This document shows positions 1 to 43,465 of a stretch of DNA of 43,465 nt, piece by piece. Below the pieces are notes generated by a model that worked only from the letters and a program-made list of their open reading frames with translations, searched no databases and had not been told where the DNA came from. This stretch comes from a virus (Duplodnaviria > Heunggongvirae > Uroviricota > Caudoviricetes), in IMG/VR virus record IMGVR_UViG_2563366823_000003; one strand, given 5' to 3'. How positions within the stretch are numbered: position 1 is the first letter of the stretch; the number at the start of each line of letters is the position of its first letter. The position numbers and the translations under genes are program-made.

Positions 1-84
1 ATGGCGGGTTATTTGTCCGGGTTATTCCCCCGTTGTAAAATCTCTCCTAAACTTAACGGTACGGCACCACACTTCGGGGATGAA

Positions 85-276
85 ATGTTCGCGCTGGTAC
101 TTTTTGTTTGCTACCTGGATGGCGGTTGTGAAGACATTGTTGTGGATATCTACAACACGGAACAGCAGTGTCTTTATTCTATGAGCGATCAACGGATCCG
201 CCATGGCGGTTGTTTTCCGATTGAGGATTTTATAGATGGTTTCTGGCGACCTGCACAGGAGTACGGTGATTTTTAA
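85..276 (+). CDS. yebW: small conserved host protein, 63 aa (YebW-like); the ORF is also open in frame from nt 1
   Basis: ATG at 85 with GGGGA 4-5 nt upstream; 63-codon ORF convergent with pphA, in the position and of the size recalled for K-12 yebW (not searched). Confidence 0.5.
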   Translation: MFALVLFVCYLDGGCEDIVVDIYNTEQQCLYSMSDQRIRHGGCFPIEDFIDGFWRPAQEYGDF

Positions 277-936
277 TTATTGCAATTGCACAAGAGTCAG
301 TTCTCCCCCAAAGACAGCACCGGTATCAATATAATGCAGGTTGCCAATATCCACGCGATGGCGCAAAGGTGTATGACCAAACCAGAAATGATCAGCACCT
401 GCAATTCCCTGCCCTTTTTGGCGTTCACCTAATCGCGAGCGGCTCCACAAGACCTGATGCAAATCGACGTCCTTTTGCCATTCATAGACATCATCTGGAT
501 AATCGGCATGAGCAATAACATGTTTGCCGGTGCGACTGTGTAATTCAAGAATAAAGGGCAAATGCTGACATTTTTCCAGCGCCGTTTTCGCTTGTTTCTG
601 TTGATTATCTGCCAGCGCAATAAACCAGTCGCCGCCATTTATCAACCATAAAGACATCTGCCGGGATGCCAGCGCATCCATCGCCATCTGTTCATGATTG
701 CCTCTTACCGCACGAACCCAATGTTGTTCCAGTAACTGCAGGCAACGTAAACTTTGCGGCCCACGATCGATAACGTCTCCCACTGAGATAAGTAAATCTC
801 GCCACGGATCAAAACGACAATGCCATAATTTGCGGCGCAACTGCTCAAGACAACCGTGTATATCGCCTGAAAGCCAGATATGTCGCCATTGATGACCCGC
901 AATTCTCTGATAAACGGGCGCAGGCTGTTTCATCAA
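277..936 (-). CDS. pphA: serine/threonine protein phosphatase 1 (calcineurin-like metallophosphoesterase)
   Basis: 218-aa product with GDIHG, GDVIDRG and GNHE metallophosphatase motifs; near-identical to E. coli PphA/PrpA as recalled. Confidence 0.9.
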   Translation of the reverse strand: MMKQPAPVYQRIAGHQWRHIWLSGDIHGCLEQLRRKLWHCRFDPWRDLLISVGDVIDRGPQSLRCLQLLEQHWVRAVRGNHEQMAMDALASRQMSLWLINGGDWFIALADNQQKQAKTALEKCQHLPFILELHSRTGKHVIAHADYPDDVYEWQKDVDLHQVLWSRSRLGERQKGQGIAGADHFWFGHTPLRHRVDIGNLHYIDTGAVFGGELTLVQLQ

Positions 937-1067
937 TATTTTCCTCCCGCGCTAAAGATCACATAATCTTAACAAGAATGTTAAAAAACGCTGGACTCAG
1001 ACAGTAGAGTGTGTGTTATGGTTGACTATAAAGTCAGCGAAGGGAATGCTTCTGGCTTTTAACAGAT

Positions 1068-1098
1068 AAAAAGAGACCGAACACGATTCCTGTTTTCG
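1068..1098. repeat. attL: left copy of the att core (3'-terminal segment of sdsR)
   Basis: aaaaagagaccgaacacgattcctgttttcg repeats 42864-42898 with 2 mismatches and one indel; host-type end ggtctcttttt retained on the minus strand. Confidence 0.7.
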
Positions 1099-1397
1099 TC
1101 AACAAACAACAAAATCTTTTAGAATTAATGTGTTAAATAAATTTATGCTCATCTTTTAATCCCTAACACATACCATTACATATTAATACATTCAATTAGT
1201 TACCATTTTTTTCGAGTTTTTTAGAGAAATTTTCGGGAATATTTCAGATCAATCCATGCATACACAAGCAATTCCTGTATTGAATAATTCCGTAGCAATT
1301 ATGTAAAATCACCTCCGGCTGATTTTCATTCAAACTCGCGCTATCGAACGTCCATCAGCCAGCCGTGGCACGTTCTTGCATACGACGTGCTACGGTT

Positions 1398-1527
1398 TCA
1401 TTTATCTCCGACCGGAAACTTCTTATACAAAGTCGATACGCCAACATCATAGATGATCGCCACCTTCTGGCGAGAAACTCCTGATGCAATTAGTCGTCCA
1501 GCCTGCGCCCATTGCTCCGGCGTGAGA
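1398..1527 (-). pseudogene. pin: 3' remnant of a Pin/Gin/Hin-family DNA invertase (C-terminal HTH only)
   Basis: Minus-strand translation LTPEQWAQAGRLIASGVSRQKVAIIYDVGVSTLYKKFPVGDK* matches the recalled C-terminus of E. coli Pin; no N-terminal resolvase domain upstream. Confidence 0.7.
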
Positions 1528-1610
1528 GTAAGACAGTAAACTGTAGAAAAATCTCATTAAACTTAATATAATAATAAGTTACAGAATTATCTTTACTGAA
1601 TAATAGATAT

Positions 1611-2156
1611 ATGAACATTAGTGAACTTAAAAACTGTATACACTATGAAGTAATAGGTTATAAACGCCCTTTCTCCTGGCGAAAAGCAATTGTTCGCGCA
1701 ATAAAACACAGAAGATTACGTTATTTATTTTGGTGGCGCATAGCAAAATATCTTTTTGATAAAGGCGGATACCGGCGAAAGGTTGCAGGAAAAATAGAAC
1801 GCTTCATTCTTGATAAATACAATGTAACCGTTCCCTTAACTGTAAATATTGGTAAAGGGTTCGACATATCTTATCTCAATGGCGTTGTTATCGGTCACAA
1901 AGTTACAATAGGTGAAAATTGTTCAATTAAGCCTGGAGTAACTATTGGACTTCGCGGTGAATTTAATGATATGGATATTGTCATAGGAAATAATGTAACC
2001 ATCGGCTGTAACGCCACCATCCTTGGTGGCAAAGTGCATATAGGGAATAATGTAAAAATAGGAGCTCATGCATTAGTACTGCATGACATTCCTGATGACT
2101 CCACATTCATTACTAAATTTCACTCTGAAATTATTTATAACTCATCTCACACATAA
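1611..2156 (+). CDS. hexapeptide-repeat (left-handed beta-helix) acyl/acetyltransferase; low-GC cargo gene
   Basis: 181 aa with repeated [LIV]G-x-x-x-x hexapeptide units (VIGHKVTIGENCSIKPGVTIG, VIGNNVTIGCNATILGGKVHIGNNVKIG); AT-rich relative to flanking phage genes. Confidence 0.75.
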   Translation: MNISELKNCIHYEVIGYKRPFSWRKAIVRAIKHRRLRYLFWWRIAKYLFDKGGYRRKVAGKIERFILDKYNVTVPLTVNIGKGFDISYLNGVVIGHKVTIGENCSIKPGVTIGLRGEFNDMDIVIGNNVTIGCNATILGGKVHIGNNVKIGAHALVLHDIPDDSTFITKFHSEIIYNSSHT

Positions 2157-2238
2157 TTCCGTTTAATCACAGCTCTGGCCATACGATATCCGGGGCTGTA
2201 TTTATATCAATCCGACTCACTAATACCCGGTATTTTTT

Positions 2239-2739
2239 CTAGGAAGATAGCATCGAGACTTCCTCATCAGTTGCCATTTCAAAATTAACAGCATCCTGCA
2301 GAATTGTTATGTTATCAGTCGCTTCCTGGATTAATCTTGCCTTTTTCTCTTCCGCCTCCCGGATCCGGAACAGTTTTTCTGCTTCTGCATCTTTCACCCA
2401 AGCTGTGCCGTTCCACTTCTGAAACTCCCCATCCGGCGACAACCAGGTGACATTTTCCGGTAATGGGCCAAGTTCAGAAATAAATAACGCGTCCCCTGAT
2501 GCCACGTCATAAACCGTTTTACCCCGATGGTCTTCAACGAGATGCCACGATGCCTCATCACTGTTGAAAACAGCCACAAAGCCAGCCGGAATATCTGGCG
2601 GTGCAATATCGGTACTGTTTGCAGGCAGACCTGTATGAGGCGGAATATATGCGTCACCTTCACCAATAAATTCATTAGTTCCGGCCAGCAGGTTATAAAT
2701 TTTTATGGTCCGTGCTTGTTCACTCATTCTGAATGCCAT
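2239..2739 (-). CDS. tfa: tail fibre assembly protein (lambda Tfa family)
   Basis: N-terminus [57 protein letters not shown] closely matches recalled lambda Tfa; ATG overlaps the stop of the upstream fibre gene. Confidence 0.85.
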
Positions 2740-3836
2740 TATGCGAGCCTCACAATATAGTTAAATGCGATGTTTTTGACGGTGTTTTCCGCGTTACCAG
2801 CAGCGTTAACGGTGATGGTGTGTCCATGTGAACCAATCGCAACAGAGTGCGTATGTGCACCAATAGCGACAGTATGTGTATGCGCCCCAGCACTTGCTGC
2901 AGTACCTGATACTGAGTGGGTATGCGCGCCAGCAGAATTCGTTGCACCTAAGTGAGTTTGAGCAGAGTTCGACGAAGCTACTCTACCGGAGCTAACGTTA
3001 GCATTATCCCCCTGAGATATCGGATGCGTATGTGCACCTGCTGAAGCTGCTGTTCCGCTAACGCTATGGGTATGCGCACCAGTGTTATTCGTAGATTTAG
3101 TTCCATAATCAAACGATGATGTGTTTTTTGTCCCTAAATCTGTATTGGAAGCACTGGCGCTGTGGGTGTGCGATTTAATGCCGTCCTGTTCCTGGCTAAG
3201 AACATCACGTCCACTTGCAGGCTTACCTTTGATTGTCCAGCCACGCATATCAGGGATCACGCCTGACGGATAAGCGGCTGCAAGTTTCGGGTATGCAGAC
3301 TTGTCAAAAGTCTGTCCCTGCATCAGAGCATAACCAGATGGAACTGTATCTGATGGCCACGGGATCGGGGCACCTACAGGAAAGGTCGAATTATTTTCCA
3401 AACCAAGATATTTAAGGACATCAGCAACAGAGCTTTTTGCCAAAATATCTCGCCCAACCTGTGTCAGGTCAGCCAAATTAGCGGTATCTTGATTGGTAAA
3501 ATACGGTAATTTGTTTTCGGATGCTGAAAGATTAGCAAGTGCGGTAAGTATGGCATTAATTCTCTGATAGTTCTTATCTAATGCAGACGACATTTTTGCG
3601 ATAAATCCGGCCTGATCGCCATCGTCCTGTACATCCAGTCCACTTTCATTTGCTGTATATTGTGCCATTGCAGATGCAATAAAGCTGGCCTGCCGAATAA
3701 CCTTATTGACTTGCGCACTGGATGCTTTCCCTGCTGTAAATCCGGATAAAAGCGCAGGTAATGCTTCCCATTCCTCCTGCGACATAACATTGGCATTCCG
3801 ATCAGTTGCAAACGCTTTAAAGTCATTTTTCGCCAT
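2739..3836 (-). CDS. side tail fibre protein with His-rich C-terminal repeats (GAHTHS x5)
   Basis: 365-aa ORF immediately upstream of tfa; repeated [15 protein letters not shown] units; start placed at ATG 3836 overlapping the upstream stop (TGATG). Confidence 0.8.
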
Positions 3837-4516
3837 CAGAGTAATACTCCCCATGCCCCTACATCAAAACCACTGATAAATTCGTTATCCATATCAAAAC
3901 CAAAAAATTTTGAGCCTTCCGATGGAGTTTCCACCGAAGGTGTTTCAATGCCACCCGCCCACACCCCGGCGGCTTTTACTGTGAGATATCCCTGTTTAAT
4001 TGCAGCAATTAACTCACGCGATACATCTGAAATATCAGTATCAGGAAAGACCCAGACCGATATCGTCATGTCCTGGTTATCGACAATCTGCATTCGCAGC
4101 CCGGATCCTGCTGTCGCCGCGTCAAGAATTGCTGGAAGCGAATCATTCCGTCCGTCCCAGTTATTAATCGCAATCTTCGCTTTAAGGATGGCACGATAAG
4201 TTTCATCGCTGAGGTACATGTATCCGGAATCAGGATCGTATGGTCCCTGCCATACACCCTGATCATATCCAAGCCCGTCGGTATCCCAGCTGAAATAGAC
4301 ACCTGAGATAGGCTGGCTGACAACACGGCTACGTCCGATCCACAATCCCAGAATGTCAAGTTGCACACCAACCGCAGAGTCAATATCAAATGCAGTAATC
4401 AGCCCTCTGGTGGCAGCCGCAACATCAATAAGCGGCCGGGTCATCAGATCAACATGTGCAAGAAATTTAGGTTTGGTGGCGTGATAGTTTGTGATTAGTT
4501 CGGTGTATTTGCTCAT
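3836..4516 (-). CDS. putative tail/baseplate protein (Mu gp48-like position, YmfQ-like)
   Basis: 226-aa ORF between the baseplate J-like gene and the tail fibre gene, overlapping both; family assignment from recall only. Confidence 0.5.
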
Positions 4517-5712
4517 GACTCCACCGTTATAACGATATTTTCCGGGGTACAGGACGCAGATTCGTTATATCTGATATCAATGTTTGATGACGACAAAGCC
4601 CCCGGGGATTTCCCAATCGTCAGTTCCTGAATATCGTAATAGCGTGCATTCCCGCCACTCGCCACGCCAAGATTCGCCGGTGAGTAAATGCGACTTAAAA
4701 GGACTGAATCACCAATCGTCAGACTATTGATATAGTCGGAAATAGCCTGCTGGATCTGCTGCCCTATCTGTGAGGTATAACCCGTAAAAACTTTTAATTT
4801 AATCCGGGCATAAACAGGCACATCACTGGAACGCGAGAATTTGATTACATGGGGATTGCCGTATTTATCCGGAACCGTAACGGATGTTGTACCGTGAGTG
4901 GCTGTCCCCTGGCCTTTATTCCCTCTGATAGCCTGAGCAATATCCGTCACATCACCGCCATCCACAATTACAGCAACAGAGTGTGGCGGTAACCCGTTAC
5001 CGTCCTCCGAACCAGTATCGTTTTCATAGAGTTTGTGGCGGGTTACACCGGTAACATTAGAAACAGCACCATCCAGTGCTTCAAATGGGGTTATTGATGG
5101 CAACGCAACACTTTGCGACTGGCGGATACGTAACTCCGCGTCAGTTTCTGCCGGAGTGCCCACAGTAGCCGCAGCAGGATTAGTTACCGAAACCCAGCCA
5201 CGGGTTGGCGTATTAATTTCAGTGATAGTTCCAGCCAGCGCCGCCACTGCACCACTGACGGAACATGTTGCGGTCACCATCACTGTACCATCCACGCCGA
5301 CCACCACTGAAGCAGGCAAACGCCATATCACATTATTACTGTCTTTCACGCTGCCATTAATGATGGTTGTTCCGGCAGTTCCTGTAAGAAGCAAATCAAC
5401 CGTAGAATTCGTCGCGCCTTTACGTGAAATACCATTTATTTTCACGTTACTGGTCAGTGCGGCCCCATAGCCGGTTGCTGGTGAAAAACAGTTGTAGACA
5501 GTTATCGCCATATTATTGGCATCATGAATCGCCAGCGCTATCAGAGCCACCATCTGACCGTCTTTACTGTCCGGTTCGAGGTAGGCATCACTACCATAAA
5601 TCTGCTGAAAATAGCTAATCAGGGTGCTGAGTATCGTCTGATAATCAGGCGCACTGATCCCCTCCGCGGTTACCTTTGCAGATAAACCGAGAGAATCAAG
5701 GTTCAGAGCCAT
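4513..5712 (-). CDS. baseplate J-like protein (Mu gp47 / P2 gpJ family)
   Basis: 399-aa ORF in conserved baseplate gene order; size and position typical of baseplate J. Confidence 0.6.
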   Translation of the reverse strand: MALNLDSLGLSAKVTAEGISAPDYQTILSTLISYFQQIYGSDAYLEPDSKDGQMVALIALAIHDANNMAITVYNCFSPATGYGAALTSNVKINGISRKGATNSTVDLLLTGTAGTTIINGSVKDSNNVIWRLPASVVVGVDGTVMVTATCSVSGAVAALAGTITEINTPTRGWVSVTNPAAATVGTPAETDAELRIRQSQSVALPSITPFEALDGAVSNVTGVTRHKLYENDTGSEDGNGLPPHSVAVIVDGGDVTDIAQAIRGNKGQGTATHGTTSVTVPDKYGNPHVIKFSRSSDVPVYARIKLKVFTGYTSQIGQQIQQAISDYINSLTIGDSVLLSRIYSPANLGVASGGNARYYDIQELTIGKSPGALSSSNIDIRYNESASCTPENIVITVES

Positions 5713-6065
5713 TACGCCTCCGATGTAACAGTCGTTATTCCATAGAGAGTGTCGATTTCAGCGGAAAACATGACACGTCGGGTCGTGGTATCCACCGTCG
5801 TATTGAAAGAGAGGATTGATTTAACGCCCCGCGTTTCGAGGATGCGCTTACGGATCGCCAGGTTGTAGGTTTCCGGCTTCTGCTTACCGAGCACGGACTG
5901 GATCCACGGAGTCCCTTCGGTGGTGTCGAGAAACCATTGCCCATACCACAATTCGAATCGCGTTTTCACAGCCTGTGCTACGGCCTCAGGCGAGTTAATC
6001 AGCCAGGTGTCATCACCGCTGCCAAAGGTGTAATCGCCATCGGCGTCTTCACGTCTGTATCGCAT
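5712..6065 (-). CDS. putative baseplate protein (Mu gp46-like position)
   Basis: 117-aa ORF translationally coupled to flanking baseplate genes. Confidence 0.45.
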   Translation of the reverse strand: MRYRREDADGDYTFGSGDDTWLINSPEAVAQAVKTRFELWYGQWFLDTTEGTPWIQSVLGKQKPETYNLAIRKRILETRGVKSILSFNTTVDTTTRRVMFSAEIDTLYGITTVTSEA

Positions 6066-6817
6066 CAGTTTACCCCATCGGTATTGCTTCCACCGCGCTG
6101 AACACCACCATGAGTGTGCGTATCATCGATTGGCTTGCCGTTAGCCTTCACGCTCCCCAAAAACTCAACAGCACCAGTGATTTTTGAAGCCACACCAGAA
6201 ACCACAGACCCCACCATGCCCCCCAACCAGGTTAACAGGCCATGAATGGTTACTTTCTCAGAAAAATCAGCCAGAGGGGCAACCACATCAAGACCACCCG
6301 GAGCGACAATTTTAATTTTCCCGGTATCAGGATTAAGCTCAAAATAGGTGCTGCCATCGTCACTACGCAACTGTGTGGCACTGGTATTAATACCGCTAAT
6401 CTTCCTAGCCTGCGACTGGGGACCGACAATACAAAACGCATCCGATAAATCATGCATTCTGTCATCAACAGGCTCCTGTATCCCGCCGTTCTGCCACCAG
6501 AAATCAATACAACGATCGGCAAAAACGACAAGACACTCATCCCCAGCTTTTACCGGAAAAGTCAACGTACAGCCTCCGCCGCGCGGGAATACCACTGGCA
6601 CATCCACCAGCAATGGGTAATTTTTGGTAATGCGGTTACCGTAGTTATCCTTTTCAACCGAACGGATAGCTGGCTGCACAACCGCCGTCACCGCGTCAGG
6701 ATCGAATGACTGAATAATGCCAGGCAAGGCGACGCGGATCTGGTTCTTTGTTGTTTCCCGCTCGGACTTGAATGTTTCGGCAAGGTCACCGCTACGAGTC
6801 TGGTCTGATATGGCCAT
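6065..6817 (-). CDS. putative baseplate spike/hub protein (Mu gp45-like position)
   Basis: ORF with AGGAG 8 nt upstream of ATG 6817; the track start at 6850 is less likely. Confidence 0.45.
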   Translation of the reverse strand: MAISDQTRSGDLAETFKSERETTKNQIRVALPGIIQSFDPDAVTAVVQPAIRSVEKDNYGNRITKNYPLLVDVPVVFPRGGGCTLTFPVKAGDECLVVFADRCIDFWWQNGGIQEPVDDRMHDLSDAFCIVGPQSQARKISGINTSATQLRSDDGSTYFELNPDTGKIKIVAPGGLDVVAPLADFSEKVTIHGLLTWLGGMVGSVVSGVASKITGAVEFLGSVKANGKPIDDTHTHGGVQRGGSNTDGVN

Positions 6818-6830
6818 TTGATAAACTCCT

Positions 6831-6858
6831 GAAAACAAAAAACCCGCCAAGTGGCGGG
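6831..6858 (-). terminator. rho-independent terminator closing the inserted moron
   Basis: Perfect 7-bp stem acccgcc/ggcgggt with 4-nt loop, followed on the minus strand by TTTTTTGTTTT. Confidence 0.6.
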
Positions 6859-6878
6859 TCTACAGGAACAACTCTAAG

Positions 6879-7050
6879 TTTATTTTTTCTGTTTAAAATT
6901 GTCCAACTCAGGTTCTTTAACGCTTTCTGTCATGTAATCCAATCCATCAAAAGGTACTTCAAGCATTATACTGCTTTCATAATCAGCCATGGATTGCTCT
7001 GCTTGCGTTGGCTTACTTTGCTGTGAGTTGTCATTATTTGATGTTGTCAT
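6879..7050 (-). CDS. small acidic hypothetical protein (56 aa), distal gene of the moron
   Basis: ORF MTTSNNDNSQQSKPTQAEQSMADYESSIMLEVPFDGLDYMTESVKEPELDNFKQKK, below the track size cutoff; starts 3 nt after the upstream stop and is followed by the terminator. Confidence 0.35.
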
Positions 7051-7053
7051 CAA

Positions 7054-7608
7054 CTATGCCTTATTTATCAAAAGAAAAGTAACCGATAATATGAAAAAAC
7101 CGAAAGATAACGCAATTCCTTCAAAAAGATAACGAGCATAAACTGCCTTTTCTTTATGAAGACTTTCGATCAATTCAACAGCTTTACCATACTGAAACAT
7201 ATGGTATCTAAGCGTTTTAATTTTATCACCGTAAAGTAAAAAATCATGCTCTTCTTTTCGCTTATGAATAGGCATTTTTGGTATATCTTTCAGTCCCCAA
7301 GTACGCCATAGGAAAAAAAAGCACATAACAATACAAACAAAGCACAGATATGCACAAAGTATAGATAATGTTAAAAACCAATTACTCTTTAGCCCACTTT
7401 TGAAATCAACAGTCCCAAATACAGCCAGTAGAGCAGAGGTTTCTACAGCTAAAATAGCAAGAAGGTAGTTAACTTTGTCCTCAAGACGACGATATGTTGA
7501 TTTTGCTTCCTCATATCTATCTTTATAATATGACGAAATAAAATCAGCGCCTATAGTCTCAATTGCCTTTTGTTCTTCTGTTGTATCTATTGGCGAACGC
7601 TTGCTCAT
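7054..7608 (-). CDS. hypothetical integral membrane protein (2-3 predicted TM helices); low-GC moron
   Basis: 184 aa with hydrophobic stretches LLAILAVETSALLAVFG, FLTLSILCAYLCFVCIVMCFFFLW and IALSFGFFILSVTFLLI; markedly AT-rich compared with flanking baseplate genes. Confidence 0.6.
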   Translation of the reverse strand: MSKRSPIDTTEEQKAIETIGADFISSYYKDRYEEAKSTYRRLEDKVNYLLAILAVETSALLAVFGTVDFKSGLKSNWFLTLSILCAYLCFVCIVMCFFFLWRTWGLKDIPKMPIHKRKEEHDFLLYGDKIKTLRYHMFQYGKAVELIESLHKEKAVYARYLFEGIALSFGFFILSVTFLLINKA

Positions 7609-7615
7609 TTCTTAA

Positions 7616-7963
7616 TCAACCAACAACTTTCTTACACGGGAAAGAGCCAATAATTTTCGGAGCATCCATGCTGTTCTGCAACAACTGGACGTTCAGGAAA
7701 CGCGTTTTAGTGCCCGGTCGATGGATATACTCGAACCCATAATTGTTGCCATCTTTGGCAGGCATCAGCTCCATTTTGATCTGCATGCCTGTACCGTCTT
7801 TACCCAACATTTTTACTTTTTGGGACGTTACTGTTTCGCCATTGATTTTAAATAATGAGTCAGGGATCGCATCCATACGAAAGTTGCCGCATTGCATCGT
7901 TATGGTGTTTGCACTTACACCAACAGACACTAACGCCAGCAATGAAAATATCCATCGTTTCAT
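7616..7963 (-). CDS. hypothetical secreted/periplasmic protein (115 aa) with Sec signal peptide
   Basis: Start at ATG 7963 (GAGAGGA upstream) gives MKRWIFSLLALVSVGVSA signal peptide; two Cys in the mature part; the track's longer N-terminus is unlikely. Confidence 0.55.
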   Translation of the reverse strand: MKRWIFSLLALVSVGVSANTITMQCGNFRMDAIPDSLFKINGETVTSQKVKMLGKDGTGMQIKMELMPAKDGNNYGFEYIHRPGTKTRFLNVQLLQNSMDAPKIIGSFPCKKVVG

Positions 7964-7965
7964 TT

Positions 7966-9030
7966 CTATAATCCTCTCTGCAAAGCAGTGCTGGATGGCA
8001 TATCCTGCGCACCGCGCGCTTCGCACATCATATCCATGTACCACGCCTGGCCCCTTGTGTCGCCAGTGTACATAATCCCGCGCACAATATAAACGCCATC
8101 CGTTGCGATGCTGGCAGGCTGCGATGTGGTGCCGCTTAGCGTGATATTTCCATCCGTGTTCTGGTCGGTGATCTGACCACCAGCCATCGCAATATCGTTG
8201 TTCGACAACGCGGTACGATACACTGAAACCTGATCCAGCTGAATGAGTCCGTTAACCCGGATGTTCGGATTAATAAGCGCGCGGACGTTTACGCCGTTAC
8301 CGATAGTCTGCTGCGGCATGCCAATAAGCCCGGTAGCGCTGTTGAGCACAATCGCTTCATGAACATATTCGTTATTCGCCACCATCTGGCGCTGGCCGTC
8401 CACGAATTGCCATGTTGCGCCACATTGCCCGGCTACGTTATCCATTAGATGCCGCGTCATGCCAAAGAGTACCCGCCCCCGGGGGAATACAGTAGCAGGC
8501 ATTTCAGGCGTCAGGCCTTCGGTCGCGCCTTTGGCTTCGAAGTCTTTCATCAGCGCACGGCTCACATCAGCGACCGTGTAACCGGCAGCCAGCGTCTGTG
8601 AGGTTATACTGGTGGCAAAAGCCAGATCTGTATCGGCTGCCTGAATCAGGACGTAGGTATCAACCGGACTGTCTTTTCCTGTGACCGAGTAGCGAATTTC
8701 ACCGCTGAAAATCAGTCCGTAGTTGCGGCCATCACTCTGGCCCACGTCCGCCGCGTCAACTTCCCGCACTGTCCCGACGTCGCTTGCCGACACCTCCGGC
8801 GCGATACCGTCGTAACCCGCAATCAGACGCACTTTCGAAAACTCCTGCCCGGTGATTCGGTTCACAGTATCTGCCGAGAGGTTATAAATTTTGATAGTCC
8901 CTACCCGGGACGCGCTGCTGATGTTGAACCAGTCGATCGTAAAGGTGACTTTAAAATCACTTAGCTCAATTCCCTGACCGTTCCCGTCCACAAGCTGCAG
9001 CTCGAAATGTCTCATCCAGTTCTGTGACAT
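7966..9030 (-). CDS. putative baseplate hub protein (Mu gp44-like position)
   Basis: ORF in the tail module; ATG 9030 preceded by GGAG, immediately after the upstream stop. Confidence 0.5.
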   Translation of the reverse strand: MSQNWMRHFELQLVDGNGQGIELSDFKVTFTIDWFNISSASRVGTIKIYNLSADTVNRITGQEFSKVRLIAGYDGIAPEVSASDVGTVREVDAADVGQSDGRNYGLIFSGEIRYSVTGKDSPVDTYVLIQAADTDLAFATSITSQTLAAGYTVADVSRALMKDFEAKGATEGLTPEMPATVFPRGRVLFGMTRHLMDNVAGQCGATWQFVDGQRQMVANNEYVHEAIVLNSATGLIGMPQQTIGNGVNVRALINPNIRVNGLIQLDQVSVYRTALSNNDIAMAGGQITDQNTDGNITLSGTTSQPASIATDGVYIVRGIMYTGDTRGQAWYMDMMCEARGAQDMPSSTALQRGL

Positions 9031-9032
9031 GC

Positions 9033-9335
9033 TTACTCCGTTGATACCAGTAAATGACTGCAACCGCCCAAGTCAGTTTTCGTGGGATAATCCTGTGTGT
9101 TGTCATCGCAGACCACCACCAGCTTAAAACCAAGCCCCATACAGGCGTACTGCGCCAGCAAGTCAGCACCAGTGACGAGAGGAATACCGGAGATTACCGG
9201 CTCCCCTCTGTCGTTCTGCAGGTCCATAATCCAGTAAAGATCGCGCCATATGATGCTAATCCGCCAGGTGACACCACCCAGGACGATGCTGAACTGCTGA
9301 TTGTCCGCTGTCAGCGGAATTTCCTGAATTGTCAT
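9033..9335 (-). CDS. hypothetical tail protein
   Basis: 100-aa ORF coupled between tail genes. Confidence 0.4.
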   Translation of the reverse strand: MTIQEIPLTADNQQFSIVLGGVTWRISIIWRDLYWIMDLQNDRGEPVISGIPLVTGADLLAQYACMGLGFKLVVVCDDNTQDYPTKTDLGGCSHLLVSTE

Positions 9336-9922
9336 TATCCGCCTCCCAGTAATGACGCCACGTTACCCGTGATGCTTTTCAGCAGTGAAGTATCTGGAGG
9401 CTTTGTGGTTTTGTTGCCGCTATTCTGTACCGCCGACGTGCTGGCCCCTTCCTTCATGTTGGTTTTATCCGCGACGGTAATCTGCTGTGTCCGGGAGATA
9501 AGGACCTCCCTCAGGGTGAGGACGGCGGACAGGACGTTTTCGGTTGTCTTGTCCGTCGTCACTTCCAGCGCCCGGATCAACATGTTGCTGTACAGTCGTT
9601 TACCGGTTACCACATCGAAGGGGATACGGCTTTCCTGCAGATCCAGTAGCTCCTGATACGTCTGCTGAGGACTCAGGCCGAGCAGGCTGGTAGCCGTCAG
9701 GTTACTGGCAAAATCCAGCAATGTGCCGCCACCGGCGAAACCAACCTCCATCACCACTTCTGACGGTTTTTTATAGGCATGATCAGCGACAGCAGCCCCG
9801 ACCTCTACCGGATGCTCGGTTATTTCAAGCATATCTGTATGCTTCTCTGAAATAACAACACCGGGAACAATCATTCCTATTTTTCTGCTCTGCTGATGAA
9901 AAAGTGTAGAGAGAATATCCAC
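9335..9922 (-). CDS. hypothetical tail protein (immediately downstream of tape measure)
   Basis: 195-aa ORF; its start abuts the tape-measure stop. Confidence 0.4.
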   Translation of the reverse strand: MDILSTLFHQQSRKIGMIVPGVVISEKHTDMLEITEHPVEVGAAVADHAYKKPSEVVMEVGFAGGGTLLDFASNLTATSLLGLSPQQTYQELLDLQESRIPFDVVTGKRLYSNMLIRALEVTTDKTTENVLSAVLTLREVLISRTQQITVADKTNMKEGASTSAVQNSGNKTTKPPDTSLLKSITGNVASLLGGG

Positions 9923-11910
9923 TAACCCACCCTCACCTGATTACTTCGCATGACCTGAGCATTTGCAGACTGTTGCCGACGTGCAACCTCATTACCGACA
10001 GCGTGCGGATCTCCGCCACCGTAAATGTGGTAGGTATTTTGCTGGTTAACCTCTGTCACTTTGCCACTAATTCCTGCCACGGCAGCCTTATTAATCAGCT
10101 CTCGGGAATAGATATTTCTTCCATTTTCATGCTGGATAATACTGCTCATCAATGCTGACATGGTTTGCGGATCGCTCATATTCAGGGCAGCCCGGGGATC
10201 CACTCCCAGTCGTTGCGATACAGCCCTGATATACGCAGTTGTGTTGTTATTATCAGACGCAGGTGCCCAGGTAGAGATAATTTTCTCCACACTGTTTATT
10301 CCCCGTCCGGCGTACAGCATTAACTGACGAGCAAGAGCCCGTAATCCATCAAAGGCAGTTTCAAATCTGGCAAATCGCCCGCCCGGGCGTTCAAGAGAAG
10401 CCCCTGCCTGACCAGCAAAATTAAGGTTTCCCGGATTGTTATTCCGTTCTCCTCGTTTCGTAGCCTGTGCATGTTGTTCCGGCTCATCATCACCAAACCA
10501 GCTGCGTACCGTCCGGCCCACGCTACGGGGCTCGAATCCCCAGTGCTCTTTAATCCAGTCGGCAGTACTGTTAGCGCTGTCTGTAACCATCGGCATCGCT
10601 GACGGATTTTCGCTGCCCTGATTAAGTATCTGTTTGCCGATGCTGACGGCATCATCCCAGCGGCCATCTTTGATAGCGTTGAGCAGGTCGGCGATCATGT
10701 TCAGCATTTTGCTGAATTCGCCCATCTGGTCGATGAAGTTGCTGAAATCCCACTTCAGGGACCATGATTTGGGGTCAATATTGAGTAGTTTCGCCAGCGC
10801 TTTCGCCAGGTCGTTAACGGTTGTTTTAAGGTCACGAACCATCTTCAACGCGGCATCGACCTCCGGTTTCCACTTGCCCCAGTCAATCAGGCTGTCGCCG
10901 CCTTCCTTCCAGGTCTGATAGTCCTCCCACAGAAGGGCAATCCCCGCCGCCAGCGCAGTAATGAGGCCAACCGGCGACATCCAGAACGTACTGTTCAGAA
11001 TGCGCAGCGCAATCGTCAGTGCGCCAAACAGCGAGATCAACTCCCGCGTTTGCTTATCCAGCGATTGCCACCAGGTGATGAGGCCTGATGTTCCTTCAAT
11101 CAGTCTGAAGAACAGCCGCCCGATAATATCCCCGAGCGCCAGAATGCCTTTTATGGCTTTCGTCAGGGTCTGCTCGATACGAGGGAAGTTGTCCAGGATA
11201 TGGCGGCGCAGGGTGTCCAGCGAACCCGCAAGCCCACCCGCAAGATTAGAGCCGATTTTGTCACGGGCCATGCCTGCCATCGCGCTAAACTCACGCAGGG
11301 AGGTCATAAATTTGTTGGAGCTTCTGGCCGCCTCGTCAGCATTGAAGCCGATAGCTTTCGCCATTGCGCTGTACTGCCCGGAGAAACCACCCACACCCCG
11401 ACGCATCGCCATAAGGGTATTTTCGTCAATGCCCAGCATCTGCGCATACTGGTTAGCCCGGTAATACGGCATACCGCTGAGCTTCTGGCCTACACCTGTA
11501 AAAATAGCGGCCATGTCACGCATGTTACCGCTGGCATCCCGTGTCTGTACCCCCAGACGATTCAGAAATCCCTCAGCCCCGGGGTTATTACGGATAAAAC
11601 GGGCAAGGCTCTCCAGTGACCCGCGCGCAGCGTCTGCACTGCCGCCAACCTGCGAAACCGCATAGCCAATAGACTGAATTCCATGGACCGTCGCGCCGGT
11701 GCGCTGTGACGCCCAGTAAAGATTATCCAGACCGGAGGCGATCTTAGCCGTGAAGGCCACCACGGACAGTGCAGTTCCTTCAACGGCCAGCCCCATTTTG
11801 ATGACATTTGCAGTTGTACCGGCGAGGACAGAACCGAACTTTTTCGCTCCTGCATCATCCACACTGAAGCCAAGCGAGACGAGGAAATCTTTAATAGTTT
11901 CAGCGTTCAT
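9922..11910 (-). CDS. tail tape measure protein
   Basis: ~663 aa, Ala/Gly-rich with predicted helical and TM-like central region, downstream of tube and chaperone genes; ATG 11910 with GGAGAGAGGA upstream. Confidence 0.8.
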   Translation of the reverse strand: MNAETIKDFLVSLGFSVDDAGAKKFGSVLAGTTANVIKMGLAVEGTALSVVAFTAKIASGLDNLYWASQRTGATVHGIQSIGYAVSQVGGSADAARGSLESLARFIRNNPGAEGFLNRLGVQTRDASGNMRDMAAIFTGVGQKLSGMPYYRANQYAQMLGIDENTLMAMRRGVGGFSGQYSAMAKAIGFNADEAARSSNKFMTSLREFSAMAGMARDKIGSNLAGGLAGSLDTLRRHILDNFPRIEQTLTKAIKGILALGDIIGRLFFRLIEGTSGLITWWQSLDKQTRELISLFGALTIALRILNSTFWMSPVGLITALAAGIALLWEDYQTWKEGGDSLIDWGKWKPEVDAALKMVRDLKTTVNDLAKALAKLLNIDPKSWSLKWDFSNFIDQMGEFSKMLNMIADLLNAIKDGRWDDAVSIGKQILNQGSENPSAMPMVTDSANSTADWIKEHWGFEPRSVGRTVRSWFGDDEPEQHAQATKRGERNNNPGNLNFAGQAGASLERPGGRFARFETAFDGLRALARQLMLYAGRGINSVEKIISTWAPASDNNNTTAYIRAVSQRLGVDPRAALNMSDPQTMSALMSSIIQHENGRNIYSRELINKAAVAGISGKVTEVNQQNTYHIYGGGDPHAVGNEVARRQQSANAQVMRSNQVRVG

Positions 11911-12142
11911 TATCCTCTCTCCATTTCTCAATGCGCCGCTGGTTATCCGCTTTTACCGCCAGATGGTCATTCAAAAGAGCAATATCGTACAAATCGACAG
12001 AGCCATCTTTAAGTGCTGTATAAGGAATTAACCCGGCGTCAACCGGATTGAGAAGGTAGGACAGCCCGTCCGGCAGGCTGTTAAACGTCAGCCCTGTTGC
12101 AGGCTCTGCGTCGTGCTGGTAAGGGGTGTAGGCAAAAAATTT
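11900..12142 (-). CDS. -1 frame extension of the tail assembly chaperone (G-T-like product)
   Basis: Heptamer A-AAT-TTT at 12136-12142 in the zero frame; the -1 frame stays open ~75 codons and stops at TGA overlapping the tape-measure start. Confidence 0.5.
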   Translation of the reverse strand, partial: KFFAYTPYQHDAEPATGLTFNSLPDGLSYLLNPVDAGLIPYTALKDGSVDLYDIALLNDHLAVKADNQRRIEKWREDNER

Positions 12143-12540
12143 CCCAGCGAATCGGCGACCACCCGCGCCACCAGATGAAGCATGACCAGCAGGTCAATAT
12201 CATCAAACATCAGTTCGCCCCGGGTAAATACCGGCACCCATCCGTCCATATGACGCCGCGACACCACCGCAAGACAGGGATGAATAATCGCATCGGTGTC
12301 ATCTTCGGTCAGGGAAGACAGTTCCTCAGCGATACGCGGGAGCATGGTTTCAAACACCGGTTTTAACTGCTCAAATTTCACGGTGTCGATTTTGCCGTCA
12401 GCAGGCAAACGGGAGCGAATGCTCCCGAAATCTGACATCATTCCCGCCAGTACCGGCAGAAGTTTGCGGGTCACTTTCAGCTGGTCAAAAACGCTGAGTT
12501 TTGCCACGCGATATTTCACGCCTTTGATTTCGAATTCCAT
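12088..12540 (-). CDS. tail assembly chaperone (lambda G-like)
   Basis: 150-aa ORF between tube and tape-measure genes with a slippery site near its 3' end. Confidence 0.6.
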   Translation of the reverse strand: MEFEIKGVKYRVAKLSVFDQLKVTRKLLPVLAGMMSDFGSIRSRLPADGKIDTVKFEQLKPVFETMLPRIAEELSSLTEDDTDAIIHPCLAVVSRRHMDGWVPVFTRGELMFDDIDLLVMLHLVARVVADSLGNFLPTPLTSTTQSLQQG

Positions 12541-12543
12541 GTA

Positions 12544-12984
12544 TTAAAACTCCCCGAGAACCTGGTCAATCTTGCCGCAGTCAAACACCCACGGCATCGT
12601 ATTACCGGTTTTAGCGTTGGCGTTATCCGGTTGTTTCTGGAACGCAACACTGCGTGCCGTGATGATGTCGCCGCTGACCTTGTTGCGGATCACGATAACG
12701 TTATTCCCCCATGTGGCAGAAGACTGGCTCTGTGCGTTATACGCCAGCGACAATTTTTTATTTGTCGGTGATGTCTTCAGAAGGTTAACGGTAATCGTCC
12801 CGCTTTTATCTGCATGGAGACTGTGCATCACTTCGCCATCAGCACCGATGGTCATGGTGTTTTTAGGACCGCCCATCGCAACCACAATCCCCTCTTCAGA
12901 ACTTGCCGAACCGTACCCGAGGTCAATCGAACCGGTCGGCCCGGTCAGCGTCGCAGTGACATCCATAAAAGAATAGGTAGACAT
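12544..12984 (-). CDS. tail tube protein
   Basis: 146-aa ORF directly downstream of the sheath gene. Confidence 0.55.
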   Translation of the reverse strand: MSTYSFMDVTATLTGPTGSIDLGYGSASSEEGIVVAMGGPKNTMTIGADGEVMHSLHADKSGTITVNLLKTSPTNKKLSLAYNAQSQSSATWGNNVIVIRNKVSGDIITARSVAFQKQPDNANAKTGNTMPWVFDCGKIDQVLGEF

Positions 12985-12994
12985 TCACTTCCCC

Positions 12995-14140
12995 TTAGCG
13001 AACAACGTTAATCAGTACGTCAGCGTAATGAACCGCGCCTGCAAGTTTTATTGCAGCCTGAATCACCGGGGCCTTACGGGCTTCACGTTCTGATTGTGCC
13101 TGTTCATCCAGCGGCTGGGCGTATACGTAATAACCTTTGGGCAGTGTGTCACCTGATGACAACTGACCAAGGTCGCCCCCGTTCCATACGCCCGGAGCAA
13201 TCAGTCCATTCTGAACGGCCTGATCCAGTGATTTTTCAACATTTGATAACAGTCGGGTAATACCGGCTTCAGTCTGGGGAACTTTCGTGGTGCTGGTATA
13301 AAGCAGGTTATAGAGGTTGGTCTGCACATAATTCTGTAACCAGTCCAGGCCGTGGCGTTCATCAAAGAAATCGCCGTTAGCCATCACTCCCTGCTGGAGG
13401 ATAGCTGTATCATTCTGGTAGTACACGAACACATTGCAGTTTTTTGCATCAAGTGCCGATGCCTGGCTGACTGTCAGTGTTTCATACCCGACACCCGGCT
13501 CCTGCTTAAACTTGAGCGTAATCGCGGTATTACTGCCATTGAAATTAACCGTGAATGCCCGGCCAAATGCAGATAACGCAGCGTATTTATTACCCGATGA
13601 ATACTGAATAAAACTGCGTGAATATCCGGCGGTTTTCAGTTTTGATGCCAAATCATCGCTGGATGCAGTCTGCAGGCATTTCTCATCGCTTGTCGTAATC
13701 GCCAGAATACGGCTTACAGAAGAGGATTCGATCGCCGCAGCCACTTTCAGCCAGTCTGCATCCGGAATATCTTCATCGTCTGCAATCCCCAGCCCATACC
13801 ATGAAGTATAATCGAGCATGGCATTCACAGCCTGCTCCAGCGTCTCAGGCGTGGCCTGTTCGCTGTCTCCCTTCGTTTTCACCCAACGACCAACAAAAAC
13901 CTCCTGAGGTTTCGGTGATTGTGAGAAAAACACCTGCGCAGCCTTATATTCTGGTGATTCCACGCCAAAATCTTTTCCAATATCTTCCGCGGCAGAATAA
14001 CGACGAATGCGCTCACTTACCGGAATGATTGTGGACGGGCCGAGAATGAGTAATGCACCAAAATTTCGCCCTGATGCTGCACGCGGCGACATGATCACAT
14101 CAACATTAACAACGTTTGATACAGGCAAGCCCTGTGCCAT
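12995..14140 (-). CDS. tail sheath protein
   Basis: 381-aa ORF upstream of the tube gene in a contractile-tail cluster. Confidence 0.6.
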
Positions 14141-14143
14141 AGC

Positions 14144-14752
14144 TTAATCTCCGAAAAAGATGACTGGTGCTTCCACCAGCGATTTAATACCGTACTCGCG
14201 CACAACCTTTCGGCGCAGACGCACCGTCATATCGTAGCGGCGGACCCATTGCTGATTAATAAGTTCAGGGAAGGGAGTCAGACCTGTGTAATCGCCAAGA
14301 GACAGCCCCAGCGCATTCAGTGCTGCGTTGTTCTGCGGTACAGATATACCGTCACGAAACCGGGACGCATACACCATCCCCGCCGGACCATAAAACGAAG
14401 CCATACACTCAATCGTTTCATGCCGCCAGAGCTGAGAGCCATCATCGGTCTGTCTGGTGAATGCCGGACTGTCATCACCTGACCATCCGATAACCCCAAA
14501 CGCACACCAGTTCGTTTCAGCCGGTAGCAGTGGCGGCTGCTCTTTCTGCCAGCGCGGGCGAACCATCCCGGCAGACAGACCGGAAACGTTACGCATCCAC
14601 TGGCTTAACAGCCTGTCGAGCGCTTCGTCATAATCCGGATCGCCACTGGTTGGTATCAGCCATCCGCGCTCTGTGCTGGTGTTATTGCTCAACCGGAATT
14701 CCCCCATCAAACGGCAGCAACTCACAATGCGCCTGAACGAATCCGGCACCAT
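14144..14752 (-). CDS. hypothetical virion protein (tail completion/neck?)
   Basis: ORF between head-tail joining genes and sheath; start uncertain (ATG at 14752 or 14707, neither with a clear SD). Confidence 0.4.
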   Translation of the reverse strand: MVPDSFRRIVSCCRLMGEFRLSNNTSTERGWLIPTSGDPDYDEALDRLLSQWMRNVSGLSAGMVRPRWQKEQPPLLPAETNWCAFGVIGWSGDDSPAFTRQTDDGSQLWRHETIECMASFYGPAGMVYASRFRDGISVPQNNAALNALGLSLGDYTGLTPFPELINQQWVRRYDMTVRLRRKVVREYGIKSLVEAPVIFFGD

Positions 14753-15071
14753 ACGCTGTATACGGGTCGACGAAAGTCACACGATAATCACGGCCCTGAT
14801 ACGTCACGATATCGGCATCACGGCCAGTCTGTCCCTGCGTCAGTCGCTCAGTCGTCACAATCAGAATTGCACCACTGATTACCTGCCCGGCCTGCATACG
14901 ACGGTTTTCCAGAGAGCGATCAACAGTTACGACTCCGGCAAACTGCTTTTTAACTTCGCTGTCGCTGCCGATCCCGTCCTCATCCACCGTTTGCACACGG
15001 CGTGTTACCCACAAATTGAAGTCGCAAAAATCGGGGTCAAAAAGCACATCTGTTACATCAAGAGTCGGCAT
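14682..15071 (-). CDS. hypothetical head-tail joining protein
   Basis: 129-aa ORF in the connector region, overlapping its neighbours. Confidence 0.4.
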   Translation of the reverse strand: MPTLDVTDVLFDPDFCDFNLWVTRRVQTVDEDGIGSDSEVKKQFAGVVTVDRSLENRRMQAGQVISGAILIVTTERLTQGQTGRDADIVTYQGRDYRVTFVDPYTAYGAGFVQAHCELLPFDGGIPVEQ

Positions 15072-15612
15072 TTTTATCCCTCACAACATGGGTAATCGCT
15101 CTGCGATATTGCCCGGTGTCAATTAATGGTTTCGCCAGTTCGGTTCCCGGGGATTCGCCAGCAGCACGCCGGGCAAGTTCCAGTGTTGCCCCCTTGCGCC
15201 CCCGACGAGCCCGGGCTTCAACAGTACTGTCAGCAAGCGGCGTAAAGCCGGTAATGGTCATGTAACGCCTGACGCCATTAGCGGCCAGTGTTCCGGCACG
15301 GTTGAGTGCGCTTTCTGCTCCCGCAGCATTACCATCAAGAGCAGCCTGCGCCGCGGCTTTGAGCTGCGGCACCGTCTGCTCTTCTGCCGATTTAACGCCG
15401 GGGACCAGGTGAGGTCGTGGCGGGATGTTCTGCTCTGGTGAGCCGTATTCGTTGAGGTAACCGATGCCCGCATTACCAAACGGAACATCATCCCGCCCGC
15501 TGTCTTCCGAAGGGATGCCGACCAGCACATCTTTTTTGGTTAACGACCTGAGCGCATCCAGAATGGCCTTAGCGTTATCCACCCTCGTTGTTACACCGCT
15601 TTTGAAACTCAT
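15058..15612 (-). CDS. hypothetical head-tail joining protein
   Basis: 184-aa ORF in the connector region. Confidence 0.4.
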
Positions 15613-16016
15613 AGCTGGCGACCACCTGCACCGAACATCGTGATCAACTGATAAAATTCAGCGCCATATCGGGTGTTATTCCAGAAACCTGCATCAGGAT
15701 TCAGCGTCGCGCTGGTGTCATAGCTGACGCTTACCTTATCAACGGACTTTGAGGACTGAACACCATTGGTTGAACCGCCCGGACCACCAGCCAGAATAGC
15801 CCGGCTGTCTGCCGCCCAGAGCGTCATGTAATGCGCAACGAACAACCCGGCAAAGTACGGAAACAACTTTTTGCCGGTGACATTTTCGCTCAGCAGTTCA
15901 TCGGCCAGATTCAGACGGAACCCGATTTGGGCGTCGGGATATTTTGCCGGGTCAGCAAACTGCGGGAAGTCGCGGCGAAAATCACTTACCGCTGGCAGAC
16001 TTTGATTCTTTGGCAT
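15609..16016 (-). CDS. hypothetical head completion protein
   Basis: Start re-placed at ATG 16016 (MPKNQSLP...); the track N-terminus looks non-coding. Confidence 0.4.
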
Positions 16017-16350
16017 CTTTAGCCCCATTACCGCCAGTCCGGGCGGCAGTAATCTGCGCCTGCAGGCTATCGTTCTGCTCCTGCAGTTTGAGCAATGCAT
16101 CTTTCAAATCGGCAATCAGCTTATCTTTGTCGGCAATCTGCGCTTGCAGGCCGTCGATAATGGGTTGCAGATCATCGGTGTCGCTAATCACGCTTTCGGA
16201 AATTTCAGAGTGCGCCTGGGTGAACCAGTGCGACGCGACCTCTTCCGGTACGTTATGTCGTCCCCGGCCAAACTCCTGTTTTGACTGATCGCCGAGCGTC
16301 AGCGTAAACGGGGTGTGAACATGGATGGTAACCAGTTTTTCTTTCGCCAT
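15982..16350 (-). CDS. hypothetical head protein with C-terminal coiled coil
   Basis: Start re-placed at ATG 16350 ([10 protein letters not shown]...) with AGGAAA upstream; the track N-terminus is Cys/Arg-rich and unlikely coding. Confidence 0.45.
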
Positions 16351-16390
16351 TTCAGTTTCCTTCAGGCCCCTTTCGGGGCCATTCTGGTTA

Positions 16391-17332
16391 TCAGATACCG
16401 TCCACATAGGACAGAGTTTCTTTATACACTGGCTCGACTGCACCCAGCTTGCCGTAGTAAGTGACGATCTGATACAGACCGCGATACTGCACCGGCACGC
16501 TCTGAAGCGGAACCAGCGGGTAACGGACGTATTTTTTATCGTTGGTGTACGCAATCATGCGATCCTTATTCCCCACACCACGGCCTTTCAGCCATTTAAC
16601 CGCGCGGATATTCAGCGGAACACCGTTCTGGTGATAGCTGATGGTGTTGGTCTGAAGGTACGTCAACAGGGACTGGTTACCCGCAGATGAAACGATGATG
16701 CTGGACAACAGAGCAAACTGCTCAGGCGGGATCAGCAAATCACGCGGAACCACAGAGTAACCAGAAGCGGCCCACGCATCAGACAGCACCTGGTTAATAC
16801 TTGCGCGGATTTCGTCCGGTGTTGAGGTTGCCCACGTTTTGGCAGCGTTGTTGACAGGCACGCCGTCCAGGGTAACAAGGCCTTTCAGGTTTAATGCGGA
16901 ATCGCCAACATATACCTGTTCATCGTTATCCATCTGCCATTTCAGTTGCATACCGTCATACTTCTGCGTATCAATCGGGCGGCCGACCTGCTGAGCAGCC
17001 TGCAATTCTATGACCGTCCAGCCAAGTTCCATCCCCCACAGGTTCAGCGGGTTACCAGATTTGCCGATATCCACGTTCACGCCAGCAATAGCGGTTGAGT
17101 CTTTGCCTACCCAGTTTTTGCCATTCGGATTTGCACCAGTACCCGCAGCGGCGAAGCTGGTATTCGTCCAGCTGGAAATGTCATCTGCGATGGAGACATC
17201 TTCACGCAGTTGGATATCGCGGGTCCAGGTGTACCCCACCAGTGGCAGGTTCAGCGTCTGGTCGAGTCGCTCCAGCTCCCCGATGAGAAAGGCACCAGAG
17301 CTGTCAACGGTTGCCTGATCAAAAGTAATCAT
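16391..17332 (-). CDS. major capsid protein
   Basis: 313-aa ORF downstream of the protease/scaffold gene, at the major-head position. Confidence 0.6.
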   Translation of the reverse strand: MITFDQATVDSSGAFLIGELERLDQTLNLPLVGYTWTRDIQLREDVSIADDISSWTNTSFAAAGTGANPNGKNWVGKDSTAIAGVNVDIGKSGNPLNLWGMELGWTVIELQAAQQVGRPIDTQKYDGMQLKWQMDNDEQVYVGDSALNLKGLVTLDGVPVNNAAKTWATSTPDEIRASINQVLSDAWAASGYSVVPRDLLIPPEQFALLSSIIVSSAGNQSLLTYLQTNTISYHQNGVPLNIRAVKWLKGRGVGNKDRMIAYTNDKKYVRYPLVPLQSVPVQYRGLYQIVTYYGKLGAVEPVYKETLSYVDGI

Positions 17333-17343
17333 TCGTCTGTTCC

Positions 17344-17850
17344 TTAAATCTTCCAGGAAATTTCTGCATTGCCGTCAGCATCACCGGCACCTGTGAATTC
17401 AGCGTTGGTCAGCACCACGTTTTTGCCACTGACTGACGTGGCCATGAATCCACCCAGCGGCACTTTGATGGATTCATCAGTGGAGACGACAACGTATACC
17501 GGGTCGCCTTTTTTGATGGTGCTGGCATCAAAATCAGAACCGAGGTTAACGGTCACGTAGCCACGCTTCATGGCGTCGCCCGGGAAGTTCTTGCCACTCC
17601 CCACCTGGCGAACCATGTCCGGCTGCGACGTGGTAGGATAAGGGCGCACGTAGATCCCCTTCACCTTGTCTGCGGTATCACCATCTGCCAGCGGCACGAA
17701 AAAACCGTCATCATCGTATTTACCAGCCAGCCCATAGGCAGCGAAGGCGTTATCGGATTTAAGGACCACCGGTTCGACGGTTAAGTCCTGCGGGCGAGAG
17801 ACAGCCCCGGCAATGCCAACAGGCATCCGGTACAGAAATACATTATTCAT
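17344..17850 (-). CDS. hypothetical head protein (decoration/accessory?)
   Basis: 168-aa ORF between the scaffold and capsid genes. Confidence 0.4.
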   Translation of the reverse strand: MNNVFLYRMPVGIAGAVSRPQDLTVEPVVLKSDNAFAAYGLAGKYDDDGFFVPLADGDTADKVKGIYVRPYPTTSQPDMVRQVGSGKNFPGDAMKRGYVTVNLGSDFDASTIKKGDPVYVVVSTDESIKVPLGGFMATSVSGKNVVLTNAEFTGAGDADGNAEISWKI

Positions 17851-17853
17851 TTT

Positions 17854-19074
17854 TTACCCTTTACGGTTTGCCCAGAATTCAGCGTTTTGTTTGTTCAGGG
17901 AAGCGATACTGGTCATGCCCATGTTTAGGCGCTGTGCATCGCCGGTGGTGGCGCGGGTGTTTCGCCCTTTGGCAATCTCAGACACGGCATTAAACGCCAT
18001 GTCGACCGATTGTTTCGGCAATTTGCGGATATCCGCATCACCGACTATCTGGCGAACCAGCGTTTTGTCAGCAGAAGCCAGAACCTCGCGTTTGAACGCG
18101 GTCGGTTTCATCTTACGGCTCAGATCGATACCCGGAACGATAACTTCGGCACGCCAGGCTGAGTCACCAGTAATCGTGGTTTCCTCTTCATCGTCCTCGC
18201 CGTCACCGGCCGGATTATCGTCAGGCTTATTGCCGTTATCGCCCGTCACATTTCCTTCCAGCTTAGCCAGCAGGGCTTTCAGTAATGTTTTGAGGTCATC
18301 ATCACTGTCACCGGTTGGACCTCCGCCCATCTCTGGTGCTTTGTCCGGTAGCGGTTGCTGCGGGGACAGGTTGATGTTGAGATTAACGCCCTGCGGCAAA
18401 TCCCCCTCATCTCCTGTAACCGATGCGGGAGCCGATTCCACCAGTTCGTTCATGGTGTCAGCGTCACCCGTTTTGATGGCCGTGCGCATGCGGGTCCACC
18501 AGCTTTTCTTTTGATTTGCCATTGTGTCTCTGTCTCCAATTGCACAACGATTTCCGGCTCTGCCTTTAGGGACAAGAGCCACATGGTTTCCGGTAATATC
18601 GACCTGCTGAGCCTTACCCGGCTCAGCCTGTTTATATTCCGCGTCATAGCCACACGACACTTCGCGCAGGCCATCTTCGATCAGCTGAATGGCGTTTTCG
18701 TCTTTGACGATAAGGTCAGCCAGCATCAAATCAGACTGCACACCCGTCCCGCGCCGGACATTCTGAAGATGCCCGACCGCGAGCTCTTTCCAGTTCTCTG
18801 GATTCACCAGCCGTACATCCCCGTTTTCATCCTCGGGATGCAACACCGTGATACTCATTCCTTCGAATGAGGCAAGCGTGGCGGGATGGAATACCTGCTC
18901 AGGAGAACGCGTGACGACTATTTCACCGAACTTATCGGGTTTCAGTTTTGGCAGGTCATCAGCACCATAGAGCTGCTTACCTGTTCGTCCTATCGGCACG
19001 TCTTTGCACAGCAACGAGCCGTCAGCCAGCTGATAGCGGGTTTCCCCCAGCCGGGTATTGAAAAAATAATTCAT
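17854..19074 (-). CDS. head maturation protease with probable nested scaffold (Mu gpI/gpZ-like)
   Basis: 406-aa ORF; in-frame internal Met (MANQKKSWW...) followed by an acidic/helical C-terminal half suggests a nested scaffold. Confidence 0.55.
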   Translation of the reverse strand: MNYFFNTRLGETRYQLADGSLLCKDVPIGRTGKQLYGADDLPKLKPDKFGEIVVTRSPEQVFHPATLASFEGMSITVLHPEDENGDVRLVNPENWKELAVGHLQNVRRGTGVQSDLMLADLIVKDENAIQLIEDGLREVSCGYDAEYKQAEPGKAQQVDITGNHVALVPKGRAGNRCAIGDRDTMANQKKSWWTRMRTAIKTGDADTMNELVESAPASVTGDEGDLPQGVNLNINLSPQQPLPDKAPEMGGGPTGDSDDDLKTLLKALLAKLEGNVTGDNGNKPDDNPAGDGEDDEEETTITGDSAWRAEVIVPGIDLSRKMKPTAFKREVLASADKTLVRQIVGDADIRKLPKQSVDMAFNAVSEIAKGRNTRATTGDAQRLNMGMTSIASLNKQNAEFWANRKG

Positions 19075-19088
19075 GTGTTACCTGCGAT

Positions 19089-19862
19089 TCAGGCGGGATA
19101 AGAATGGAAGGTGGGAAAAACGATTTCTTTATAACAACGACAATTCGGGAGCTCGCCAGCATGACCGGTCATGCCGTCAAGCGTTGGAGGTTTGCCCCAT
19201 TCGACAAATTTACCTTCCATTTCCTGATGAGAATGCCTGACATCACCATCTTCGGCTGTACGCCAGATATAACCATTCGAACCAATTGACAGCGCACGCG
19301 CCTGATCCAGCGCGCCGGTTGCACGTCCAAGTTCAGTACGGGCAATCAGGTCAGCTCTGGACTTTGCTATATCACCCGATGCGGCTATTTCTTTAGCAAA
19401 ATGTTCCGCTCTCCCACCAGTAACAACAGCTTCTGTCGCCCGATTCTGGATGTCGTACACCCTGTCAGCCGCCTCGAGGGGGAGCGATTTGATGTACTTA
19501 ACCTGTTCAGCAACGATGGATTTCATCACCTGCCCTGGAGGGGCACTGTTTACCAGATTGCGTAGCTCACGGCTGATGGTTTTGCTGTGTTTACGCCACT
19601 GATCATCATTCTTGCGCACAATGTCGGCGGTAAAGTTTTCCGCGACCTTTGTCGCCCAGGGGGTGATTATTTCACTGTAGCGTTCCAGCGCCTCAATAAT
19701 TTCCGTGATACTGTCATTTGAACCATCGTAGTGACCATTTACGATGTCCCCGACCGCCCGCGCTATCCTGCGTAGGCTGGTTCGATACCGGATTTCCGCC
19801 TGACGGTTCCTGCGGTTCGTCATCAGGTTCGCCGATGCCGGGCGGCGCTTCGTCTTCGGCAT
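19089..19862 (-). CDS. head morphogenesis protein (Mu gpF / SPP1 gp7 family)
   Basis: 257 aa, downstream of portal; overlaps the portal 3' end by ~150 nt so the true start may be an internal Met. Confidence 0.6.
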   Translation of the reverse strand: MPKTKRRPASANLMTNRRNRQAEIRYRTSLRRIARAVGDIVNGHYDGSNDSITEIIEALERYSEIITPWATKVAENFTADIVRKNDDQWRKHSKTISRELRNLVNSAPPGQVMKSIVAEQVKYIKSLPLEAADRVYDIQNRATEAVVTGGRAEHFAKEIAASGDIAKSRADLIARTELGRATGALDQARALSIGSNGYIWRTAEDGDVRHSHQEMEGKFVEWGKPPTLDGMTGHAGELPNCRCYKEIVFPTFHSYPA

Positions 19863-21180
19863 TCTCGATGTCCTCGTCGGTAATGGATGCCCCGATGCCG
19901 GTTACGTCAGAATTTTCGCGCAAATCAGTCATAGCGGCTTTCAGTGTCATCAGACCATCACCCAGCGCAGTACTGATTGCGTTGGTGGTGTTTAACGCCA
20001 CCGTTGAGCGATCGACATCAGACATTTGCCAGAGCGGGTTAAACTCAAACGTGAAATCGTCCGGTAGCGGCTTGCCAAGTTCCGAACGATGCATGATGTC
20101 CAGTATCCGCCGCACCGGAAGACGTAAACGTCTCTCCTGCAGCGAGCTTACCCGATCGTAATAGTTGGCAAGGTCTGCATCGCCGGTAGAAAATCCTTTC
20201 GGGGACTGTCCGAACAACCGCACCAGTGGGATACCAACAGCGCCACTAATCTGTTCTGCAAACTGCGAAAGGATGTCATCCAGACCACTGAAGCTGTACT
20301 GATGGGTTTCAAACTTATCCCGCGAGTCCATGAGCGTCATGCCTTCATTGCTCTGGAACTGTCGAATCAGGTCGATATTCTTCAGCAACGCTTCATACGC
20401 AGGACCACCAAGTGCGATAAGCTCGCGTAGCTTCTCCACGCTGTAGGTACGCAAATGCGCCTTGTAGACCAGCTGCGCCGCGCCGACAGTAGCGCTGTCG
20501 AACGCGGTAAGACGATCCCAGATACGCTCTACAACCGACATTTCCCATTCGTTCTCGGTCATCTTCTGCTGGAATGGCAGCGTGACGCCATCAAAGCGAA
20601 TCAGACGACTGTGATGAATGCGCCAGGCAGGAATTCCCGTTGCTGTGGTCACCACATCGTAAAACTCAGGTTTACCCAGGTCCGGCCCCATATCTTTAAT
20701 GCGGCGGGTCAGCACTGGGTTAATCATCCAGCGGTCGAGCGGGAGAATGCCCTTAAACTTGCCTTCTCCAATGGTTTCGAGCCGCAGCGGGGTCATTGGT
20801 GCCTGCCCCTCAATCATGATGAAACCCACCGCGCCGCCATAGAGGCGCGACCATTTCAGCACGTCATTCAGCGCATCCCAGATTTGCAACTCATCCAGTT
20901 GTGATTCGAGAATGCCGCGATCTTTTGCATCAATTTCCGAAGTGATGCGAATGCCTTTGCGGGTCATATCATCCGGGATAGCATCGACCGCTTCGCCGAT
21001 GATCCAGGACGAACGATAGGACCATTCCACCAGCATGCGGTTACGACTGGTGAAATTAGCCCGGTAGGTGGATGCTGAGTGCTGGTTAGGTGTCTGCATC
21101 CCTACGCGGGCAATAAAATTCTCATAACCATCAGCTGTGGCCTGCGCAGTTCGCCGCAGGGCTTGTTTGTTTCGTGCCAT
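19714..21180 (-). CDS. portal protein
   Basis: 488-aa ORF immediately downstream of terminase large subunit; acidic C-terminus. Confidence 0.65.
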   Translation of the reverse strand: MARNKQALRRTAQATADGYENFIARVGMQTPNQHSASTYRANFTSRNRMLVEWSYRSSWIIGEAVDAIPDDMTRKGIRITSEIDAKDRGILESQLDELQIWDALNDVLKWSRLYGGAVGFIMIEGQAPMTPLRLETIGEGKFKGILPLDRWMINPVLTRRIKDMGPDLGKPEFYDVVTTATGIPAWRIHHSRLIRFDGVTLPFQQKMTENEWEMSVVERIWDRLTAFDSATVGAAQLVYKAHLRTYSVEKLRELIALGGPAYEALLKNIDLIRQFQSNEGMTLMDSRDKFETHQYSFSGLDDILSQFAEQISGAVGIPLVRLFGQSPKGFSTGDADLANYYDRVSSLQERRLRLPVRRILDIMHRSELGKPLPDDFTFEFNPLWQMSDVDRSTVALNTTNAISTALGDGLMTLKAAMTDLRENSDVTGIGASITDEDIENAEDEAPPGIGEPDDEPQEPSGGNPVSNQPTQDSAGGRGHRKWSLRWFK

Positions 21181-22583
21181 CAGGCCTGTCTCCCCAGCTG
21201 TTCCCAGATATCCAGCGATGTATCAATTGGCGCGAAGGCCATAATGAATGCGTCAGCAACGTTTGGTGACGGTATCTCGCGTTTTGCGAGGTCTTTTTTA
21301 CTTTCGACCATCACACGTCCGTTACGGTCAAAATCGCGATGAGGTGTTGTCAGTTCCAGTTTCAGCTTTTCAAGCAACGGACAACTAGAATCTATGCTGA
21401 TCAGCTCATCCACAGGATACTTTTCTCCGTTGTTAATGGCGTTAAACGTATTTCTGAAACGGTCAGCCACCAGCCACCATGCCTGAGCCTTAAGATTTGC
21501 GAAAAAGTCTTTGTTGGGGATGCCGTTGTATTCGTCATCTGGCTCATGCACACCAGCACCGGCGTTAAACCTCTGGTAATTCACACGTCGCGCGTATGCA
21601 TTCTCGCTCTTCCGGTCAGCGTTAATTTCAGAGAATTTAGCACCGGCAGACGCACCAACACCGATAGAGTCGTAAACAATATCTGCTTCACGCTCCAGCG
21701 CCGCCTGATAAGTACGCTGGCAGCTCTTCAGTAATTCATCTTCTTTGGCCTTCCATTCGTCGGCCCAGAAAACAACGGATCCGTGACGGTAAACGTTAGC
21801 GCACTTATCTGTACCACTGTCAGCCACGTCAAAGCCAATACGCTTTCTTCCACTGGGTTCGAAATTTAACGTTTTGTGCGCATCCACTGCGGCTTCTATC
21901 CAGGACAGTTTGATGATTGCCGCATCATCATCAGACTCCGGAACGCCCTCATACACATGCTTAAAACCATCCGGATCACGGCGTCGCGCCGCGTCGATAA
22001 CCTTAAGCATGGTGTCAGACAGAAACGGATTTTCGTCGTAGTTAATTTTGCGGATGAGAGTACCTTCGGGCGGATCAACAACGAAGTTGCGCCAGACGAA
22101 ATCAGTAACAAGTCCGGGGTTGAATATGAACCAGCATTCCGAACCCTCTTTACGGATCGTTGGCTCCAGAATTTTCCACTGGTATTCCGTCAGTGCGTGG
22201 GCTTCTTCCAGCCACAACACATCGATCCCCTCCAGTGACTTAATTTCTTCGATGTTGCGCCATAATCCATAAAAAACAAATTCCGAGCCAGTAACCCGGT
22301 TAATGATTTTGTTGTTCAGAATACGGAAACGGTGCCGCAGGCCAAACCTGTCTATCTGAATTTTGAGCAGGGTATACACCGACTCTTCGATTTTATTCTG
22401 GATCTGACGGGCACAACAAAAACGCAGGGTGTATTTATTCGACAGAAATATGGCAATGCCAGCGGCATCCCATGATTTTGACGATGACCGGCCACCATAA
22501 AGCACTTTGTTACGTGCCCGCGTAGTCCAGAAACTACGTAAAGCCGGATTAAGCGTCGGTTTGGATGTCAGAGTAGAAGTCAT
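21180..22583 (-). CDS. terminase large subunit
   Basis: Walker A-like GGRSSSKSWD and nuclease-domain acidic residues; start placed at ATG 22583, the track's earlier start overlaps the small subunit more. Confidence 0.8.
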   Translation of the reverse strand: MTSTLTSKPTLNPALRSFWTTRARNKVLYGGRSSSKSWDAAGIAIFLSNKYTLRFCCARQIQNKIEESVYTLLKIQIDRFGLRHRFRILNNKIINRVTGSEFVFYGLWRNIEEIKSLEGIDVLWLEEAHALTEYQWKILEPTIRKEGSECWFIFNPGLVTDFVWRNFVVDPPEGTLIRKINYDENPFLSDTMLKVIDAARRRDPDGFKHVYEGVPESDDDAAIIKLSWIEAAVDAHKTLNFEPSGRKRIGFDVADSGTDKCANVYRHGSVVFWADEWKAKEDELLKSCQRTYQAALEREADIVYDSIGVGASAGAKFSEINADRKSENAYARRVNYQRFNAGAGVHEPDDEYNGIPNKDFFANLKAQAWWLVADRFRNTFNAINNGEKYPVDELISIDSSCPLLEKLKLELTTPHRDFDRNGRVMVESKKDLAKREIPSPNVADAFIMAFAPIDTSLDIWEQLGRQA

Positions 22584-23298
22584 TGAGGTCACGCTCTCCA
22601 TTGCCATCATCAATACCTGCATCACGGCGAAGACGATCAGCCTCCAGAGACACCTTATCAGTGGCGGCCTTGCGGTAGGCTGTATCAGCAAATATTTTTC
22701 CTACCGTCGCAAGCGTGCCAACGATGGACTCAATACGAACTGTATTGCGCATCATTGCTTTCTCGGCGGCGCTGATATTTTCCATCAGCATCTTCCTTTC
22801 CTGGTCCCCATTAGCATCTTCCAGCGACACCAACCACCGACCAATATTCTCTGCAGCGACAAGGTTGTTAGCACGAAGGCGAAATAATTCGTCCTCGAGC
22901 GTCAACGCTTTAGCATCCTCTATCACCTCATCTTTGAGCAGAAGGCGACGGGCATAACCACCGTGTTTTAATGCCTGCTGGTTACCGGGTTGGAATGGGT
23001 TAGTCGGGGGATCGGTACGCATTCCGCGTATCGGTTTCGTATCCGGTGTAGGTTCTGTTTTTGGTTGCGTACCTTTTTGTGTAAGGTCAGTAATGGCAGG
23101 CTTTCTGCTGGTACGCACTTTTCTTTTTTGCGTACCATTTTTGCAAACCTGCGTACCGCCACTGCGTACCCAACCAAGCTTTTTAGCCCTCTTCCTGATA
23201 GCCCCTTCTGTTACGCCGTATTTCTCGCCTATATCACGGAGGCTAAGGACTCCGGCCCGGTATGCCGATTCGATGGCCTCCCAGTCCGGTTTTGCCAT
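22549..23298 (-). CDS. terminase small subunit (HTH DNA-binding)
   Basis: 249 aa with N-terminal HTH-like LSLRDIGEKYGVTEGAIRKRAKKLGW, upstream of the large subunit. Confidence 0.6.
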   Translation of the reverse strand: MAKPDWEAIESAYRAGVLSLRDIGEKYGVTEGAIRKRAKKLGWVRSGGTQVCKNGTQKRKVRTSRKPAITDLTQKGTQPKTEPTPDTKPIRGMRTDPPTNPFQPGNQQALKHGGYARRLLLKDEVIEDAKALTLEDELFRLRANNLVAAENIGRWLVSLEDANGDQERKMLMENISAAEKAMMRNTVRIESIVGTLATVGKIFADTAYRKAATDKVSLEADRLRRDAGIDDGNGERDLNDFYSDIQTDA

Positions 23299-23355
23299 GA
23301 ATTTTTCCTCTTAGTGACATTATCGAAGCCCCTTATCAAAGGAGCTTCTGTAATG

Positions 23356-23541
23356 TCAGTCCCGAACGAACGTAACCTTCGTGTTTGTCGCTCGCCTTAC
23401 AAGGCGCGCCGCTTCGCGTTGCATTTCATCGATAACTTTTGGCGTCATCGGCTGATGCGCATATTTACGTTCAATCTCTGCAAAAATCCCGTTCATCGTT
23501 TCGCTGTCTGGTGGGATAACTTCAACGTTTAATCGTGCCAT
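23356..23541 (-). CDS. small hypothetical protein (~61 aa)
   Basis: ORF between lysis and terminase genes; start at internal ATG (MARLNVEV...). Confidence 0.3.
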   Translation of the reverse strand: MARLNVEVIPPDSETMNGIFAEIERKYAHQPMTPKVIDEMQREAARLVRRATNTKVTFVRD

Positions 23542-23800
23542 TGGTTTGTGCTGCCCTGTTTTTCTCAAAAGTCCTGATATCGGCCTTATCCCTGTTGCAC
23601 TGTGCTAACGCTGACAGCAACGCAACATTCAGGTTAAGGCTGGCTCCCCACGTAAACGGGTCGGGTAAATCTGGCTGGGGTGTTTCATCCGTCAGACTGG
23701 CTGGCAACGGAACGACCGGCACCGACACGTATACCGTTCGCGTATTCGTGCAACCGCTTAACTGCGCCAGAAGGAACGATACGAACAGCGCAATCATCAT
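23522..23800 (-). CDS. Rz1-like outer-membrane spanin lipoprotein
   Basis: Alternate-frame ORF overlapping the 3' end of the Rz-like gene; lipobox LSGC after a hydrophobic signal; Pro-rich mature region. Confidence 0.5.
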   Translation of the reverse strand: MMIALFVSFLLAQLSGCTNTRTVYVSVPVVPLPASLTDETPQPDLPDPFTWGASLNLNVALLSALAQCNRDKADIRTFEKNRAAQTNGTIKR

Positions 23801-24077
23801 CCGCAACAGCCACTTTGATATCTTCCTGGGTTCTCTGTGACTCCAGTGCGATCTGCTGTTTTGCATGCTGGTTAGCCTCTATAACTGTATTGATGATTTG
23901 CAGTGATTGCAGGACGTTACTGGTAATGGCTGTTGCAGATTCAGCATTTCGTACAGCCTCATCAGCACGCTCCTTTTCGTGCTGATATTTGCTGTAGTAA
24001 TGCCCGGCAGACCAGATGAAAGAACCGATGACGGTAACAAAGGAGGCAACAATAACCAGCTTATATCTCGGCTTCAT
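23685..24077 (-). CDS. Rz-like inner-membrane spanin
   Basis: 130 aa with N-terminal TM helix and coiled-coil body, directly downstream of and overlapping the endolysin. Confidence 0.6.
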   Translation of the reverse strand: MKPRYKLVIVASFVTVIGSFIWSAGHYYSKYQHEKERADEAVRNAESATAITSNVLQSLQIINTVIEANQHAKQQIALESQRTQEDIKVAVADDDCAVRIVPSGAVKRLHEYANGIRVGAGRSVASQSDG

Positions 24078-24537
24078 TTACCACCCCACCAGCTTCTTTA
24101 AATCGGGCAATCAGGTCACCGACTCTATGTTCATACTGACCGTAACCAGCACCCGGCAACGAAGCCCAGATATTGCTGCAACGGTCGATTGCCTGATGGA
24201 TATCGCCGCGGTCAATCATCGGTAAAGCACCACGCTCTTTAATCTGCTGCAATGCCACTGCGTCCTGGCTTTTCGGAGAGAAGTCTTTCAGCCCAAGCTG
24301 CTTACGGTAGGCATCCCACCAACGGGAAAGAAGCTGGTAACGTCCGGCAGCTGTTGATTTGAGTTTCGGATTTAGCATGACAAGTTTGCGGGGGTGATCG
24401 GAGTAATCAGTGAACAGTTCGCCACCGACAATAACATCATAACCGTGATTTCTGGTTTTCTGCCGTCTGTTATCTGTTCCTTCTGACCACGCCACCATAT
24501 CAAGGAAAGCTTTACGCTGGGAATTAAGTGTCTGCAT
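24061..24537 (-). CDS. R: endolysin, lambda R-type lytic transglycosylase
   Basis: 158 aa; NSQRKAFLDM.AWSEGTDN.RQKTRNHGYDVIVGGELFTDYSDHPRK matches recalled lambda R along its length. Confidence 0.9.
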   Translation of the reverse strand: MQTLNSQRKAFLDMVAWSEGTDNRRQKTRNHGYDVIVGGELFTDYSDHPRKLVMLNPKLKSTAAGRYQLLSRWWDAYRKQLGLKDFSPKSQDAVALQQIKERGALPMIDRGDIHQAIDRCSNIWASLPGAGYGQYEHRVGDLIARFKEAGGVVNEAEI

Positions 24538-24540
24538 TAA

Positions 24541-24876
24541 TTACTCCTTATGGGCACCGAACTTGTTACCGATGACCCTCATTGCTGCACCACGAATAGC
24601 ATCAACACCAATCAGCCCCACCCCACCACCAATGGCAACAGAAAGTGATTTAGGCCATCCGACATACTCAAGCGCGGATGCAAAGGTCAGCGTCAGGGCA
24701 CCACAGAGCAAAATCTCAAGCGTTTTTCGTTTCCAGCCCCCATCACCGCCAAAATAGGCGATGCGCAAACCAGCCATAACGATCGACATAATCACTGCGC
24801 CCAGCGGAGTGTCTCCACGCCACCAGCTCTGAAACAACTCCAGCCAGTCCGGCCAGGTATTTGGGTTATGAGGCAT
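24541..24876 (-). CDS. holin
   Basis: Small membrane protein upstream of the endolysin with hydrophobic segments; two in-frame starts (24900 and 24876). Confidence 0.6.
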   Translation of the reverse strand: MPHNPNTWPDWLELFQSWWRGDTPLGAVIMSIVMAGLRIAYFGGDGGWKRKTLEILLCGALTLTFASALEYVGWPKSLSVAIGGGVGLIGVDAIRGAAMRVIGNKFGAHKE

Positions 24877-25240
24877 TTCATCATCTCTCACCTCGCACAT
24901 ATCGCGGGTGCAAATTGAGGGAATAAAAAATCCCCGAATATTCCAGGAGCGGAAACGGGGAAAGGCGTTGCACTAAATGGGCCTGTCTGCGGCCTTAAAT
25001 AAAAAACCCCGGCAAATGCCGAGGTCAGTTAATCGTTGCCGCTGTGAGTGCCGCGGCGCACTATCTCTTTATCAGGCCACTTACGCGTTAAACCGGGTGC
25101 CAACCGTAACTCAGTGATGCTTTACGCTTCCTCTCCCTCACTACGTCGCCATGGGAGCCCGACCAGATTAACGCTGTCGTCGCGTTGCCAATATTTGGCA
25201 TCCAATGCATTCTTTTTATTTAGCTATTTCATTTTTCTAT

Positions 25241-25276
25241 CCGTCAGAAACAACAAAACCCGCTCAATGGCGGGTT
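25241..25276 (-). terminator. tR'-like terminator downstream of Q
   Basis: 7-bp stem aacccgc/gcgggtt followed on the minus strand by TTTTGTTGTTTCTG, ~90 nt downstream of the Q stop. Confidence 0.5.
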
Positions 25277-25359
25277 CTGGTAAAGTTCATGCGCTTGGTT
25301 CGCCTCGCGATACAGCTTTGCGAAGCATACCGGAATTGAAGCAGTTTATGCGTAAAAAA

Positions 25360-25902
25360 TCAAGCTATTTTTTGAGCAAATGATTCTCGCATGGGAATAT
25401 ATAGGGCATACTCAGCAACAGCCAACCAATTAGCAATTCGCTTTTCGCATGTGCTAAAACACCACTCAGGATGTGCATCATTTAGCAATTCAGCCATTTT
25501 GCGCTTAGCCATCCCCCGTCCTTCATACCGTTGCCGGAGGACACTAATCAATCCAGGATGCTCTGCCAGCACCTCACTTATGACTCTATCAATACATAAC
25601 GCCTCTGCATCAGTACAATGCGCCAGCCAGGTCTTTTGCTTGCCATTGATCATCTCTCGCAAAAACGCTTCCAGCTCAGGTTTCTCTATTCCCGCTTTTT
25701 TCATCCTGCGCAGGGCTTCATTGACGGCTGTTTTCGTCAATTTTTGGGATGCCAGCAACTGGTTAAACATATTTCCCGTCTTACCGCCGCCAATATACGA
25801 CCAGCGCCCCCACATGCGCAGTTTTCCCTGAATCCAGACACTTTCCAGCGTGGTGAGACGAAGGTGTTCCCCGCTTTTGCCTGTATTTGTTGGGTAAATC
25901 AT
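25360..25902 (-). CDS. late-gene antiterminator Q
   Basis: ORF upstream of the lysis cassette; ATG 25902 with AAGGAAGG upstream and ATGA overlap with the preceding gene; family from recall. Confidence 0.6.
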   Translation of the reverse strand: MIYPTNTGKSGEHLRLTTLESVWIQGKLRMWGRWSYIGGGKTGNMFNQLLASQKLTKTAVNEALRRMKKAGIEKPELEAFLREMINGKQKTWLAHCTDAEALCIDRVISEVLAEHPGLISVLRQRYEGRGMAKRKMAELLNDAHPEWCFSTCEKRIANWLAVAEYALYIPMRESFAQKIA

Positions 25903-26189
25903 AAATAACCTTCCTTTCTCCAGATTTCTTGTGTGCGAAAAACACCTTCTGCATGCATCAGGCGTAATTCTTCTTTGGTGTAATCGCTGTTTTTTACCCG
26001 CCCGTCGATTAAATCGTGGCATGAGCTACAGGCAATCGCTGCCTGCATATCGTGTGGTTTTGTCGCTGTTCCGCACGTCCCCGCCAGCCTGTAATGCGCC
26101 AGCACAGATGTTTCGGGATTGTGATTGCAGTAGCCAGGAATTCTGACGGTGCACATCTGCCCCCGCGCCGCTTTACGTAAATCCACCAT
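25899..26189 (-). CDS. YbcO-like protein (DUF1364), putative Zn-binding nuclease
   Basis: 96 aa; MVDLRKAARG...RIPGYCNHNPETSVLAH...KPHDMQAAIACSSCHD resembles recalled DLP12 YbcO. Confidence 0.6.
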   Translation of the reverse strand: MVDLRKAARGQMCTVRIPGYCNHNPETSVLAHYRLAGTCGTATKPHDMQAAIACSSCHDLIDGRVKNSDYTKEELRLMHAEGVFRTQEIWRKEGYL

Positions 26190-26788
26190 TACGCAAACTC
26201 CAGTAACTGCGCGGCCACATTTTCGACTTCCTCCGGAGAGGAAAATTTACGGAACAGTATCCAGTTCCACAGCACATTCAGTACAGATTTATAAACCTGC
26301 TGAAACTCGGTTTCGTCCATGTTCGCAAATGCGATAGATTTTGCCCTGCGCCCACGACTACCGTCCGGATAAAAATGTTCGGTGTAAAATCCGGCCTGAA
26401 TGGTTACCCATTCGCGAAAAGCGTCAAAGGACTTGAGTAAGGCCGTATCCCGGGTTCTGCAAGTCGCAACGGTGTTAAGGTATTGCTCTGCGGCATCACT
26501 CAGGGCTGGCGTATGTTCCCGACCTACTGATTCGCACAGGAAATCAACGAAACCGGACACCAGTTCTCGTTCGCGAGGCGTGATCGCCCCACCGACCGGA
26601 GTCCAGTAATCGAATCCCAGTTGCAGGAGTTTGAAAAAACGCTTGTGGAATGCGTAGTTACGCACTCGCTTAAATTCCGCGTGTATCCACTCACCTATTT
26701 TGATTTGATGTAAAAAATCGCAACTCTCCGGCGTCGCCGGGAGAAGTAATCCAGAAGAGGTTTGTTTGACCAGTTGTATATGCGCCAT
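26189..26788 (-). CDS. phage protein of the nin region (DUF1367-like)
   Basis: 199-aa ORF upstream of the ybcO-like gene; family by recall only. Confidence 0.45.
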   Translation of the reverse strand: MAHIQLVKQTSSGLLLPATPESCDFLHQIKIGEWIHAEFKRVRNYAFHKRFFKLLQLGFDYWTPVGGAITPRERELVSGFVDFLCESVGREHTPALSDAAEQYLNTVATCRTRDTALLKSFDAFREWVTIQAGFYTEHFYPDGSRGRRAKSIAFANMDETEFQQVYKSVLNVLWNWILFRKFSSPEEVENVAAQLLEFA

Positions 26789-26859
26789 CGTAGTTCTCCG
26801 CTGGCGCAGTAGAATGGGTGTTCAGCCCGTTATGTAGTATACCAGAATTAATGCCAATA

Positions 26860-27111
26860 CTAACAGGATGCTCTGACTCGCAATTCATCCTGCAGTTTAT
26901 CATTTCCCATAATGTCACTTACCCTCATCGGTAAAAAAATTGCCTTTCGACCATTACGATACATCATTGATTTTTTGGTTTCAGGGAAGTAATCCATTTC
27001 GACTATAACTGACAGGTCATCACGACGTATGACTGCATATTTGCTACTAAATGGTTTCTTTATTTTTTCCACGATGCCTCCAGGTTTATAAGTACAAACG
27101 GTTATATCCAC
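26860..27111 (-). CDS. hypothetical protein (83 aa), AT-rich
   Basis: ORF in the low-GC region next to hokD; no recognisable motifs. Confidence 0.35.
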   Translation of the reverse strand: MDITVCTYKPGGIVEKIKKPFSSKYAVIRRDDLSVIVEMDYFPETKKSMMYRNGRKAIFLPMRVSDIMGNDKLQDELRVRASC

Positions 27112-27379
27112 ATAGAGACAAAAATATTAATCTGAAAAATATTTATTTCACGTCGTATATTTGATTATTTAATGTGCAGGTGCAATGACTTTTATTTTTT
27201 GTTGTGTATATAATCAAATATATGGTTATTTTTCACCCTGCGCATTCAGCGCGCAACAAAAAACCCGCCGAAGCGCTGAGGGATCCCCATAAATCAGCGC
27301 TGAAGCGGGTTAAGTGCGGGTGCGTTGAGGATGCCTGACTCATCAGAGGTGGCGAGGGATTTCTCCCTCGCCTGGTCTC

Positions 27380-27535
27380 TTACTCCTCAGGTTCGTAAGC
27401 TGTGAAGACAGCGACCTCCGTCTGGCCGGTTCGGATTCGTACCTCGCAGAGGTCTTTCCTCGTTACCAGTGCCGTCACTATGACGGTTAAACAGATGACG
27501 ATCAGGGCGATTAACATCGCCTTTTGCTGCTTCAT
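27380..27535 (-). CDS. hokD: Hok/Gef-family membrane toxin (type I toxin-antitoxin)
   Basis: 51 aa MKQQKAMLIALIVICLTVIVTALVTRKDLCEVRIRTGQTEVAVFTAYEPEE matches recalled HokD/RelF; hairpin-rich 3' UTR and in-frame upstream extension. Confidence 0.8.
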   Translation of the reverse strand: MKQQKAMLIALIVICLTVIVTALVTRKDLCEVRIRTGQTEVAVFTAYEPEE

Positions 27536-27677
27536 AGCCTGCTTCTCCTTGCCTTTCGGCACGTAAGAGGCTAACCTACATGTGCAAAGCATGAAATTGG
27601 CCTCAGATTAATGTTAAGCGTCTTGCCGGACGCGTAATGTTAACTGGGGCTTTTCTCTATCTGCCTTTGGTGTTCGT

Positions 27678-27717
27678 GCCCGAGGCAGATAGCCTCAAGC
27701 ACCCGCCGTGATTCTAC
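27678..27717. repeat. left copy of a ~40-bp imperfect direct repeat flanking the AT-rich cargo island
   Basis: gcccgaggcagatagcctcaagcacccgccgtgattctac versus gcctgagacagacaacctcaagcacccgcagcaattctac at 29698-29737, ~82% identity. Confidence 0.6.
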
Positions 27718-27942
27718 AAAAACATTACCCACCTTTCCAGCAATTCACAACAACTCCATGCAAATAGTAAGTAGAATAATAAGTTATTAGTATTAGCAAT
27801 TTACTTAGTTTCTAATTTGTGCCAATGATTTTCATTTTTGCATGAAAAATACCTTAACATTTTATATTTACTTACTATTTGTAAGCCCCATCAGTTCTTT
27901 CTGATGGCGGCTGGTATTTCAGTTCCAGATATAGTATATGCT

Positions 27943-28971
27943 TTACGCCTTAATAGGGTTAATCACATTTCCGCTATCCGTACCATAGTATTTTTTTGTA
28001 GTCATGCCTTGTTTATAATAATCATTTAACAGTTTGAGAAAGTTTCTTCCTTGCCTCTCATCTTCTATGACTAATTTACCATGCTCATTGGTCTTAAACT
28101 CTTCGTTCTGAAACATTTTTAACACATCATTCATAGCTTGAACATCATTCTTTTCCAGAGCCGTATGGTTACCTTTCTCAGCGATATGAGTGAGAATTTT
28201 TCTCAGTGATGGCTTATGAAGAATAGCTTGTTCAATAACATCTAAACCTTCAATAAGATCAAGTTCTTTAATTGTATTTAATGTTTTTTGTGCAGCTTCT
28301 GTAAACTCAACCTCCAAGCCTACAATAGCCTCAAAACTTTTCTTATGAAATACATAAAATTGATCTTTTATATAAATACAATCGATTTTGTCATCAAAAT
28401 TGACTGCGCTGCCATCAAATGATCTTAACTCTTTATCTGTTTTATCAAACAAAGCGAATACGCGCTGAGTCATATTTTGTGGTTCATTTGTTGTGACTTT
28501 CCCCCTGCTGATTTTTCGGAAAGAATAAGTGACGTCAGCCCCCTTTTGGACTTTAATACAATAGGCCCACAAATCATTCTGAACCTCAGCAAGAGAGGTA
28601 AGTACAACTGGTTTATCATTCTTTATATCGTTATTAATAACTTTTGAAAACGATATCGCGTTATTCATAGCATAGGCATAAATCTTATTGTCAATATCAT
28701 CATCAATAACAGTATACTTTTTCATCACAATATCATCTTTCGAAGCATGAGAAATAATCTGGTTTGATAAAGTATACTTAAAAAATTTAGCAATATCTGG
28801 AGCGATAGGAGCTTTAATGATTTTAAAATCGAATTTATCAACAACTCTTGCGGTTCTACTCATACCCGCTTTAAGATGTCTAGTAATGAAATACAACGAT
28901 ATTTTCGCCGCATCATCATCCTTAAGTTGCTCAGCATACTCTAATAATTCTTCAAGCTTTAACATTTTCAT
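27943..28971 (-). CDS. 342-aa soluble hypothetical protein; candidate defence effector (KwaB-like?)
   Basis: Very AT-rich ORF; its ATG overlaps the stop of the upstream membrane ORF (ATGA); Kiwa assignment is hypothesis only. Confidence 0.55.
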   Translation of the reverse strand: MKMLKLEELLEYAEQLKDDDAAKISLYFITRHLKAGMSRTARVVDKFDFKIIKAPIAPDIAKFFKYTLSNQIISHASKDDIVMKKYTVIDDDIDNKIYAYAMNNAISFSKVINNDIKNDKPVVLTSLAEVQNDLWAYCIKVQKGADVTYSFRKISRGKVTTNEPQNMTQRVFALFDKTDKELRSFDGSAVNFDDKIDCIYIKDQFYVFHKKSFEAIVGLEVEFTEAAQKTLNTIKELDLIEGLDVIEQAILHKPSLRKILTHIAEKGNHTALEKNDVQAMNDVLKMFQNEEFKTNEHGKLVIEDERQGRNFLKLLNDYYKQGMTTKKYYGTDSGNVINPIKA

Positions 28972-29583
28972 TCCTTATGGGATTCAGCATAAAAAAGTTT
29001 TGGGCCCACGTCCTCAACATCAAGAAGATCATCTTCCTCCAAATACTTGGATTTAGTCAAAACCATACCAGTGCGTTTTTTGTCGCTTTCTAAATCCAAA
29101 TATGTAACTTGATATAAAGTATAATTAATACTTATTGTAGGATTTATAAGTATCATGCTTGAATTAATATATATTAAAGCCGTTACCGTTAACAATATTG
29201 CTATAGGTATAACATTAGTTAAATGTGGATAGGTCCTGAAATACAAACGGAATTATATATGTAAAAAGATAGCTTATTGATTCATTGTTTTTATTTTCAA
29301 TATCTATAACTCTTACAGTTCTACCACTAGTGGCGCATCGACGTTTTATATTTTTTAAAAAAATTGTTAATCCTACAATACCAAATAATGATAATACACC
29401 AATGACACTGACCGCGCCAAAGTATTTAAAGAAAATAGTTAATGATTCAACACTTATACCTTTCCAATTTAAATAGCTTCTATAAGTATACAATTGCACA
29501 AAACACATGATAAAGAATAGGGGAAGGTATGACACTATAAATAGCGAAACTCTAGCACCTAAATGTAGTTTATTTACTCTCAT
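28968..29583 (-). CDS. multi-pass membrane protein (~205 aa, 4 TM) apparently split by a frameshift; KwaA-like?
   Basis: Two overlapping ORFs (29215-29583 and 28968-29252) each with two hydrophobic helices; second frame has no ATG at its head (TTG). Confidence 0.45.
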
Positions 29584-29697
29584 AACTACCCCACAGCCTA
29601 CACGTCTAGTATTTTATGTTATTTCGAATAATTATGCATCAGATTACCATCCTACAATTGTGCATAAAACGAGCATTTTGCTGATTTTTCTGCGGAT

Positions 29698-29737
29698 GCC
29701 TGAGACAGACAACCTCAAGCACCCGCAGCAATTCTAC
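29698..29737. repeat. right copy of the direct repeat flanking the cargo island
   Basis: See the left copy at 27678-27717. Confidence 0.6.
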
Positions 29738-29845
29738 TTAACTCTCCTTTTCCCGCAAACCGTTTTTATCCCCAGCGGCAAATCGAATACACCACCAGCG
29801 CCACCGCCATCGCAATTCCTACCGTGGTGAATGCTTCAGGCCAGG

Positions 29846-30361
29846 TCATCGCAAAACATCCTCCGCGCTTATCAGTTCGTTCCGCTTCAGGTAGTCCATC
29901 GCCTTCTCCGGTAATTTGCAGTCCGGCTTAGCTTTTTCCAGTTGGCTGGCCAGTCGTTTAACCCACATTGTTAATTCGCTAACCTGATTGCCGGATGCTG
30001 ATGGATTGTCGGCTTTACCCAAAATGGCAGCACAGCAGACCTCTTTGAGCACCCAGTCAATGGCGTCTTTCCATGCTCCGGTTTCAACTGGCGGATTCTC
30101 ACGCCGTACCTGTTCATAAAAGCGCACAGCTTTAACCAGTCCTTCTGATGTCACCGGGGCTGGCGGGGCCGTGAATAACGCCTGAATTTCATAGTTTGGT
30201 CTGTCGTTACAATCTTCTTTTGTCGGGACATATTTCCAGTCACCAGCCCACTGCTTCCCCTGAAAGTCTGTAACGTCTTTTTTCACGTAGCGATATCGCC
30301 ATGCAACTGGTTTTGCCTGCCCTGCCGTTTCATGCCCTTCCTGATAATTAATCTCGCTCAT
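29846..30361 (-). CDS. hypothetical phage early protein (171 aa)
   Basis: ORF with ATGA start/stop overlap to the upstream small gene. Confidence 0.5.
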   Translation of the reverse strand: MSEINYQEGHETAGQAKPVAWRYRYVKKDVTDFQGKQWAGDWKYVPTKEDCNDRPNYEIQALFTAPPAPVTSEGLVKAVRFYEQVRRENPPVETGAWKDAIDWVLKEVCCAAILGKADNPSASGNQVSELTMWVKRLASQLEKAKPDCKLPEKAMDYLKRNELISAEDVLR

Positions 30362-30534
30362 TCATCGCCCCACTCATCACAATATGCTTCTACCGGAGTT
30401 TTTCCTGCTTCGTAGTCATCACTCCAGGCTTCAGCATCAGCAGCACTTCCACCACGTAACTCTGCATAGTTCATTAACAGTTCATGCCATTCTTCAAAAC
30501 TGACGTTGTATTTAGTTGAACCAAAATCAGCCAT
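30358..30534 (-). CDS. small hypothetical protein (58 aa)
   Basis: MADFGSTKYNVSFEEWHELLMNYAELRGGSAADAEAWSDDYEAGKTPVEAYCDEWGDE; below track cutoff; coupled to both neighbours. Confidence 0.4.
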   Translation of the reverse strand: MADFGSTKYNVSFEEWHELLMNYAELRGGSAADAEAWSDDYEAGKTPVEAYCDEWGDE

Positions 30535-30709
30535 TTTGTTCTTCCTCTTCGTCTTTTATTTCGTGATATGAATAATTGCAGTAGTTAAAGAAAATTTCTT
30601 TTGCTTCGTCATGAATTTCATCAGGTGTTGCGTCATCGTCCACTTCGAATACATCCTCAAAATCTCCACCAGCTATTCCCGTTTCAATAATTATTTTGAA
30701 CTTTCGCAT
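30527..30709 (-). CDS. small acidic hypothetical protein (60 aa)
   Basis: ORF in a chain of coupled small early genes. Confidence 0.35.
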   Translation of the reverse strand: MRKFKIIIETGIAGGDFEDVFEVDDDATPDEIHDEAKEIFFNYCNYSYHEIKDEEEEQNG

Positions 30710-30799
30710 TTCACTACCGCCATTTCGAACGGCCTCCTGATGTTTTGAGGGTGCAGAAATCCCTCCGGTTAAGGATTATATTTTCAATAATAATGTTGA

Positions 30800-31213
30800 T
30801 TATTCGGGGCCAAGTTTTGTCGCCCTGCGTATCCGCGCTTTCACATTACGCTCAATCTGAATTAGCTTTTCTATATTTTTACGTCTTTCCCGCTCCTCCT
30901 GACGCAATTGTTTTACATCATCTGCCAGTCTGGTTTCTCTTTTCGCCACAGAGAGCATCCAGTCAAATGGCTCCACAACTGCGCCACATATTTTGCAGCG
31001 GACCTGACGCTCTTTTTCATCAACCCTGACAGAAGCGTGATGGCAATATGGTTTCTCCGATGGCTCATAAAGAAAATTAACCTGATTACGTGGGTCATCA
31101 TCTTTTACCGGAAATAAAACAATATTCCCGGACTCATCTTCTGGGGTTATTTCCACGTCACTCTCCTTTGATGCGAATGCCAGCGGCAATTGAAGCCTGA
31201 TAGCTGATTTCAC
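30800..31213 (-). CDS. hypothetical protein (137 aa) with Cys/His cluster
   Basis: ORF with C-H-H...C-x2-C arrangement suggesting a small Zn-binding module. Confidence 0.45.
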   Translation of the reverse strand: MKSAIRLQLPLAFASKESDVEITPEDESGNIVLFPVKDDDPRNQVNFLYEPSEKPYCHHASVRVDEKERQVRCKICGAVVEPFDWMLSVAKRETRLADDVKQLRQEERERRKNIEKLIQIERNVKARIRRATKLGPE

Positions 31214-31636
31214 TCACAGCACCACCTCCTGAAAATTCCCCTGATAAAACGCCAGCACGCGCTGCATAACTTCGCTCTTCCGGCACTCGCTACAGATTAT
31301 GTTCTGACGCCTGTCATAACGACGTATTTCTCCGTCTGGCAATGACCAGATTAGGTTTGGATCTACCACAACCGGTTTCTTCACCTTTGCCCTCGATAGC
31401 TTTTTGCGGGCGTTTTGCCAGTCTTTACGAGCCTGTTCAGAGGGAAATAACCCGTAGCCAGAGTTGTATACATCACCACTAGCAACCAGCTCTCTGGCGA
31501 GAACACTCATCAGATATCTTGTCGCACCTGTTTTCGCTTCCAGTTGCCGTAACGTCTCGCGACCGCTCAGACGTACAAGTTCAACAACCTGCCCTTTAAT
31601 TTTTTCCCGCTCTTCTGGTGTAAATACTTTTGCCAT
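31214..31636 (-). CDS. hypothetical phage protein (140 aa)
   Basis: ORF adjacent to the upstream gene (ATG follows its stop). Confidence 0.45.
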   Translation of the reverse strand: MAKVFTPEEREKIKGQVVELVRLSGRETLRQLEAKTGATRYLMSVLARELVASGDVYNSGYGLFPSEQARKDWQNARKKLSRAKVKKPVVVDPNLIWSLPDGEIRRYDRRQNIICSECRKSEVMQRVLAFYQGNFQEVVL

Positions 31637-31651
31637 AGGTGCCTCCGATAA

Positions 31652-32464
31652 TCACTTTTCCGACACAATACGACTGGAGGAATCGACAATCTGTCGGACA
31701 ATATCCCGGTGCTTGTTCAGCTCCCGCAGCGCGGCGCAGACTCGCTCCCACTTCTGGACATGATTTTTCGCCCGACGAAGTTCGCGGTTTGCCATTTGCA
31801 GCGATGGTAAAATCAGGTCATCCGCTTGCGTTTCGGTGAACGATGGCAGCGACTGCACAATGTCCGCCACAGTTTCTGTTTTAATATCTTCCTGTGTTGC
31901 AGCTTCCTGTACTGGTAACGCAACACATGCAGGCTGAGGAAAGGCTTTACCATCAGTTTCCGCTACCGATGCCGCTTTCGGCTCTGCTGGTAAATTATCG
32001 CCCGGCATGCAGTAACGAAATTTACCGTTCTGATTAACGCGAATCAGACGACCTTTGCTGATTGCCATTGCCAGCGTTGAAGCCACTTTGCGGGATGTTG
32101 TACCGAACAGCGTAGCCAGTTCATCCGCCGTTTGTGGTCCGCGTTGTTCAATCGTCGCGGTTAAATCGCACTCTGAGATTTTCGCTACTGTCGCCGTGGT
32201 GGTTTCTTCCGGCTGTTCTTCTGGCGCTGGCTGTTCCTGCTGAACGTTGTTATCAGCCACACGCCAGGTGTATACGCTTTTATCAACGCAGCCAGCCTTT
32301 TTCAGTTCCCACAGCTCGTTCAGTACTTCTTCACGACTGATATCAAGTCGCGCAGCCAGCTCTACCGACGTGGCTTTTCCCATCGCTTTCAGTGCGTCAA
32401 AAACAGTCTCCATTAAAATTTCCTCCCGGTAAAAATCACTTCGCAATTCCTTGCTGGACGACAT
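31652..32464 (-). CDS. hypothetical protein with two winged-helix-like segments (270 aa)
   Basis: Track ORF; start uncertain (internal Met 18 METVFDALK... would remove the overlap with the DnaC-like gene). Confidence 0.4.
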
Positions 32465-33182
32465 TCGGACGCCAGCTCTCCCAGTTAAAATTCACCCATC
32501 GCCCGCCGTTCATGGTCATGCGATCCATAATCCGCTCGCCGAGCAATGTTTTCATGGCCTCATAGTTCAGGTTTGTCAGCATCCCCACGCTGCGCATCGA
32601 CGCTGTCCGGCGATCAACAATCTGGTGCAGCACCACCTGCTCGTTTTTCGTCTCGCGCTGAATGCCAATTTCATCAAGAACCAGCAGATCCACTTCGCAC
32701 AGCTCCCGCAAAAATTTTTCGCCTGACTGCCCGTCGTCATAGCTGGCGTGCAGGGCGCTCATAACATCAGCCACGGTAACCACAATCACTGTCTGACCGT
32801 CTTTCAGCAGGCGATTCCCGATAGCTGCCGCTAAGTGATTCTTCCCGGTACCAGGTTTTCCGCTGAACGCAAAATTTGTACACCCGGTCATCAGTTCATC
32901 GGCGATGGATTTCGCCTGGCTTAACGCGTACCGCTGGCCGTCGTTCTGCACCTGGTAATTCGCAAACGAGCATTTACGGTGCAACGGCTGGATGCCTGAA
33001 CGATTCAGAATTTTTTCCACCCGCAACTGGCGATTCAGGCGGTTGATCTCCTCGCTACGTTTCTGGCCTTCAGCAAGTTGCCACTCGCGCCACTCCGCTA
33101 CCGTTCTGAATGGGGCGGTTACATGTGGCGGGGTCAGTCGGCGGATGCGTTCCAGAACGCCGCCTGTCGCAATATTTTTCAT
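32436..33182 (-). CDS. DnaC-like helicase loader (IstB-like AAA+ ATPase)
   Basis: Walker [16 protein letters not shown] and Walker B LLVLDEIG; downstream of the O-like initiator. Confidence 0.8.
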
Positions 33183-33188
33183 GGTCCA

Positions 33189-33983
33189 TTACCCCCTGAA
33201 GCCTGGCGGGATCGCACTGTCCGGCAACGAGACAGTGTTAACCTGTCGGAGCAACGTCTCAGGCCGAACACCTTTCGGCGCGAACAGGCCCTGGTATTCA
33301 TTGGCGATGCTGTGTCGAATCACCTGCTCAGGTGTAAAACCCTGCTGACGGAATTTTTCCAGCTCCCGTATCGCCCCGTTAGCGCCCTGCTCCGTTCGAA
33401 TCGGTTTTCGCAATGCCTGCCTGAACTTAACCCACTCATGCCAGAGTGTTTCCGGCAACCAGTCAGGCAGCTCGATAGCCTCCGGCTCGAATTTTTTAGA
33501 CGCTCGTTTTTGGCGAGGGGGATTTAGGGGGAGATCAGTATTTATATCTTCCTCTTCCTCTTCCTCTTCCTCTGGTAACGCTTTTTGATCCGTTTGTGTA
33601 ACGCTGCCAGCGTTACCTTTTCGTTTCAGTTCGCGTATTTTTGTAACTCGCTCGTTTGTAACCGCCCGTTTTTTAGAGCTTTTTCCGTTATGACGTTCAA
33701 AGTTAGGTAGAGAAAGCCCACCGTCATTTTCGACCAGCCATCCAACCTGAATTAACGCATCAGCAAAACCAGCCATAAAAGTGATGCGGTCTATTGCACT
33801 TTTTGTAACGCCGCGAGCGTTACAATCTGCATTACCGTCTATCATTTGTTGATCCGCCCATGCCCAGAAGCGAATAACCTTCCCTAATGCGGCATCTGGA
33901 TCAATATTCAGAATCTCAGCAAGCCTGAATATTTCCGGCTTATCCGGCGTAATAACCTCGAGCTTTATCCAGTTTGAAGCCAT
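33189..33983 (-). CDS. replication initiator, O-like (YdaU/DUF1376-like)
   Basis: 264 aa with central poly-Glu linker, upstream of the DnaC-like gene; carries inverted-repeat motifs. Confidence 0.6.
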   Translation of the reverse strand: MASNWIKLEVITPDKPEIFRLAEILNIDPDAALGKVIRFWAWADQQMIDGNADCNARGVTKSAIDRITFMAGFADALIQVGWLVENDGGLSLPNFERHNGKSSKKRAVTNERVTKIRELKRKGNAGSVTQTDQKALPEEEEEEEEDINTDLPLNPPRQKRASKKFEPEAIELPDWLPETLWHEWVKFRQALRKPIRTEQGANGAIRELEKFRQQGFTPEQVIRHSIANEYQGLFAPKGVRPETLLRQVNTVSLPDSAIPPGFRG

Positions 33984-34060
33984 TTGTTTTCACCTTGTAA
34001 CGCTCGCAGCGTTACATTTAACTGATACCGAACAAAACAATCCGGCACGATTAATTTCAA

Positions 34061-34483
34061 TCAATGCACTACGACAGAATCGCCGGGCGACCCACCACCG
34101 CTGAAATGTGCTTTCCGGTAAACGGCCTGGACTGCATCATCATGCGCATCAATTGCCGTACTCAATGCTTCCTGCGCCGCCAGTAATGCACGGCGTTCCA
34201 GGGTATCGAAGATACAGAGTCGGTGACGCAGCTCGCGCGGAAGAATTGCCAGAACCGCAGGGATCAGTTTCTGAATTTTTTCCCTTTGCGCTTTCGTTTC
34301 ACCTTTCAACCAACGGTGATAGATATTCTGCTGATTGTTCCAGTCCTTGCCTGGTACAAGGGGCAATTCGCCGCCCCCCTGGCGCAGATATTCTTCAGTA
34401 ATTGCGTTAGCGACCCACGCCTGCCCTTTTTCGGCTGCCAGGGCCAACAACACTGATTCGATATGCTCATGCCTGATTTTCAT
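34061..34483 (-). CDS. YdaT-like protein (CII-position regulator)
   Basis: 140-aa ORF immediately downstream of the cro-like gene, same size and position as Rac ydaT (recalled). Confidence 0.5.
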   Translation of the reverse strand: MKIRHEHIESVLLALAAEKGQAWVANAITEEYLRQGGGELPLVPGKDWNNQQNIYHRWLKGETKAQREKIQKLIPAVLAILPRELRHRLCIFDTLERRALLAAQEALSTAIDAHDDAVQAVYRKAHFSGGGSPGDSVVVH

Positions 34484-34722
34484 GAATCAACCGCTCCTAT
34501 GCTGTTTTCGCTATGCTTACCGTCTGGGGGGAATACATCGTCAAGTCCACAATGAGCGCCAAGCCGATTAAGGGTAGAAACAATTTTTCTGCACTCCTCT
34601 AGCCCAGGGGTACGAAAATTTGCTTCGTAATTTGCCAGTCGGCTTTGTATCCACCCTAACTGAACAGCGAGTTGTCTTTGAGACAACCCAAGCTGTTTTC
34701 GATATGTTGAAATTTTGTTCAT
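34480..34722 (-). CDS. Cro/YdaS-like HTH regulator
   Basis: 80 aa with HTH LGLSQRQLAVQLGWIQSRLANYE; divergent from the repressor gene. Confidence 0.6.
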   Translation of the reverse strand: MNKISTYRKQLGLSQRQLAVQLGWIQSRLANYEANFRTPGLEECRKIVSTLNRLGAHCGLDDVFPPDGKHSENSIGAVDS

Positions 34723-34818
34723 TGAAAACCTCCGATGACAATTTTAAACACACATTGTGTTATATTGTCAAGCTATTTTGTGTTTTATGTAAATCACGAT
34801 TCGTGATACAAGGATGCA
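34723..34818. promoter_or_regulatory. divergent promoter/operator region between repressor and cro-like gene
   Basis: Palindromes aacacaCATtgtgtt (about 34746-34760) and atcacgaTtcgtgat (34791-34805) in a 96-bp intergenic region. Confidence 0.55.
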
Positions 34819-35238
34819 ATGGAAAAAGAAAACGAAAAAATTGCCGCTAGTAGGCTCAATGACAAAATTGCAATGCGTCTTAAAGAGCGCAGGCAGAAGC
34901 TTGGTTTATCTCAAGGAAAACTTGCTGAAATCTGCGGATGGACGCAATCGCGTATAGGTAACTATGAGGCGGGCAGCAGAAATGTTGGAGTGCATGACGC
35001 TGTCGTATTGGGAAAGGCTCTTGGCATATCTCCTCCTGAGCTCCTCTTTGGAGAACAGGAATCTTCTGAATTGTGGTTAAATGAATCCCAACGAAAACTT
35101 CTTGAGTTGTTTAACCAGCTACCGGGCTCAGAACAACAACGAATGATTGAGCTATTTGAAGTCCGGCTAAAAGAAATCGATGAGTATGTAGAAAAATATT
35201 TGAGAGGCAGGCTTAAAGATAATCCCCCACCGGAGTAA
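34819..35238 (+). CDS. prophage repressor, RacR-like (XRE-family HTH)
   Basis: 139 aa with HTH LGLSQGKLAEICGWTQSRIGNYE; no peptidase domain; divergent from cro-like gene. Confidence 0.7.
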   Translation: MEKENEKIAASRLNDKIAMRLKERRQKLGLSQGKLAEICGWTQSRIGNYEAGSRNVGVHDAVVLGKALGISPPELLFGEQESSELWLNESQRKLLELFNQLPGSEQQRMIELFEVRLKEIDEYVEKYLRGRLKDNPPPE

Positions 35239-35268
35239 TGATCTTGCTATCACAGTAATATGCCAATC

Positions 35269-35293
35269 AGCCCGCTATCAGCGGGCTTTTTTG
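35269..35293 (+). terminator. rho-independent terminator after the repressor gene
   Basis: Stem agcccgc/gcgggct with 5-nt loop followed by TTTTTT. Confidence 0.65.
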
Positions 35294-35543
35294 TACCATC
35301 ATCATATGACACCCACCACAAAACACATTTCGTGTTGACACAAGAAAACGCATTGTGTTTAATAAGCATATCCAAACAACGCCCCACCAGAGAACGGCAG
35401 GACAATACCTCGAGTTATCCAGCCACTGAACAGGGCTAAGTAGCCAGCCTGAGGCATACGAACATGACGGCAGTTGTTGATTGATACAAAGCGCAGTAGA
35501 TAAAACGTTCCGCCACCCGGCGTTAAGGGGAAATGAGGTCAAC

Positions 35544-35699
35544 ATGGATACTATCGATCTTGGCAACAACGAATCTCTGGTATGTGGCGTGTTTCCCAAT
35601 CAGGACGGCACATTCACCGCCATGACATATACCAAAAGCAAAACGTTTAAAACCGAAGCTGGCGCACGTCGTTGGTTGGGAAGACATTCAGGTGAGTAA
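35544..35699 (+). CDS. small hypothetical protein (51 aa)
   Basis: ATG-initiated ORF MDTIDLGNNESLV... downstream of operator-like palindromes. Confidence 0.4.
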   Translation: MDTIDLGNNESLVCGVFPNQDGTFTAMTYTKSKTFKTEAGARRWLGRHSGE

Positions 35700-35700
35700 A

Positions 35701-35904
35701 ATGAACGAGACAGAATTAAAACACGTTATCGCTCTACTCCTAGAAGATGCAAAACGCCTCCAGCAACTGGAGCCAAATGCAGGCACTGGGGCACGCATCT
35801 GGCTGGCTAAAGAAGCGCTGGAATCTGGCGATTATGATAGCGAAGAAGCCTTCTACAAAGCAGAAGGCCGTGCAGGATATTCACCGGGTCTTGGCGGGGT
35901 ATAA
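35701..35904 (+). CDS. small hypothetical protein (67 aa)
   Basis: ATG 35701 with AGGTGAG upstream; the track start at 35692 is GTG. Confidence 0.4.
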   Translation: MNETELKHVIALLLEDAKRLQQLEPNAGTGARIWLAKEALESGDYDSEEAFYKAEGRAGYSPGLGGV

Positions 35905-35994
35905 ATACCATGCGCATTGACTGAATTCGCAAACAAAAACAGACGCGCGATATCTGGATAGTCGGTCTGCATAGTCAGATATCTGGCTGCGAAT

Positions 35995-36171
35995 TTAATA
36001 AATATCACCGCCCTTTTCGGAAACATAAGTTCCGTCCGGGAGTTGATTATACGAACCATCTCCATGGGGGATCGTTCTCCTGAATCCTAGTGAGAGCATA
36101 TATTTATGAAGCCCTTCGTAATCCTCTGGCTCAGCATTATATAGTTCTACTCTGGCGAGATACGTTGGCAT
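35995..36171 (-). CDS. small hypothetical protein (~58 aa) in the sieB-equivalent position
   Basis: Minus-strand ORF MPTYLARVELYNAEPEDYEGLHKYM... with AAGGAA upstream of ATG 36171; only opposite-strand gene in the early-left operon. Confidence 0.4.
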   Translation of the reverse strand: MPTYLARVELYNAEPEDYEGLHKYMLSLGFRRTIPHGDGSYNQLPDGTYVSEKGGDIY

Positions 36172-36571
36172 ATTCATTTCCTTACTGGTTGTGTGAGAAC
36201 TCCAGTAAAGATACCACCAAAGCCCGGAGGTGGTGAAATAAAACCGGGCACAACACGAAGGCGCATTTCTGGTATCCATAAAGAGTCGGTCTTGTCTGTT
36301 AAATTTAAATGGTGGGAGTGCGCCTCCGGTTGTAAATAACGACATTGCTTTGTGTAGTCTTTGGCGGCATCAGTTCTACTCCGTGGCTGCCCTGCCGCCC
36401 CTTTTTAAAGTGAATTTTGTGATGCGGTGAATGCGGCTAAGCGCACGCGGAACAGTTAAAAGCATCAGTGTTATGGGTGGATTATCCGGCGTTAATTGTT
36501 AACTGGTTAACGTCACCTGGAGGCACCAGGCACCGCATCGACAAAATTCATTTGTAAAAATGGAGATAATT

Positions 36572-36793
36572 ATGATTGCTCATCACTTCGGAACTGATGA
36601 AATACCACGTCAGTGTGTGACCCCTGGCGATTATGTTCTTCATGAAGGTCGGACATATATCGCCTCGGCAAACAATATTAAAAAGCGAAAACTTTATATT
36701 CGTAGCCTGACTACAAAAACATGCATTTCTGACTGCATGATTAGAGTCTTCCTCGGTCGTGATGGTTTACCTGTAAAGGCGGAGTCATGGTAA
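36572..36793 (+). CDS. KilR-like small protein (73 aa)
   Basis: ATG 36572 with GGAGA upstream; size and position match Rac kilR (identity not verified). Confidence 0.45.
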
Positions 36794-36963
36794 TGACTAA
36801 GAAAATAAAATGTGCTTATCACCTTTGCAATAAAGAAATTGAAGAAAGCAAAATCATTACAAGACCACTTCATTTCATGCGTGGAGTTATACCAACGACG
36901 GAAATGAAAAAATATTGTAGTGAAATCTGTGCCGAAAAAAACCAGATGGCACACGAACTTTAA
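36794..36963 (+). CDS. small Cys-rich protein (56 aa), YdaE-like
   Basis: [12 protein letters not shown]...KYCSEICAEKNQMAHEL; below track cutoff; between kilR-like and racC-like genes. Confidence 0.5.
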
Positions 36964-37037
36964 TTAACTGACTATCCGAAACTGAATTTATGCCAGCAAT
37001 GGCAGGGATTCGCTCAACCTTAATTAAGGAGAAAAAC

Positions 37038-37313
37038 ATGATTACCAGTTATGAAGCCACTGTTGTTACTACTGATGACATTGTTCACGAAGTCAGCCTG
37101 GAAGGAAAACGTATTGGCTACGTGATTAAGACAGAAAATAAAGAAACCCCATTCACTGTGGTTGATATCGACGGTCCATCAGGCAACGTTAAAACACTTA
37201 ACGATGGTGTTAAAAAAATGTGTCTGGTGCACATAGGAAAGAATCTGCCCGCAGAAAAAAAAGCCGAATTTCTGGCAACTCTGATTGCAATGAAATTAAA
37301 AGGTGAAATCTGA
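37038..37313 (+). CDS. RacC-like protein (91 aa)
   Basis: ATG 37038 with AAGGAG 7 nt upstream; size and position upstream of recE match Rac racC. Confidence 0.5.
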   Translation: MITSYEATVVTTDDIVHEVSLEGKRIGYVIKTENKETPFTVVDIDGPSGNVKTLNDGVKKMCLVHIGKNLPAEKKAEFLATLIAMKLKGEI

Positions 37314-37412
37314 AAAAAAGAAAGCCTGCACACTGTGCAGGCCTGAGTGAAGAACCTGGGACATTTATTCATCACTCGCAGTAATTTTAATCTGAGTTGA
37401 GGTTAAAAAACA

Positions 37413-40067
37413 ATGAGCACCGATAAACAAGTTTACCCACTGTATTACGAAGCAAAAAATGACAAAGTAAGAAAACGTCTCGGTATTAAAGGCGGTTTCT
37501 ACTGGGCTGAAGCGAAAAAATTATCCATTGCCATCTCCCGTGGTGCTGTTGCGATTGACGATGCTGGCTACGATGAAGATGACTTTAAAAAACCTGTTCG
37601 CGTCAATTTGCCCGTTGTTGATGACCTTCCACCAGAAGGCGTATTTGATACGGAATTCTGCAACCGTTACGAAAAAGGCGGGGAAGATGGCATCACAATG
37701 GTATTTGTCGCGCCCTCACCCTCTGCGCAGGACAAACCAGCCAGCACTGACAATACCAATGTTAATGGCGAAGACATGACGGAGATTGAGGAAAATATGC
37801 TACTCCCGATTTCCGGTCAGGAGCTGCCCATTCGCTGGCTTGCTCAACACGGCAGCGAAAAACCGGTAACGCACGTTTCACGCGACGAACTCCAGGCATT
37901 ACACATTGCACGGGCTGAAGAACTACCAGCTGTTACTGCCCTGGCTGTTTCCCACAAAACCAGCCTGCTCGACCCGCTGGAAATTCGCGATCTCCATAAA
38001 CTGGTGCGTGATACTGACAAAGTTTTCCCTAATCCAGGCAATTCAAGCCTGGGGCTGATGACTGCTTTTTTCGAAGCATACCTGGACGCAGACTACACCG
38101 ATCGCGGTCTGCTGACAAAAGAGTGGATGAAAGGAAATCGTGTTTCACGCATCACGCGCACGGCTTCCGGTGCTAATGCTGGCGGCGGGAACCTCACCGA
38201 TCGCGGCGAAGGTTTCGTTCACGATCTGACGTCACTGGCGCGCGACGTAGCCACTGGCGTACTGGCTCGTTCAATGGACGTGGACATTTATAACCTTCAT
38301 CCGGCACACGCTAAACGTGTCGAGGAAATTATCGCTGAAAATAAACCGCCCTTTTCTGTTTTCCACGACAAATTCATCACCATGCCTGGCGGGCTGGATT
38401 ATTCCCGCGCCATCGTGGTTGCTTCCGTAAAAGAAGCACCAATTGGGATCGAGGTCATCCCCGCACACGTCACTGAATATCTGAACAAAGTACTGACTGA
38501 AACCGATCATGCCAACCCTGATCCGGAAATTGTGGATATTGCCTGCGGTCGCTCCTCTGCCCCAATGCCGCAGCGTGTAACAGAAGAAGAAAAACAGGAT
38601 GATGAAGAAAAACCGCAACCATCTTGCGCAATGGCAGATGAACAGGCAACGGCTGAAACAGTGGAACCGGATGCAACTGAACATCATCAGGACACGCAGC
38701 CGCTGGATGCTCAGTCACAGGTAAATTCTGTTGATACGAAATATCAGAAACTGCGGGCAGAACTCCATGAAGCCCGGAAAAACATTCCGCCCCAAAATCC
38801 TGTCGATGCAGACAAATTACTGGCTGCCTCTCGCGGAGAATTTGTTGAAGGGATTAGCGACCCGAATGATCCGAAATGGGTTAAGGGGATCCAGACCCGC
38901 GATTCTGTGTACCAGCATCAGCCAGAAACGGAACAGAACGACCTAAAATCGGAACAAAACGGCCAAAATGCGCGACAAAATGAACCAGAAGCGCAACAGG
39001 AACTGGAAAAAGTCTGCCATGCCTGCGGTCAGTCTGATGGAGATAACTGCCCTGATTGTGGCGCGGTGATGGGCGACATCACGTATCAGGAAACCTTTAA
39101 TGAAGAAAATCTGGATGAATCTCAGGAAAAAGATCCGGAGGAAATGGAAGGCCCTGAACATCCGCACAATGAGAATGCTGGCAGCGATCCGCATCGCGAT
39201 TGCAGTGATGAAACTGGCGAAGTCGCAGATCCCGTAATCGCAGGAGACATAGAGCCTGGTATTTATTACGGAATTTCGAATGAGAATTACCACGCGGGTC
39301 CCGGTGTCAGTAAGTCTCAGCTCGACGACATTGCTGATACTCCGGCGCTGTATTTGTGGCGTAAAAATGCCCCAGTGGACACCACAAAGACAAAAACGCT
39401 CGATTTAGGAACCGCTTTCCACTGCCGTGTACTTGAACCGGAAGAATTCAGTAACCGCTTTATCGTGGCACCTGAATTTAACCGCCGTACAACCGCCGGA
39501 AAAGAAGAAGAGAAAGCGTTTCTGATGGAATGCGCAAGCACAGGAAAAACGGTTATCACTGCCGAAGAAGGCCGGAAAATTGAACTCATGTATCAGAGCG
39601 TTATGGCTTTGCCGCTGGGTCAATGGCTTGTTGAAAGCGCCGGACACGCTGAATCATCAATTTACTGGGAAGATCCTGAAACAGGAATTTTGTGTCGGTG
39701 CCGTCCGGACAAAATTATCCCTGAATTTCACTGGATCATGGACGTGAAAACCACAGCGGATATTCAACGATTCAAAACCGCTTATTACGACTACCGCTAT
39801 CACGTTCAGGATGCATTCTACAGTGATGGTTATGAAGCACAGTTTGGAGTGCAGCCAACTTTCGTTTTTCTGGTTGCCAGCACAACTATTGAATGCGGAC
39901 GTTATCCGGTTGAAATTTTCATGATGGGCGAAGAAGCAAAACTGGCAGGCCAGCAGGAATATCACCGCAATCTGAGGACCCTGGCTGACTGCCTGAATAC
40001 CGATGAATGGCCAGCTATTAAAACGTTATCACTGCCCCGCTGGGCTAAGGAGTATGCAAATGACTAA
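37413..40067 (+). CDS. recE: exonuclease VIII (RecE)
   Basis: 884 aa; C-terminal nuclease domain [22 protein letters not shown]...DVKTTADIQ...YHVQDAFY; immediately upstream of recT with ATGA overlap. Confidence 0.85.
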
Positions 40068-40869
40068 GCAACCACCTATCGCAAAAGCCGATCTGCAAAA
40101 AACCCAGGGAAACCGTGCACCAGCAGCAGTAAAAAATAACGACGTGATCAGCTTTATTAATCAGCCATCAATGAAAGAGCAACTGGCAGCAGCTCTCCCA
40201 CGCCATATGACGGCTGAACGAATGATACGTATCGCCACCACAGAAATTCGTAAGGTTCCGGCGCTAGGAAACTGTGACACCATGAGTTTTGTCAGTGCGA
40301 TCGTTCAGTGTTCACAGCTCGGCCTTGAGCCAGGTAGCGCCCTCGGCCACGCATATTTACTGCCTTTTGGTAATAAAAACGAAAAGAGCGGTAAAAAGAA
40401 CGTTCAGCTAATCATTGGTTATCGCGGCATGATTGATCTGGCTCGCCGTTCTGGTCAAATCGCCAGCCTGTCAGCCCGTGTTGTCCGTGAAGGTGACGAG
40501 TTTAGTTTTGAATTTGGCCTTGATGAAAAGTTAATACACCGCCCGGGAGAAAACGAAGATGCAGCAGTGACCCACGTCTATGCTGTCGCAAGACTGAAAG
40601 ACGGAGGGACTCAGTTTGAAGTTATGACGCGCAAACAGATTGAGCTGGTGCGCAGCCAGAGTAAGGCTGGTAATAACGGGCCGTGGGTAACTCACTGGGA
40701 AGAAATGGCAAAAAAAACGGCTATTCGTCGCCTGTTTAAATACCTGCCTGTCTCAATTGAAATCCAGCGTGCAGTATCAATGGATGAAAAGGAACCACTG
40801 ACAATCGATCCGGCGGACTCCTCTGTATTAACCGGGGAATACAGTGTAATCGATAATTCAGAAGAATAA
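40060..40869 (+). CDS. recT: single-strand annealing recombinase RecT
   Basis: 269 aa from [14 protein letters not shown]; matches recalled E. coli RecT. Confidence 0.9.
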
Positions 40870-40913
40870 TTCAGCCTGGCGGTGTAATGCACCGCCAACG
40901 TGAGACAGTTTTT

Positions 40914-41120
40914 ATGACAAAAATTATGAGATATGACGATGTTAAACCATGTCCGTTTTGTGGTTGTCCATCTGTTACGGTGAAAGCAATTTCAGGATAT
41001 TACCGGGCAAAATGCAACGGATGCGAATCCCGAACTGGCTATGGTGGAAGTGAAAAAGAAGCGCTCGAAAGATGGAATAAACGAACCACTGAAAATATTA
41101 ATGGAGGCGTTCATGTATAA
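40914..41120 (+). CDS. ralR: restriction alleviation protein Lar/RalR
   Basis: MTKIMRYDDVKPCPFCGCPSVTVKAISGYYRAKCNGCESRTGYGGSEKEALERWNKRT matches recalled Lar. Confidence 0.7.
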   Translation: MTKIMRYDDVKPCPFCGCPSVTVKAISGYYRAKCNGCESRTGYGGSEKEALERWNKRTTENINGGVHV

Positions 41121-41301
41121 AATTACTGCTACAATTGAAAAGGAAGGTGGCACTCCTACTAACTGGACAAGATATTCAAAATCTAAACTAACGAAATCAG
41201 AATGCGAAAAAATGCTCTCAGGGAAAAAAGAAGCAGGCGTTTCCAGAGAGCAGAAAGTAAAACTGATAAATTTTAATTGCGAGAAACTTCTGTCATCGTG
41301 A
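41113..41301 (+). CDS. small hypothetical protein (62 aa)
   Basis: ATG 41113 overlapping the lar stop; the track start upstream is non-ATG. Confidence 0.4.
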   Translation: MYKITATIEKEGGTPTNWTRYSKSKLTKSECEKMLSGKKEAGVSREQKVKLINFNCEKLLSS

Positions 41302-41407
41302 GTTACATCATATCCAAATTAGAACTTCATAGCTGATTATTAAAAATCAACCACACCCGCCAGTATTCTGTATATTTACTGGCGGTCATATCGTAAGAGG
41401 TATGGCA

Positions 41408-41689
41408 ATGAATCTTGTGACACTCAAAACTTGGGGAAGACTCAGATATCCGGATAACCCACCATCAATATCAACACTGAGACGATGGGCAAGGAATGGA
41501 AACATTTATCCTGCACCTGAACTACACGGGAGGAGTTACAGGGTGGTTCCGGAGGCTTTCTATATCAACCCAAATAAGGTTGATACCGATATAACACACC
41601 ACCAGCCTAATGGGCGACAAGGGAGAGACAGTCCGTTAATGGAGAAGTTAAAACATGCAGCGGAAAAAATACGATCCCAATTTGCCTAG
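41408..41689 (+). CDS. xis: excisionase (Xis-like)
   Basis: Small basic ORF overlapping the integrase start; AAGAGG 8 nt upstream of ATG 41408. Confidence 0.6.
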   Translation: MNLVTLKTWGRLRYPDNPPSISTLRRWARNGNIYPAPELHGRSYRVVPEAFYINPNKVDTDITHHQPNGRQGRDSPLMEKLKHAAEKIRSQFA

Positions 41690-42731
41690 AAACTTAACAT
41701 ATCGAAGGAGAGACAAAGCATATTACTGGCGCAACCCTCTCACGAAAGAAGAATTTACACTAGGTAAAATTTCAAGAAGAGATGCAGTAGCGCAGGCAAT
41801 TGAAGCAAATCATTATATATACAAAAACTACTCTCCTGCTGCCTTAATTGAAAAGCTGAAAGGGTTCGACTCATTTACTATGGCAGACTGGATTGAACGT
41901 TACAAAACGATTCTTATAAGGAGAAAAGTGTCCAGAAATACTTATAAAATTCGGGTAAATCAACTGGAGACAATAAAAGAAAAATTGGGAGGGATTTTAC
42001 TGACAGAAATAACCACTCGCCATATTGCTGAGTTTCTTGATTTGTGGATTGAAGGAGGGAAAAACACGATGGCAGGATCAATGCGTTCTGTGTTATCTGA
42101 TATGTTCCGCGAGGCCATTGTTGAAGGACGTATATCTCAAAATCCAGTAACGCCAACAAGAGCACCGAAAATAGTAGTTACAAGAGAACGACTGAAACTA
42201 AAGACATACAACTGCATCAGGGAGGCAGCAGATCAACTTCCGGCATGGTTCCCATTAGCTATGGATTTAGCCCTTGTAACAGGACAACGTCGCGAAGACA
42301 TAACGAATATGCGGTTCAGTGATATTTATGATGATCGTCTCCACATCAGGCAAATTAAGACAGGAATGATGATTGCTATCCCCCTGTCACTCAGACTTCC
42401 TGTCGCTGGTCTACGGCTTGGTACAGTAGTTGAACGCTGCCGCCTGGTAAGCCGGGGAGATTATCTAATCAGTGCCGGGATTAGAAAAAACAGCCCTGAC
42501 GGCAGCATTCACCCGGATGGCCTGACAAAAAAATTTGTCGCAGCCAGAAAATTAACAGGTATCCAGTTCAGTGAAAACCCACCAACTTTTCACGAGATCA
42601 GAAGTCTGGCTGGACGATTGTACAAAGAAACATGTGGAGAAGAATTTGCTCAGCGTCTACTTGGCCACACATCGGAGAAGACAACAAAAATGTATCTTGA
42701 TGAGAGAGAAAAAACGTACTTACTGCTCTGA
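41655..42731 (+). CDS. int: tyrosine integrase (lambda Int family)
   Basis: 358 aa; collinear with recalled lambda Int ([40 protein letters not shown] catalytic region); GGAGAAG upstream. Confidence 0.9.
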
Positions 42732-42863
42732 TTTTAACGTAAATGGATTGTTAAATGCATTTTGGTTGTGATATAACCAAAAAAGACCGGAATACAGAAA
42801 TTCGAGTAAATTTCGGGGAATTTCGGGGGAGACGTTTGCAACTGATTGATTTTAAATACAATT

Positions 42864-42898
42864 AAAAAAAGACCGAATACGATTCCTGTATTCGGTCC
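42864..42898. repeat. attR: right copy of the att core inside the sdsR terminator stem
   Basis: aaaaaaagaccgaatacgattcctgtattcggtcc matches 1068-1098. Confidence 0.7.
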
Positions 42899-42966
42899 AG
42901 GGAAATGGCTCTTGGGAGAGAGCCGTGCGCTAAAAGTTGGCATTAATGCAGGCTTAGTTGCCTTGC
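42864..42966 (-). ncRNA. sdsR: SdsR (RyeB) small RNA; antisense RyeA/SraC overlaps on the plus strand
   Basis: Minus-strand gcaaggcaactaagcctgcattaatgccaacttttagcgcacggctctctcccaagagccatttccctggaccgaatacaggaatcgtattcggtcttttttt matches recalled SdsR incl. terminator. Confidence 0.8.
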
Positions 42967-43123
42967 TCTTTAAGAATAGATGACGACGCCAGGTTTTCCA
43001 GTTTGCGTGCAAAATGGTCAATAAAAAGCGTGGTGGTCATCAGCTTAAATGTTAAAAACCGCCCGTTCTGGTGAAAGAACTGAGGCGGTTTTTTATTGGA
43101 AATCAAAAGGCTATTTTAGGTAA

Positions 43124-43465
43124 TTAACAGAGTTTTTCAGCTCGCTCTATAAACGGTGCCAGACTCATTTTTTCGCCGGGATTGTTAGGATCATCAATCT
43201 GAATCACCGAAATGGGTTGGGCTTTAGTCTTCCCACTGGCAACTTCCTTTTGTGCGATATCGTTTAAAGGATACTGCACGAGGGTACTTGGGTTAATGAC
43301 ATACAAAGCATTACCCGGTCGGCAAGTCAGCATCACCTCTTCGCGATTAAACGCCCATTTGTCTTTACCCACTTCAAAACGGCTGACGGTAATCACCTGC
43401 GGTGCCGCCAGCGCAGCTGCAGAACTGGTGAGTAACAGAAACGCCAGAATACTTTTTCTCATCAT
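43124..43465 (-). CDS. yebY: periplasmic protein YebY (DUF2511)
   Basis: 113 aa with signal peptide [22 protein letters not shown]; near-identical to recalled K-12 YebY; start codon at the window end. Confidence 0.85.

Follow-up and report, generated by a model that had tools for sequence, protein, structure and literature searches.

A mosaic gap between a Q-like antiterminator gene and a phage holin gene carries a putative late switch and a mobile, structured RNA cassette proposed as an operon-entry leader

Analyzing the gap between the Q-like antiterminator gene and the holin gene of the viral contig IMGVR_UViG_2563366823_000003 (43,465 nt; hereafter, the window), we read it, with a probability of about 0.55, as a mosaic of three modules: a late switch linked to Q (about 25363-25242), an inserted 247-nt RNA cassette (25244-24998) proposed to act in cis as a leader at the entry of the operon, and the holin's own upstream segment, which carries a weak third hairpin. 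The RNA encoded by the cassette represents a family that is new to Rfam and has been overlooked by standard annotation. Its members occur in more than 100 Enterobacterales prophage contigs and in one isolated Serratia phage; two independent sequence patterns found the family in 65 and 108 viral contigs, and a genome search found it in 13 genomes from about ten Enterobacterales genera. Its conservation extends from Escherichia to Photorhabdus. None of the 4,227 models of Rfam 15 matched within the gap at gathering score, permissive thresholds returned only chance-level matches (E 0.5-8) with none over the RNA core, and the same models gave no match at the RNA element of five relatives. A scan of the window with ARAGORN returned no tRNA or tmRNA, and a literature search on mini-ORF or pseudoknot leaders in lambdoid phages found nothing relevant. 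The coordinates of all features are collected in Table 1.

Table 1. Features in and around the Q-to-holin gap (positions in the window)
Feature	Positions	Strand	Basis
Q-like antiterminator gene, DUF1133 family, 180 aa by PGAP-type start	25360..25902	-	Pfam, PDB and profile matches; same annotation in the 99%-identical locus L001
Candidate late promoter, pR'-like: -35 TTGATT 25363-25358, 17-nt spacer, extended -10 TGcTTCAAT 25343-25335	25335..25363	-	read from the sequence
-10-like hexamer TATGCT, about -1 to +5, candidate sigma-dependent pause element	25324..25329	-	invariant
Predicted hairpin in the short leader RNA (GCUUCGC...GCGAGGC)	25302..25326	-	minimum-energy fold of 25328-25244
T1, intrinsic terminator, candidate tR'	25242..25279	-	stem 25279-25254, 10 bp (6 GC), tail UUGUUUCUGA
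Mobile cassette: mini-ORF, structured RNA, hairpin P6, T2	24998..25244	-	recurs independently; 247 nt
Mini-ORF AUG AAA UAG	25224..25232	-	Shine-Dalgarno site reduced to GGA (25242-25240)
Hairpin P0 (GAUGCC...GGCA)	25186..25202	-	arms covary: GCCUG/CAGGC, CACCC/GGGUG, ACCUG/CAGGU
Hairpin P1 and pseudoknot PK1	25158..25186	-	P1 variants, PK1 pair types
H-type pseudoknot S1 + S2, nearly invariant loop AUGGCGACGU	25113..25157	-	pair types, compensatory changes
Hairpin P5 (25109-25088) and 3' tail	25075..25109	-	P5 stems vary, pairing kept
Hairpin P6 (GCCGC...GCGGC)	25038..25057	-	relatives: ACCGC/GCGGU, GCUGC/GCGGC
T2, intrinsic terminator, cassette 3' end	24995..25026	-	stem 25026-25005, 9 bp (6 GC), tail UUUUUAUUUAA
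T3, weak hairpin and U run, stem site 24948-24932, in the holin upstream segment	24922..24948	-	terminator scan
Lambda-family holin S, first late (lysis) gene	24541..24876	-	Pfam PF05106 at 3e-27; annotation of L001

Every gene around the gap is encoded on the minus strand. The stop codon of the Q-like ORF is a TGA at 25362-25360, and the holin begins at 24876 by the PGAP-type start or at 24900 when the longest ORF is taken, so that the gap measures 459-483 nt depending on the holin start used. This agrees with the roughly 460 nt of non-coding sequence given in the earlier note. The stretch between the terminators is not a featureless spacer; a cassette with a structured RNA and a mini-ORF lies there. 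Upstream of the gap, the Q-like protein matches the Pfam family DUF1133 (PF06576) at 2e-108 and PF06530 at 26.2 bits (cut-off 26), and its best PDB match is Q21. A profile of DUF1133 and classical Q proteins (A4) matches the Q21 structures 6P18 and 6JNX at E = 4e-8 (4.4e-8 for 6P18), a match that indicates relatedness rather than activity, since the profile itself contains classical Q proteins. By these similarities, the DUF1133 protein is a relative of the Q21-type antiterminators. Late switching in lambdoid phages is a textbook system. Q proteins of the DUF1133 branch are widespread; 1,896 of 5,426 complete Escherichia coli genomes (about a third) have the Q module. Our literature search found no paper testing this branch. 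With the coordinates of promoter, pause site, and terminator in Table 1, the DUF1133 late switch can be tested directly.

A promoter-like block lies directly 3' of the Q stop, with its -35 element overlapping the stop codon. In a second, diverged Q allele, the block reads TTGCAA and TGcTTGAAT with the same 17-nt spacer, and in both diverged alleles it is kept where the flanks diverge. A consensus promoter scan did not report TTGATT-17-TGcTTCAAT, because position 2 of its -10 hexamer (TTCAAT) is not the key A (-11 A). The only site that the scan reported, TTGGCT-18-TATATT inside Q (25425-25396), was set aside; its key positions vary, and copies of the noncoding block that follow another gene do not have it. 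The promoter-like block is always followed by an intrinsic terminator 60-90 nt later, formed by at least three different hairpin sequences, and past this terminator the relatives diverge completely into variable inserts. Moreover, the hexamer TATGCT is invariant at a fixed distance of 5 nt past the -10 element in 28 of 28 block variants.

In published Q cassettes, the layout is a promoter, a sigma-dependent pause element, a terminator, and the late genes (10.1101/651190). By analogy with these, TATGCT is a candidate pause element, and a leader RNA of ~83 nt would be expected, running from the predicted transcription start at about 25328 to about 25246; the fold of 25328-25244 has a minimum energy of -28.4 kcal/mol (z = -2.3). 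We infer promoter activity, pausing, and Q dependence from the sequence: a weak extended -10 promoter overlapping the Q stop would start transcription near 25328, the TATGCT located there would retain sigma70 and stall the polymerase for loading of the DUF1133 Q protein, and without Q the ~83-nt RNA would end at T1.

A terminator scan of 3 kb on both strands returned eight sites, compared to 3.2 +/- 1.7 in shuffled sequences, and three of the eight fall in the 460-nt gap on the minus strand. T1 (-16.1 kcal/mol, z = -4.3) and T2 (-15.4 kcal/mol, z = -4.2) each consist of a stable GC-rich hairpin with an immediate U tract, as intrinsic terminators do, whereas T3 does not. T3 was rejected as a terminator, its fold (-6.8 kcal/mol, z = -0.3) not being significant; the segment that bears it travels with the holin in other genomes. 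The two minus-strand terminators of the earlier note were both found by the scan, within 3 nt of its coordinates and with significant folds, but the second is not the weaker one: the two hairpins are equally stable, and the U tract of T2 is better. The same note had assigned both terminators to a pR'/tR' antitermination module with a short leader RNA. For T1, this assignment is supported by the Q relative upstream, the conserved promoter-like block, and the terminator that always follows it; a terminator is present at the tR' position throughout, its location conserved while relatives have different hairpin sequences there. It fails for T2, the 3' end of a separate cassette with its own distribution.

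The placement of T2 outside the Q module follows from where homology ends. In the roughly 1,900 E. coli genomes with the Q module, homology extends precisely to where the T1 tail ends and no further, and the cassette occurs in only 38 of the 5,426 complete E. coli genomes (0.7%). Elsewhere, the cassette segment (query positions 3-247) recurs alone, behind unrelated Q genes, in plasmids, and after cI-like repressors. A blastn search of 50,697 phage records with the window's cassette returned no match, and a query from a cassette relative found only the Serratia phage vB_SspS_OS31. In the window, the cassette would be transcribed only by polymerases that pass T1, and T2 would also stop those that leak through T1.

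The cassette opens with a mini-ORF. Just upstream of the fold, a Shine-Dalgarno site, an AUG, at most three codons, and a UAA or UAG stop are found in 83 of 95 distinct members, compared to 4% of random windows. Across the family, the encoded peptides are MK, MKQ, MKH, M, and others, and the stops are UAA or UAG only. In the subgroup of the window, the Shine-Dalgarno site is weakened to GACGGAU, compared to GGAGGAU in relatives, and the first small hairpin (Pa) is lost. The window's copy of the RNA is partly degenerate and may be decaying or working differently.

Behind the mini-ORF, the core RNA of ~125 nt folds with two pseudoknots, and its helices show compensatory changes. In two MAFFT alignments, 93.9% and 95.5% of the cells are paired, compared to 32-47% with slid partners (34-47% for the alignment with 95.5%). 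Nine to 10 pairs have changes on both sides, a number reached by 0-1 of 500 shuffles, although related sequences can exceed this shuffle control without any structure, and the slid control is the stronger one. G-U pairs in the covariation fix the strand of the RNA. RNAalifold on the full alignment returned only PK1 and S1; the other helices were placed manually and assessed by counting pairs. P1 pairs AACGC (25186-25182) with GCGUU (25174-25170) and has the variants ACAC/GUGU and CUAC/GUAG, while PK1 pairs the loop CGAC (25179-25176) with GUCG (25163-25160) in 100% of cases (CG, 37; AU, 6). In the second pseudoknot, S1 is formed by CUCCC (25157-25153) and GGGAG (25137-25133), with the pair types UA (30), CG (10), and UG (3), and S2 by AGUGA (25142-25138) and UCACU (25117-25113), with compensatory changes in four of its five pairs (variants ACCAG/CUGG and ACUCG/CGAGU). 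In the 3' tail, UUAACGC (25091-25085) can pair with GCGUUAA and replace P1, giving the strand GCGUU either of two AACGC copies as its partner; P1 and this alternative helix are mutually exclusive, and the latter is 92.9% paired with one-sided changes only. A long-range closing helix (the P0 3' arm with ...AGCC) is only 66% paired and was not adopted. Indels of 1, 2, and 15 nt occur inside the RNA core among relatives.

These data also bear on whether the gap could be one pR'/tR' unit with tandem terminators, the stretch between them being a hitch-hiking spacer or a 40-aa ORF (25210-25088). Tandem terminators before the late genes would tighten the switch, and in the first five sequences compared, four substitutions fall at third codon positions of the 40-aa frame. 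We nevertheless consider this reading most improbable. T1 and T2 differ in evolutionary distribution, and a sequence conserved over about ten genera and in different gene contexts is not a neutral spacer. As for the ORF, its AUG at 25210 is absent in most relatives, 1- and 2-nt indels in the core and rebuilt S2 arms break its frame, and the covariation includes G-U pairs; we rejected it as coding because its start is not conserved and the indels disrupt it. A plus-strand "hypothetical protein" annotated by PGAP in L001 was likewise rejected as coding; this ORF overlaps T1.

Within the pseudoknotted fold, unpaired loop stretches of ~17 nt are nearly invariant across genera. Such conservation would suit a self-cleaving ribozyme or an RNase processing site that separates the lytic message from an upstream leader, such as the nut complex or the tR' hairpin. 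Small ribozymes are often associated with phages, and the element lies between antiterminator loading and the first gene, like the site at which RNase III processes the lambda N leader. However, no ribozyme model of Rfam 15 matched at E up to 5-10, the helix topology is by inspection unlike the HDV-like or pistol layouts, and the mini-ORF would be left without a role. We consider cleavage or processing a very unlikely function of the core.

Mapping the family onto its genomic contexts, we found the RNA element always at operon heads, mostly co-oriented with the flanking genes, in two kinds of context: after Q and a terminator, or after cI and boxA before the first early-left genes. Forty of 90 members follow boxA, and 29 directly follow a terminator. 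A terminator also lies downstream of the RNA in 18 of the 29 late-context members (T2 is absent from the other 11), while 33 of the 40 boxA-context members have none and run straight into the ribosome binding site of the next gene. In many early-left members, the conserved 3' hairpin adjoins the Shine-Dalgarno site of the next gene, which often encodes an Arg-rich N-like protein. The core is conserved and the 3' parts are variable (a terminator, or a hairpin and ribosome binding site), as in riboswitch families. The RNA is most likely a cis-acting leader element, although inspection found no antiterminator helix competing with T2.

The same niche and the terminated late copies could also point to a gene for a trans-acting small RNA (sRNA), a sponge, or a ribosome-associated RNA, made during the lytic phase, cut from the readthrough transcript, and ended by T2. 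Known sRNA genes (PasA/C/D, STnc100, AgvB, and AsxR) occupy the Q-to-holin position, and PasA is processed from a longer transcript with a terminator at its end (bioRxiv 10.64898/2026.05.13.724894). The cassette, moreover, moves as a unit bounded by terminators, and its late-context members mostly end in one. Most boxA-context members, however, lead into the next ribosome binding site instead, and no promoter of the cassette's own is visible, because only ~10 nt separate T1 from the Shine-Dalgarno site that follows it. A single-stranded seed is not obvious in the compact, paired part that is conserved, and an efficient mini-ORF is unusual for sRNAs. On balance, a trans-acting product is unlikely.

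Position at the start of long phage operons is also what a put-like RNA would show, whose nascent fold binds RNA polymerase and renders it terminator resistant without a dedicated protein. In the Serratia phage vB_SspS_OS31, the element follows the pL operators/boxA and precedes the first early-left gene, the place of putL in HK022. We consider this mode of action distinctly unlikely. An nhmmer search of the HK022 genome with the family profile gave no match at E up to 10, and put is a ~70-nt RNA of two stem-loops (PMC9378689), compared to the 125-nt double pseudoknot found here. Put has no mini-ORF, and antitermination is already supplied by the N-like genes, boxA/boxB, and Q that occur together with the element. 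Furthermore, a terminator kept right behind the RNA in late contexts would be pointless if the RNA abolished termination.

For the cis-acting leader that we favor, we infer every step of action from conserved features. A ribosome would load on the mini-ORF at the foot of the RNA fold, and the folded RNA would then set the fate of the downstream lytic message, whether by terminating it at T2, by altering its processing or stability, or by controlling how the next gene is translated. More tentatively, the cassette could be the first representative of a novel class of regulatory RNAs in phages, in which a ribosome-loading mini-ORF and a double pseudoknot gate the early-left and late operons of temperate Enterobacterales phages by sensing translation capacity or a small molecule, by self-cleavage, or by direct action on the polymerase or ribosome, outside the known riboswitch, put, nut, and sRNA families; we regard this as possible but doubtful. 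Members of the family always lie at the point where polymerase becomes committed to a long lytic operon of the phage. If the RNA regulates lysis or early genes, it would add a new control layer in prophage induction, with relevance to lysis timing, toxin and moron expression, and phage engineering, and would represent a novel RNA fold whose connection to the ribosome is unusual.

Compared to known systems, the first module most resembles the Q-dependent late cassettes of lambdoid phages such as 21 and 933W. Like them, it has a Q21-family relative upstream and a promoter-like block with a -10-like hexamer at the start, then a terminator 60-90 nt on, an insert hot spot, and the holin, endolysin, and spanin genes. 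The short terminated RNA of such cassettes is the lambda 6S RNA or, in Stx phages, StxS, to which the predicted ~83-nt leader would correspond. Compared to known Q cassettes, its Q protein belongs to the DUF1133 branch, with about 45 extra residues, and its -10 element, TTCAAT preceded by a TG, is poor. A possible candidate for the Q binding element is the direct repeat TGCTTC.

The cassette shares with HK022 put that it is a phage RNA at an operon head, acting (if at all) on its own transcript, and one family member occupies the putL position in vB_SspS_OS31, a phage of the same subfamily (Hendrixvirinae). Homology to put was rejected, there being no sequence relation and a different architecture. 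Unlike put, the cassette RNA is larger and pseudoknotted, has a mini-ORF in front, coexists with N/nut and Q, and often has a terminator behind it. With the Q-to-holin sRNAs, it shares the niche and, in late-operon copies, the 3' terminator; the Rfam models of STnc100, AgvB, and AsxR gave no match to the cassette. Pas sRNAs have been reported in 1,362 genomes, mostly of pathogenic E. coli and Shigella (bioRxiv 10.64898/2026.05.13.724894). Since they are far more common in E. coli than the element (0.7%, though Enterobacterales-wide), we judged identity with them unlikely, a distinction made by frequency.

At the sequence level, a conserved, covarying fold lies upstream of a variable 3' part, as expected of a riboswitch, and the cassette resembles riboswitch and attenuator leaders in its compact conserved fold, its variable 3' parts, a strand with two partners, and a short, presumably translated ORF, as mgtL is in the 5' leader of mgtA. 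Compared to riboswitches, it lacks a ligand candidate and a clear terminator/antiterminator competition. In contrast to mgtL-type leaders, the ORF of the cassette lies upstream of the fold and not inside it, which is unusual for riboswitches, and has one to three codons. The bar minigenes of lambda are two-codon ORFs with a Shine-Dalgarno site that are not known to be tied to a structured RNA. The mini-ORF resembles them in its strong ribosome binding site, its AUG followed by one sense codon and a stop, and its place in a lambdoid transcript, but bar minigenes lie elsewhere in the genome, whereas the cassette conserves the position of its AUG relative to the fold.

All genes surrounding the gap between the Q-like gene and the holin gene lie on the minus strand, and the holin is followed by a GH104-type endolysin and then spanin-like ORFs. 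Genome comparison indicates a mosaic composition for this gap. Searching with a 601-nt query that spans it gave matches in 1,896 of the 5,426 complete genomes of E. coli and in several phages. Nearly all were confined to positions 1-206, which cover the 3' end of Q and everything up to the final base of the T1 tail; the remaining 344 nt were matched in just 38 of the 5,426 genomes. A sub-segment that starts where T1 stops and includes all of T2 (query 3-247, window 25242-24998) was found independently in three other settings, without annotation in any of them: following an unrelated Q protein of 123 aa (L004) and, as the core alone, in 49-kb plasmids (L005) and downstream of LexA-like cI repressors (L006, L007). 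The final ~100 nt of the gap, including T3, travel with the holin in other genomes.

The earlier note had placed two minus-strand terminators here and read the gap as one pR'/tR' module, that is, a late promoter with its terminator. A terminator scan and folding (z = -4.3 for T1, -4.2 for T2) confirmed both terminators, but T2 is not the weaker one it was taken to be. The pR'/tR' reading is supported for T1, which has a Q-cassette layout, but not for T2, which ends a separate mobile segment. In every model, T2 would be a second barrier to polymerase leaking past T1.

Features of the Q-to-holin region (window coordinates)
Feature	Position	Strand	Remarks
DUF1133 Q-like ORF	25360-25902	-	PGAP-type start 25902, 180 aa, ends 25360
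-35-like TTGATT	25363-25358	-	conserved block; 17-nt spacer after
Candidate extended -10 TGcTTCAAT	25343-25335	-	conserved block; 5-nt gap after
-10-like TATGCT	25329-25324	-	conserved block
T1	stem 25279-25254, tail to ~25244	-	terminator scan; folded alone -16.1 kcal/mol, z = -4.3
Mini-ORF AUG AAA UAG	25232-25224	-	as in the window
Hairpin P0	25202-25186	-	helix of proposed fold
Hairpin P1	25186-25170	-	loop GACGACA
Pseudoknot PK1	CGAC loop 25179-25176 with GUCG 25163-25160	-	pair types CG:37, AU:6
H-type pseudoknot S1	CUCCC 25157-25153 with GGGAG 25137-25133	-	pair types UA:30, CG:10
H-type pseudoknot S2	AGUGA 25142-25138 with UCACU 25117-25113	-	4/5 pairs rebuilt: ACCAG/CUGG, ACUCG/CGAGU
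2-bp mini-helix	within core	-	same position is a 15-nt hairpin insert in some relatives
Hairpin P5	25109-25088	-	helix of proposed fold
T2	stem 25026-25005, tail UUUUUAUUUAA	-	terminator scan; folded alone -15.4 kcal/mol, z = -4.2
T3	24948-24932	-	terminator scan, weak third site; folded alone -6.8 kcal/mol, z = -0.3
Lambda-family holin	24876 (or 24900, longest ORF) to 24541	-	PF05106

Profile searches indicate that the protein encoded upstream of the gap is a Q relative. In Pfam it scored 2e-108 for DUF1133 and 26.2 bits (cut-off 26) for PF06530, the family of Q21 and 933W. The top PDB match of its single sequence is Q21, weakly, and a profile built from related loci, with five DUF1133 proteins and three classical Q proteins, matched the Q21 structures 6P18/6JNX at E = 4.4e-8. 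A survey of Stx phages likewise counts DUF1133 proteins as Q, via HHpred (PMC8136144). In alignment A4 they can be aligned with classical 115-127-aa Q proteins, with an N-terminal extension, a ~30-45-residue insertion after the WGxW motif and added C-terminal residues. DUF1133 proteins form a Q branch of their own that is very common, and we found no experimental study of it in the literature searched. The Q-like gene begins within the end of a YbcO-family nuclease gene upstream (25899-26189): its start and the nuclease stop overlap by 4 nt (25899-25902, minus strand), which suggests translational coupling; the longest-ORF start (26022) is probably not used.

Among 58 variants compared from the Q 3' end to T1, a ~65-nt block past the Q stop is nearly fixed, while the coding part and the terminator vary, and the block recurs in other prophages behind a gene for an ORF6N-type protein. 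In a second Q allele the elements read TTGCAA, TGcTTGAAT and TATGCT, separated by a 17-nt spacer of unrelated sequence and a 5-nt gap, respectively. All 28 variants have an intrinsic terminator 60-90 nt after the block, with three or more different hairpin sequences among them, and then diverge into differing inserts, one of them a tRNA. The published Q cassette comprises promoter, -10-like pause element, terminator and late genes (10.1101/651190); the layout of block and T1 appears to match this definition, and therefore an ~83-nt leader RNA from ~25328 to ~25246 is predicted, which would fold with a 5' hairpin. The candidate -10 lacks the -11 A, and the sole report of an automatic promoter scan was a non-conserved site inside Q. 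The promoter block (25322-25343) contains a direct repeat of TGCTTC (25343-25338 and 25327-25322, minus strand), with TGCTTG/TGCTCG as its counterpart in the second allele. The binding site of Q21 consists of two 8-bp subsites in direct repeat, so this repeat may be a candidate Q binding element.

At nine loci (L040, L046, L050, L057, L060, L064, L066, L068, L070), promoter block, T1 and RNA cassette stand not directly behind Q but behind an ORF6N-type (antirepressor-like) gene ~1 kb downstream of it, suggesting recombination at the shared noncoding block. RefSeq/PGAP annotates an antisense 62-aa hypothetical protein in L001, a locus 99% identical to the window here (2568-2756, ~window 25195-25383, plus strand), spanning the Q stop codon, promoter block, T1 and mini-ORF; most likely it is an annotation error over sequence that specifies regulatory RNA.

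The mobile segment encodes a real, mobile, structured RNA. Its ~110-nt core is near-identical between the cassette and its four out-of-context copies. The exact core 17-mer GGCGACGTAGTGAGGGA is present in 65 IMG/VR contigs, and a longer, partly degenerate pattern containing it, GGCGACGTAGTGAGGGARAGG, in 13 species-representative genomes, covering Buttiauxella, Pectobacterium, Photorhabdus, Erwinia, Enterobacter, Citrobacter, Pantoea, Symbiopectobacterium, an unclassified Erwiniaceae bacterium and a record titled Martelella alba (not an Enterobacterales name). An independent 5'-half pattern returned 108 stretches, of which ~38 are additional members whose cores differ and 4 are chance matches. 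Only Serratia phage vB_SspS_OS31 has the element among 50,697 phage records. The family profile matched the window at a single place (25188-25064, E = 2e-34), and no locus had two matches. Rfam 15 had no match for the element in the window or five relatives, and ARAGORN found nothing there. Elsewhere in the window, Rfam gathering-score matches are RalA (41119-41297, minus), DicF (36349-36400, plus), sok (27530-27704, minus), adjoining a hok-like ORF at 27380-27592, and SdsR/RyeA (42860-43004, both strands); as a whole, the window is an E. coli lambdoid prophage of mosaic make-up that ends beside the ryeA/ryeB locus.

Support for the fold was counted on MAFFT alignments not fitted to structure, with slid partners and 500 shuffles as controls. 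In alignment A3, 93.9% of cells were paired, against 32-44% with slid partners, and both-sided changes occurred at 10 pairs, a number reached in 0 of 500 shuffles; alignment A5, which includes members from the 5'-half pattern, gave 95.5% against 34-47%, and 9 such pairs. Many pairs are G-U, so the transcribed strand is that of Q and the holin gene. The 40-aa ORF is excluded by core indels of 1, 2 and 15 nt and by the lack of a conserved start codon. That the sequence is plain spacer or encodes a small protein is very improbable. The GCGUU(AA) strand has two possible partners, upstream AACGC (P1) or downstream UUAACGC; pairing in the latter helix reaches 92.9% and its changes are all one-sided, and a switch between the two is possible.

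Directly upstream of the RNA, 83 of 95 distinct members carry a Shine-Dalgarno site and an AUG with up to three codons ending in UAA or UAG, an arrangement seen in 4% of random 100-nt windows from the same loci. The peptides are MK (31), MKQ (23), MKH (9), M alone (7) and others; the distance from AUG to first helix is kept, and the stop position varies. A ribosome entry site at the foot of the RNA is selected. In the window's subgroup the Shine-Dalgarno is GACGGAU (GGAGGAU in relatives), and UAAAAAGAAUGC stands in place of a small hairpin, Pa (GCGG-AUAGA-CCGC); the window copy is weakened upstream, with its core intact.

The RNA has a fixed orientation and stands at the head of lytic operons. 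Among 90 members with sufficient flank, 40 have a boxA (GCUCUUUA/GCUCUUAA) within 260 nt upstream; in 29 an intrinsic terminator directly precedes the Shine-Dalgarno site, and 18 of these have a second terminator after the RNA, as in the window's T1-RNA-T2 layout. Gene neighbours agree: in one class a Q gene, of either type, precedes the element and lysis genes follow it; in the other the element heads the early-left operon, 350-450 nt past a cI-like repressor, and in several loci the first gene of that operon encodes an Arg-rich N-like protein. The order in OS31 is cI and its terminator, three operator repeats with a promoter, boxA, Shine-Dalgarno, AUG AAG CAG UAA, core, a conserved 3' hairpin and the first gene's Shine-Dalgarno. 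Taken together, these data place the element always just beyond an antitermination-factor loading point. The OL/pL-like region of OS31 (L222, 3150-3500) has three AAUAAAUACCU repeats and a TTTACA-17-TAATCT promoter, and a perfect rrn-type boxA, GCUCUUUAACAA, stands 6 nt ahead of the mini-ORF's Shine-Dalgarno site, resembling the suhB leader, in which a boxA adjoins the RBS. A second conserved segment, (A)GUGG-AUUUA-CCCUGYC...GRCAGG-CAUAAAA-CCACU, is absent from the window and lies ~90-180 nt past the core in eight loci (L052, L022, L044, L038, L053, L065, L030, L222), its end abutting the Shine-Dalgarno of the first early-left gene (often the Arg-rich N-like protein).

Together with the late-switch reading of promoter block and T1, we favour a cis-acting leader RNA (probability roughly 0.55), because the 3' parts that follow a constant core differ by context (a terminator in late operons, a hairpin abutting the ribosome-binding site in early operons), there is no space for an own promoter, many copies lack a terminator, and one fold strand has two alternative partners. 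A processed sRNA is unlikely. Less likely still is a polymerase modifier like put, the HK022 antiterminator RNA, and a ribozyme or processing site is slightly less probable again. The sRNAs Pas, STnc100, AgvB and AsxR occupy the same niche; the cassette RNA is set apart from them by its frequency among complete E. coli genomes (0.7%), its host range and the Rfam negatives. The cassette matches no described RNA family among those queried; that its RNA is a categorically new regulatory class is possible but less likely than not. The late switch, laid out like known Q cassettes (10.1101/651190), has a candidate promoter, a -10-like element and a terminator before the late genes and would be a new candidate member of that kind; the finding as a whole is the leader region of a phage late operon, known in kind.

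Follow-up and report, generated by a model that had tools for sequence, protein, structure and literature searches.

A hok/mok/sok module with a HokD toxin and a hokW-type leader in the nin region of a lambdoid prophage

A small toxin gene in the middle of a prophage, named hokD by standard annotation (including RefSeq, for this same gene) with mok, Sok and the RNA switch left unannotated, raises two questions: does the toxin stand within a complete RNA-regulated module, and what would such a module do for the phage or its host? We examined it in a stretch of DNA of 43,465 nucleotides, referred to here as the window, which represents a near-complete lambdoid (Qin/lambda-like) prophage: it carries genes for an integrase (41655-42731, adjoining the RyeA/SdsR sRNA genes), a RecE-like exonuclease, a repressor, a replication protein, a Ren-like protein and the Q antiterminator, together with those for an endolysin, terminase, portal, major head protein and tape measure. 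The hok gene belongs to the nin region, with the replication genes on one side and Q on the other, and has the same orientation as the genes that run from replication to Q. Downstream of it are rem (26860-27111), a DUF1367/ydfU-type gene (26189-26788) and the gene for the Q-like antiterminator (25360-26022), in that order. Immediately upstream is a Kiwa defence pair, of which kwaA appears to be frameshifted, near 29224, in the window; as this slot holds different cargo in APEC-O117H42, it is evidently a variable one. We consider it highly probable that the locus is a complete and apparently functional hok/mok/sok module, in which a HokD allele is joined to a hokW-type leader, and that it works by the mechanism proposed below.

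The toxin open reading frame (27380..27535, minus strand) encodes 51 amino acids and matches the Pfam family HOK_GEF (PF01848) over the full model, positions 1-42, with an E-value of 1.2e-23 and a score of 82.9 bits, against a cut-off of 22. By peptide comparison, the product is identical to HokD of K-12 and shares 47 of its 51 residues with HokW; the HokD peptide, and hence the same sequence as that encoded here, is toxic on overexpression and has been used as a toxic control (bioRxiv 10.1101/2025.08.07.668861). A Shine-Dalgarno sequence, AAGGAG, is located at 27550-27545, and a UACG motif at the Tyr47 codon (27397-27394) is kept in 79 of the 81 near-identical loci that were compared. The toxin frame is extended upstream, in frame and to the same stop codon, by a mok open reading frame of 70 amino acids (27380..27592, minus strand), which starts at an ATG (27592-27590) that is preceded, 8 nt upstream, by its own Shine-Dalgarno sequence, GAGG (27604-27601). 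The product matches MokW at 65 of 70 residues, and phage 933W has the same arrangement of the two frames, under the names mokW/hokW. At least 594 IMG/VR contigs encode relatives of the 70-residue query, and in the best 80 of these all 70 residues are matched, with 97-100% identity. From its sequence, the combination of Shine-Dalgarno element and in-frame reading frame would appear to be the mok of the hok/sok family. A preliminary description of this DNA had proposed a 51-residue, hokD-type Hok/Gef toxin with a mok-like extension, embedded in a prophage and lacking an adjacent relBE partner, and had called for a sok-like antisense promoter opposite the leader; each of these proposals holds, the upstream neighbour being the Kiwa pair, and the promoter having been located, at the level of sequence, as described later.

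A putative hok promoter (27711..27739, minus strand) scores 9/12 in a consensus scan and consists of a -35 element, TGGAAA (27739-27734), a 17-nt spacer and a -10 element, TAGAAT (27716-27711). The -10 hexamer marks the upstream limit of the homology that is common to 933W, APEC and 80 IMG/VR loci, in which the -35 region varies. Taking the transcription start from the beginning of the Rfam model and from the R1 hok mRNA, and setting the 3' end after the U-run of the terminator, the predicted full-length hok mRNA is about 449 nt long (27256..27704, minus strand). The Rfam model in question, RF01794, is named 'sok' and scores 113 bits over positions 27704-27530, its gathering score being 59; as the match follows the hok-sense strand and stops at the hok AUG, the model represents the mRNA leader rather than the antisense RNA. 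We therefore rejected this match as an antisense gene (the score on the plus strand is only 16.8 bits), and the name of the model can mislead in this respect. Within the match, the helices of the model correspond to the tac-stem, the Sok-target hairpin and a hairpin between the Shine-Dalgarno region and dcb.

Four elements would make up the RNA switch. The translational activator element, tac (GGGUGCUUGAGG; 27693..27704, minus strand), forms the 5' end of the mRNA and pairs with the fold-back inhibitory element, fbi (CCUCAA(C)GCACCC; 27318..27330, minus strand). The anti-Shine-Dalgarno box, ucb (27646..27652, minus strand), is paired with the mok Shine-Dalgarno sequence in the full-length RNA or with tac in the truncated RNA, and dcb (GCCUC; 27567..27571, minus strand), which overlaps the sok -10 region on the opposite strand, pairs in the truncated RNA with the mok Shine-Dalgarno region, GAGGC (27604-27600). 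In the unconstrained minimum free energy fold of the full-length mRNA, tac and fbi form 12 bp with a single bulge at pairing probabilities of 0.97-1.0, and ucb (about 27650-27646) is paired with the mok Shine-Dalgarno region. The tac/fbi duplex is worth -21.1 kcal/mol, a value that dinucleotide shuffling of the 3' UTR reached in 5 of 2000 cases, and an inverted-repeat search independently found a perfect long-range repeat of 8 nt (27316-27323 and 27699-27706) at the same place. When the RNA is cut just past a 9-bp stem in the 3' region, leaving 27704-27335, the minimum free energy fold contains instead a tac/ucb helix, also present in the Rfam consensus structure, and the pairing of the mok Shine-Dalgarno sequence with dcb, which is the third Rfam helix; indeed, this open conformation is the consensus structure of RF01794. 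Lastly, the nascent RNA of 40 nt folds into a metastable hairpin of 11 bp (27702-27692 paired with 27686-27676). Unconstrained folding thus reproduces, as predicted structures, all three of the conformations published for the R1 hok mRNA, for which the model of tac, fbi, ucb and dcb was developed (PMC9841398).

These pairings are supported when other loci are compared. Across the 81 near-identical loci, tac is unchanged in 80 and fbi is essentially invariant, apart from its bulged C (27324), which varies freely; upstream of 27704, pairing with the 3' region is not kept across loci. Given this invariance of both elements, covariation of tac and fbi is uninformative among the 81 loci, and compensatory change is seen only in relation to R1-type plasmid loci, where the pair U27701-A27321 is replaced by C-G. 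The fbi element does not form the very 3' end of the predicted transcript, as a terminator hairpin lies downstream of it.

The preliminary description had assigned the role of fold-back element to two hairpins in the 3' region. Both were recovered at the positions given, but neither has that function: the fbi is the segment at 27330-27318 that pairs with the 5' end of the mRNA. The first, a perfect stem of 9 bp just 3' of the stop codon (27351..27372, minus strand; arms 27351-27359 and 27364-27372 in an inverted-repeat search), closed by a 4-nt GAAA loop, matches instead the protective terminal stem-loop of the processed mRNA, and is most likely the terminal hairpin that remains after 3' processing. 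One of its pairs, 27368/27355, appears as A-U in the window, as G-U in K-12 and 21 loci, and as G-C in 933W and three loci, a pattern that reads as compensatory change in the aligned sequences. In R1 hok, substitutions that weaken the equivalent stem-loop abolished toxicity, which the authors ascribe to susceptibility to exoribonucleases (PMC9841398). The second, the long imperfect hairpin, is an intrinsic terminator (27256..27311, minus strand), comprising a hairpin at 27311-27262 followed by a U-run; its arms (27262-27279 and 27294-27311) are 18 nt long, 83% complementary and separated by a loop of 14 nt.

In K-12 and in APEC-O117H42, fbi is followed by a simple terminator of the form CCCGC-UUCG-GCGGG-U5. 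In the window, the loop of this terminator is enlarged by an insertion of 32 nt (27270..27301, minus strand), which is absent from K-12, APEC and 933W, and which brings an 8-bp inverted repeat of its own. In 17 E. coli genomes, pseudogenes for an IS4-family transposase are immediately followed by DNA with which the insertion shares 95-97% identity, and this DNA ends in AGCGCTTATG, as does the right end of IS186 in K-12; on account of this identity and the shared end, we regard the insertion as a solo remnant of an IS186-like right end. With the insert the terminator hairpin folds at -29.4 kcal/mol, as compared with -11.8 kcal/mol without it, making it 17.6 kcal/mol more stable, whereas fbi, the U-run and the tac/fbi fold are left unchanged. 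A generic terminator scan found nothing, because the insertion takes the hairpin beyond the loop limit of 3-8 nt in that scan. Among the loci fetched, only one other, from IMG/VR, has the insertion, and as this locus is 100% identical to the window over 25883-29092, it belongs to the same prophage. The 32-nt remnant is the only unusual detail of the module. Damage to hok loci by insertion sequences is itself common: IS186 lies 20 nt after the stop codon of hokC in K-12, and in the plasmid locus L087 the leader has been removed by ISKpn8, leaving no tac motif. Separately, the region is AT-rich and contains four promoter-like sites, compared with 1.7±1.4 expected; plus-strand sites at 27132-27161 and 27185-27214 point into the 3' end of hok.

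On the strand opposite the leader, a Sok-like antisense RNA of about 71 nt (27584..27654, plus strand) can be placed by transferring the coordinates of the sokW misc_RNA of 933W; its offset relative to mok is also that of the annotated sokC of K-12. It is identical to sokW at 64 of 71 positions, and all seven differences fall within the first 16 nt, in the 5' tail. The predicted fold, at -28.6 kcal/mol, has a single-stranded 5' tail of 15 nt, a long hairpin and a terminal UUUU, and the complement of the RNA on the hok mRNA, i.e. the Sok target, spans both the mok Shine-Dalgarno sequence and the mok start codon. The sok promoter (27549..27577, plus strand) is formed by a -35 element, TTGCCT (27549-27554), a 17-nt spacer and a -10 element, TAACCT (27572-27577). 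A generic promoter scan misses it, with a score of 7/12, the -10 element being a poor match to the consensus; we assigned it through its exact match to the validated sokW promoter, as the 40 nt that precede the Sok start do not differ from those of sokW in 933W and Sp5. It is near-invariant in the 81 loci. In Sp5, the sokW RNA has been detected by Northern blot and neutralizes HokW when expressed from its own promoter (PMC8621323), and mutation of the -10 element, which is the same as that found here, abolished the antitoxin effect (PMC8621323; primer YO-421). An antisense RNA that has its own promoter and is complementary to the ribosome-binding region of mok is characteristic of the family, and the sequence here appears to encode one.

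The variation that exists among the 81 near-identical loci is concentrated in the Sok-target loop: at least five alleles of the Sok tail and its target loop are present, each with a YUNR motif, and the loop alleles include CUUUGCA, CUAGACA and CUGAACA. Such loops reportedly speed antisense pairing, and the many alleles could reflect selected insulation between the hok/sok copies within one cell.

We infer the mechanism from the family paradigm, with each of the RNA elements checked in silico; likewise, transcription, 3' processing, Sok expression and toxicity in the host are extrapolated from homology. The weak promoter with its -10 element at 27716-27711 would drive an mRNA of about 449 nt from near 27704, and the 5' tac of the nascent transcript would be held in the metastable hairpin. 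In the full-length RNA, tac would pair with fbi (27330-27318) and ucb would sequester the mok Shine-Dalgarno sequence, such that the RNA would be neither translated nor bound by Sok. Slow 3' trimming to the 9-bp stem-loop (27372-27351) would remove fbi, upon which tac would pair with ucb, and the mok Shine-Dalgarno region would enter the hairpin with dcb and present the YUNR loop. The constitutive but unstable Sok (about 71 nt; plus strand, 27584-27654) would then pair across the mok ribosome-binding site, blocking translation of mok and hence the coupled translation of hok, and the resulting duplex would be marked for RNase III. Were Sok not replenished, Hok would be made, insert into the inner membrane and kill or lyse the cell.

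As to when this might happen, the role that we regard as most likely, with less certainty than the identity of the module, is that Sok is lost after prophage induction, and that Hok then advances lysis and raises phage release. [quoted passage not shown] Sense read-through from the early operon after induction could, we suggest, interfere with the convergent sok promoter. The module occupies a different position in 933W, and the role seen in Sp5 may therefore not transfer to the window.

A complete set of elements does not guarantee activity, and a rather unlikely alternative is that the module is structurally complete and effectively inactive, carried as a silent passenger. The chromosomal hokA, hokB and hokC were not activated by rifampicin (bioRxiv 10.1101/2025.08.07.668861); hok loci are often damaged, through IS186 at hokC, ISKpn8 at L087 and the replacement of the hokD leader by relE; and the terminator hairpin of the window, 3' of fbi and 17.6 kcal/mol above the common form in stability, may prevent the 3' trimming that activates the mRNA. 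Nevertheless, the insertion responsible for this stability leaves fbi, the U-run and the fold between tac and fbi as they are, and the regulatory elements are all intact, and invariant or nearly so across the 81 loci. Moreover, the variation in the Sok-target loop always keeps the YUNR motif, suggesting selection on a working RNA-RNA interaction, and hokW-sokW, at 93% identity, works in the prophage to which it belongs (PMC8621323).

It is also unlikely that the module serves, as the preliminary description had suggested, to stabilize the prophage, in the sense that a cell losing the prophage would lose the unstable Sok, keep the stable hok mRNA and be killed. Post-segregational killing is the founding function of R1 hok/sok (bioRxiv 10.1101/2025.08.07.668861; PMC9841398), hok genes show an enrichment of about four-fold in prophages (bioRxiv 10.1101/2025.08.07.668861), and the RNA elements required, namely, an mRNA that is stably folded and a short antisense RNA that has a promoter of its own, are predicted to be present here. 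However, native chromosomal hok loci gave no post-segregational killing (bioRxiv 10.1101/2025.08.07.668861), removing hokW-sokW from Sp5 left growth unaffected in the absence of induction, and the Sp5 phenotype is one of lysis and phage release, not of prophage retention (PMC8621323). Additionally, most E. coli genomes have 2-9 related copies, and a cured cell could survive through the Sok of a sister copy whose target allele is the same.

Abortive infection, or phage exclusion, is distinctly improbable: a lytic phage would halt host transcription, Sok would decay and Hok would kill the cell before the phage could complete its cycle, the module perhaps acting alongside the adjacent Kiwa pair in a defence islet of the prophage. 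The occupation of the variable cargo slot by Kiwa lends this some support, as does the effect of R1 hok/sok on a high-copy plasmid, which, as cited in PMC8621323, reduced T4 plating by 42% and plaque size by about 85%. This effect, however, was weak and needed a high copy number. In a genome-wide test, hok was not enriched beside defence systems (bioRxiv 10.1101/2025.08.07.668861), PADLOC returned no model matching Hok, and the neighbouring kwaA is frameshifted. Finally, that the IS186-like remnant retunes or disables the timing of Hok by slowing the trimming, and that, separately, the Sok-loop alleles provide insulation between copies, we consider very improbable. A stabilized terminator could slow or block the activating 3' trimming, and, if this were true, the remnant would show how, in nature, an IS footprint can modulate a type I toxin switch.

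We return, then, to a module whose most likely role is in lysis and phage release, and which is, in itself, an already known and ordinary copy of the well-known hok/sok system, present in most E. coli genomes. Of 5,426 complete E. coli genomes, 4,725 gave a megablast match to the region, which they annotate as hokD, and 79 phage records matched as well; the hok/mok/sok leader was found in 4,206 of the 5,426 (about 78%), with a median of two copies. The limits of the module, from 27717 to about 27302, are those of the block that is conserved among loci with differing flanks. As a discovery the locus carries little weight, as few RNA-regulated toxin systems have been studied better and experiments have already characterized a copy with 93% identity. 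Its value lies rather in showing the full form of which the textbook hokD (relF) of K-12 is a truncated remnant, and in two small leads, the IS-end remnant and the variable Sok-target loop, on how such modules are tuned and how they avoid cross-talk.

The comparison with K-12 illustrates the first of these points. The toxin encoded by K-12 hokD (relF, in the relBEF operon of Qin) is identical to that of the window, and the DNA of Qin is near-identical to the window over the stretch that begins at 27549, 14 nt before the hok start codon, and runs as far as the terminator; downstream, both share the order hok, rem, DUF1367/ydfU-type gene and Q. Upstream of 27549, K-12 has relB-relE in place of everything found in the window, with the 3' end of relE at the junction and relE itself 71 nt upstream of hokD. 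The K-12 locus thereby lacks tac, ucb, the mok start, the Sok target, the sok gene and the sok promoter, as well as the 32-nt insertion. A K-12-type relBEF arrangement was considered for the window and rejected, as the leader is intact, relB and relE are absent and homology to K-12 begins only at 27549. As judged from these alignments, the window holds the complete module, and K-12 hokD is a truncated derivative of that form; a search of the literature for papers that describe the hokD rearrangement outright gave nothing useful. The K-12 locus hokC (gef)/mokC/sokC is a different paralogue, whose mok and hok likewise share a reading frame and whose sokC begins, on the other strand, 8 nt into mok; the IS186 after the hokC stop codon has removed the 3' fold-back region, making this locus unusable for a comparison of fbi.

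The hok/sok (parB) system of plasmid R1 has the same architecture and RNA logic, with fbi near the 3' end, ucb and dcb, mok, an antisense Sok and a sok promoter inside the mok/hok overlap. Its toxin is only about 43% identical to that of the window, the module is plasmid-borne with a proven role in post-segregational killing, and its tac reads GGCGCUUGAGG, as opposed to GGGUGCUUGAGG here; in R1-type plasmid loci, GGCGCUUGAGG pairs with an fbi ending in ...AAGCGCC. The R1 hok transcript is 398 nt long, and in the R1-type locus L084, which encodes the R1 Hok peptide, fbi lies at +387..397; in R1-type loci the best partner of tac ends at about +397, and the transcript therefore stops practically at fbi, in contrast to the window, where a terminator hairpin follows it.

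The closest relative among the known systems is hokW-mokW-sokW, known from the Stx2 phage 933W (Plunkett 1999 annotation) and from Sakai prophage 5, Sp5 (Takada et al. 2021, PMC8621323). Over 410 nt, corresponding to 27308-27717 of the window and extending from the hok -10 element to just past fbi, the nucleotide identity with 933W is 93.4%, and the matching 410 nt of that phage are annotated as mokW, hokW and 'SokW antisense RNA'. The sok promoter, tac and fbi are identical, mok is in frame in the same way, and the Sok hairpin has the same 16-nt extension relative to the Rfam consensus. The differences are few: four C-terminal residues of the toxin (T45V, A46D, P49S and E51K); seven of the first 16 nt of Sok, together with the matching target loop; the GC hairpin terminator after fbi, which the window has and 933W lacks; and the site of the module, which is at the far right end of the phage in 933W and in the nin region here.

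The variable part of the hok module, a type I toxin–antitoxin locus on the minus strand, is the 5' tail of Sok, its predicted antisense RNA, together with the target loop in the hok mRNA (27585–27599): 81 otherwise near-identical loci show at least five alleles of this segment, and every allele preserves a YUNR motif. Almost no variation is seen across the same 81 loci in the sok promoter, or in tac and fbi, the pairing 5' and 3' elements of the hok mRNA. The variety of Sok-tail alleles may serve to insulate multiple hok/sok copies within one genome from one another.

The Rfam family RF01794, although named for the sok antitoxin, matches the hok-sense strand at 27530–27704, which corresponds to the mRNA leader as far as the hok AUG; a match to RF01794 should not be taken to show which strand encodes the antisense RNA. 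In the sampled genomes, no RefSeq annotation covers the hok leader.

At its 3' end, the hok gene is mosaic, with a breakpoint at 27386–27403 delineated by comparison with strain CEA224S. From 27404 through the Kiwa genes, this strain is almost identical to the window (five differences up to 29700), whereas its hok C-terminus belongs to another allele and the DNA downstream of it is unrelated to the window. Also within the 3' end of the gene, the Tyr47 codon (UAC) and the G that follows it form a UACG sequence (27394–27397, minus strand), the TadA editing motif, and this is kept in 79 of the 81 loci.

The loop of the hok terminator has acquired a 32-nt insertion (27270–27301), a right-end remnant of an IS4-family (IS186-like) element. 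In 17 E. coli genomes, the DNA that immediately follows transposase pseudogenes of the IS4 family matches this remnant. With the remnant in place, the terminator hairpin is stronger, its folding energy changing from −11.8 to −29.4 kcal/mol. The spacer between the terminator and the neighbouring gene, rem, contains a 16-nt AT-rich inverted repeat (27156–27171 and 27207–27222), whose arms are 94% complementary and lie 35 nt apart, and two promoter-like sites on the plus strand that are directed at the hok 3' end. Strain APEC-O117H42 shows conservation of the spacer block bearing the inverted repeat.

The immediate upstream neighbour of the module is a Kiwa anti-phage pair on the minus strand, kwaA and kwaB (27943–29583). 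KwaB (27943–28971) is matched by PADLOC at 1.5e-159; KwaA is broken into two ORFs (29583–29215 and 29246–28968) by one additional T near 29224, as judged against 156 E. coli genomes with an intact 204-aa KwaA. The extra T is either a true inactivating frameshift or a sequencing error.

Elsewhere, the prophage contains the small RNAs DicF (36349–36400; 63.5 bits) and RalA (41119–41297; 213 bits), the latter being the antitoxin half of the type I pair RalR/RalA. The chromosomal RyeA/SdsR pair (42860–43004) lies just past the integrase gene (41655–42731), which suggests that the prophage is integrated beside this locus. The best phage match across the whole query is PP818812.1 (90% coverage, 96.1% identity). 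This record is labelled 'Actinobacillus phage vB_Apl-pPE4', an unexpected host name for a sequence that in other respects is that of a typical E. coli lambdoid prophage.

Follow-up and report, generated by a model that had tools for sequence, protein, structure and literature searches.

hok/sok loci combine a promoter, a 5' tac element, a leader (Rfam RF01794), the Hok coding sequence and a 3' fbi element, and all of these are found in the left of the two repeats described here and the DNA downstream of it. Kiwa consists of the membrane protein KwaA and the DUF4868 protein KwaB; many of its loci are prophage-borne, and Kiwa operons other than the one described here have been shown to act against phages (PMC11785009). 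Lambdoid phages undergo mosaic exchange at short conserved sequences, a relaxed form of homologous recombination carried out by Rad52-like recombinases (PMC3945230), and the morons and defence hotspots of prophages such as P2/P4 hold foreign, low-GC, independently expressed defence cargo at variable positions (PMC9122126). In a published survey, hok was not enriched near defence systems (bioRxiv 10.1101/2025.08.07.668861).

The window, by which we mean the whole 43,465-nucleotide stretch of viral DNA analysed here, resembles each of these systems and departs from each. Unlike a hok/sok locus, it contains the first 41 nt (-10 to +28) twice, and the upstream copy, severed from hok, leads directly into a foreign operon. 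That operon shares with reported Kiwa loci its two genes (kwaA-kwaB), its low GC content and its location on a prophage; it differs in that its KwaB has only a distant relationship to the KwaB of O55:H7 whose structure has been solved (E = 1.5e-5), its kwaA is frameshifted, and a hok promoter and leader are fused to the cassette wherever it was seen in E. coli. As in lambdoid mosaic exchange, one module occurs on three backbones, among them Qin, a known partner; whereas ordinary module replacement leaves no duplication, the conserved sequence here is duplicated and flanks the cargo, a Campbell-like hybrid signature. The foreign, low-GC defence cargo recalls the P2/P4 hotspots, but this is not a multi-cargo site bounded by the same repeats, because the duplication was seen with Kiwa alone. 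The locus neatly exemplifies known prophage mosaicism; it is no new class of element.

A 41-nucleotide repeat bounds a low-GC insert

A repeat search of the window returned a single direct pair, 27677-27717 and 29697-29737, whose copies are identical at 34 of 41 nt (83%) and lie 2,020 bp apart, start to start. The initial annotation had described imperfect repeats of about 40 bp at this place; they are real, and each copy is one base longer than it had given. As it had also reported, both copies contain the core CCTCAAGCACCCGC (plus strand), which is 14 nt long and identical in the two, as well as ATTCTAC, and they flank a low-GC insert exactly: the 1,979 bp between them (27718-29696) have a GC content of 0.32, against 0.45 and 0.47 in the 1-kb flanks. 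All genes of the repeat, Kiwa and hok region lie on the minus strand. The chance of a match of at least 34/41 is 1.2e-14 per pair; across every pair in the 43 kb of the window, this amounts to an expectation of about 1.2e-5. In 30 shuffles of 27000-30500 the top 41-nt match was 25-28/41.

Gapped local alignment of the flanks confined the homology of the copies to about 41 nt; on either side of these, the alignment score was reached by 514/1000 and 311/1000 shuffles. The tttct-rich stretches that had been noted before each copy are literally present, but they align no better than shuffles, and we rejected an extension of the repeat into them or into the -35 region.

The left copy opens a predicted hok transcript

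The elements of the left copy and the DNA downstream of it are as follows.

27677-27717, minus strand: left repeat copy, comprising the hok promoter -10 box, the discriminator, the start and the first 28 nt of hok mRNA
27716-27711, minus strand: hok -10 box, TAGAAT (promoter scan)
about 27704, minus strand: predicted hok transcription start, where position 1 of RF01794 aligns
within the left copy, minus strand: tac element and 5' hairpin, forming the first 28 nt of hok mRNA
27693-27706, minus strand: 14-nt core, which on this strand reads GC followed by the tac element GGGUGCUUGAGG
27707-27717: cassette-specific inner arm, CGTGATTCTAC, defined by comparison of alleles
27530-27704, minus strand: hok 5' leader (RF01794, full model 1-157, 113 bits against a gathering score of 59)
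within the hok leader, opposite strand: sok antisense gene
27380-27535, minus strand: hok toxin coding sequence, 51 codons (Pfam HOK_GEF PF01848, 2.7e-23)
27315-27338, minus strand: fbi element in the hok 3' UTR, complementary to the tac core

Judged by sequence, the left copy and the downstream 420 bp are a complete hok/sok locus, with the start and Sok expression predicted. The suggestion that the repeat is a duplicated hok 5'-leader element is borne out: the left copy supplies the -10 box, the start and nt +1 to +28 of hok mRNA, and the Rfam hok/sok leader model begins within it, at 27704, and extends as far as the start codon of hok. Homologous loci annotate the toxin as Hok/Gef or HokD. 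The promoter scan identified a promoter-like TGGAAA-17-TAGAAT at 27739-27711, ending at 27711, and its -35-like TGGAAA (27739-27734) comes from the tail of the neighbouring cassette. RNAduplex assigned -30.3 kcal/mol to the duplex between the tac core at the 5' end and fbi (27338-27315), and the two ends of the hok mRNA are paired in the full-length MFE fold, matching the tac/fbi architecture described for hok mRNA (PMC9841398).

The insert is a Kiwa cassette

The DNA between the repeats is divided as follows.

27718-29696, minus strand: Kiwa cassette, 32% GC, at least 98-99% identical in 156 E. coli genomes
28968-29583, minus strand: kwaA, membrane protein, here in two ORFs (29215-29583 and 28968-29246)
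27943-28971, minus strand: kwaB, DUF4868 protein (PADLOC KwaB PDLC00223, 1.5e-159; Pfam PF16162)
27718-27942, minus strand: cassette tail, from the kwaB stop to the left copy

kwaA and kwaB are the only family-matched ORFs between the repeats, where we found no integrase, recombinase or transposase; nor did we find terminal inverted repeats at the cassette ends. The start of kwaB lies at 28965 in RefSeq homologues. The two halves of kwaA match positions 2-122 and 116-204 of the 205-position PADLOC KwaA profile (1.1e-58 and 4.2e-39), and their separation results from one extra T near 29224. This frameshift occurs in this window only, as an intact 204-aa kwaA is present in L002, in L141-L149 and in every other locus read, and it may represent either a real pseudogene or an assembly error. 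The cassette tail holds a 13-bp perfect inverted repeat (27761-27773 and 27869-27881) and occurs solely with Kiwa (156/156).

On plasmids, the cassette gave a single match, a weak one to the coding region, in a Vibrio plasmid. Relatives of this Kiwa in Yersinia, Martelella and Symbiopectobacterium share the coding region alone. No hok-like core lies within 4 kb of them, and for this reason we rejected the idea that the hok-like element is intrinsic to Kiwa.

The right copy heads the predicted kwaAB transcript

Upstream of kwaA, the right copy and its surroundings contain the following elements.

29697-29737, minus strand: right repeat copy, with the resident hok -10 box and positions +1 to +28 of a hok-type leader; beyond these the sequence is Kiwa-specific
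29736-29731, minus strand: -10 box, TAGAAT
29713-29726, minus strand: 14-nt core
29697-29712: cassette-specific inner arm, TGCCTGAGACAGACAA
29690-29728, minus strand: hairpin at the predicted kwaAB transcript 5' end (14-bp stem, -25.9 kcal/mol, z = -4.97)

Direct inspection of the sequence shows a -35-like TTGCGG at 29758-29753, separated from the -10 box by 16 nt; it matches at 3/6 positions and falls below the promoter-scan threshold. In the 5' hairpin of the predicted kwaAB transcript, the pairing partner of tac is the cassette-side arm together with 7 cassette-specific bases. Alternatively, kwaAB transcription may start at a weak promoter within the 113-nt Kiwa leader. The right copy is not a second hok leader, since the homology ends after +28 and leaves a fragment only; over 29300-29900, Rfam at E<=10 returned spurious miRNA matches and no hok/sok match. 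We likewise rejected the right copy as a terminator, as the bases after its hairpin form an A-run on the gene strand, and we found no terminator-like sites on either strand of 27200-29900.

Differences between the copies lie on the cassette side

To compare alleles, we denote the outer, backbone arms of the repeats B and B' and the cassette-side arms P and P'. The initial annotation had proposed looking in related prophages for an empty site with one repeat. Such a site, of the form B-core-B', is present in O157:H7 and Sakai prophages, in ETEC6, in 933W and 76 other phage records, and in Qin of NCTC9022. When the insert is deleted in silico and the ends are joined in the core, the resulting sequence and the NCTC9022 site are 99.9% identical over 1,214 bp; this site may be a secondary deletion rather than the ancestral state, and we therefore take no direction of the event from it.

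The left copy is B-core-P' and the right copy P-core-B'. Relative to the empty allele, all differences of the left copy (3/3) fall in its 11-nt inner arm and all those of the right copy (4/4) in its 16-nt inner arm, a one-sidedness with a joint probability of about 3e-4 if differences were randomly scattered. The empty-site copy unites the outer arms of both repeats, that of the right copy being the backbone's own empty-site allele, so all differences between the copies lie on the cassette side. On this comparison of alleles, the pattern fits a putative crossover inside the conserved tac core. Among the 85 hok-type viral contigs identified by scanning for the core, the P and P' arms occur only in the Kiwa locus (L038), and B and B' are the common hok alleles. 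The inner arms are recognisable hok-allele variants, and P differs little from TGCCTGAGACAGATAG, the commonest allele. The junction expected of a donor or circle, P-core-P', had no match in viral contigs or in metagenome contigs.

Natural breakpoints coincide with the repeats

The cassette with both repeats is present in 156/5,426 E. coli genomes, on three backbones. The outer arm of the right copy varies with the backbone: Qin has TTTTAC-TTAACTCCCGC, and the window, CEA224S and CP057983 have TTCTAC-TTAACTCTCC. This places a crossover at 29713-29733. On the other side, the hok-leader allele of L137 shows 8 differences, all of them at or before 27676; from 27677 onward there are none. Natural variants thus have breakpoints in or at the edge of both repeats, and to this extent the proposed recombination between the repeats holds; cargo exchange as a general mechanism is not supported. 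The different cargo predicted between the same repeats was not seen: each two-copy locus that we saw carried this Kiwa cassette, in 156 E. coli genomes, in the seven left-junction viral contigs long enough to reach the right copy, and in ten exact-KwaB contexts. Two copies were present at one of the 85 hok-type viral contigs, the Kiwa locus. In about three quarters of the Kiwa-bearing genomes the left copy heads the hok leader only, because relBE/flxA/IS DNA separates it from hokD; preservation of hok is therefore not needed for the module to persist.

Origin of the duplication

We favour, with a probability of roughly 0.7, the explanation that the repeats are duplicates of the hok promoter and leader, each a hybrid of a resident and an incoming arm generated by recombination in the tac core. 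The resident site would have recombined, in the conserved core, with donor DNA bearing a diverged piece of the hok promoter, possibly in one crossover of a circular or tandem donor, through host RecA or a phage Rad52-type recombinase and with no dedicated integrase. The outer arms would then be resident hok sequence, the inner arms would have been brought by the cassette, and the junctions would lie in the 14-nt tac core. The whole hok-Kiwa module would later have spread among prophage backbones by ordinary mosaic recombination, the repeats again serving as junctions. Rad52-like phage recombinases are known to recombine lambdoid phages with defective prophages, Qin included, across homologies that are short and diverged (PMC3945230), and that the cassette lacks a recombinase gene also counts in favour of this explanation. 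As a counterpoint, 14 identical bases (34/41 overall) are very short for RecA-type recombination.

Such an insertion would have consequences for both operons. The resident hok promoter, in the right copy, would now head the kwaAB transcript, which would open with a stable tac hairpin, while the left copy and the -35 of the cassette tail would retain the exact hok mRNA 5' end for tac-fbi and tac-ucb regulation. The net effect would be that the cargo gains a promoter and hok/sok is not inactivated. A further extension, which we regard as improbable, makes the tac core a recombinase-free landing pad, with a promoterless 2-kb Kiwa cassette, which brings along a diverged copy of the element, excising as a circle and re-inserting at hok loci of other prophages; each short-homology insertion would place the cassette under the constitutive hok promoter and leave hok with a restored 5' end. 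On that reading, the tac hairpin might also tie Kiwa expression to hok-type RNA folding control.

The most serious competitor, though an unlikely one, is that the hok-derived promoter and leader are Kiwa's own, acquired earlier elsewhere, and that two independent illegitimate joins were followed by selection for a working hok 5' end. Unrelated sequences (the Kiwa tail, L117, L037 and L077) do abut hok at the identical point, directly after ATTCTAC, so sharp joints at the edge of the -10 box can arise by illegitimate recombination and selection, and the missing P-core-P' donor or circle junction speaks for the same scenario. It needs, however, two separate events, both in register on the same 41 nt; moreover, the inner arms are themselves variants of hok alleles, with P near the commonest, and the breakpoints between backbones lie inside the core.

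Readings that invoke a mobile element fare much worse. If the repeats were attL and attR of a site-specific recombinase, an integrase or an integron-like cassette system that swaps cargo, one would expect B-core-P' and P-core-B' with an identical core, which is formally what is seen, and a precise empty site, which exists. We nonetheless consider this very unlikely: the 2-kb unit lacks an integrase or recombinase gene, only one cargo is found between the copies, and the core is the tac element of hok, whose functional constraint explains its conservation with no need for an att function. Slightly less credible still is a diverged target-site duplication from a transposition-like insertion. Direct repeats that exactly bound a foreign low-GC insert suggest it, but 41 bp is far above known lengths, transposase and terminal inverted repeats are lacking, and the copies differ at 17% of positions around a cassette that is at least 98-99% identical in 156 genomes; the confinement of 7/7 differences to the cassette-side arms (about 3e-4 by chance) effectively refutes it. 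Chance, or a generic low-complexity similarity of two intergenic regions, has nothing beyond the shortness of the repeat to recommend it and has a negligible probability. With about 1e-5 such pairs expected per window, shuffles reaching at most 28/41, and a sequence that is a known functional element, it is already refuted. Recombination in the tac core between resident and incoming hok-type sequence remains our preferred explanation.

If so, the locus offers a base-pair view of how a prophage can acquire a defence operon with no dedicated recombinase. It suggests that an insertion can borrow a resident constitutive promoter yet keep the RNA 5' end that a type I toxin requires, and that tac, a conserved RNA element, doubles as a recombination junction. 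About 3% of complete E. coli genomes carry the fixed hok-Kiwa module. Knowing this helps in annotating the locus, and also in cloning this variant of Kiwa under its native promoter, which is probably the hok promoter.

Other DNA beside hok

Low-GC cargo also adjoins hok in L050, L100, L117 and L131, where there is no second copy, and these loci were rejected as cases of other cargo between the same repeats. The extra DNA of about 380 bp between hokD and queH in REL606 and E. coli C is unrelated; it lies upstream of the promoter and has no flanking repeats. The low-GC cargo beside hok in other phages differs from Kiwa and includes a PD-Lambda-2_C-like gene.

The repeat copies carry the promoter and 5' end of hok

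The repeat search returned one direct repeat pair, at 27677-27717 (left copy) and 29697-29737 (right copy), 41 nt long, with 34/41 positions identical and a start-to-start spacing of 2,020 bp. A 14-nt core, CCTCAAGCACCCGC, is identical in both copies, as is the motif ATTCTAC. Pairs of this length and identity are expected by chance at about 1e-5 per window, and the best score in 30 shuffles of the 3.5-kb region was 28/41. The initial annotation, which had described such a repeat flanking exactly a low-GC insert, was thus correct on both points: GC is 32% over 27718-29696, versus 45-47% in the flanks. When the flanks on either side were aligned with gaps, similarity past the 41 nt was no better than in shuffles; the 'tttct-rich' stretches noted before each copy are therefore not homologous.

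All genes of this region lie on the minus strand. The features discussed below are as follows.

27315-27338 (read 27338-27315), minus strand: fbi element of the hok 3' UTR, complementary to the 5' tac element; duplex with the extreme 5' end, -30.3 kcal/mol
27380-27535, minus strand: hok CDS, Hok/Gef family match
27704 down to 27530, minus strand: structured hok leader, Rfam RF01794, full model, 113 bits
27943-28971, minus strand: kwaB, PADLOC 1.5e-159
28968-29583, minus strand: kwaA, in two ORFs covering profile positions 2-122 and 116-204
29758-29753, minus strand: -35-like hexamer TTGCGG of the right copy, with a 16-nt spacer to the TAGAAT -10 box

Because the RF01794 match begins within the left copy and TGGAAA-17-TAGAAT, a promoter-like sequence, terminates at 27711, the left copy comprises the -10 box, discriminator, transcription start and positions +1 to +28 of hok mRNA. 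This mRNA stretch corresponds to the tac element and 5' hairpin, and the identical core equals tac plus two bases. Together with the locus downstream of it, the left copy has the tac/fbi layout reported for hok (PMC9841398).

The right copy lies upstream of kwaA, 113 nt from its start, and holds the same promoter and 5' fragment. Homology of this copy to hok ends after +28, and no hok leader was found there by Rfam at a permissive threshold. These results bear out the earlier suggestion that the repeat is a duplicated hok 5'-leader element, with the left copy spanning the -10 box and the start of the leader. The predicted transcript from the right copy opens with a 14-bp hairpin (-25.9 kcal/mol, z = -4.97), in which tac is predicted to pair with the repeat's inner arm and a few Kiwa-specific bases. 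Directly upstream of this promoter, 29766-29849 (minus strand) encodes a hydrophobic peptide in a 27-codon ORF (MTWPEAFTTVGIAMAVALVVYSICRWG). This ORF is conserved throughout the 'TTAACTCTCCTTTTCCCGC' flank family, and the RefSeq loci examined leave it unannotated.

The insert is a Kiwa defence operon found mainly in Qin prophages

The segment between the repeats is the anti-phage defence operon Kiwa (kwaA-kwaB). In the window, a single additional T near 29224, present in no other copy compared, splits kwaA; the repeat spacing is correspondingly 2,019 in all other loci. This 1-nt insertion, which makes the two ORFs overlap at 29215-29246 in this assembly only, is either a real pseudogene mutation disabling Kiwa or an assembly error. 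No recombinase or transposase was found in the 2-kb unit. From the kwaB stop to the left copy runs an AT-rich tail with a 13-bp perfect inverted repeat (27761-27773 / 27869-27881, 95 nt between arms). Its predicted folding scores better than that of shuffles (z = -3.2), but a search for a canonical terminator in it was negative.

Of the 5,426 complete E. coli genomes, ~4,700 have the hok locus, as do 77 phage records, including 933W, where it is annotated sokW. The proposed comparison with related prophages did reveal empty sites: a single copy occurs in the 77 phage records, in O157:H7 and ETEC prophages, and in the defective prophage Qin of NCTC9022. Over 1,214 bp, the NCTC9022 site matches an in-silico deletion with its joint in the core at 99.9% identity, which is compatible with either a pre-insertion state or loss of the cassette by repeat-repeat recombination.

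Among the 5,426 genomes, 156 carry the cassette tail (27718-27942), each time at >=99% identity, on the chromosome and with both repeats; none was found on plasmids or in the isolated-phage collection. Qin prophages account for 155 of the 156, in the order queH, right copy, kwaA, kwaB, left copy, hok leader. In at least 41 of them hokD is directly attached; in the remainder, a K-12-like block (IS remnant, ydfW, flxA, ydfV, relBE) stands between leader and hokD CDS at ~27534. In K-12-like Qin prophages (L005, 4880-5240), the block with an ISNCY remnant, ydfW, flxA, ydfV and relBE severs the leader from hokD right at the start codon, and this small locus has thus taken up a second insertion, independent of the first. 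Two non-Qin backbones also carry the cassette: CEA224S and CP057983 have one of them in common, and the second is that of the window, identical to GCA_000352645.1 KB733102.1. Many Qin prophages, among them REL606 (L006, 2080-2450) and likewise E. coli C, have an extra ~380 bp between the hok promoter region and queH, without a flanking hok repeat.

Hybrid repeat arms and a proposed recombination within the core

Empty sites have the structure B-core-B' (for example, TGCCCGAGGCAGATAG-core-AGCAATTCTAC), where B and B' are the outer, resident hok arms. The left copy is B-core-P' (CGTGATTCTAC) and the right copy P-core-B' (TGCCTGAGACAGACAA), P and P' being the inner, cassette-side arms. Relative to the empty allele, all three differences in the left copy fall inside its 11-nt inner arm, and all four in the right copy inside its 16-nt inner arm; the joint probability of this under random scatter, C(11,3)/C(41,3) x C(16,4)/C(41,4), is ~3e-4. 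A core scan of 85 hok-type viral contigs found B and B' to be the common hok alleles, and P and P' only at the single Kiwa locus (L038). This one-sided pattern and allele distribution exclude an in-situ duplication that later diverged. The inner arms were brought in by the cassette, with the joints inside the core.

The right copy's outer arm follows the backbone: it is TTTTAC-TTAACTCCCGC in Qin, as in the empty Qin allele, and TTCTAC-TTAACTCTCC in the other two backbones, as in their own empty alleles. A crossover is thereby located within 29713-29733. Viral contig L137 carries a hok-leader allele with 8 differing sites as far as 27676 and full identity from 27677 on. Together, these data indicate that both copies coincide with real recombination breakpoints.

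To the repeat identity, cargo, single-copy empty sites, hybrid structure, breakpoints and absence of a recombinase or transposase demonstrated here, we add a proposed mechanism: recombination in the tac core, guided by homology of the resident hok promoter to incoming DNA bearing a diverged hok-promoter fragment. The most economical history would be one crossover, the donor being circular or tandem. Phage Rad52-like recombinases recombine short, diverged homologies shared by lambdoid phages and defective prophages, Qin among them (PMC3945230). Against this model, the homology is very small, at 14 identical bases; the donor form P-core-P' was not found in viral or metagenome contigs, and Kiwa relatives in other genera share sequence only in the coding region. 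After such an event, kwaAB would be driven by the resident hok promoter at the right copy. The right-copy -35 is poor and fell below detection in the promoter scan; the promoter's Qin counterpart reads TTGGCG-17-TAAAAT. A weak promoter inside Kiwa may drive kwaAB instead. At the left copy, the cassette tail would supply a new -35 and preserve the exact 5' end of hok, which is needed for the control of hok by RNA folding, although in most carriers the left copy is not joined to hok.

Upstream cargo at other hok loci

The initial annotation had also envisaged exchange of different cargo between the same repeats, and support for this does not go beyond one cassette. Two copies occur in only 1 of the 85 hok-type viral contigs, the Kiwa locus. 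The left junction occurs in nine contigs, seven with both copies and the same cassette each time; the other two (L132 and L133) end short of the right copy. On the evidence here, the locus is not a general cargo-exchange site. The region upstream of hok is variable, with low-GC genes of other kinds in some phages. In L100 (oriented segment 850-2485), a PD-Lambda-2_C-like protein (1.4e-41) and a 'cll'-like partner lie directly upstream of the hok promoter; L050, L117 and L131 have different low-GC cargo there, without a PADLOC match, that could represent uncharacterised defence candidates. None of the cargo in these four contigs is bracketed by the hok repeat. At least four unrelated sequences (L117, L037, L077 and the window at 27717/27718) meet the hok unit at the same base, ...ATTCTAC|, immediately upstream of the -10 box, and the edge of the module is very sharp there; such joints are expected from selection for an intact hok unit after any type of recombination.

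Hok/sok, Kiwa, prophage morons and relaxed recombination are each already known; the literature searched appears not to describe the specific 41-bp promoter/tac duplication or its hybrid signature. A survey reports hok to be enriched in prophages and not near defence systems, and does not mention the duplicated-promoter Kiwa arrangement (bioRxiv 10.1101/2025.08.07.668861).

Near its end, the window encodes the DicF sRNA (36349-36400, 63.5 bits) and the RalA antitoxin sRNA (41119-41297, 213 bits). The chromosomal ryeA/ryeB (SraC/SdsR) pair lies at 42860-43004, and the window is therefore a lambdoid prophage adjoining the ryeA/ryeB locus.

Follow-up and report, generated by a model that had tools for sequence, protein, structure and literature searches.

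Kiwa, an anti-phage system, was described in 2018, and its structure and mechanism followed in 2025. The Kiwa operon of Escherichia coli O55:H7 RM12579 encodes KwaA (P0DW45) and KwaB (P0DW46) (Doron et al. 2018, as quoted in PMC11785009). Solved structures of the O55:H7 Kiwa are available in the PDB (9MRG, 9MRR, 9MRX, 9MTN and 9NYU). KwaA tetramers and KwaB dimers assemble into a membrane supercomplex, in which the intracellular loop and the C-terminus of KwaA make up a cytoplasmic beta-barrel that binds KwaB (PMC11785009). The complex is found at phage attachment sites and responds to disturbance of the membrane; KwaB binds DNA via its DUF4868 domain, replication is stalled and late transcription is blocked (PMC11785009). 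Lambda Gam antagonises Kiwa (PMC11785009). In the ECOR8 operon defence is abolished by deletion of either gene or by truncation of the transmembrane (TM) domain of KwaA, and in the ECOR49 operon it is abolished by mutations in the C-terminal beta-barrel (PMC11785009). Defence was seen with all of five divergent Kiwa operons, which came from different phylogenetic clusters, protection against phages and conjugation has been shown for Kiwa operons other than the one described here, and KwaB is naturally split into two genes in 70 Kiwa loci (PMC11785009).

The locus described here is found in the prophage record IMGVR_UViG_2563366823_000003, the whole 43,465 nucleotides of which are called the window. 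The window is a Rac-like prophage of E. coli (RecET, YdaT/U/V). Integrase, excisionase, recE, recT, a ydaV-like ATPase, DUF1627 and DUF977 come before the Kiwa cassette and hokD, and DUF1367 comes after them. At the corresponding positions of related prophages ydaT, cI/cro-type regulators, DUF1364, DUF1133, lysis genes and terminase are annotated, and near the prophage's other end there are matches to baseplate and tail genes. The insertion site of the prophage appears to lie between pphA and yebY. None of the complete RefSeq E. coli genomes exceeds ~97% over the 14-kb stretch around the cassette (22000-36000). We consider it highly probable that the island upstream of hokD is AT-rich prophage cargo, a Kiwa cassette of the PDLC00212/PDLC00223 subfamily, most likely recently inactivated and non-protective.

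The cargo occupies positions 27718-29696 on the minus strand (1,979 bp) and has a GC content of 0.320, compared with 0.47 in each of the 2-kb flanks and 0.48 in the whole window. This is the lowest value among all 1,979-bp segments of the 43-kb sequence (median 0.493), and in a GC profile the region 27800-29600 lies at 0.29-0.35 against ~0.47-0.55 on either side. The earlier note had described a low-GC cargo island between hokD and early-region genes, and this prophage context holds. On one side is a complete hok/sok-type locus, hokD (27380-27704, minus strand), with a mok/hok ORF at 27380-27592 that matches the Pfam family HOK_GEF (E 2.7e-23) and a leader and sok region at 27530-27704 that matches the Rfam family RF01794 (sok/hok leader; 113.2 bits, gathering score 59). 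On the other side are DUF7167, DUF977, DUF1627 and the ydaV-like ATPase.

Within the block kwaA lies directly upstream of kwaB on the same strand. The ORF of ~205 amino acids that the same note placed at 28968-29583 is not open, since this span of 616 nt has a stop after 122 codons in one frame. The kwaA frameshift was missed in that note. The 342-aa ORF at 27943-28971 (minus strand) does exist, although a second ATG at 28965, which gives a protein of 340 amino acids, is favoured as the start by the spacing of an AAGGA Shine-Dalgarno sequence, by the start of the PADLOC model and by the RefSeq annotation. The ATGA overlap claimed between the upstream stop and the ATG of the 342-aa ORF is present: kwaA stops at 28968-28970, and kwaB starts with the ATG at 28963-28965 or with that at 28969-28971. 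A consensus scan gave no terminator at the kwaA-kwaB junction. In Vibrio, Pseudoalteromonas and others, homologues of both proteins occur on contigs whose lengths are identical. A hairpin with no U-tract (27884-27912, minus strand) follows the kwaB stop at a distance of ~30 nt, the folding of 27860-27950 having a z score of -2.65; this hairpin may be a 3' end or a stabilising structure.

The cargo is bracketed by a 41-nt direct repeat whose copies, at 29697-29737 and 27677-27717 (both minus strand), are 83% identical. The downstream copy includes the -10 element of the hokD promoter (27711-27716) and the first part of the hok mRNA leader, with the +1 at ~27704; the -35 element, TGGAAA, lies at 27734-27739. 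The upstream copy is truncated: it keeps a hok-type -10 element, TAGAAT (29731-29736), and GGGTGCTTGAGG from 29724, and runs into the cargo after the first ~30 nt of the leader. A related prophage without Kiwa (PEC399) has one copy of the repeat, and the homology of the window to it ends at the upstream repeat. The two flanks of the window meet in the PEC399 sequence with a 31-nt overlap, at its positions 7024-7054, and it is therefore the empty site. The hok-leader flanks and the matching empty site give exact boundaries for the cargo in a lambdoid prophage hotspot. A transposon insertion with duplication of its target site was rejected: the repeats are 41 nt long, only 83% identical and made of hok promoter and leader sequence, and the cargo contains no transposase.

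The downstream flank is like a hok/sok type I toxin-antitoxin system in being a complete hokD locus with promoter and leader. The upstream copy is unlike one: its leader is cut after ~30 nt, and kwaAB comes next in place of mok/hok. This upstream copy is a flank and not part of the Kiwa mechanism. As judged from its sequence, the hok-type promoter copy at 29724-29736 probably drives transcription of kwaAB, with a leader of ~140 nt that has a predicted 12-bp hairpin at its 5' end. The basis of the assignment is homology with the promoter and leader of hok, because a promoter scan was not enriched over shuffled sequences (12 promoter-like sites against 9.8 expected); the scan returned no terminators.

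KwaB matches the PADLOC model PDLC00223 over model positions 1-338 of 339 (E 1.5e-159, 528.6 bits) and, at 60.1 bits, exceeds the gathering score of the Pfam family PF16162 (KwaB/DUF4868), which is 26.3. The 340-aa protein (27943-28965, minus strand) is 100% identical to WP_000915482.1, which RefSeq names 'Kiwa anti-phage protein KwaB-like domain-containing protein', and is a putative DNA-binding effector. Its score of 57.7 bits does not reach the NCBIfam equivalog cut-off of 200 (NF041622 / NF041623). A sequence search of the PDB found only 'Kiwa protein KwaB' (9mrx, E 1.5e-5). A structure was predicted with AlphaFold (AF2) from an alignment of 56 homologues (pLDDT 78.2), and in a Foldseek search of the PDB this model matched six KwaB chains over ~345 columns with E-values from 7.6e-14 (9mrx_D) to 4.5e-10 and a probability of 1.00. 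Its TM-scores to solved KwaB are 0.57-0.65, and the next match has an E-value of 0.28. KwaB is preserved at 100% and its gene keeps a Shine-Dalgarno sequence of its own; residual or altered activity is possible.

The KwaA sequence is present in two fragments, which jointly span positions 2-204 of the 205 positions of the PADLOC KwaA model PDLC00212. The first, of 122 amino acids, matches model positions 2-122 (E 1.1e-58) and also the NCBIfam KwaA model (E 4e-12); the second, of 92 amino acids, matches model positions 116-204 (E 4.2e-39). Against Pfam the fragments gave only sub-threshold noise (LrgA, Comm) in a local copy that does not include the family PF28043 KwaA, which is listed in the precomputed annotations. 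The intact protein scores 80.2 bits against the NCBIfam equivalog cut-off of 100 (NF041622 / NF041623) and does not reach it, and newer RefSeq records name the identical protein 'KwaA family protein'. A sequence search of the PDB found only 'Kiwa protein KwaA' (9mrg, E 3e-6). Roughly 100 homologues of KwaA each consist of one ORF of 199-213 amino acids.

The structure of the intact KwaA allele was predicted from an alignment of 52 homologues (pLDDT 80). The model contains helices at residues 8-33, 45-86, 99-115 and 121-140 and strands at residues 88-97, 155-163, 168-176, 186-193 and 196-201, so that the intact allele is predicted to have the fold of the family, four TM helices and beta strands in ~200 amino acids. 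In Foldseek it matches only solved KwaA (9mrx_A, E 6e-11; TM-scores 0.78-0.81). The resemblance to Kiwa, a KwaA with four TM helices and a KwaB with DUF4868, had been noticed in the note and is correct by HMM, sequence and fold searches (Pfam, PADLOC and Foldseek), in which both proteins match Kiwa components with no competing fold matches. The suggestion that this might be an undescribed two-gene system is refuted by the dedicated PADLOC models for both proteins and by the Kiwa and KwaA family names in RefSeq.

The 616-nt span of kwaA gives two overlapping ORFs in different frames. In alignments with the intact cassettes of strains CEA224S and AF56 the window has one extra T, a +1 insertion which changes the intact CCACATTAACTAATG to CCACATTTAACTAATG on the gene strand, with TTT at 29221-29223 (minus strand) where intact alleles have TT. 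Deletion of one T restores a protein of 204 amino acids that is 100% identical to WP_001265627.1. The 5' fragment (29215-29583, minus strand) ends at a premature TAA, and KwaA is cut between TM3 and TM4 after residue 120 and two aberrant residues. The 3' fragment (28968-29246, minus strand) is a mechanical ORF in the +1 frame and holds the coding sequence for TM4 and the C-terminal beta strands. The cut falls between helices 104-115 and 121-140 and upstream of the strands at residues 155-201, TM1, TM2, the strand of the intracellular loop and TM3 are therefore predicted to be kept, and TM4 and all of the C-terminal beta strands to be lost. In the solved complex, the C-terminal strands removed here are the ones on which KwaB docks. 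The 3' fragment has neither a convincing start codon nor a Shine-Dalgarno sequence and is therefore probably untranslated. The premature stop lies 247 nt upstream of kwaB, which would remove any translational coupling.

In an intact Kiwa, four-helix KwaA proteins form tetramers that hold KwaB dimers through the cytoplasmic beta-barrel, and KwaB then binds incoming DNA, stalls replication and blocks late transcription (PMC11785009). In the window the one-base insertion ends KwaA after residue 122, TM4 and the KwaB-docking strands are gone, and an intact KwaB is left deprived of its membrane sensor and anchor. A KwaB in this state argues that the operon is most likely recently inactivated and non-protective. 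Loss of function is thus the most likely state of the window's operon, and the locus is probably not an active defence system because kwaA is frameshifted. The functional experiments that bear on the need for each gene were done with other Kiwa subtypes, to which this one is only distantly related.

Three independent contigs encode this 122-aa product, one from the NCBI assembly GCA_910595065.1 and two from the Logan assemblies of SRR631002 and SRR30349956, for which 2, 9 and 3 samples are reported respectively. Over 3,654 nt the SRR631002 contig and the window show 100% identity. The GCA_910595065.1 contig has a further change, TAT to TAG at 28372 in kwaB, which leaves ORFs of 197 and 142 amino acids; further decay of this kind would be expected after a system has died. 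The SRR30349956 contig carries the Qin-type SNP haplotype found in AF56, with nine differences from the window and the same insertion. The extra T is therefore present on two SNP backgrounds, that of the window, GCA_910595065.1 and SRR631002 and the Qin-type background of SRR30349956, and between 29049 and 29233 the haplotypes differ only by the insertion. To judge by these alignments, the presence of the insertion on both haplotypes could be due to recurrent mutation or to a gene-conversion tract between 29049 and 29233.

The insertion was found in none of 155 complete E. coli genomes that carry the cassette, using a 60-nt probe across the site; the best probe match is 96.7% in each of them, which corresponds to the indel and one SNP. 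No loci were found in a metagenome scan whose pattern fits either allele, intact or frameshifted.

Intact E. coli cassettes (WP_001265627.1 with WP_000915482.1 or WP_000915483.1) are like that of the window in their DNA, which is 99.4-99.6% identical, and encode equal proteins without the extra T. They are unlike it in having an intact kwaA, as found in all 155 complete genomes. The cassette of CEA224S lies at the same place, next to hokD, in a lambdoid prophage, and its differences from the window inside both genes, the extra T aside, leave the proteins unchanged. In AF56 the intact cassette is placed differently, at the queH-proximal end of a Qin prophage remnant, where a fragment of the hok leader and a truncated ISNCY transposase come after it. 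Among the complete genomes, the top-ranked matches end at the same boundary (query position 2145). Megablast of the cargo against phage and plasmid collections gave no match, the cassette was seen only in chromosomes. Homologues are found in Klebsiella, Aeromonas, Vibrio, Shewanella, Edwardsiella, Photobacterium and Pseudoalteromonas.

Two loose ends of this analysis are that one frameshift occurs on two haplotypes and that hok leaders bracket the cassette. It is conceivable, and in our judgement unlikely, that the insertion represents not decay but a repeatedly selected allele, in which Kiwa is switched off or works in a KwaB-only or split-KwaA mode, and, as a separate matter, that short-homology recombination may carry the cassette from one lambdoid prophage to another as a single unit with hok promoter and leader sequences on both sides, the RecET of this prophage being a possible catalyst. 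If mobility of this kind were true, hok leaders would be a docking site for defence cargo.

An operon that is active in a modified way and has been selected as such, through a split sensor reassembled from both kwaA products, ribosomal frameshifting at UUU-AAC-UAA or the action of an unanchored KwaB alone, seems to us quite improbable. Such an operon would fit the finding of one insertion on two SNP backgrounds, although a gene-conversion tract at 29049-29233 could also explain this. It would fit the perfect conservation of KwaB with its own AAGGA Shine-Dalgarno sequence, but the 3' fragment of kwaA has neither a Shine-Dalgarno sequence nor a good start codon, and the GCA_910595065.1 lineage has since lost kwaB. 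Programmed +1 frameshifting was rejected as a candidate: on inspection by eye the UUU-AAC-UAA site shows neither a known +1 slippery motif nor a known stimulator, and in GCA_910595065.1 the locus has decayed further. Natural splits are reported in 70 Kiwa loci, but these concern KwaB only and not KwaA, and deletion of kwaA or truncation of its TM domain abolishes defence (PMC11785009).

It is very unlikely that the operon is a fully functional Kiwa and that the record owes its extra T to faulty sequencing or assembly. An error of this sort might be suspected because only one base is inserted, within a short run of Ts, where the proteins are otherwise 100% identical to those of intact alleles and no complete E. 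coli genome has the insertion. However, a run of two to three Ts is not a typical site of homopolymer error, and the identical 122-aa product is found in three assemblies, two of them assembled by Logan from raw runs, one of which matches the window without a difference over 3.65 kb. In addition, the kwaB nonsense mutation in one lineage is as expected after a real inactivation. On these comparisons the frameshift in the window is real, and sequencing error was rejected. That the two genes are prophage cargo with a role other than defence, such as a membrane channel with a regulator, is the least credible reading and highly improbable: the scores below both NCBIfam equivalog cut-offs and the absence from the literature we found of a direct experimental test of the subtype would agree with it, but by predicted fold both proteins match solved Kiwa components over their full length with no competitors, gene order and sizes are as in Kiwa, the location is a prophage cargo site, and five divergent Kiwa operons all defended (PMC11785009).

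For a recently inactivated Kiwa cassette, which is the reading we prefer, the significance is mostly one of annotation. An annotation of this copy should give kwaA as a pseudogene and kwaB as intact, and surveys of defence repertoires should not count it as active. The window allele and an allele repaired by one base are a natural on/off pair for testing this Kiwa subfamily.

The Kiwa system is already known, and the subfamily found here is catalogued through PADLOC models and RefSeq names; no experimental test of the window's exact subtype was found in the literature. The operons of ECOR8, ECOR12, ECOR49 and D9 (PMC11785009) are of the same system type as the window. Identity with an experimentally tested Kiwa operon was considered and is not established: the gene-specific parts of the ECOR8 cloning primers (10.1101/2022.08.21.504612) have no match in the window, and the C-terminus of KwaB implied by the ECOR8 reverse primer differs from that of KwaB here.

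The O55:H7 Kiwa and the cassette in the window are alike in being two-gene operons with kwaA upstream of kwaB. Both have a KwaA of ~200 amino acids with four TM helices and cytoplasmic beta strands and a KwaB of ~315-340 amino acids with DUF4868, and the predicted folds superpose on the solved proteins over their full length, with the TM-scores given above for KwaA and KwaB. The residues D169, K187 and R233, through which the O55:H7 KwaB contacts DNA, correspond to D193, K211 and R257 here in a HMMER alignment (342-aa numbering), whereas R167 is replaced by N191, so that three of the four alignable DNA-contact residues are the same. Identity in structural alignments is only 14-16% for KwaB and 21-23% for KwaA, and the loop residues of the O55:H7 KwaA that contact KwaB (K75, N77, Q79 and D80) are not conserved here. 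The subfamily in the window thus differs from the O55:H7 type, because both of its proteins score below the NCBIfam equivalog cut-offs, although their homology to these models is significant. Unlike the O55:H7 operon, the operon in the window has a frameshifted kwaA.

The same frameshift in kwaA, the insertion of a T at window positions 29221-29223, is found on two SNP haplotypes when the window is compared with three other sequences encoding the shortened KwaA, GCA_910595065.1 (L004) and the Logan assemblies SRR631002 and SRR30349956. The window, L004 and SRR631002 represent the first haplotype. SRR30349956 represents the second; it differs from the window at nine sites and outside the frameshift matches the Qin-located allele of E. 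coli AF56. Either the mutation arose more than once, or gene conversion over a short tract accounts for the inserted T on both haplotypes.

The prophage in L004 is near-identical to that of the window, and in addition to the kwaA frameshift its kwaB has a TAT codon mutated to the stop codon TAG (Y198*, in the numbering of the 340-aa protein) at the equivalent of window position 28372. Further decay of the Kiwa cassette is under way in this lineage. Other broken copies of the same cassette also occur. In the complete genome of E. coli O22:H8 strain 154 (NZ_CP067426.1) an IS3 element lies within the matched cassette region, and a 112-aa KwaA variant (P0131) diverges past residue 87.

On either side of the Kiwa cargo lies a copy of the hok promoter -10 together with the start of the leader (27677-27717 and 29697-29737), and the two copies have diverged. 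At the same place the related prophage of PEC399 has an empty site with a single promoter/leader copy (7024-7054 in that sequence). RecE and RecT are able to recombine via homologies of about 40 nt. The prophage encodes both proteins (37413-40869), and we speculatively suggest that cassettes of this kind could be exchanged by RecE/RecT recombination at short homologies.

Two further low-GC regions are present in the window. One is an island at the prophage end (1611-2156, plus strand, GC about 0.36), adjoining a tail-fibre assembly gene. Its product is an acyltransferase of 181 aa with hexapeptide repeats (Pfam Hexapep, 50.6 bits). This protein has no match to PADLOC models; its gene may be surface-modification cargo. 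The other stretch, amid tail and baseplate genes (7054-8044, minus strand, GC about 0.38), contains two ORFs, of 184 and 142 aa, with no match to Pfam, one of which gives only a marginal match to the PADLOC PycTM model (E 9e-4).

Follow-up and report, generated by a model that had tools for sequence, protein, structure and literature searches.

Organization of the kwaA-kwaB locus

The window analysed here is a 43,465-nucleotide stretch of viral DNA (IMG/VR record IMGVR_UViG_2563366823_000003), and on its minus strand lie a kwaA gene that is broken into two reading frames and, immediately downstream of it on the same strand, an intact kwaB gene (Table 1). In the ORF list, the 5' part of kwaA is a 122-aa ORF that ends with a TAA stop codon at 29217-29215. 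The second frame has a stop codon at 29255-29253 and is open thereafter as far as a TGA at 28970-28968; its earliest start-type codon is a TTG at 29246, which is not preceded by a Shine-Dalgarno sequence, and no ATG follows until 30 codons into the frame. These are the boundaries that the initial annotation had described (an ORF ending at 29215, and a frame open from 29252 with only TTG at its head), and all of the coordinates hold, on the minus strand. The kwaA TGA overlaps the first ATG of kwaB, at 28971 (ATGA). Translation of kwaB from this codon would give 342 aa, and from a second ATG at 28965, which has an AAGGA motif six bases ahead of it at good spacing, 340 aa.

Judged by its sequence matches, the two-gene locus, formerly noted only as a candidate defence operon, is the Kiwa anti-phage system. 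The upstream and downstream pieces of kwaA match complementary parts of the 205-position PADLOC KwaA profile PDLC00212 (E values of 1e-58 and 3e-39, respectively; Table 1), and are therefore halves of one protein rather than a chance juxtaposition of two. KwaB matches PADLOC PDLC00223 over its full length (E 1.5e-159) and has the DUF4868/KwaB domain (Pfam PF16162, 60.1 bits against a cut-off of 26.3). A local Pfam-A scan of both KwaA fragments gave only a sub-threshold match to LrgA, and the KwaA family PF28043 appears in precomputed annotations only; there is also a sequence match to the KwaA of known structure in PDB entry 9mrg. RefSeq annotates the kwaA-kwaB pair likewise in a related Escherichia coli sequence (L001), and the exact KwaB protein of the window is present on 624 contigs. 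Both the Kiwa system and this KwaA protein are already known and annotated.

Table 1. Features of the kwaA-kwaB locus in the window, and structural elements of the restored KwaA protein
Feature	Position	Strand	Basis or content
kwaA 5' part	29215..29583	-	TM1, TM2, intracellular loop, TM3, FN, stop; PADLOC PDLC00212 positions 2-122
Lesion, one inserted base	29224..29224	-	Alignment to intact alleles
kwaA 3' part, +1 frame	28968..29252	-	PADLOC PDLC00212 positions 116-204
kwaB, intact	27943..28971	-	PADLOC KwaB PDLC00223; Pfam PF16162
Low-GC kwaA-kwaB cassette	27534..29744	-	BLAST vs L001 and L002; composition profile; annotated regions
KwaA TM1	residues 8-33		AlphaFold model of restored KwaA
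KwaA TM2	residues 45-86		AlphaFold model of restored KwaA
KwaA beta-hairpin	residues 88-97		AlphaFold model of restored KwaA
KwaA TM3	residues 99-113		AlphaFold model of restored KwaA
KwaA loop	residues 114-120		AlphaFold model of restored KwaA
KwaA TM4	residues 121-140		AlphaFold model of restored KwaA
KwaA beta-strands	residues 155-201		AlphaFold model of restored KwaA

A Kiwa cassette within a Rac-like prophage

The element that hosts the locus is a Rac-like lambdoid prophage of E. coli, with an integrase gene, recE/recT and ydaT at the high-coordinate end of the window and tail and baseplate genes at the low end. The cassette is placed between the replication genes and the late-gene region with its Q-type antiterminator-like gene, and DUF1367 and YbcO genes are also found around it. 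The GC content of the cassette is about 25-36 %, against about 50 % in the surrounding DNA, and its 2211 bp are 99.3 % identical to a region of a different lambdoid prophage in other E. coli (L001 and L002). In that arrangement, where the cassette adjoins ydfW and dicC (e.g. Ecol_745, NZ_CP015074.2), it encodes KwaA WP_001265627.1 and KwaB WP_000915483.1. The restored KwaA of the window is 100 % identical to the former and the window KwaB is one residue apart from the latter, with A271 in place of V271; the window differs in having the extra base at 29224 and a different lambdoid backbone. The flanks differ too: a 171-aa ORF and hok/sok in the window correspond to QueH and an ISNCY remnant in the Ecol_745-type prophages. 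Searching the kwaA region against a phage collection with blastn in its distant mode gave no match.

Directly downstream of kwaB there is a hok/sok toxin-antitoxin module (27380-27704, minus strand), comprising a sok RNA (RF01794, 113 bits, 27530-27704) and a 70-aa Hok/Gef ORF (27592-27380). It is inside this module, at 27534, that the 2.2 kb of DNA in common with other E. coli prophages come to an end.

The lesion is a single inserted base

The initial annotation had proposed that a single frameshift would join the two ORFs into a four-TM protein of about 205 aa, and had called for alignment to intact homologues. This alignment places the lesion within the interval of 29215-29252, as one inserted base at 29224 (T on the plus strand, A on the minus strand; CCAC[A]TTTAAC), which sits between kwaA codons 120 and 121 and falls outside any homopolymer. 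In DNA alignments to two intact E. coli alleles there is a single gap column, at 29224, and the same is true of alignments to five further contigs (L006-L010). Removal of this base yields a 204-aa protein that is 100 % identical to WP_001265627.1, and in the AlphaFold model this protein has four TM helices, so that the proposed joining of the two ORFs is borne out. As encoded, residues 1-120 of the 122-aa product are identical to those of the intact protein and are followed by the wrong residues FN and the stop codon, while the 3' part, in the +1 frame, is identical to residues 121-204. Apart from the inserted base, kwaA of the window differs from the common allele, of which two examples were aligned, by two substitutions only (29233 and 29049), both unique to the window lineage and both synonymous in the original frame. 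Elsewhere in the gene, at about 29351-29363 (minus strand), a T7A6 homopolymer pair covering the codons for residues ~74-78 (FLKNI) is likely to be prone to indels; it is intact here.

Intact alleles predominate among relatives. The cassette is carried by 156 complete E. coli genomes, the DNA of which is 99.1-99.5 % identical to 28960-29600 of the window (99.5 % in nearly all), and in essentially all of them kwaA encodes one 204-aa protein, WP_001265627.1, to which RefSeq sometimes gives the name 'KwaA family protein'. The insertion was found in none of the 155 complete E. coli genomes matched by a 71-nt query spanning the junction, and the intact protein is present on at least 1000 contigs. 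Pattern scans of genomes and metagenomes, designed to catch both alleles, returned only the wild type (one GTDB genome contig and four metagenome contigs). Beyond E. coli, 120 clusters of homologues with 53-100 % identity, including proteins from Aeromonas, Yersinia, Enterobacter, Vibrio, Pectobacterium, Citrobacter, Shewanella and Photobacterium, consist nearly entirely of single ORFs of 199-229 aa that cover 97-100 % of the restored protein. The break immediately follows YLFTYxIPFVFQDLS, the motif that is best conserved in the family. Homologues arranged as two separate genes with the same boundaries, which would have spoken against a frameshift, occur in none of the 120 clusters, and the frameshift reading stands.

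Some other sequences recovered in these searches deserve mention in their own right. NZ_CP044403.1 (2651917-2652553; H109) is the sole complete E. coli genome in which the kwaA region is 3 nt shorter (637 nt, 99.1 % identity); no kwaA CDS is annotated there, and it may represent another disrupted allele or assembly indels. The wild-type contig L006 (JAGZPX010000007.1) is binned as a 'Veillonella parvula' MAG yet has the E. coli Kiwa cassette at ~99 % identity, and probably represents Enterobacteriaceae DNA that was binned in error. Within the WP_001265627.1 cluster (P0004, P0012 and P0015), E. coli has at least three further, independent KwaA truncations that are not partial sequences; they measure 138 aa, 174 aa and 179 aa, the second being cut at an A6 run near codon 168 and the third lacking the N-terminus.

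The insertion is present in other assemblies and on two haplotypes

Three other public contigs encode the exact 122-aa product; they come from NCBI and Logan assemblies and have been recorded in 14 samples (9+2+3). One of these (L004; Logan SRR631002, nine samples) is 100 % identical to the window over 27636-31289 (3654 bp), one (L003; NCBI GCA_910595065.1, two samples) has the same haplotype as the window, and one (L005; Logan SRR30349956, three samples) has a different haplotype. A look-up of the 92-aa second ORF led to one contig that was already known (L004) and to no new carriers. Since the insertion is found on three further contigs, an error private to the assembly of the window is excluded.

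L003 is from a close relative of the prophage in the window and has, in addition to the same kwaA frameshift, a nonsense mutation in kwaB (KwaB Y200*; L003 6619-7641). The L005 cassette has the identical inserted A and otherwise no substitutions relative to the wild-type contig L006 over 2106 bp, and is separated from the window (27639-29744) by nine substitutions, of which one lies a mere 9 bp away from the inserted base. The presence of the insertion on two haplotypes suggests either that it arose twice or that it was moved by a conversion tract of less than 184 bp.

Structural consequences for KwaA

Measured against the hallmarks of KwaA (about 200 aa, four TM helices and a cytoplasmic beta-barrel), the product as encoded, with 122 aa and three TM helices, falls short, whereas the protein read without base 29224 has all of them. 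The AlphaFold (AF2) model of the restored 204-aa protein (mean pLDDT 80.6) superimposes on the solved KwaA 9mrx_A with TM-scores of 0.78/0.82 (E 9.5e-10), and in the model the frameshift coincides with the junction of the loop and TM4 (Table 1). What remains in the 122-aa product is TM1-TM3 with the intracellular loop; TM4 and all of the C-terminal beta-strands are missing.

Discussion

Kiwa, which guards against phage infection or plasmid conjugation and needs both of its proteins to do so, is the natural point of comparison for the locus described here (e.g. E. coli O55:H7 RM12579; PDB 9mrg, 9mrr and 9mrx; PMC11785009). The two share their gene order with overlapping stop and start codons, the DUF4868/KwaB domain of KwaB and, once the reading frame is restored, the fold of KwaA, with four TM helices and a beta-barrel formed from ICL1 and the C-terminus; the locus of the window also rides on a mobile element, as some half of all Kiwa loci do. 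The window nevertheless represents a different sequence subtype (PADLOC subfamilies PDLC00212 and PDLC00223), with only ~22 % identity to the solved KwaA, and in contrast to the solved system its kwaA is broken after codon 120, so that the system is incomplete as encoded. We consider it very probable, on the analysis presented here, that a genuine kwaA frameshift inactivates this prophage Kiwa system.

The proposed course of inactivation draws on the published structure and mutants. Translation from the normal start codon ends two codons after the base inserted at 29224. The missing C-terminal part would have completed the cytoplasmic beta-barrel, probably the main docking surface for KwaB, and the missing TM4 would have contributed to the tetramer interfaces. 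[quoted passage not shown] With TM4 and the C-terminal strands lost, we infer that the KwaA-KwaB supercomplex cannot form and hence that defence would be lost even though kwaB is intact. The 3' half of kwaA is probably barely translated, its TTG having no ribosome-binding site and the stop codon of the 5' half overlapping only a four-codon dead-end ORF. Translational coupling of kwaB to kwaA would also be lost because ribosomes would stop 244 nt upstream, although kwaB keeps its own AAGGA site. Some features sit less easily with inactivation. In the window, the reading frames of kwaB and of the 3' part of kwaA remain open, and the two substitutions unique to its lineage are synonymous, which would also fit continued constraint, but two sites prove nothing; the break lies in an extracellular loop, where some membrane proteins tolerate splitting; and the fact that two haplotypes share one insertion might point to selection or a hotspot instead of a random hit.

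Pseudogenization was one of three explanations offered when the split was first noticed, alongside sequencing or assembly error and programmed frameshifting, and it is the one that the evidence favours: intact single-ORF alleles dominate, the part that is lost is essential for defence (PMC11785009) and a relative shows further decay in the form of KwaB Y200*. An artefact, with a truly intact kwaA in the genome, is a natural suspicion given that single-base indels are the commonest errors of assembly and that no complete E. coli genome shows the insertion. We regard it as extremely improbable, as three other contigs, from 14 samples, encode an identical truncated protein, one of them being 100 % identical over 3654 bp and another of a different haplotype, and the inserted base is outside any homopolymer. 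Programmed +1 ribosomal frameshifting or another form of recoding, by which full-length KwaA would be made from the split gene, is similarly hard to credit. It is true that, as in prfB (RF2), the protein would be recovered if ribosomes moved by +1 near an in-frame stop: a shift after ACA (Thr120) would yield exactly the wild-type sequence, the 0-frame TAA is only two codons beyond, and an AGGA is present upstream in the mRNA. The shift site is, however, absent from the homologues, nearly all of which are single ORFs, and all 155 of the 155 junction matches are without the insertion. Among the codons of the 29252-29215 overlap (AUU CCG UUU GUA UUU CAG GAC CUA UCC ACA UUU AAC UAA), none is a P-site codon able to re-pair in the +1 frame beside a slow codon; UUU_C precedes the common codon CAG, and the AAC before the stop cannot re-pair. 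The prfB shift needs a Shine-Dalgarno-like element at a spacing of about 3 nt. In kwaA the sole element of this kind, the AGGA, is 13 nt from the last sense codon, and the site thus differs from prfB in lacking a CUU_U-type slippery codon, an element at the 3-nt spacing and conservation in homologues. An Rfam scan of 27000-30000 (E<=1) found no recoding element, returning only sok and a chance snoRNA match, and folding of the RNA of 29280-29150 (z -1.0) gave no stimulatory structure. Nor is there an A/T run at the site at which transcriptional slippage might take place. Slippage at the upstream T7A6 run (about 29363-29351) was considered separately and rejected, since the intervening +1 frame contains several stop codons.

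A further possibility is that the gene has undergone functional fission, with both halves of KwaA being made and reassembling in the membrane. The precedent is the naturally split KwaB, found in 70 of 9,797 Kiwa loci (PMC11785009), in which a Kiwa component is likewise encoded by two adjacent ORFs; the break in the window is at the ECL2 loop between TM3 and TM4, and the 3' frame and kwaB are open in carriers of both haplotypes (L004 and L005), though L003, of the same haplotype as the window, has KwaB Y200*. In the published case, however, the split lies between two domains and recurs in lineages (PMC11785009), whereas that of the window is in KwaA, results from a rare single-base insertion and leaves the second half without a proper start. 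Indeed, the 3' half has only the TTG at 29246, with no Shine-Dalgarno sequence, and translation from the ATG that shares bases with the stop codon (TAATG) would run, in the third frame, into a dead end after four codons. A scan of 27400-29900 for promoters and terminators gave 12 promoter-like sites against 8.9 expected and no terminator, and is uninformative on an internal promoter for the 3' half. The two-gene arrangement is seen in none of the 120 homologue clusters, the allele is rare (known from three other contigs, when at least 1000 carry the intact protein) and kwaB has acquired a nonsense mutation in the sister contig. Fission that preserves function is thus very unlikely. Somewhat different is the suggestion that the inserted A marks a recurrent hotspot, or a selected loss-of-function off-switch, created for instance by quasi-palindrome template switching; this is compatible with inactivation, and we hold it to be a possible but rather unlikely origin of the allele. 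It draws on the identical insertion on the L005 haplotype, with one of the substitutions that distinguish the window only 9 bp away, and on the existence of other independent kwaA truncations in E. coli. In addition, AC-TT/AATGT becomes, through the inserted A, a perfect inverted repeat of 5 bp around a 5-nt loop (ACATT-TAACT-AATGT), and a quasi-palindrome template switch would give exactly such an insertion. The stem is short, however, and if single bases were inserted into kwaA at random, 8.2 % of them would likewise be part of a perfect stem of at least 5 bp, which means that the repeat is not significant alone; an inverted-repeat finder with a seed of 6 missed the 5-bp repeat, its sole results around the junction being two AT-rich palindromes further downstream. 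A short conversion tract (<184 bp) between cassettes explains the pattern equally well, as the haplotypes are visibly mosaic, and only two backgrounds are known for the insertion. The more far-reaching claims, that the inserted A is a hotspot repeatedly switching Kiwa off in prophage-carrying E. coli or that the locus is the first KwaA fission working as two pieces, are in our judgement quite improbable.

Set against the history of the cassette, the kwaA mutation is a recent event, and it is rare in the population. The substitutions that separate kwaA from the common haplotype are only synonymous, and those in kwaB are synonymous except for A271/V271, and the cassette was therefore under purifying selection until recently. 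The KwaB Y200* mutation in L003 would fit relaxed selection after the loss of kwaA.

In annotation, the Kiwa system of this prophage should count not as active but as disrupted and most likely inactive. Programs that look for defence systems and demand both genes will either overlook the locus or call kwaA from a fragment. The insertion on two haplotypes is a minor population-genetic curiosity, and the finding, an ordinary one, has no bearing on the open questions of Kiwa mechanism. It does provide a small data point on the speed at which prophage-borne defence cassettes decay, here by a frameshift in kwaA and then, in one relative, a nonsense mutation in kwaB.

What the first reader, a model, noticed from the sequence alone, without database searches (positions are those of the whole stretch)
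33598..34015. Three copies of a GTAACGC-N5-GCGTTAC inverted repeat in and upstream of the O-like gene
Near-identical 19-bp palindromes occur at 33598-33616 (perfect), 33814-33832 and 33997-34015, with extra half sites at about 33574-33581 and 33642-33665. Two are inside the O-like gene and one is just upstream of its start. They may be initiator-binding sites (an ori within the initiator gene, as in lambda) or autoregulatory operators.
Basis: partly seen in the sequence, partly recalled or inferred. Interest (0 to 1): 0.45.

Follow-up and report, generated by a model that had tools for sequence, protein, structure and literature searches.

The report
Initiator-binding palindromes of a prophage origin
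Three identical 19-bp palindromes in and just before a prophage replication-initiator gene are almost certainly that initiator's own DNA-binding sites, marking a lambda-style replication origin for a widespread but unstudied initiator family.

Summary
Half sites are also enriched (10 vs 1.8).

The gene (33189-33983, minus strand) sits where ydaU sits in a Rac-type ydaS-ydaT-ydaU-ydaV module. It has no Pfam family, a predicted winged-helix N-domain, a disordered acidic linker and a DnaT-like C-terminal tail.

- **Conservation:** homologues from six enterobacterial genera (54-81% identity) keep three palindromes at the same places with invariant arms and free spacers. The upstream copy is an island in otherwise unalignable DNA.
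- **DNA-level selection:** third-codon positions are invariant in 6/8 arm positions vs 14/135 elsewhere (p=8e-5).
- **Domain swap:** E. coli K-12 YdaU shares only the C-terminal domain, lacks the palindromes and has its own repeats.
- **Co-variation:** distant N-domain relatives keep the 5-N9-5 geometry and positions with clade-specific arms (GTAAC, GTCAC, GTCCGC) that follow the initiator, not the host.

The palindromes are therefore best read as cognate initiator sites. The linker-proximal cluster plus a polypurine/AT-rich stretch is the likely origin core, and the copy abutting the SD is a likely autoregulatory or auxiliary site. Binding and origin activity remain untested. This is a new member of a known kind.

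The parts
33997..34015 (.). IR-1: perfect palindrome GTAACGCT-CGC-AGCGTTAC, 14 nt 5' of the initiator ATG and abutting its SD. Proposed auxiliary/autoregulatory initiator site.
   Evidence: Conserved at -33/-34 or -43/-44 in 10 diverged loci while the surrounding intergenic DNA is unalignable.
33990..33996 (-). Shine-Dalgarno AAGGTGA of the initiator gene, directly adjoining IR-1.
   Evidence: Read from the sequence; start codon at 33981-33983.
33805..33823 (.). IR-2: perfect palindrome GTAACGC-CGCGA-GCGTTAC inside codons 54-60 (C-N-A-R-G-V-T), a low-confidence loop of the N-domain.
   Evidence: Conserved at +160, or moved to +148, in all close and mid-distance homologues.
33829..33835 (.). 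Degenerate half site GCATTAC (gene sense GTAATGC, +148). It is an exact GTAACGC in most other genera and becomes the full palindrome in Klebsiella/Enterobacter-type genes.
33598..33616 (.). IR-3: perfect palindrome GTAACGCT-GCC-AGCGTTAC in codons 123-129 (G-N-A-G-S-V-T) of the disordered linker. Proposed main initiator site of the origin core.
   Evidence: A palindrome at +330 to +425 is present in every clade examined, including epsilon15, phiPSA1 and the Vibrio phage, each with its own arms.
33643..33664 (.). Two degenerate half sites (GTAACTC 33643-33649; GTAACCG 33658-33664). The first is an exact GCGTTAC in 5 of 13 homologues.
33575..33581 (.). Exact half site (gene sense GCGTTAC, read in a different frame, A-L-P), immediately 5' of the polypurine run.
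   Evidence: GCGTTACCAGAGGAAGAG is present in 10 of 13 diverged genes.
33548..33573 (.). 26-nt all-pyrimidine (+ strand) / all-purine (gene strand) run, (GAAGAG)n, encoding the acidic linker EEEEEEEE.
   Evidence: conserved in all enterobacterial homologues and TL-2011b.
33531..33549 (.). Short AT-rich stretch with GATC (33533-33536), the least stable duplex segment inside the gene. Candidate unwinding element and the junction where homology to K-12 ydaU begins.
   Evidence: z 2.6 for 20-mers, z 2.0 for 40-mers; TL-2011b has TATATATAAAA at this place.
33189..33983 (-). Replication initiator gene (264 aa) in the ydaU position: winged-helix N-domain (about res 11-95), disordered basic/acidic linker (96-161), helical C-domain (165-230) and a DnaT-like C-terminal tail.
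32436..33182 (-). YdaV, a DnaC-like helicase loader and the presumed partner of the initiator.
   Evidence: NF009043 1.2e-153, DnaC equivalog model 2e-91, IstB_IS21/Bac_DnaA; phrog_50.

Best explanation
The 19-bp palindromes are the cognate recognition sites of the winged-helix N-terminal domain of the replication initiator encoded by the very gene that carries them. That gene is a ydaU-position, DnaT-tailed initiator of PHROG 2509. The inferred mechanism is as follows. An initiator dimer binds each palindrome, one domain per GTAACGC arm, with the G/C-rich spacer not read. The linker-proximal group at 33531-33664 is the origin core, the equivalent of ori-lambda inside gene O. It comprises two degenerate half sites, IR-3, one exact half site, a 26-nt polypurine run and a short AT-rich/GATC stretch. 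Bound initiator would use its C-terminal DnaT-like domain to bring in the YdaV (DnaC-like) loader with host DnaB at the adjacent easily melted stretch. IR-2 and IR-1, about 200 and 400 bp away, are auxiliary sites that probably help build a wrapped or looped complex. IR-1, flush against the SD, probably also lets the initiator limit its own expression. What is shown: the sites exist far above chance; they are under DNA-level selection; they travel with the N-domain and co-vary with it; and the domain has a DNA-binding fold. What is inferred: binding itself, dimer stoichiometry, origin firing, helicase recruitment and autoregulation.
Confidence: 0.66

Rival explanations
1. The palindromes are pure autoregulatory operators. 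The initiator, or the initiator-loader complex, binds them only to repress its own transcription or translation, and the origin lies elsewhere in the prophage.
For: IR-1 abuts the SD in every enterobacterial locus. Sites about 200 bp apart in constant helical phase (182/192-193/203-204 bp, i.e. 17.3/18.3/19.4 turns) resemble looping operators. Only a weak AT-rich element is present.
Against: Relatives whose gene start overlaps the preceding gene (epsilon15, phiPSA1, Vibrio, QkW1) and TL-2011b lack an upstream copy, yet all keep the linker-region palindrome. The linker cluster with half sites, polypurine run and AT-rich stretch has lambda-ori anatomy. No sigma-70-like promoter is predicted near IR-1. 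The domain-swap junction sits exactly where lambdoid ori/N-domain cassettes are exchanged.
Confidence: 0.15
2. The elements act as RNA hairpins in the ydaS-ydaT-ydaU-ydaV transcript, for mRNA stability, processing or translational control, for example a hairpin next to the SD.
For: Each folds into an 8-10 bp hairpin of -12.6, -15.9 and -14.2 kcal/mol (z -1.5, -2.9, -4.1). Between-clade arm changes are compensatory. IR-1 is adjacent to the SD.
Against: Within a clade the arms are sequence-invariant rather than merely complementary. Isolated half sites that cannot form hairpins are conserved and enriched, in both orientations and in a different reading frame. There is no Rfam match. No T-run follows in the sense direction; only IR-3 on the antisense strand scores as a weak terminator, owing to Lys codons. 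The sites vanish with a swap of a DNA-binding domain.
Confidence: 0.05
3. The sites are bound by another protein: the neighbouring CII-like YdaT, the cI/Cro-like regulators, or a host factor.
For: YdaT is encoded immediately upstream in all enterobacterial loci. A YdaT-box-like sequence lies 32 nt from IR-1.
Against: The experimentally mapped YdaT box is TTGATT-N6-AATCAA, unrelated to GTAACGC-N5-GCGTTAC (PMC9986795, PMC11879457). TL-2011b, CP2, QkW1, epsilon15 and phiPSA1 have the sites without an adjacent YdaT. Immunity regulators differ among loci (HTH_3 vs P22_Cro). No palindrome lies in the cI/cro intergenic region. The arms follow the initiator clade across hosts, e.g. Salmonella vs Pseudomonas with the same arms.
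Confidence: 0.06
4. The repeats are a by-product of a repeated peptide motif (N-A-x-x-V-T) needed by the protein, or of chance.
For: IR-2 and IR-3 encode the same motif in the same frame, and N51/N55/V128/T129 are (nearly) invariant in the protein alignments.
Against: IR-1 is non-coding and identical. The 33575 half site is read in another frame. Synonymous positions are frozen. The motif sits in a low-confidence loop and a disordered linker. In the Vibrio clade the peptide changes (N to H) to follow the DNA arm. Chance is excluded.
Confidence: 0.02

Closest known systems
ori-lambda inside gene O of phage lambda and Stx phages (O-some)
   Same: Initiator-binding sites of about 19 bp with dyad symmetry lie inside the initiator's own gene. 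They sit in the segment coding the flexible linker between the DNA-binding N-domain and the C-domain that recruits the helicase loader. An AT-rich, strand-asymmetric stretch follows. The sites and N-domain are exchanged as one cassette among mosaic relatives. Extra sites add residues to the protein (PMC7466680; established knowledge from Tsurimoto & Matsubara 1981 and Zahn & Blattner 1985).
   Different: The initiator is not a lambda O homologue (no Pfam hit). Instead of four to six tandem iterons there is one full palindrome with flanking half sites at the core, plus two distal full palindromes about 200 and 400 bp away, one outside the gene at the SD. The AT-rich stretch is much shorter. The partner is a DnaC-type loader (or none), not lambda P.
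E. coli K-12 Rac prophage ydaU-ydaV module / oriJ
   Same: Same gene order (racR-like, ydaS, ydaT, ydaU, ydaV, ydaW). The C-terminal domain is 81% identical and the loader near-identical. Repeats also sit inside ydaU before the linker. Rac is reported to have an active origin, oriJ (PMC3945230; Potrykus et al. 2000, cited in PMC11014345, not readable here).
   Different: K-12 YdaU has a DUF1376 N-domain with no detectable homology and CAGATGTTCAA direct repeats in place of the palindromes. I could not verify where oriJ was mapped.
DnaT (primosomal protein I) and the dnaT-dnaC pair; DopC of Cellvibrionales
   Same: The C-terminal tail ...RxVNxVSxPDxxIPPGFRG matches the DnaT C-terminus. The gene is followed by a DnaC-type loader, as dnaT is by dnaC. 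An O-like N-domain fused to a DnaT C-terminal motif is described for DopC (PMC5509034). The epsilon15 homologue is annotated by HHpred to DnaT 2ru8.
   Different: The match is only to the tail (16 bits vs a cut-off of 201 for the DnaT equivalog model). DnaT has no sequence-specific origin-binding domain, and DopC was reported to lack iteron-like sequences.
Iteron plasmids and phage P1 RepA / SPP1 G38P replisome organisers
   Same: Repeated initiator sites both at the origin and near the initiator's own expression signals, giving autoregulation plus initiation. G38P-type organisers also carry the origin within their own gene (established knowledge; weak phrog_4880 'replisome organizer' hit).
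   Different: Those use tandem direct repeats at about 22-bp spacing bound mostly by monomers. Here the sites are dispersed perfect palindromes, and there is no sequence homology.

Membership tests
Lambda-type origin embedded in the initiator gene | Several copies of one short sequence (initiator sites) inside the initiator gene, far above chance | tested here: met
   3 full vs 0.11 expected; half sites 10 vs 1.8.
Lambda-type origin embedded in the initiator gene | Sites lie in the segment encoding the flexible linker between the DNA-binding N-domain and the C-domain | tested here: met
   IR-3 and three half sites lie in residues 107-137, inside the pLDDT<50 segments 96-117 and 119-161. IR-2 and IR-1 lie outside this segment, so the feature is met for the core only.
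Lambda-type origin embedded in the initiator gene | Adjacent AT-rich unwinding region | tested here: inconclusive
   The least stable duplex in the gene adjoins the cluster (33531-33578, z 2.0-2.6), but it is only about 15-20 bp of A/T plus a 50% GC polypurine run. TL-2011b has TATATATAAAA there.
Lambda-type origin embedded in the initiator gene | Site sequence co-varies with the initiator's N-terminal domain in mosaic relatives | tested here: met
   K-12 swap; clade-specific arms.
Lambda-type origin embedded in the initiator gene | Initiator homologous to lambda O (Pfam Phage_rep_O) | tested here: not met
   No Pfam family even at E<=10 apart from a spurious TFIIA hit. Only PHROG 'O-like' phrog_678 matches residues 77-238.
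Lambda-type origin embedded in the initiator gene | Initiator binds the sites, and the fragment supports replication with the initiator and loader in trans | not testable with these tools
   Needs EMSA/footprinting and an ori-plasmid assay.
Tandem iteron array (plasmid/P1 type) | Direct repeats in tandem at about 22-bp spacing | tested here: not met
   The sites are inverted repeats 207 and 192 bp apart. Half-site spacing in the core is not constant between homologues.
K-12 Rac YdaU (DUF1376 initiator) | DUF1376 N-terminal domain | tested here: not met
   K-12 YdaU hits PF07120 at 2.7e-26 and the window protein does not; hhalign probability 0.1%.
K-12 Rac YdaU (DUF1376 initiator) | Shared C-terminal domain and DnaC-like partner | tested here: met
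   81% identity over residues 141-264; YdaV NF009043 1.2e-153.
DnaT (primosomal protein I) | Full-length match to the DnaT equivalog model | tested here: not met
   16.1 bits vs a cut-off of 201, tail only; PDB DnaT chains E 0.25-0.77, tail only.
Intrinsic transcription terminator | GC-rich hairpin followed by a T-run on the transcribed strand | tested here: not met
   No T-run follows any copy in the gene sense. Only IR-3 on the antisense strand scores, with a weak tail CTTTTCGTTT.
YdaT (CII-like) operator | TTGATT-N6-AATCAA inverted repeat | tested here: not met
   The palindrome sequence and spacing differ. True YdaT-box-like sites lie elsewhere (34473, 34047).

The most novel reading that the evidence does not exclude
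The three palindromes, held in constant helical phase (IR-1 to IR-2 = 17.3, 18.3 or 19.4 turns in different genera), may assemble one looped or wrapped initiator-DNA complex. That complex would physically couple shut-off of the initiator's own expression at the ribosome-binding site to origin firing 400 bp downstream. The DNA sites have also 'written' residues (N-A-x-x-V-T, or H-A-x-x-V-T in the Vibrio clade) into permissive loops of the protein that reads them. This is a co-evolving protein/site pair whose recognition code can be read from natural variants (GTAAC, GTCAC, GTCCGC).
Probability: 0.2. Interest if true: 0.6.

Novelty: new member of a known kind. Interest (0 to 1): 0.42.

Why it matters
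This replication module matches 1544 of 5426 complete E. coli genomes (651 of them over at least 80% of the 1.7-kb query). Its N-domain occurs in phages of Salmonella, Klebsiella, Xanthomonas, Ralstonia, Vibrio and Pseudomonas, including epsilon15, SPN1S and TL-2011b. Yet the initiator has no Pfam family and is mostly annotated 'hypothetical' or 'primosomal protein I', and I found no description of its origin. Pinning the sites down gives three things. It gives a testable origin for a common non-lambda lambdoid replicon. It gives a natural series of specificity variants for a winged-helix/palindrome pair. And it gives a practical annotation rule: same-arm 5-N9-5 palindromes at about +150 and +350-420 of the gene. 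It also bears on how prophage replication, and hence the toxicity or over-replication of cryptic Rac-like elements, is controlled.

Tried and rejected
- **Genome collection scan:** scanning genome contigs with the single protein found no relative. Homologous loci were obtained instead through the search for homologous proteins plus look-up of encoding contigs.
- **Viral scan with the alignment:** it returned only 95-100% identical loci. These are useful for showing that the spacing is fixed but not for divergence. Scans with diverged members and tblastn on phage records gave the distant relatives.
- **Literature:** the search for 'oriJ' was swamped by an author name. The key oriJ plasmid paper (Potrykus et al. 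2000) is not held, so I could not check where oriJ was mapped. ydaU and YdaT papers never mention these palindromes.
- **Plasmids:** only two records, one a Mu-like, IS-laden 52-kb element. This is not evidence for or against autonomous replication.
- **Other negative results:** the promoter scan found no sigma-70-like site near IR-1. Rfam gave no family. Pfam found nothing on the 115-aa insertion of the 376-aa variants.
- **Recalled specificities:** I compared the motif from memory with the TyrR, PurR, LexA, DnaA and EcoKI/StySPI recognition sequences and none fits. This was not tested with tools.
- **Half-site periodicity:** the 23-bp spacing of GCGTTAC half sites in the core is not kept in TL-2011b (12 bp), so I dropped it.

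Full report
**1. The observation**

Reading the region and a pattern search show exactly three matches to GTAACGC-N5-GCGTTAC in the 43,465-nt window. All three are perfect: 33598-33616, 33805-33823 and 33997-34015. The expectation from shuffles is 0.11, and no shuffle reached 3.

Two copies extend to 8-N3-8 (GTAACGCT-N3-AGCGTTAC).

- an exact GTAACGC at 33575-33581;
- GTAACTC at 33643-33649;
- GTAACCG at 33658-33664;
- a further GCATTAC at 33829-33835.

Half sites with <=1 mismatch number 10 in 33500-34030 against 1.8 expected from the rest of the window (p 2e-5). GTAAC/GTTAC pentamers number 9 against 1.2.

**2. Context**

All the relevant genes are on the minus strand:
- a Cro-like HTH gene (34480-34722);
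- a YdaT/CII-like gene (34061-34483);
- the 264-aa 'O-like' gene (33189-33983);
- a DnaC-like loader (32436-33182);
- a DUF1627 (YdaW-like) gene.

A divergent cI/RacR-like repressor lies at 34819-35238.

The 1.7-kb region matches 1544 of 5426 complete E. coli genomes. In RefSeq the initiator is annotated 'hypothetical protein', between 'toxin YdaT family protein' and 'ydaV'. It is 92% identical in DNA to the 'ydaU' of a deposited 'phage Rac' fragment.

The protein has no Pfam family. It does match PHROG 2509 'replication initiation protein' end to end at 3.8e-91. So it is 'O-like' in role and position, not by homology to lambda O.

On the gene strand, IR-1 ends directly at the SD AAGGTGA, 14 nt before the ATG. 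IR-2 covers codons 54-60 (C-N-A-R-G-V-T) and IR-3 covers codons 123-129 (G-N-A-G-S-V-T). Both are therefore read as N-A-x-x-V-T in the same frame. The 33575 half site is read in a different frame (A-L-P).

**3. Conservation beyond coding need**

I fetched homologues of 54-81% protein identity from Salmonella, Klebsiella, Yersinia, Enterobacter, Serratia and Citrobacter.

Every one has exactly three GTAAC-N9-GTTAC palindromes. They lie at -33/-44, at +148/+160 and at +367 to +424 relative to the ATG. The arms are essentially invariant and the spacers all differ. Further viral contigs behave the same way, and about 83 close relatives keep the exact spacing.

In the DNA alignment the intergenic sequence upstream is unalignable between genera, except for IR-1 and the SD.

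In a codon alignment of 13 genes (median nucleotide identity 0.61), third-codon positions are invariant as follows:

| Location | Invariant third positions |
|---|---|
| Palindrome arms | 6 of 8 |
| Elsewhere in the gene | 14 of 135 |
| Spacers | 0 of 4 |

The Fisher p for arms versus elsewhere is 8e-5.

The residue before the Asn changes (Cys, Gly, Ser) but its codon always ends in GT.

In Klebsiella/Enterobacter-type genes the full palindrome has moved 12 nt. The +148 half site gained a right arm inside an 11-codon insertion, while the +160 copy lost its own. These genes also carry extra GTAACGC half sites inside inserted linker codons. This parallels Stx phages, where two extra iterons add 13 residues to O (PMC7466680).

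**4. The protein**

The AlphaFold2 model (mean pLDDT 67) has three parts:
- a confident N-domain with helices 16-25, 29-48, 61-68 and 73-80 and a beta-hairpin at 84-91;
- a disordered segment, residues 96-161;
- a helical C-domain, residues 178-227.

IR-2 encodes a low-confidence loop (residues 53-57). IR-3 and its half sites encode the disordered linker. The DNA sites therefore sit where the protein tolerates them.

The last roughly 30 residues (...VNTVSLPDSAIPPGFRG) match the C-terminal tail of the primosomal protein DnaT. The epsilon15 homologue is annotated by HHpred to DnaT.

**5. A natural domain swap**

E. coli K-12's own Rac YdaU (DUF1376, 285 aa) shares only residues 141-264 with the window protein, at 81% identity. 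The N-domains show no homology (BLASTP; hhalign probability 0.1%; Pfam).

The K-12 locus has no match to the palindrome even at 3 mismatches. Instead it has same-strand CAGATGTTCAA repeats, two in the N-domain coding part and a cluster just before the linker.

Homology between the two genes begins at the AT-rich/GATC-CCCCC junction. This is the pattern known for lambdoid O genes, in which the iterons and N-domain form one exchangeable cassette.

**6. Co-variation in distant relatives**

tblastn of the N-domain finds 59 phage records. Six of these records, plus viral contigs from the earlier scans, were examined. In them, palindromes with the same 5-N9-5 geometry sit at the same places, one in the N-domain part and one in the linker part. 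The arm sequence depends on clade:

| Arms | Phage or locus | Position (relative to ATG) |
|---|---|---|
| GTAACGC/GCGTTAC | TL-2011b | +148, +357 |
| GTAACGC/GCGTTAC | Xanthomonas CP2 | +148 |
| GTAACGC/GCGTTAC | Ralstonia QkW1 | +151 |
| TAACG-N7-CGTTA | L098 | three sites |
| GTCAC/GTGAC | Vibrio phage | +151, +358 |
| GTCAC/GTGAC | L097 | +332, +377 |
| GTCCGC/GCGGAC | epsilon15 | +65, +344 |
| GTCCGC/GCGGAC | phiPSA1 | +65, +365 |

In each locus tested by shuffling (the window, TL-2011b, epsilon15, phiPSA1, the Vibrio phage and L097), two or more same-arm palindromes are reached by at most 2 of 1500 shuffles.

epsilon15 (Salmonella) and phiPSA1 (Pseudomonas) are each other's closest relatives in the N-domain alignment and share arms. 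E. coli, Xanthomonas and Ralstonia phages share the GTAAC arms. The sites therefore follow the initiator, not the host.

In the Vibrio clade the loop peptide reads G-H-A-x-x-V-T instead of G-N-A-x-x-V-T. The protein has followed the DNA.

**7. Origin anatomy**

On the gene strand, the linker-proximal group reads in this order:
- two degenerate half sites;
- IR-3;
- GATC;
- an exact half site;
- a 26-nt polypurine run, (GAAGAG)n;
- a short AT-rich stretch with GATC.

The least stable duplex inside the gene is 33531-33578, with z 2.6 for 20-mers. TL-2011b has half site, palindrome, half site, GAAGAGGAAGA and TATATATAAAA in the same order.

This matches ori-lambda in logic (PMC7466680), but with one full site rather than four and a shorter AT tract.

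The IR-1 to IR-2 distances fall into three classes, 182, 192-193 and 203-204 bp. These are 17.3, 18.3 and 19.4 helical turns, so the phase is the same in all three. IR-2 to IR-3 distances (207-276 bp) are less regular.

IR-1 is absent where the gene start overlaps the upstream gene, and also in TL-2011b, L093 and L101. It is therefore an accessory site of the YdaT-linked enterobacterial clade.

**8. Rivals**

- **YdaT.** It binds TTGATT-N6-AATCAA (PMC9986795, PMC11879457). Sequences of that kind lie at 34473 (over the ydaT start, as in Rac) and at 34047, not at the palindromes.
- **RNA hairpins.** They are energetically possible, at -12.6 to -15.9 kcal/mol. They do not explain the sequence-invariant arms, the conserved lone half sites in both orientations, or the loss of the sites on swapping a DNA-binding domain. 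Rfam finds nothing.
- **Terminators.** No T-run follows in the gene sense. The antisense 'terminator' call at IR-3 rests on Lys codons.
- **Operator-only function.** This remains the main rival and is not exclusive of origin function.

**9. Verdict**

The palindromes are most likely the cognate sites of this initiator's winged-helix domain. The linker cluster is the origin core, and IR-1 is an SD-adjacent auxiliary or autoregulatory site.

Nothing here was measured biochemically. I found no publication describing these sites. The oriJ literature could not be read and in any case concerns the K-12 allele, which has a different N-domain.

It is a new member of a known kind, a lambda-style origin inside the initiator gene. 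The unusual features are dispersed, phased palindromes, a DnaT-like tail and a readable natural specificity series.

Noticed in passing
window 33192-33278 (minus strand; residues 236-264): The initiator's C-terminal tail (...RQVNTVSLPDSAIPPGFRG) closely resembles the C-terminal tail of E. coli primosomal protein DnaT ([20 protein letters not shown] in PDB 2ru8). The gene is followed by a DnaC-like loader, just as dnaT is followed by dnaC. This suggests that the tail is the loader/helicase-recruiting element.
   Followed up: partly
window 34473-34490 and 34047-34064: There are two sequences like the published YdaT box (TTGATT-N6-AATCAA). CTGATTTTCATGAATCAA lies over the ydaT start codon (1 mismatch, the same place as in K-12 Rac). 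ACGATTAATTTCAATCAA lies at the ydaT stop codon, 32 nt upstream of IR-1 (2 mismatches). The second could let YdaT influence ydaU expression or the origin.
   Followed up: no
L088 (E. coli K-12 MG1655 Rac) 3764-4063: K-12 ydaU carries same-strand repeats CAGATGTTCAA at 3764, 3849, 4008, 4041 and 4053, plus a weaker copy at about 3975. They cluster just before the linker and the AT-rich/GATC junction. These are probably the initiator sites of the K-12 allele and a candidate for oriJ.
   Followed up: partly
IR-1 to IR-2 in WIN, L001-L006, L089-L100: The distance between the upstream and first internal palindrome takes only three values, 182, 192-193 and 203-204 bp. They differ by one helical turn each (17.3, 18.3, 19.4 turns), which hints at a phasing constraint such as looping or wrapping.
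   Followed up: partly
P0022 and about 45 similar 374-380-aa E. coli/Salmonella proteins; alignment A1 columns 172-305: A common variant of the initiator has an insertion of about 115 aa immediately after the acidic linker, at the proposed origin core. It has no Pfam match (...RIDIVVTDRNGVRCGIELDRNSPRQKS...). What an extra domain inserted exactly at the domain-swap junction does is unknown.
   Followed up: partly
L002, L003, L005, L006 downstream of the initiator gene: The downstream partner is not constant. It is DnaC-like in the window, L001 and L004; a ParB-HTH-like 274-aa protein in L002 (and also after the loader in L004); DUF3268 in the Yersinia and Serratia loci; and no loader at all in the Citrobacter locus. 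The initiator may work with the host DnaC in those cases.
   Followed up: no
window 33533-33536 and 33587-33590: Two GATC (Dam) sites bracket the exact half site and the polypurine run. GATCAAAAAGCGTTACC and the A/T-GATC-CCCCC motif recur in most enterobacterial homologues and in K-12 ydaU. This may be a Dam/SeqA input, as reported for Stx ori plasmids (PMC7466680).
   Followed up: no
window 33598-33626, + strand (antisense to the gene): IR-3 followed by CTTTTCGTTT scores as an intrinsic terminator on the antisense strand. The T-richness comes from Lys codons and is only partly conserved, so it is probably incidental.
   Followed up: partly

Follow-up and report, generated by a model that had tools for sequence, protein, structure and literature searches.

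The origin of replication of phage lambda lies inside the gene for its own initiator, O. Dimers of the O protein bind inverted repeats, and a neighbouring A + T-rich region opens (PMC5043065). Four iterons are annotated within O, at 39034-39118 of the lambda sequence. Beyond them the sense strand carries the purine-rich ACAAAAGAAAAAAGAAAAGA, which is read as TKEKRKD and forms part of the O linker. A second system to be compared is that of the Rac prophage of Escherichia coli K-12, where ydaS/ydaT-like genes, the initiator gene ydaU and the DnaC-like gene ydaV follow one another. The YdaU protein of K-12 has a DUF1376-type N-terminal domain and displays no poly-Glu sequence. A third is the in-frame coding microsatellite, whose translation is a homopolymeric amino-acid tract that varies in length by slippage.

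The DNA described here is the complete stretch of 43,465 nucleotides of the virus record IMGVR_UViG_2563366823_000003 (Caudoviricetes), termed the window. An initiator gene of the window carries a hexanucleotide repeat in the region that encodes the linker between the two domains of the protein. It is proposed, with a probability of roughly 0.6, that this polymorphic linker tract is the local version of a purine block and that the block, together with binding sites in the same gene and an adjoining A + T-rich stretch, forms a candidate replication origin inside the initiator gene.

The initiator gene and its neighbours

The gene is situated at 33189..33983 on the minus strand and encodes a YdaU-like phage replication initiator of 264 amino acids. 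It belongs to PHROG 2509, 'replication initiation protein', and the match extends over residues 1-264 of the protein and positions 1-277 of the profile (E 3.8e-91). Some near-identical genes carry the RefSeq name 'phage replication initiator YdaU family protein'. With phrog_678, 'replication initiation O-like', only residues 77-238 matched (E 1.2e-26). A Pfam search at E ≤ 0.01 gave no family for the initiator, Phage_rep_O and DUF1376 included, and no usable match for its C-terminal part. An earlier note, made from the letters of the window, had called the protein an O-like initiator. [quoted passage not shown]

The gene immediately downstream (32436..33182, minus strand) encodes a DnaC-like helicase loader of the YdaV type and matches PRK12377 (E 1.2e-153). 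Upstream are a YdaT/cII-like gene and a cro-like helix-turn-helix gene, with a divergent cI-like repressor gene. The initiator match, the loader and the upstream regulatory genes together identify the locus as a prophage replication module of the Rac-like, lambdoid type. As with lambda O, the initiator gene is flanked by cII-like and cro-like genes on its upstream side and by a helicase-loader gene on its downstream side. It differs in its partner, which is a DnaC-like ATPase, whereas that of lambda is P. The gene order also follows that of the K-12 Rac prophage. An initiator gene that is 100% identical is found in NZ_CP074756.1, but the rest of the window resembles this record only as a mosaic, with 93-97% identity in blocks, and its annotation was therefore dropped as a map for the whole window. 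ARAGORN detected no tRNA within the window.

A structure model was made with AlphaFold2 and an alignment of 20 sequences. It displays a confident N-terminal domain (amino acids 11-95) with a low-confidence loop at 49-57 and, at 163-243, a helical C-terminal domain. In the segment between them, 96-162, pLDDT is below 50; the Glu run lies here, together with a basic helix. The N-terminal domain, encoded at 33699..33953, is winged-helix-like and is presumed to bind the sites described below. The predicted-disordered linker, amino acids 96-162, is encoded at 33498..33698. This segment carries the basic helix (107-121), the third palindromic site, a single half-site, the poly-Glu run and a Pro-rich stretch. 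The remainder of the gene (33192..33497; all three regions are on the minus strand) encodes the C-terminal helical domain and a DnaT-like tail, VNTVSLPDSAIPPGFRG.

The C-terminal part is common to the window protein and the YdaU of K-12 Rac. The two genes are 94.6% identical over 258 nt, and between PPLNPPR and the tail motif IPPGFRG the proteins hardly differ. The N-terminal domains, however, are unrelated in sequence, and the window protein has no match to DUF1376. As K-12 YdaU combines another N-terminal domain with the absence of poly-Glu, the tract travels with the N-terminal domain and the site module.

The window tail closely resembles that of the E. coli primosomal protein DnaT, VNTVSEPDSQIPPGFRG. 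DnaT differs in that it lacks the winged-helix N-terminal domain, the sites and the poly-Glu. The NCBIfam model of DnaT matched only residues 246-264 (E 0.0065), and this match falls far short of the cut-off. A profile comparison with PDB 2ru8 (DnaT) gave E 0.19, which is marginal over the whole domain, with a near-identical tail motif. Annotations of relatives include 'primosomal protein I' and 'DnaT-like ssDNA-binding domain'.

The hexanucleotide repeat

The earlier note had reported a simple-sequence repeat at 33541-33580. A perfect array does fall inside this interval: Tandem Repeats Finder gives a period of 6, 4.5 copies, 100% matches and the consensus TCTTCC at 33547-33573. On the plus strand the array consists of 4.5 copies of TCTTCC, and on the minus strand, which is the coding strand, it displays (GAGGAA)4 within a 27-nt purine-only run. 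The G+C content of the tract is 50%. The 27 nt represent the longest perfect period-6 stretch of the window; in 300 shuffles the mean was 13.4 and the maximum 17. No other purine-only or pyrimidine-only run of the window is as long, the next being 19 nt, but as shuffled sequences reach 33 nt the length of the purine run is by itself unremarkable.

The translated sequence around the repeat is ...QKALPEEEEEEEEDINTDL... in the 264-amino-acid open reading frame (33189..33983, minus strand). Codons GAG GAA, repeated four times from 33572 to 33549 on the minus strand, specify Glu138-145 and are followed by GAT ATA AAT. The run of eight Glu that had been read from the minus strand is thus present, and its placement in a linker agrees with the prediction, as these residues lie within the disordered segment 96-162 (pLDDT <50). 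By itself the repeat is an in-frame microsatellite of an ordinary kind. It is perfect, its unit is a multiple of 3 nt and it is located inside an open reading frame.

Length variation of the repeat

It had been suggested that the tract is prone to slippage and could differ in length between isolates, and that an invariant length across many isolates would speak against this. The comparison across isolates shows that the length varies, from 2 to 16 Glu among relatives and in whole 6-nt steps. The initiator gene is present at ≥80% coverage in 680 complete genomes of E. coli. A 241-nt query around the tract found 643 E. coli genomes, and an evenly spaced sample of 56 of these was typed by the span of the match. 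Six codons were found in 49 genomes of the sample, eight in four and four in three. When the window was aligned with eight other loci, gaps of 6 nt and 12 nt were placed exactly within the tract. Close protein homologues in the protein database have 2, 4, 6, 8 or 10 Glu residues, and a protein variant of 374-380 amino acids displays the identical series (2, 4, 6, 8, 10).

Further alleles were detected in IMG/VR. A scan seeded with GCGTTACCAGAGGAAGAG gave more than 120 loci, and the 75 loci that are of the window's own subtype were used for allele counts. These near-identical loci have 6 codons in 48 cases, 8 in 14 and 4 in nine, and the long alleles of 10, 12, 14 and 16 codons are represented once each. 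More than one tract length is found in 7 of 13 clusters whose flanking sequences differ at no more than 2 of 509 nt; one single flank cluster contains alleles of 6, 6, 10, 12 and 16 codons. The flanks of three loci are identical to those of the window, and all three have 6 codons. The 8-codon allele of the window is therefore taken as a recent gain of one unit. An interrupted allele, GAGGAAGAGAAAGAGGAA (EEEKEE, O157 type), has 6 codons in 13 of 13 loci, a constancy that fits stabilisation through the interruption.

These comparisons show that the length changes have recurred and are recent, which is the pattern expected of replication slippage. The tract resembles other in-frame microsatellites in that its alleles differ by whole units, that they recur on identical backgrounds and that the interrupted allele is stable.

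A perfect simple-sequence repeat with frequent length changes also brings to mind a contingency (phase-variation) locus, which would switch the initiator on and off. The unit of 6 nt does not allow for this. All 75 alleles are in frame, the steps are always whole units and the frame is never broken. Two of the loci, L004 and L007, are annotated as frameshift pseudogenes, but their tract indels are also whole units and the frameshifts are not due to the tract; the 1-nt deletion in L004 is outside it. With a 6-nt unit that leaves the frame intact in every allele, the variation is a slippage-type polymorphism, and a phase switch is excluded. Nor is the tract considered a precise spacer, since lengths from 6 to 48 nt are tolerated.

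Candidate initiator sites

Three exact copies of the 19-bp palindrome GTAACGC-N5-GCGTTAC are present, all inside a 420-bp interval; the remainder of the 43-kb window has none. Site 1, GTAACGC-TCGCA-GCGTTAC (33997..34015), is upstream of the ATG and overlaps the approach to the ribosome-binding site. Site 2, GTAACGC-CGCGA-GCGTTAC (33805..33823), falls in the N-terminal domain, in the low-confidence loop 49-57, where it encodes CNARGVT. Site 3, GTAACGC-TGCCA-GCGTTAC (33598..33616), is translated as GNAGSVT in the linker. In both the loop and the linker, the palindrome is thus read as the peptide motif NAxxVT. With about 200 bp between one palindrome and the next, the arrangement is less compact than the iteron array of lambda.

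Half-sites are present as well. A single half-site, GCGTTAC (33575..33581, minus strand), is directly 5′ of the repeat tract, where its codons GCG TTA CC encode Ala-Leu-(Pro). Two degenerate direct half-sites on the minus strand, at 33642-33647 and 33657-33662, share the core TGTAAC on the plus strand, or GTTACA on the coding strand. The window has 13 GTAACGC heptamers, compared with 3.95 expected for its whole length, and seven of the 13 are within 33575-34015.

Relatives were gathered by protein similarity and comprise 27 genome loci and 7 phage loci. Their exact palindromes are located at about -40, +148/160 and +340-390 from the ATG. These positions are kept in phages of Enterobacterales, Xanthomonas, Xylella and Ralstonia and in metagenome-assembled genomes (MAGs) of Planctomycetes and Saccharibacteria, at 35-50% protein identity. 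When 5 kb is considered for each relative, nearly all half-sites are inside the initiator gene. Half-sites are also arranged in 12-bp arrays.

Across 96 distinct viral contigs, which provided 152 sites, the core TAACG...CGTTA is invariant and the central 5 nt are free, with 63 variants. Changes in the arms broke the pairing 76 times and were compensated 6 times. The palindrome is therefore interpreted as a DNA site for a dimeric protein and not as an RNA hairpin. RNA hairpins were ruled out by these counts and by the presence of single half-sites. We infer that GTAACGC-N5-GCGTTAC is a conserved candidate site motif for the initiator. The palindrome just upstream of the start codon could instead serve in autoregulation.

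A purine block conserved as DNA

When distant relatives are compared, a purine-only block is seen after the last copy of the site motif, and the tract appears to be the form that this block takes in the enterobacterial clade. In the distant relatives the block and its surroundings are GCG TTA CCT AGA GAA GAG AAG AGA AGA GAA GAT (A/G)TA, which contains A(GAGAA)4 and is translated as ALPREEKRREDI. The A(GAGAA)4 block is identical in phages of Xanthomonas (64% G+C), Xylella (65%) and Ralstonia (62%), in Salmonella phage epsilon15 and in a Gallionella MAG. In the enterobacterial clade the sequence is TTA CCA (GAGGAA)n GAT ATA. Phages that carry the conserved block have proteins that are just 35-50% identical, and their hosts vary widely in G+C content. 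The 5-nt repeat, (GAGAA)4, is the likely ancestral form. A change in copy number shifts the reading frame with a 5-nt unit but not with a 6-nt unit, which would explain why the tract is polymorphic only in its enterobacterial form.

The codons for Glu and Lys and the AGR codons for Arg consist of purines only, so that any charged linker will tend to be rich in purines, and constraint on the DNA can therefore be separated from constraint on the protein by codon choice only. A codon test was made with loci selected by protein similarity, over 12 codons starting from the Leu of 'LP'; it replaces statistics from the seed-selected IMG/VR loci, which are partly circular. Arg is encoded by AGA in 30 of 30 cases within the block (45 of 488 elsewhere in the same open reading frames), Leu by TTA in 28 of 31 (68 of 488 elsewhere) and Ile by ATA in 13 of 14 (67 of 353 elsewhere); the loci share phylogeny, and Fisher P values for this codon contrast thereby overstate its significance. 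The purine fraction of the 30 nt past the Pro codon is 0.73-1.0, compared with about 0.57 for the open reading frames. Among pairs that are less than 60% identical, synonymous-codon identity is 0.8-1.0 at the sites, the GCG, the TTA and the tract, against a background of about 0.2-0.5. For the two half-site codons the values are 1.0 (GCG) and 0.91 (TTA).

A second IMG/VR scan with the seed TTACCTAGAGAAGAGAAGAG gave 118 contigs of 37-68% G+C; as with other DNA-seeded sets, this is partly circular evidence. In most of these contigs the block continues past the seed as ...AAGAGAAGA. GCG is found before the block in 99 of 106 loci, and an exact palindrome is present no more than 450 nt upstream in 76 of 106. 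The N-terminal part of the gene is conserved in these loci and the sequence diverges right after the block.

The tract could be purely a feature of the protein: it would encode a flexible, acidic linker, slippage would let its length drift neutrally, and the DNA itself would have no role. This reading is in agreement with the predicted disorder of the region, with the acidic runs that follow the invariant LP in all enterobacterial relatives and with the tolerance of lengths from 2 to 16 residues. Outside the enterobacteria, however, the peptide is REEKRRED or EKRRDRDRE. The net charge is about 0 in the REEKRRED form and about -9 in the poly-Glu form, yet the purine DNA is retained in both and is accompanied by the rare codons TTA, AGA and ATA. 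In addition, synonymous sites are conserved and the block always follows a conserved half-site. A role in the protein alone is for these reasons judged unlikely. The earlier note had treated the tract as a protein feature. The coding of Glu is correct, but what is conserved is the purine block of the DNA and not its reading as poly-Glu. It is also in this overlap with a DNA block, apparently conserved for non-coding reasons, that the tract is unlike in-frame microsatellites.

A function at the RNA level is another explanation. The GAGGAA repeats include Shine-Dalgarno-like GAGG/AGGA sequences, and such purine-rich repeats might pause ribosomes or might tune the translation or stability of the initiator/loader mRNA. 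But the widespread pentamer, GAGAA, is without GG, the sequence matches no Rfam family and the pairs of the palindromes are broken rather than compensated. The probability of an RNA-level function is judged to be very low. The Rfam scan of 32900-34300 gave just one chance-level miRNA match. No promoter-like site was found in a promoter scan, and a terminator scan gave one match, with 1.6 expected from shuffles.

A third explanation separates the two elements: the palindromes would be autoregulatory operators with no connection to an origin, and the block would be maintained for another reason, for example as a recombination junction for the exchange of C-terminal modules. One palindrome is indeed just upstream of the ribosome-binding site. 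The divergence right downstream of the block, next to a conserved N-terminal part, would also be expected of a junction, and so would the variety of C-terminal domains among family members and the 112-amino-acid insert and the IS3 element that adjoin the tract in some relatives. However, two of the three palindromes and all of the single half-sites are deep in the coding sequence, which is odd for operators, and the 12-bp arrays of half-sites are iteron-like. A junction does not explain why a 33-nt block should be under purifying selection across hosts of 37-68% G+C, nor does it explain the stability minimum described below. Operators combined with a junction are thus considered improbable, and the reading of sites and block as parts of one intragenic origin is preferred.

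Two other candidates were rejected. The O26 genes annotated as 'YdaU partial' seemed to present a mosaic joint at the tract, and the cause was found to be an IS3 insertion. H-DNA was ruled out as a conserved property because the hexamer tract of the window is not a mirror repeat. The longest mirror repeat is 5 nt in the window tract, 21 nt in the pentamer form and 16 nt in lambda.

A candidate origin within the initiator gene

Duplex stability was scanned over the gene and its 300-nt flanks. The minimum for 30-bp stretches is at 33521..33550, directly 3′ of the tract, with the coding strand AAGATATAAATACTGATCTCCCCCTAAATC, AAGATATAAATACTGATC..., and represents a candidate unwinding spot. The truly unstable stretch in the window is this A + T-rich piece that adjoins the tract, and not the tract with its 50% G+C. 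The least stable 30-mer is at or adjoining the block in 8 of the 13 loci tested, the window among them.

The locus thus displays two sequence features of a lambda-type intragenic origin, with repeated site motifs in the initiator's own gene and an adjoining stretch that is purine-rich/A + T-rich and easily melted. As in lambda, candidate initiator sites are found in the part of the gene that encodes the inter-domain linker, and beyond them the sense strand displays a purine-rich stretch of low stability that codes for charged residues. There are also differences. Lambda has four adjacent iterons, whereas here 19-bp palindromes are spread over about 420 bp and are supplemented by single half-sites. 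The block of the window family is GA-rich with 40-50% G+C, and that of lambda is about 80% A+T. By analogy, the architecture would represent a variant of the lambda-type intragenic origin and no separate kind of system.

The following mechanism is envisaged. Dimers of the N-terminal winged-helix domain would bind the palindromes. The duplex would open at the purine-rich and A + T-rich stretch that adjoins the last half-site, and the DnaC-like loader, with DnaB, would be brought in through the C-terminal domain. The tract would serve both as codons of an acidic linker and as the purine-rich element of the origin. Slippage alleles would persist because the use as a linker and the use in an origin both tolerate changes in length.

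A wider interpretation can be put forward tentatively, and it is more doubtful than the origin itself. The block GCGTTACC(T/A), the GA repeat and the dispersed palindromes might together define an unrecognised, cross-phylum class of phage origins in the genes of winged-helix initiators. The GA repeat would then be a sequence-specific opening element. It might act as a motif that the initiator recognises in single-stranded form, comparable to DnaA-trios, or it might anchor a stable hybrid of purine RNA and DNA that arises from transcription through the gene. With the shift from a 5-nt to a 6-nt unit, the enterobacterial element would have become free to vary, and its length might tune firing between otherwise identical prophages.

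Biological significance

A search of the literature found no description of the origin of this initiator family, nor of its sites or purine block. The conservation across phyla of sites and a purine block in an initiator gene appears to be previously undescribed. For a widespread initiator family that has no Pfam model, the analysis provides a concrete prediction of an origin, with candidate sites, an opening element and a loader. The locus is also a clear case of overlapping constraints: across hosts of 37-68% G+C, the rare codons of a protein linker, and even which amino acids it contains, are imposed by a DNA element.

At the level of strains, the rapid evolution of the tract makes it useful as a marker for telling apart Rac-like prophages of E. 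coli that are otherwise identical, including those of O157 and other pathogenic lineages. If the length of the tract affects firing, prophages could by this simple means differ heritably in inducibility or copy number.

Variants and broken copies of the initiator gene

A longer form of the YdaU-like replication initiator, of 374-380 aa, is common among relatives of the 264-aa protein encoded by the window (relative proteins P0011-P0058). It differs by an insert of ∼112 aa, which lies just after the poly-Glu/DINTDL segment, at a position equivalent to ∼33531 of the window, and includes THPKPF...REYPVPERGDGCGGRIDIVVTDRNGVRCGIELD...; a Pfam search with this insert returned no match. The Glu series of 4, 6, 8 and 10 residues is also present in the longer variant.

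The initiator gene is annotated as a frameshifted pseudogene in two relative loci, L004 (strain M1) and L007 (strain CB209). In both, the GAGGAA tract that encodes the poly-Glu segment differs from that of the window by whole 6-nt units only, and in strain M1 a 1-nt deletion is found within the half-site GGTAACGC that adjoins the tract.

Other copies are truncated. In O26 and other strains the gene lacks its N-terminus, as in E. coli O26 RM8426 (L044, positions 1201-2762), where an IS3-family element starts ∼55 nt past the truncated gene end; the break therefore lies at or next to the tract. This break accounts for the many BLAST hits that end at query position 362.

Homologues of the initiator with 35-50% protein identity are found on contigs assigned to very distant phyla (Planctomycetes, Saccharibacteria, Gallionella). 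The DNA palindromes and the purine-only block that follows the last half-site are common to these homologues (L026, L027, L028, L031, L032 and L033). The loci come from MAGs and genomes, and may be either true prophages of the assigned hosts or the result of binning contamination.

Other repeats and a terminator-like site

Tandem Repeats Finder detected imperfect tandem repeats at 2826-2889 (period 27, 2.4 copies, 78% matches) and at 38929-38969 (period 21, 2.0 copies, 85% matches). A terminator-like site on the plus strand, at 33598-33626, consists in the antisense reading of the 19-bp palindrome 3 followed by CTTTTCGTTT. It is probably incidental, as the terminator scan found one site against 1.6 expected from shuffles.

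Comparison with NZ_CP074756.1

The initiator gene (795 nt) is 100% identical to that of NZ_CP074756.1 (L046), whereas the surrounding prophage aligns only block-wise, with gaps and at 93-97% identity, so that the source of the window is a mosaic relative. Past the helicase loader gene, the window encodes a 270-aa DUF1627 protein on the minus strand (31652-32464; E 5.5e-100), whose counterpart in NZ_CP074756.1 is annotated as frameshifted. Judged by similarity, positions 40941-43465 of the window match ralR, excisionase, integrase and yebY, and the prophage end would accordingly fall near 42.8-43.1 kb of the window.
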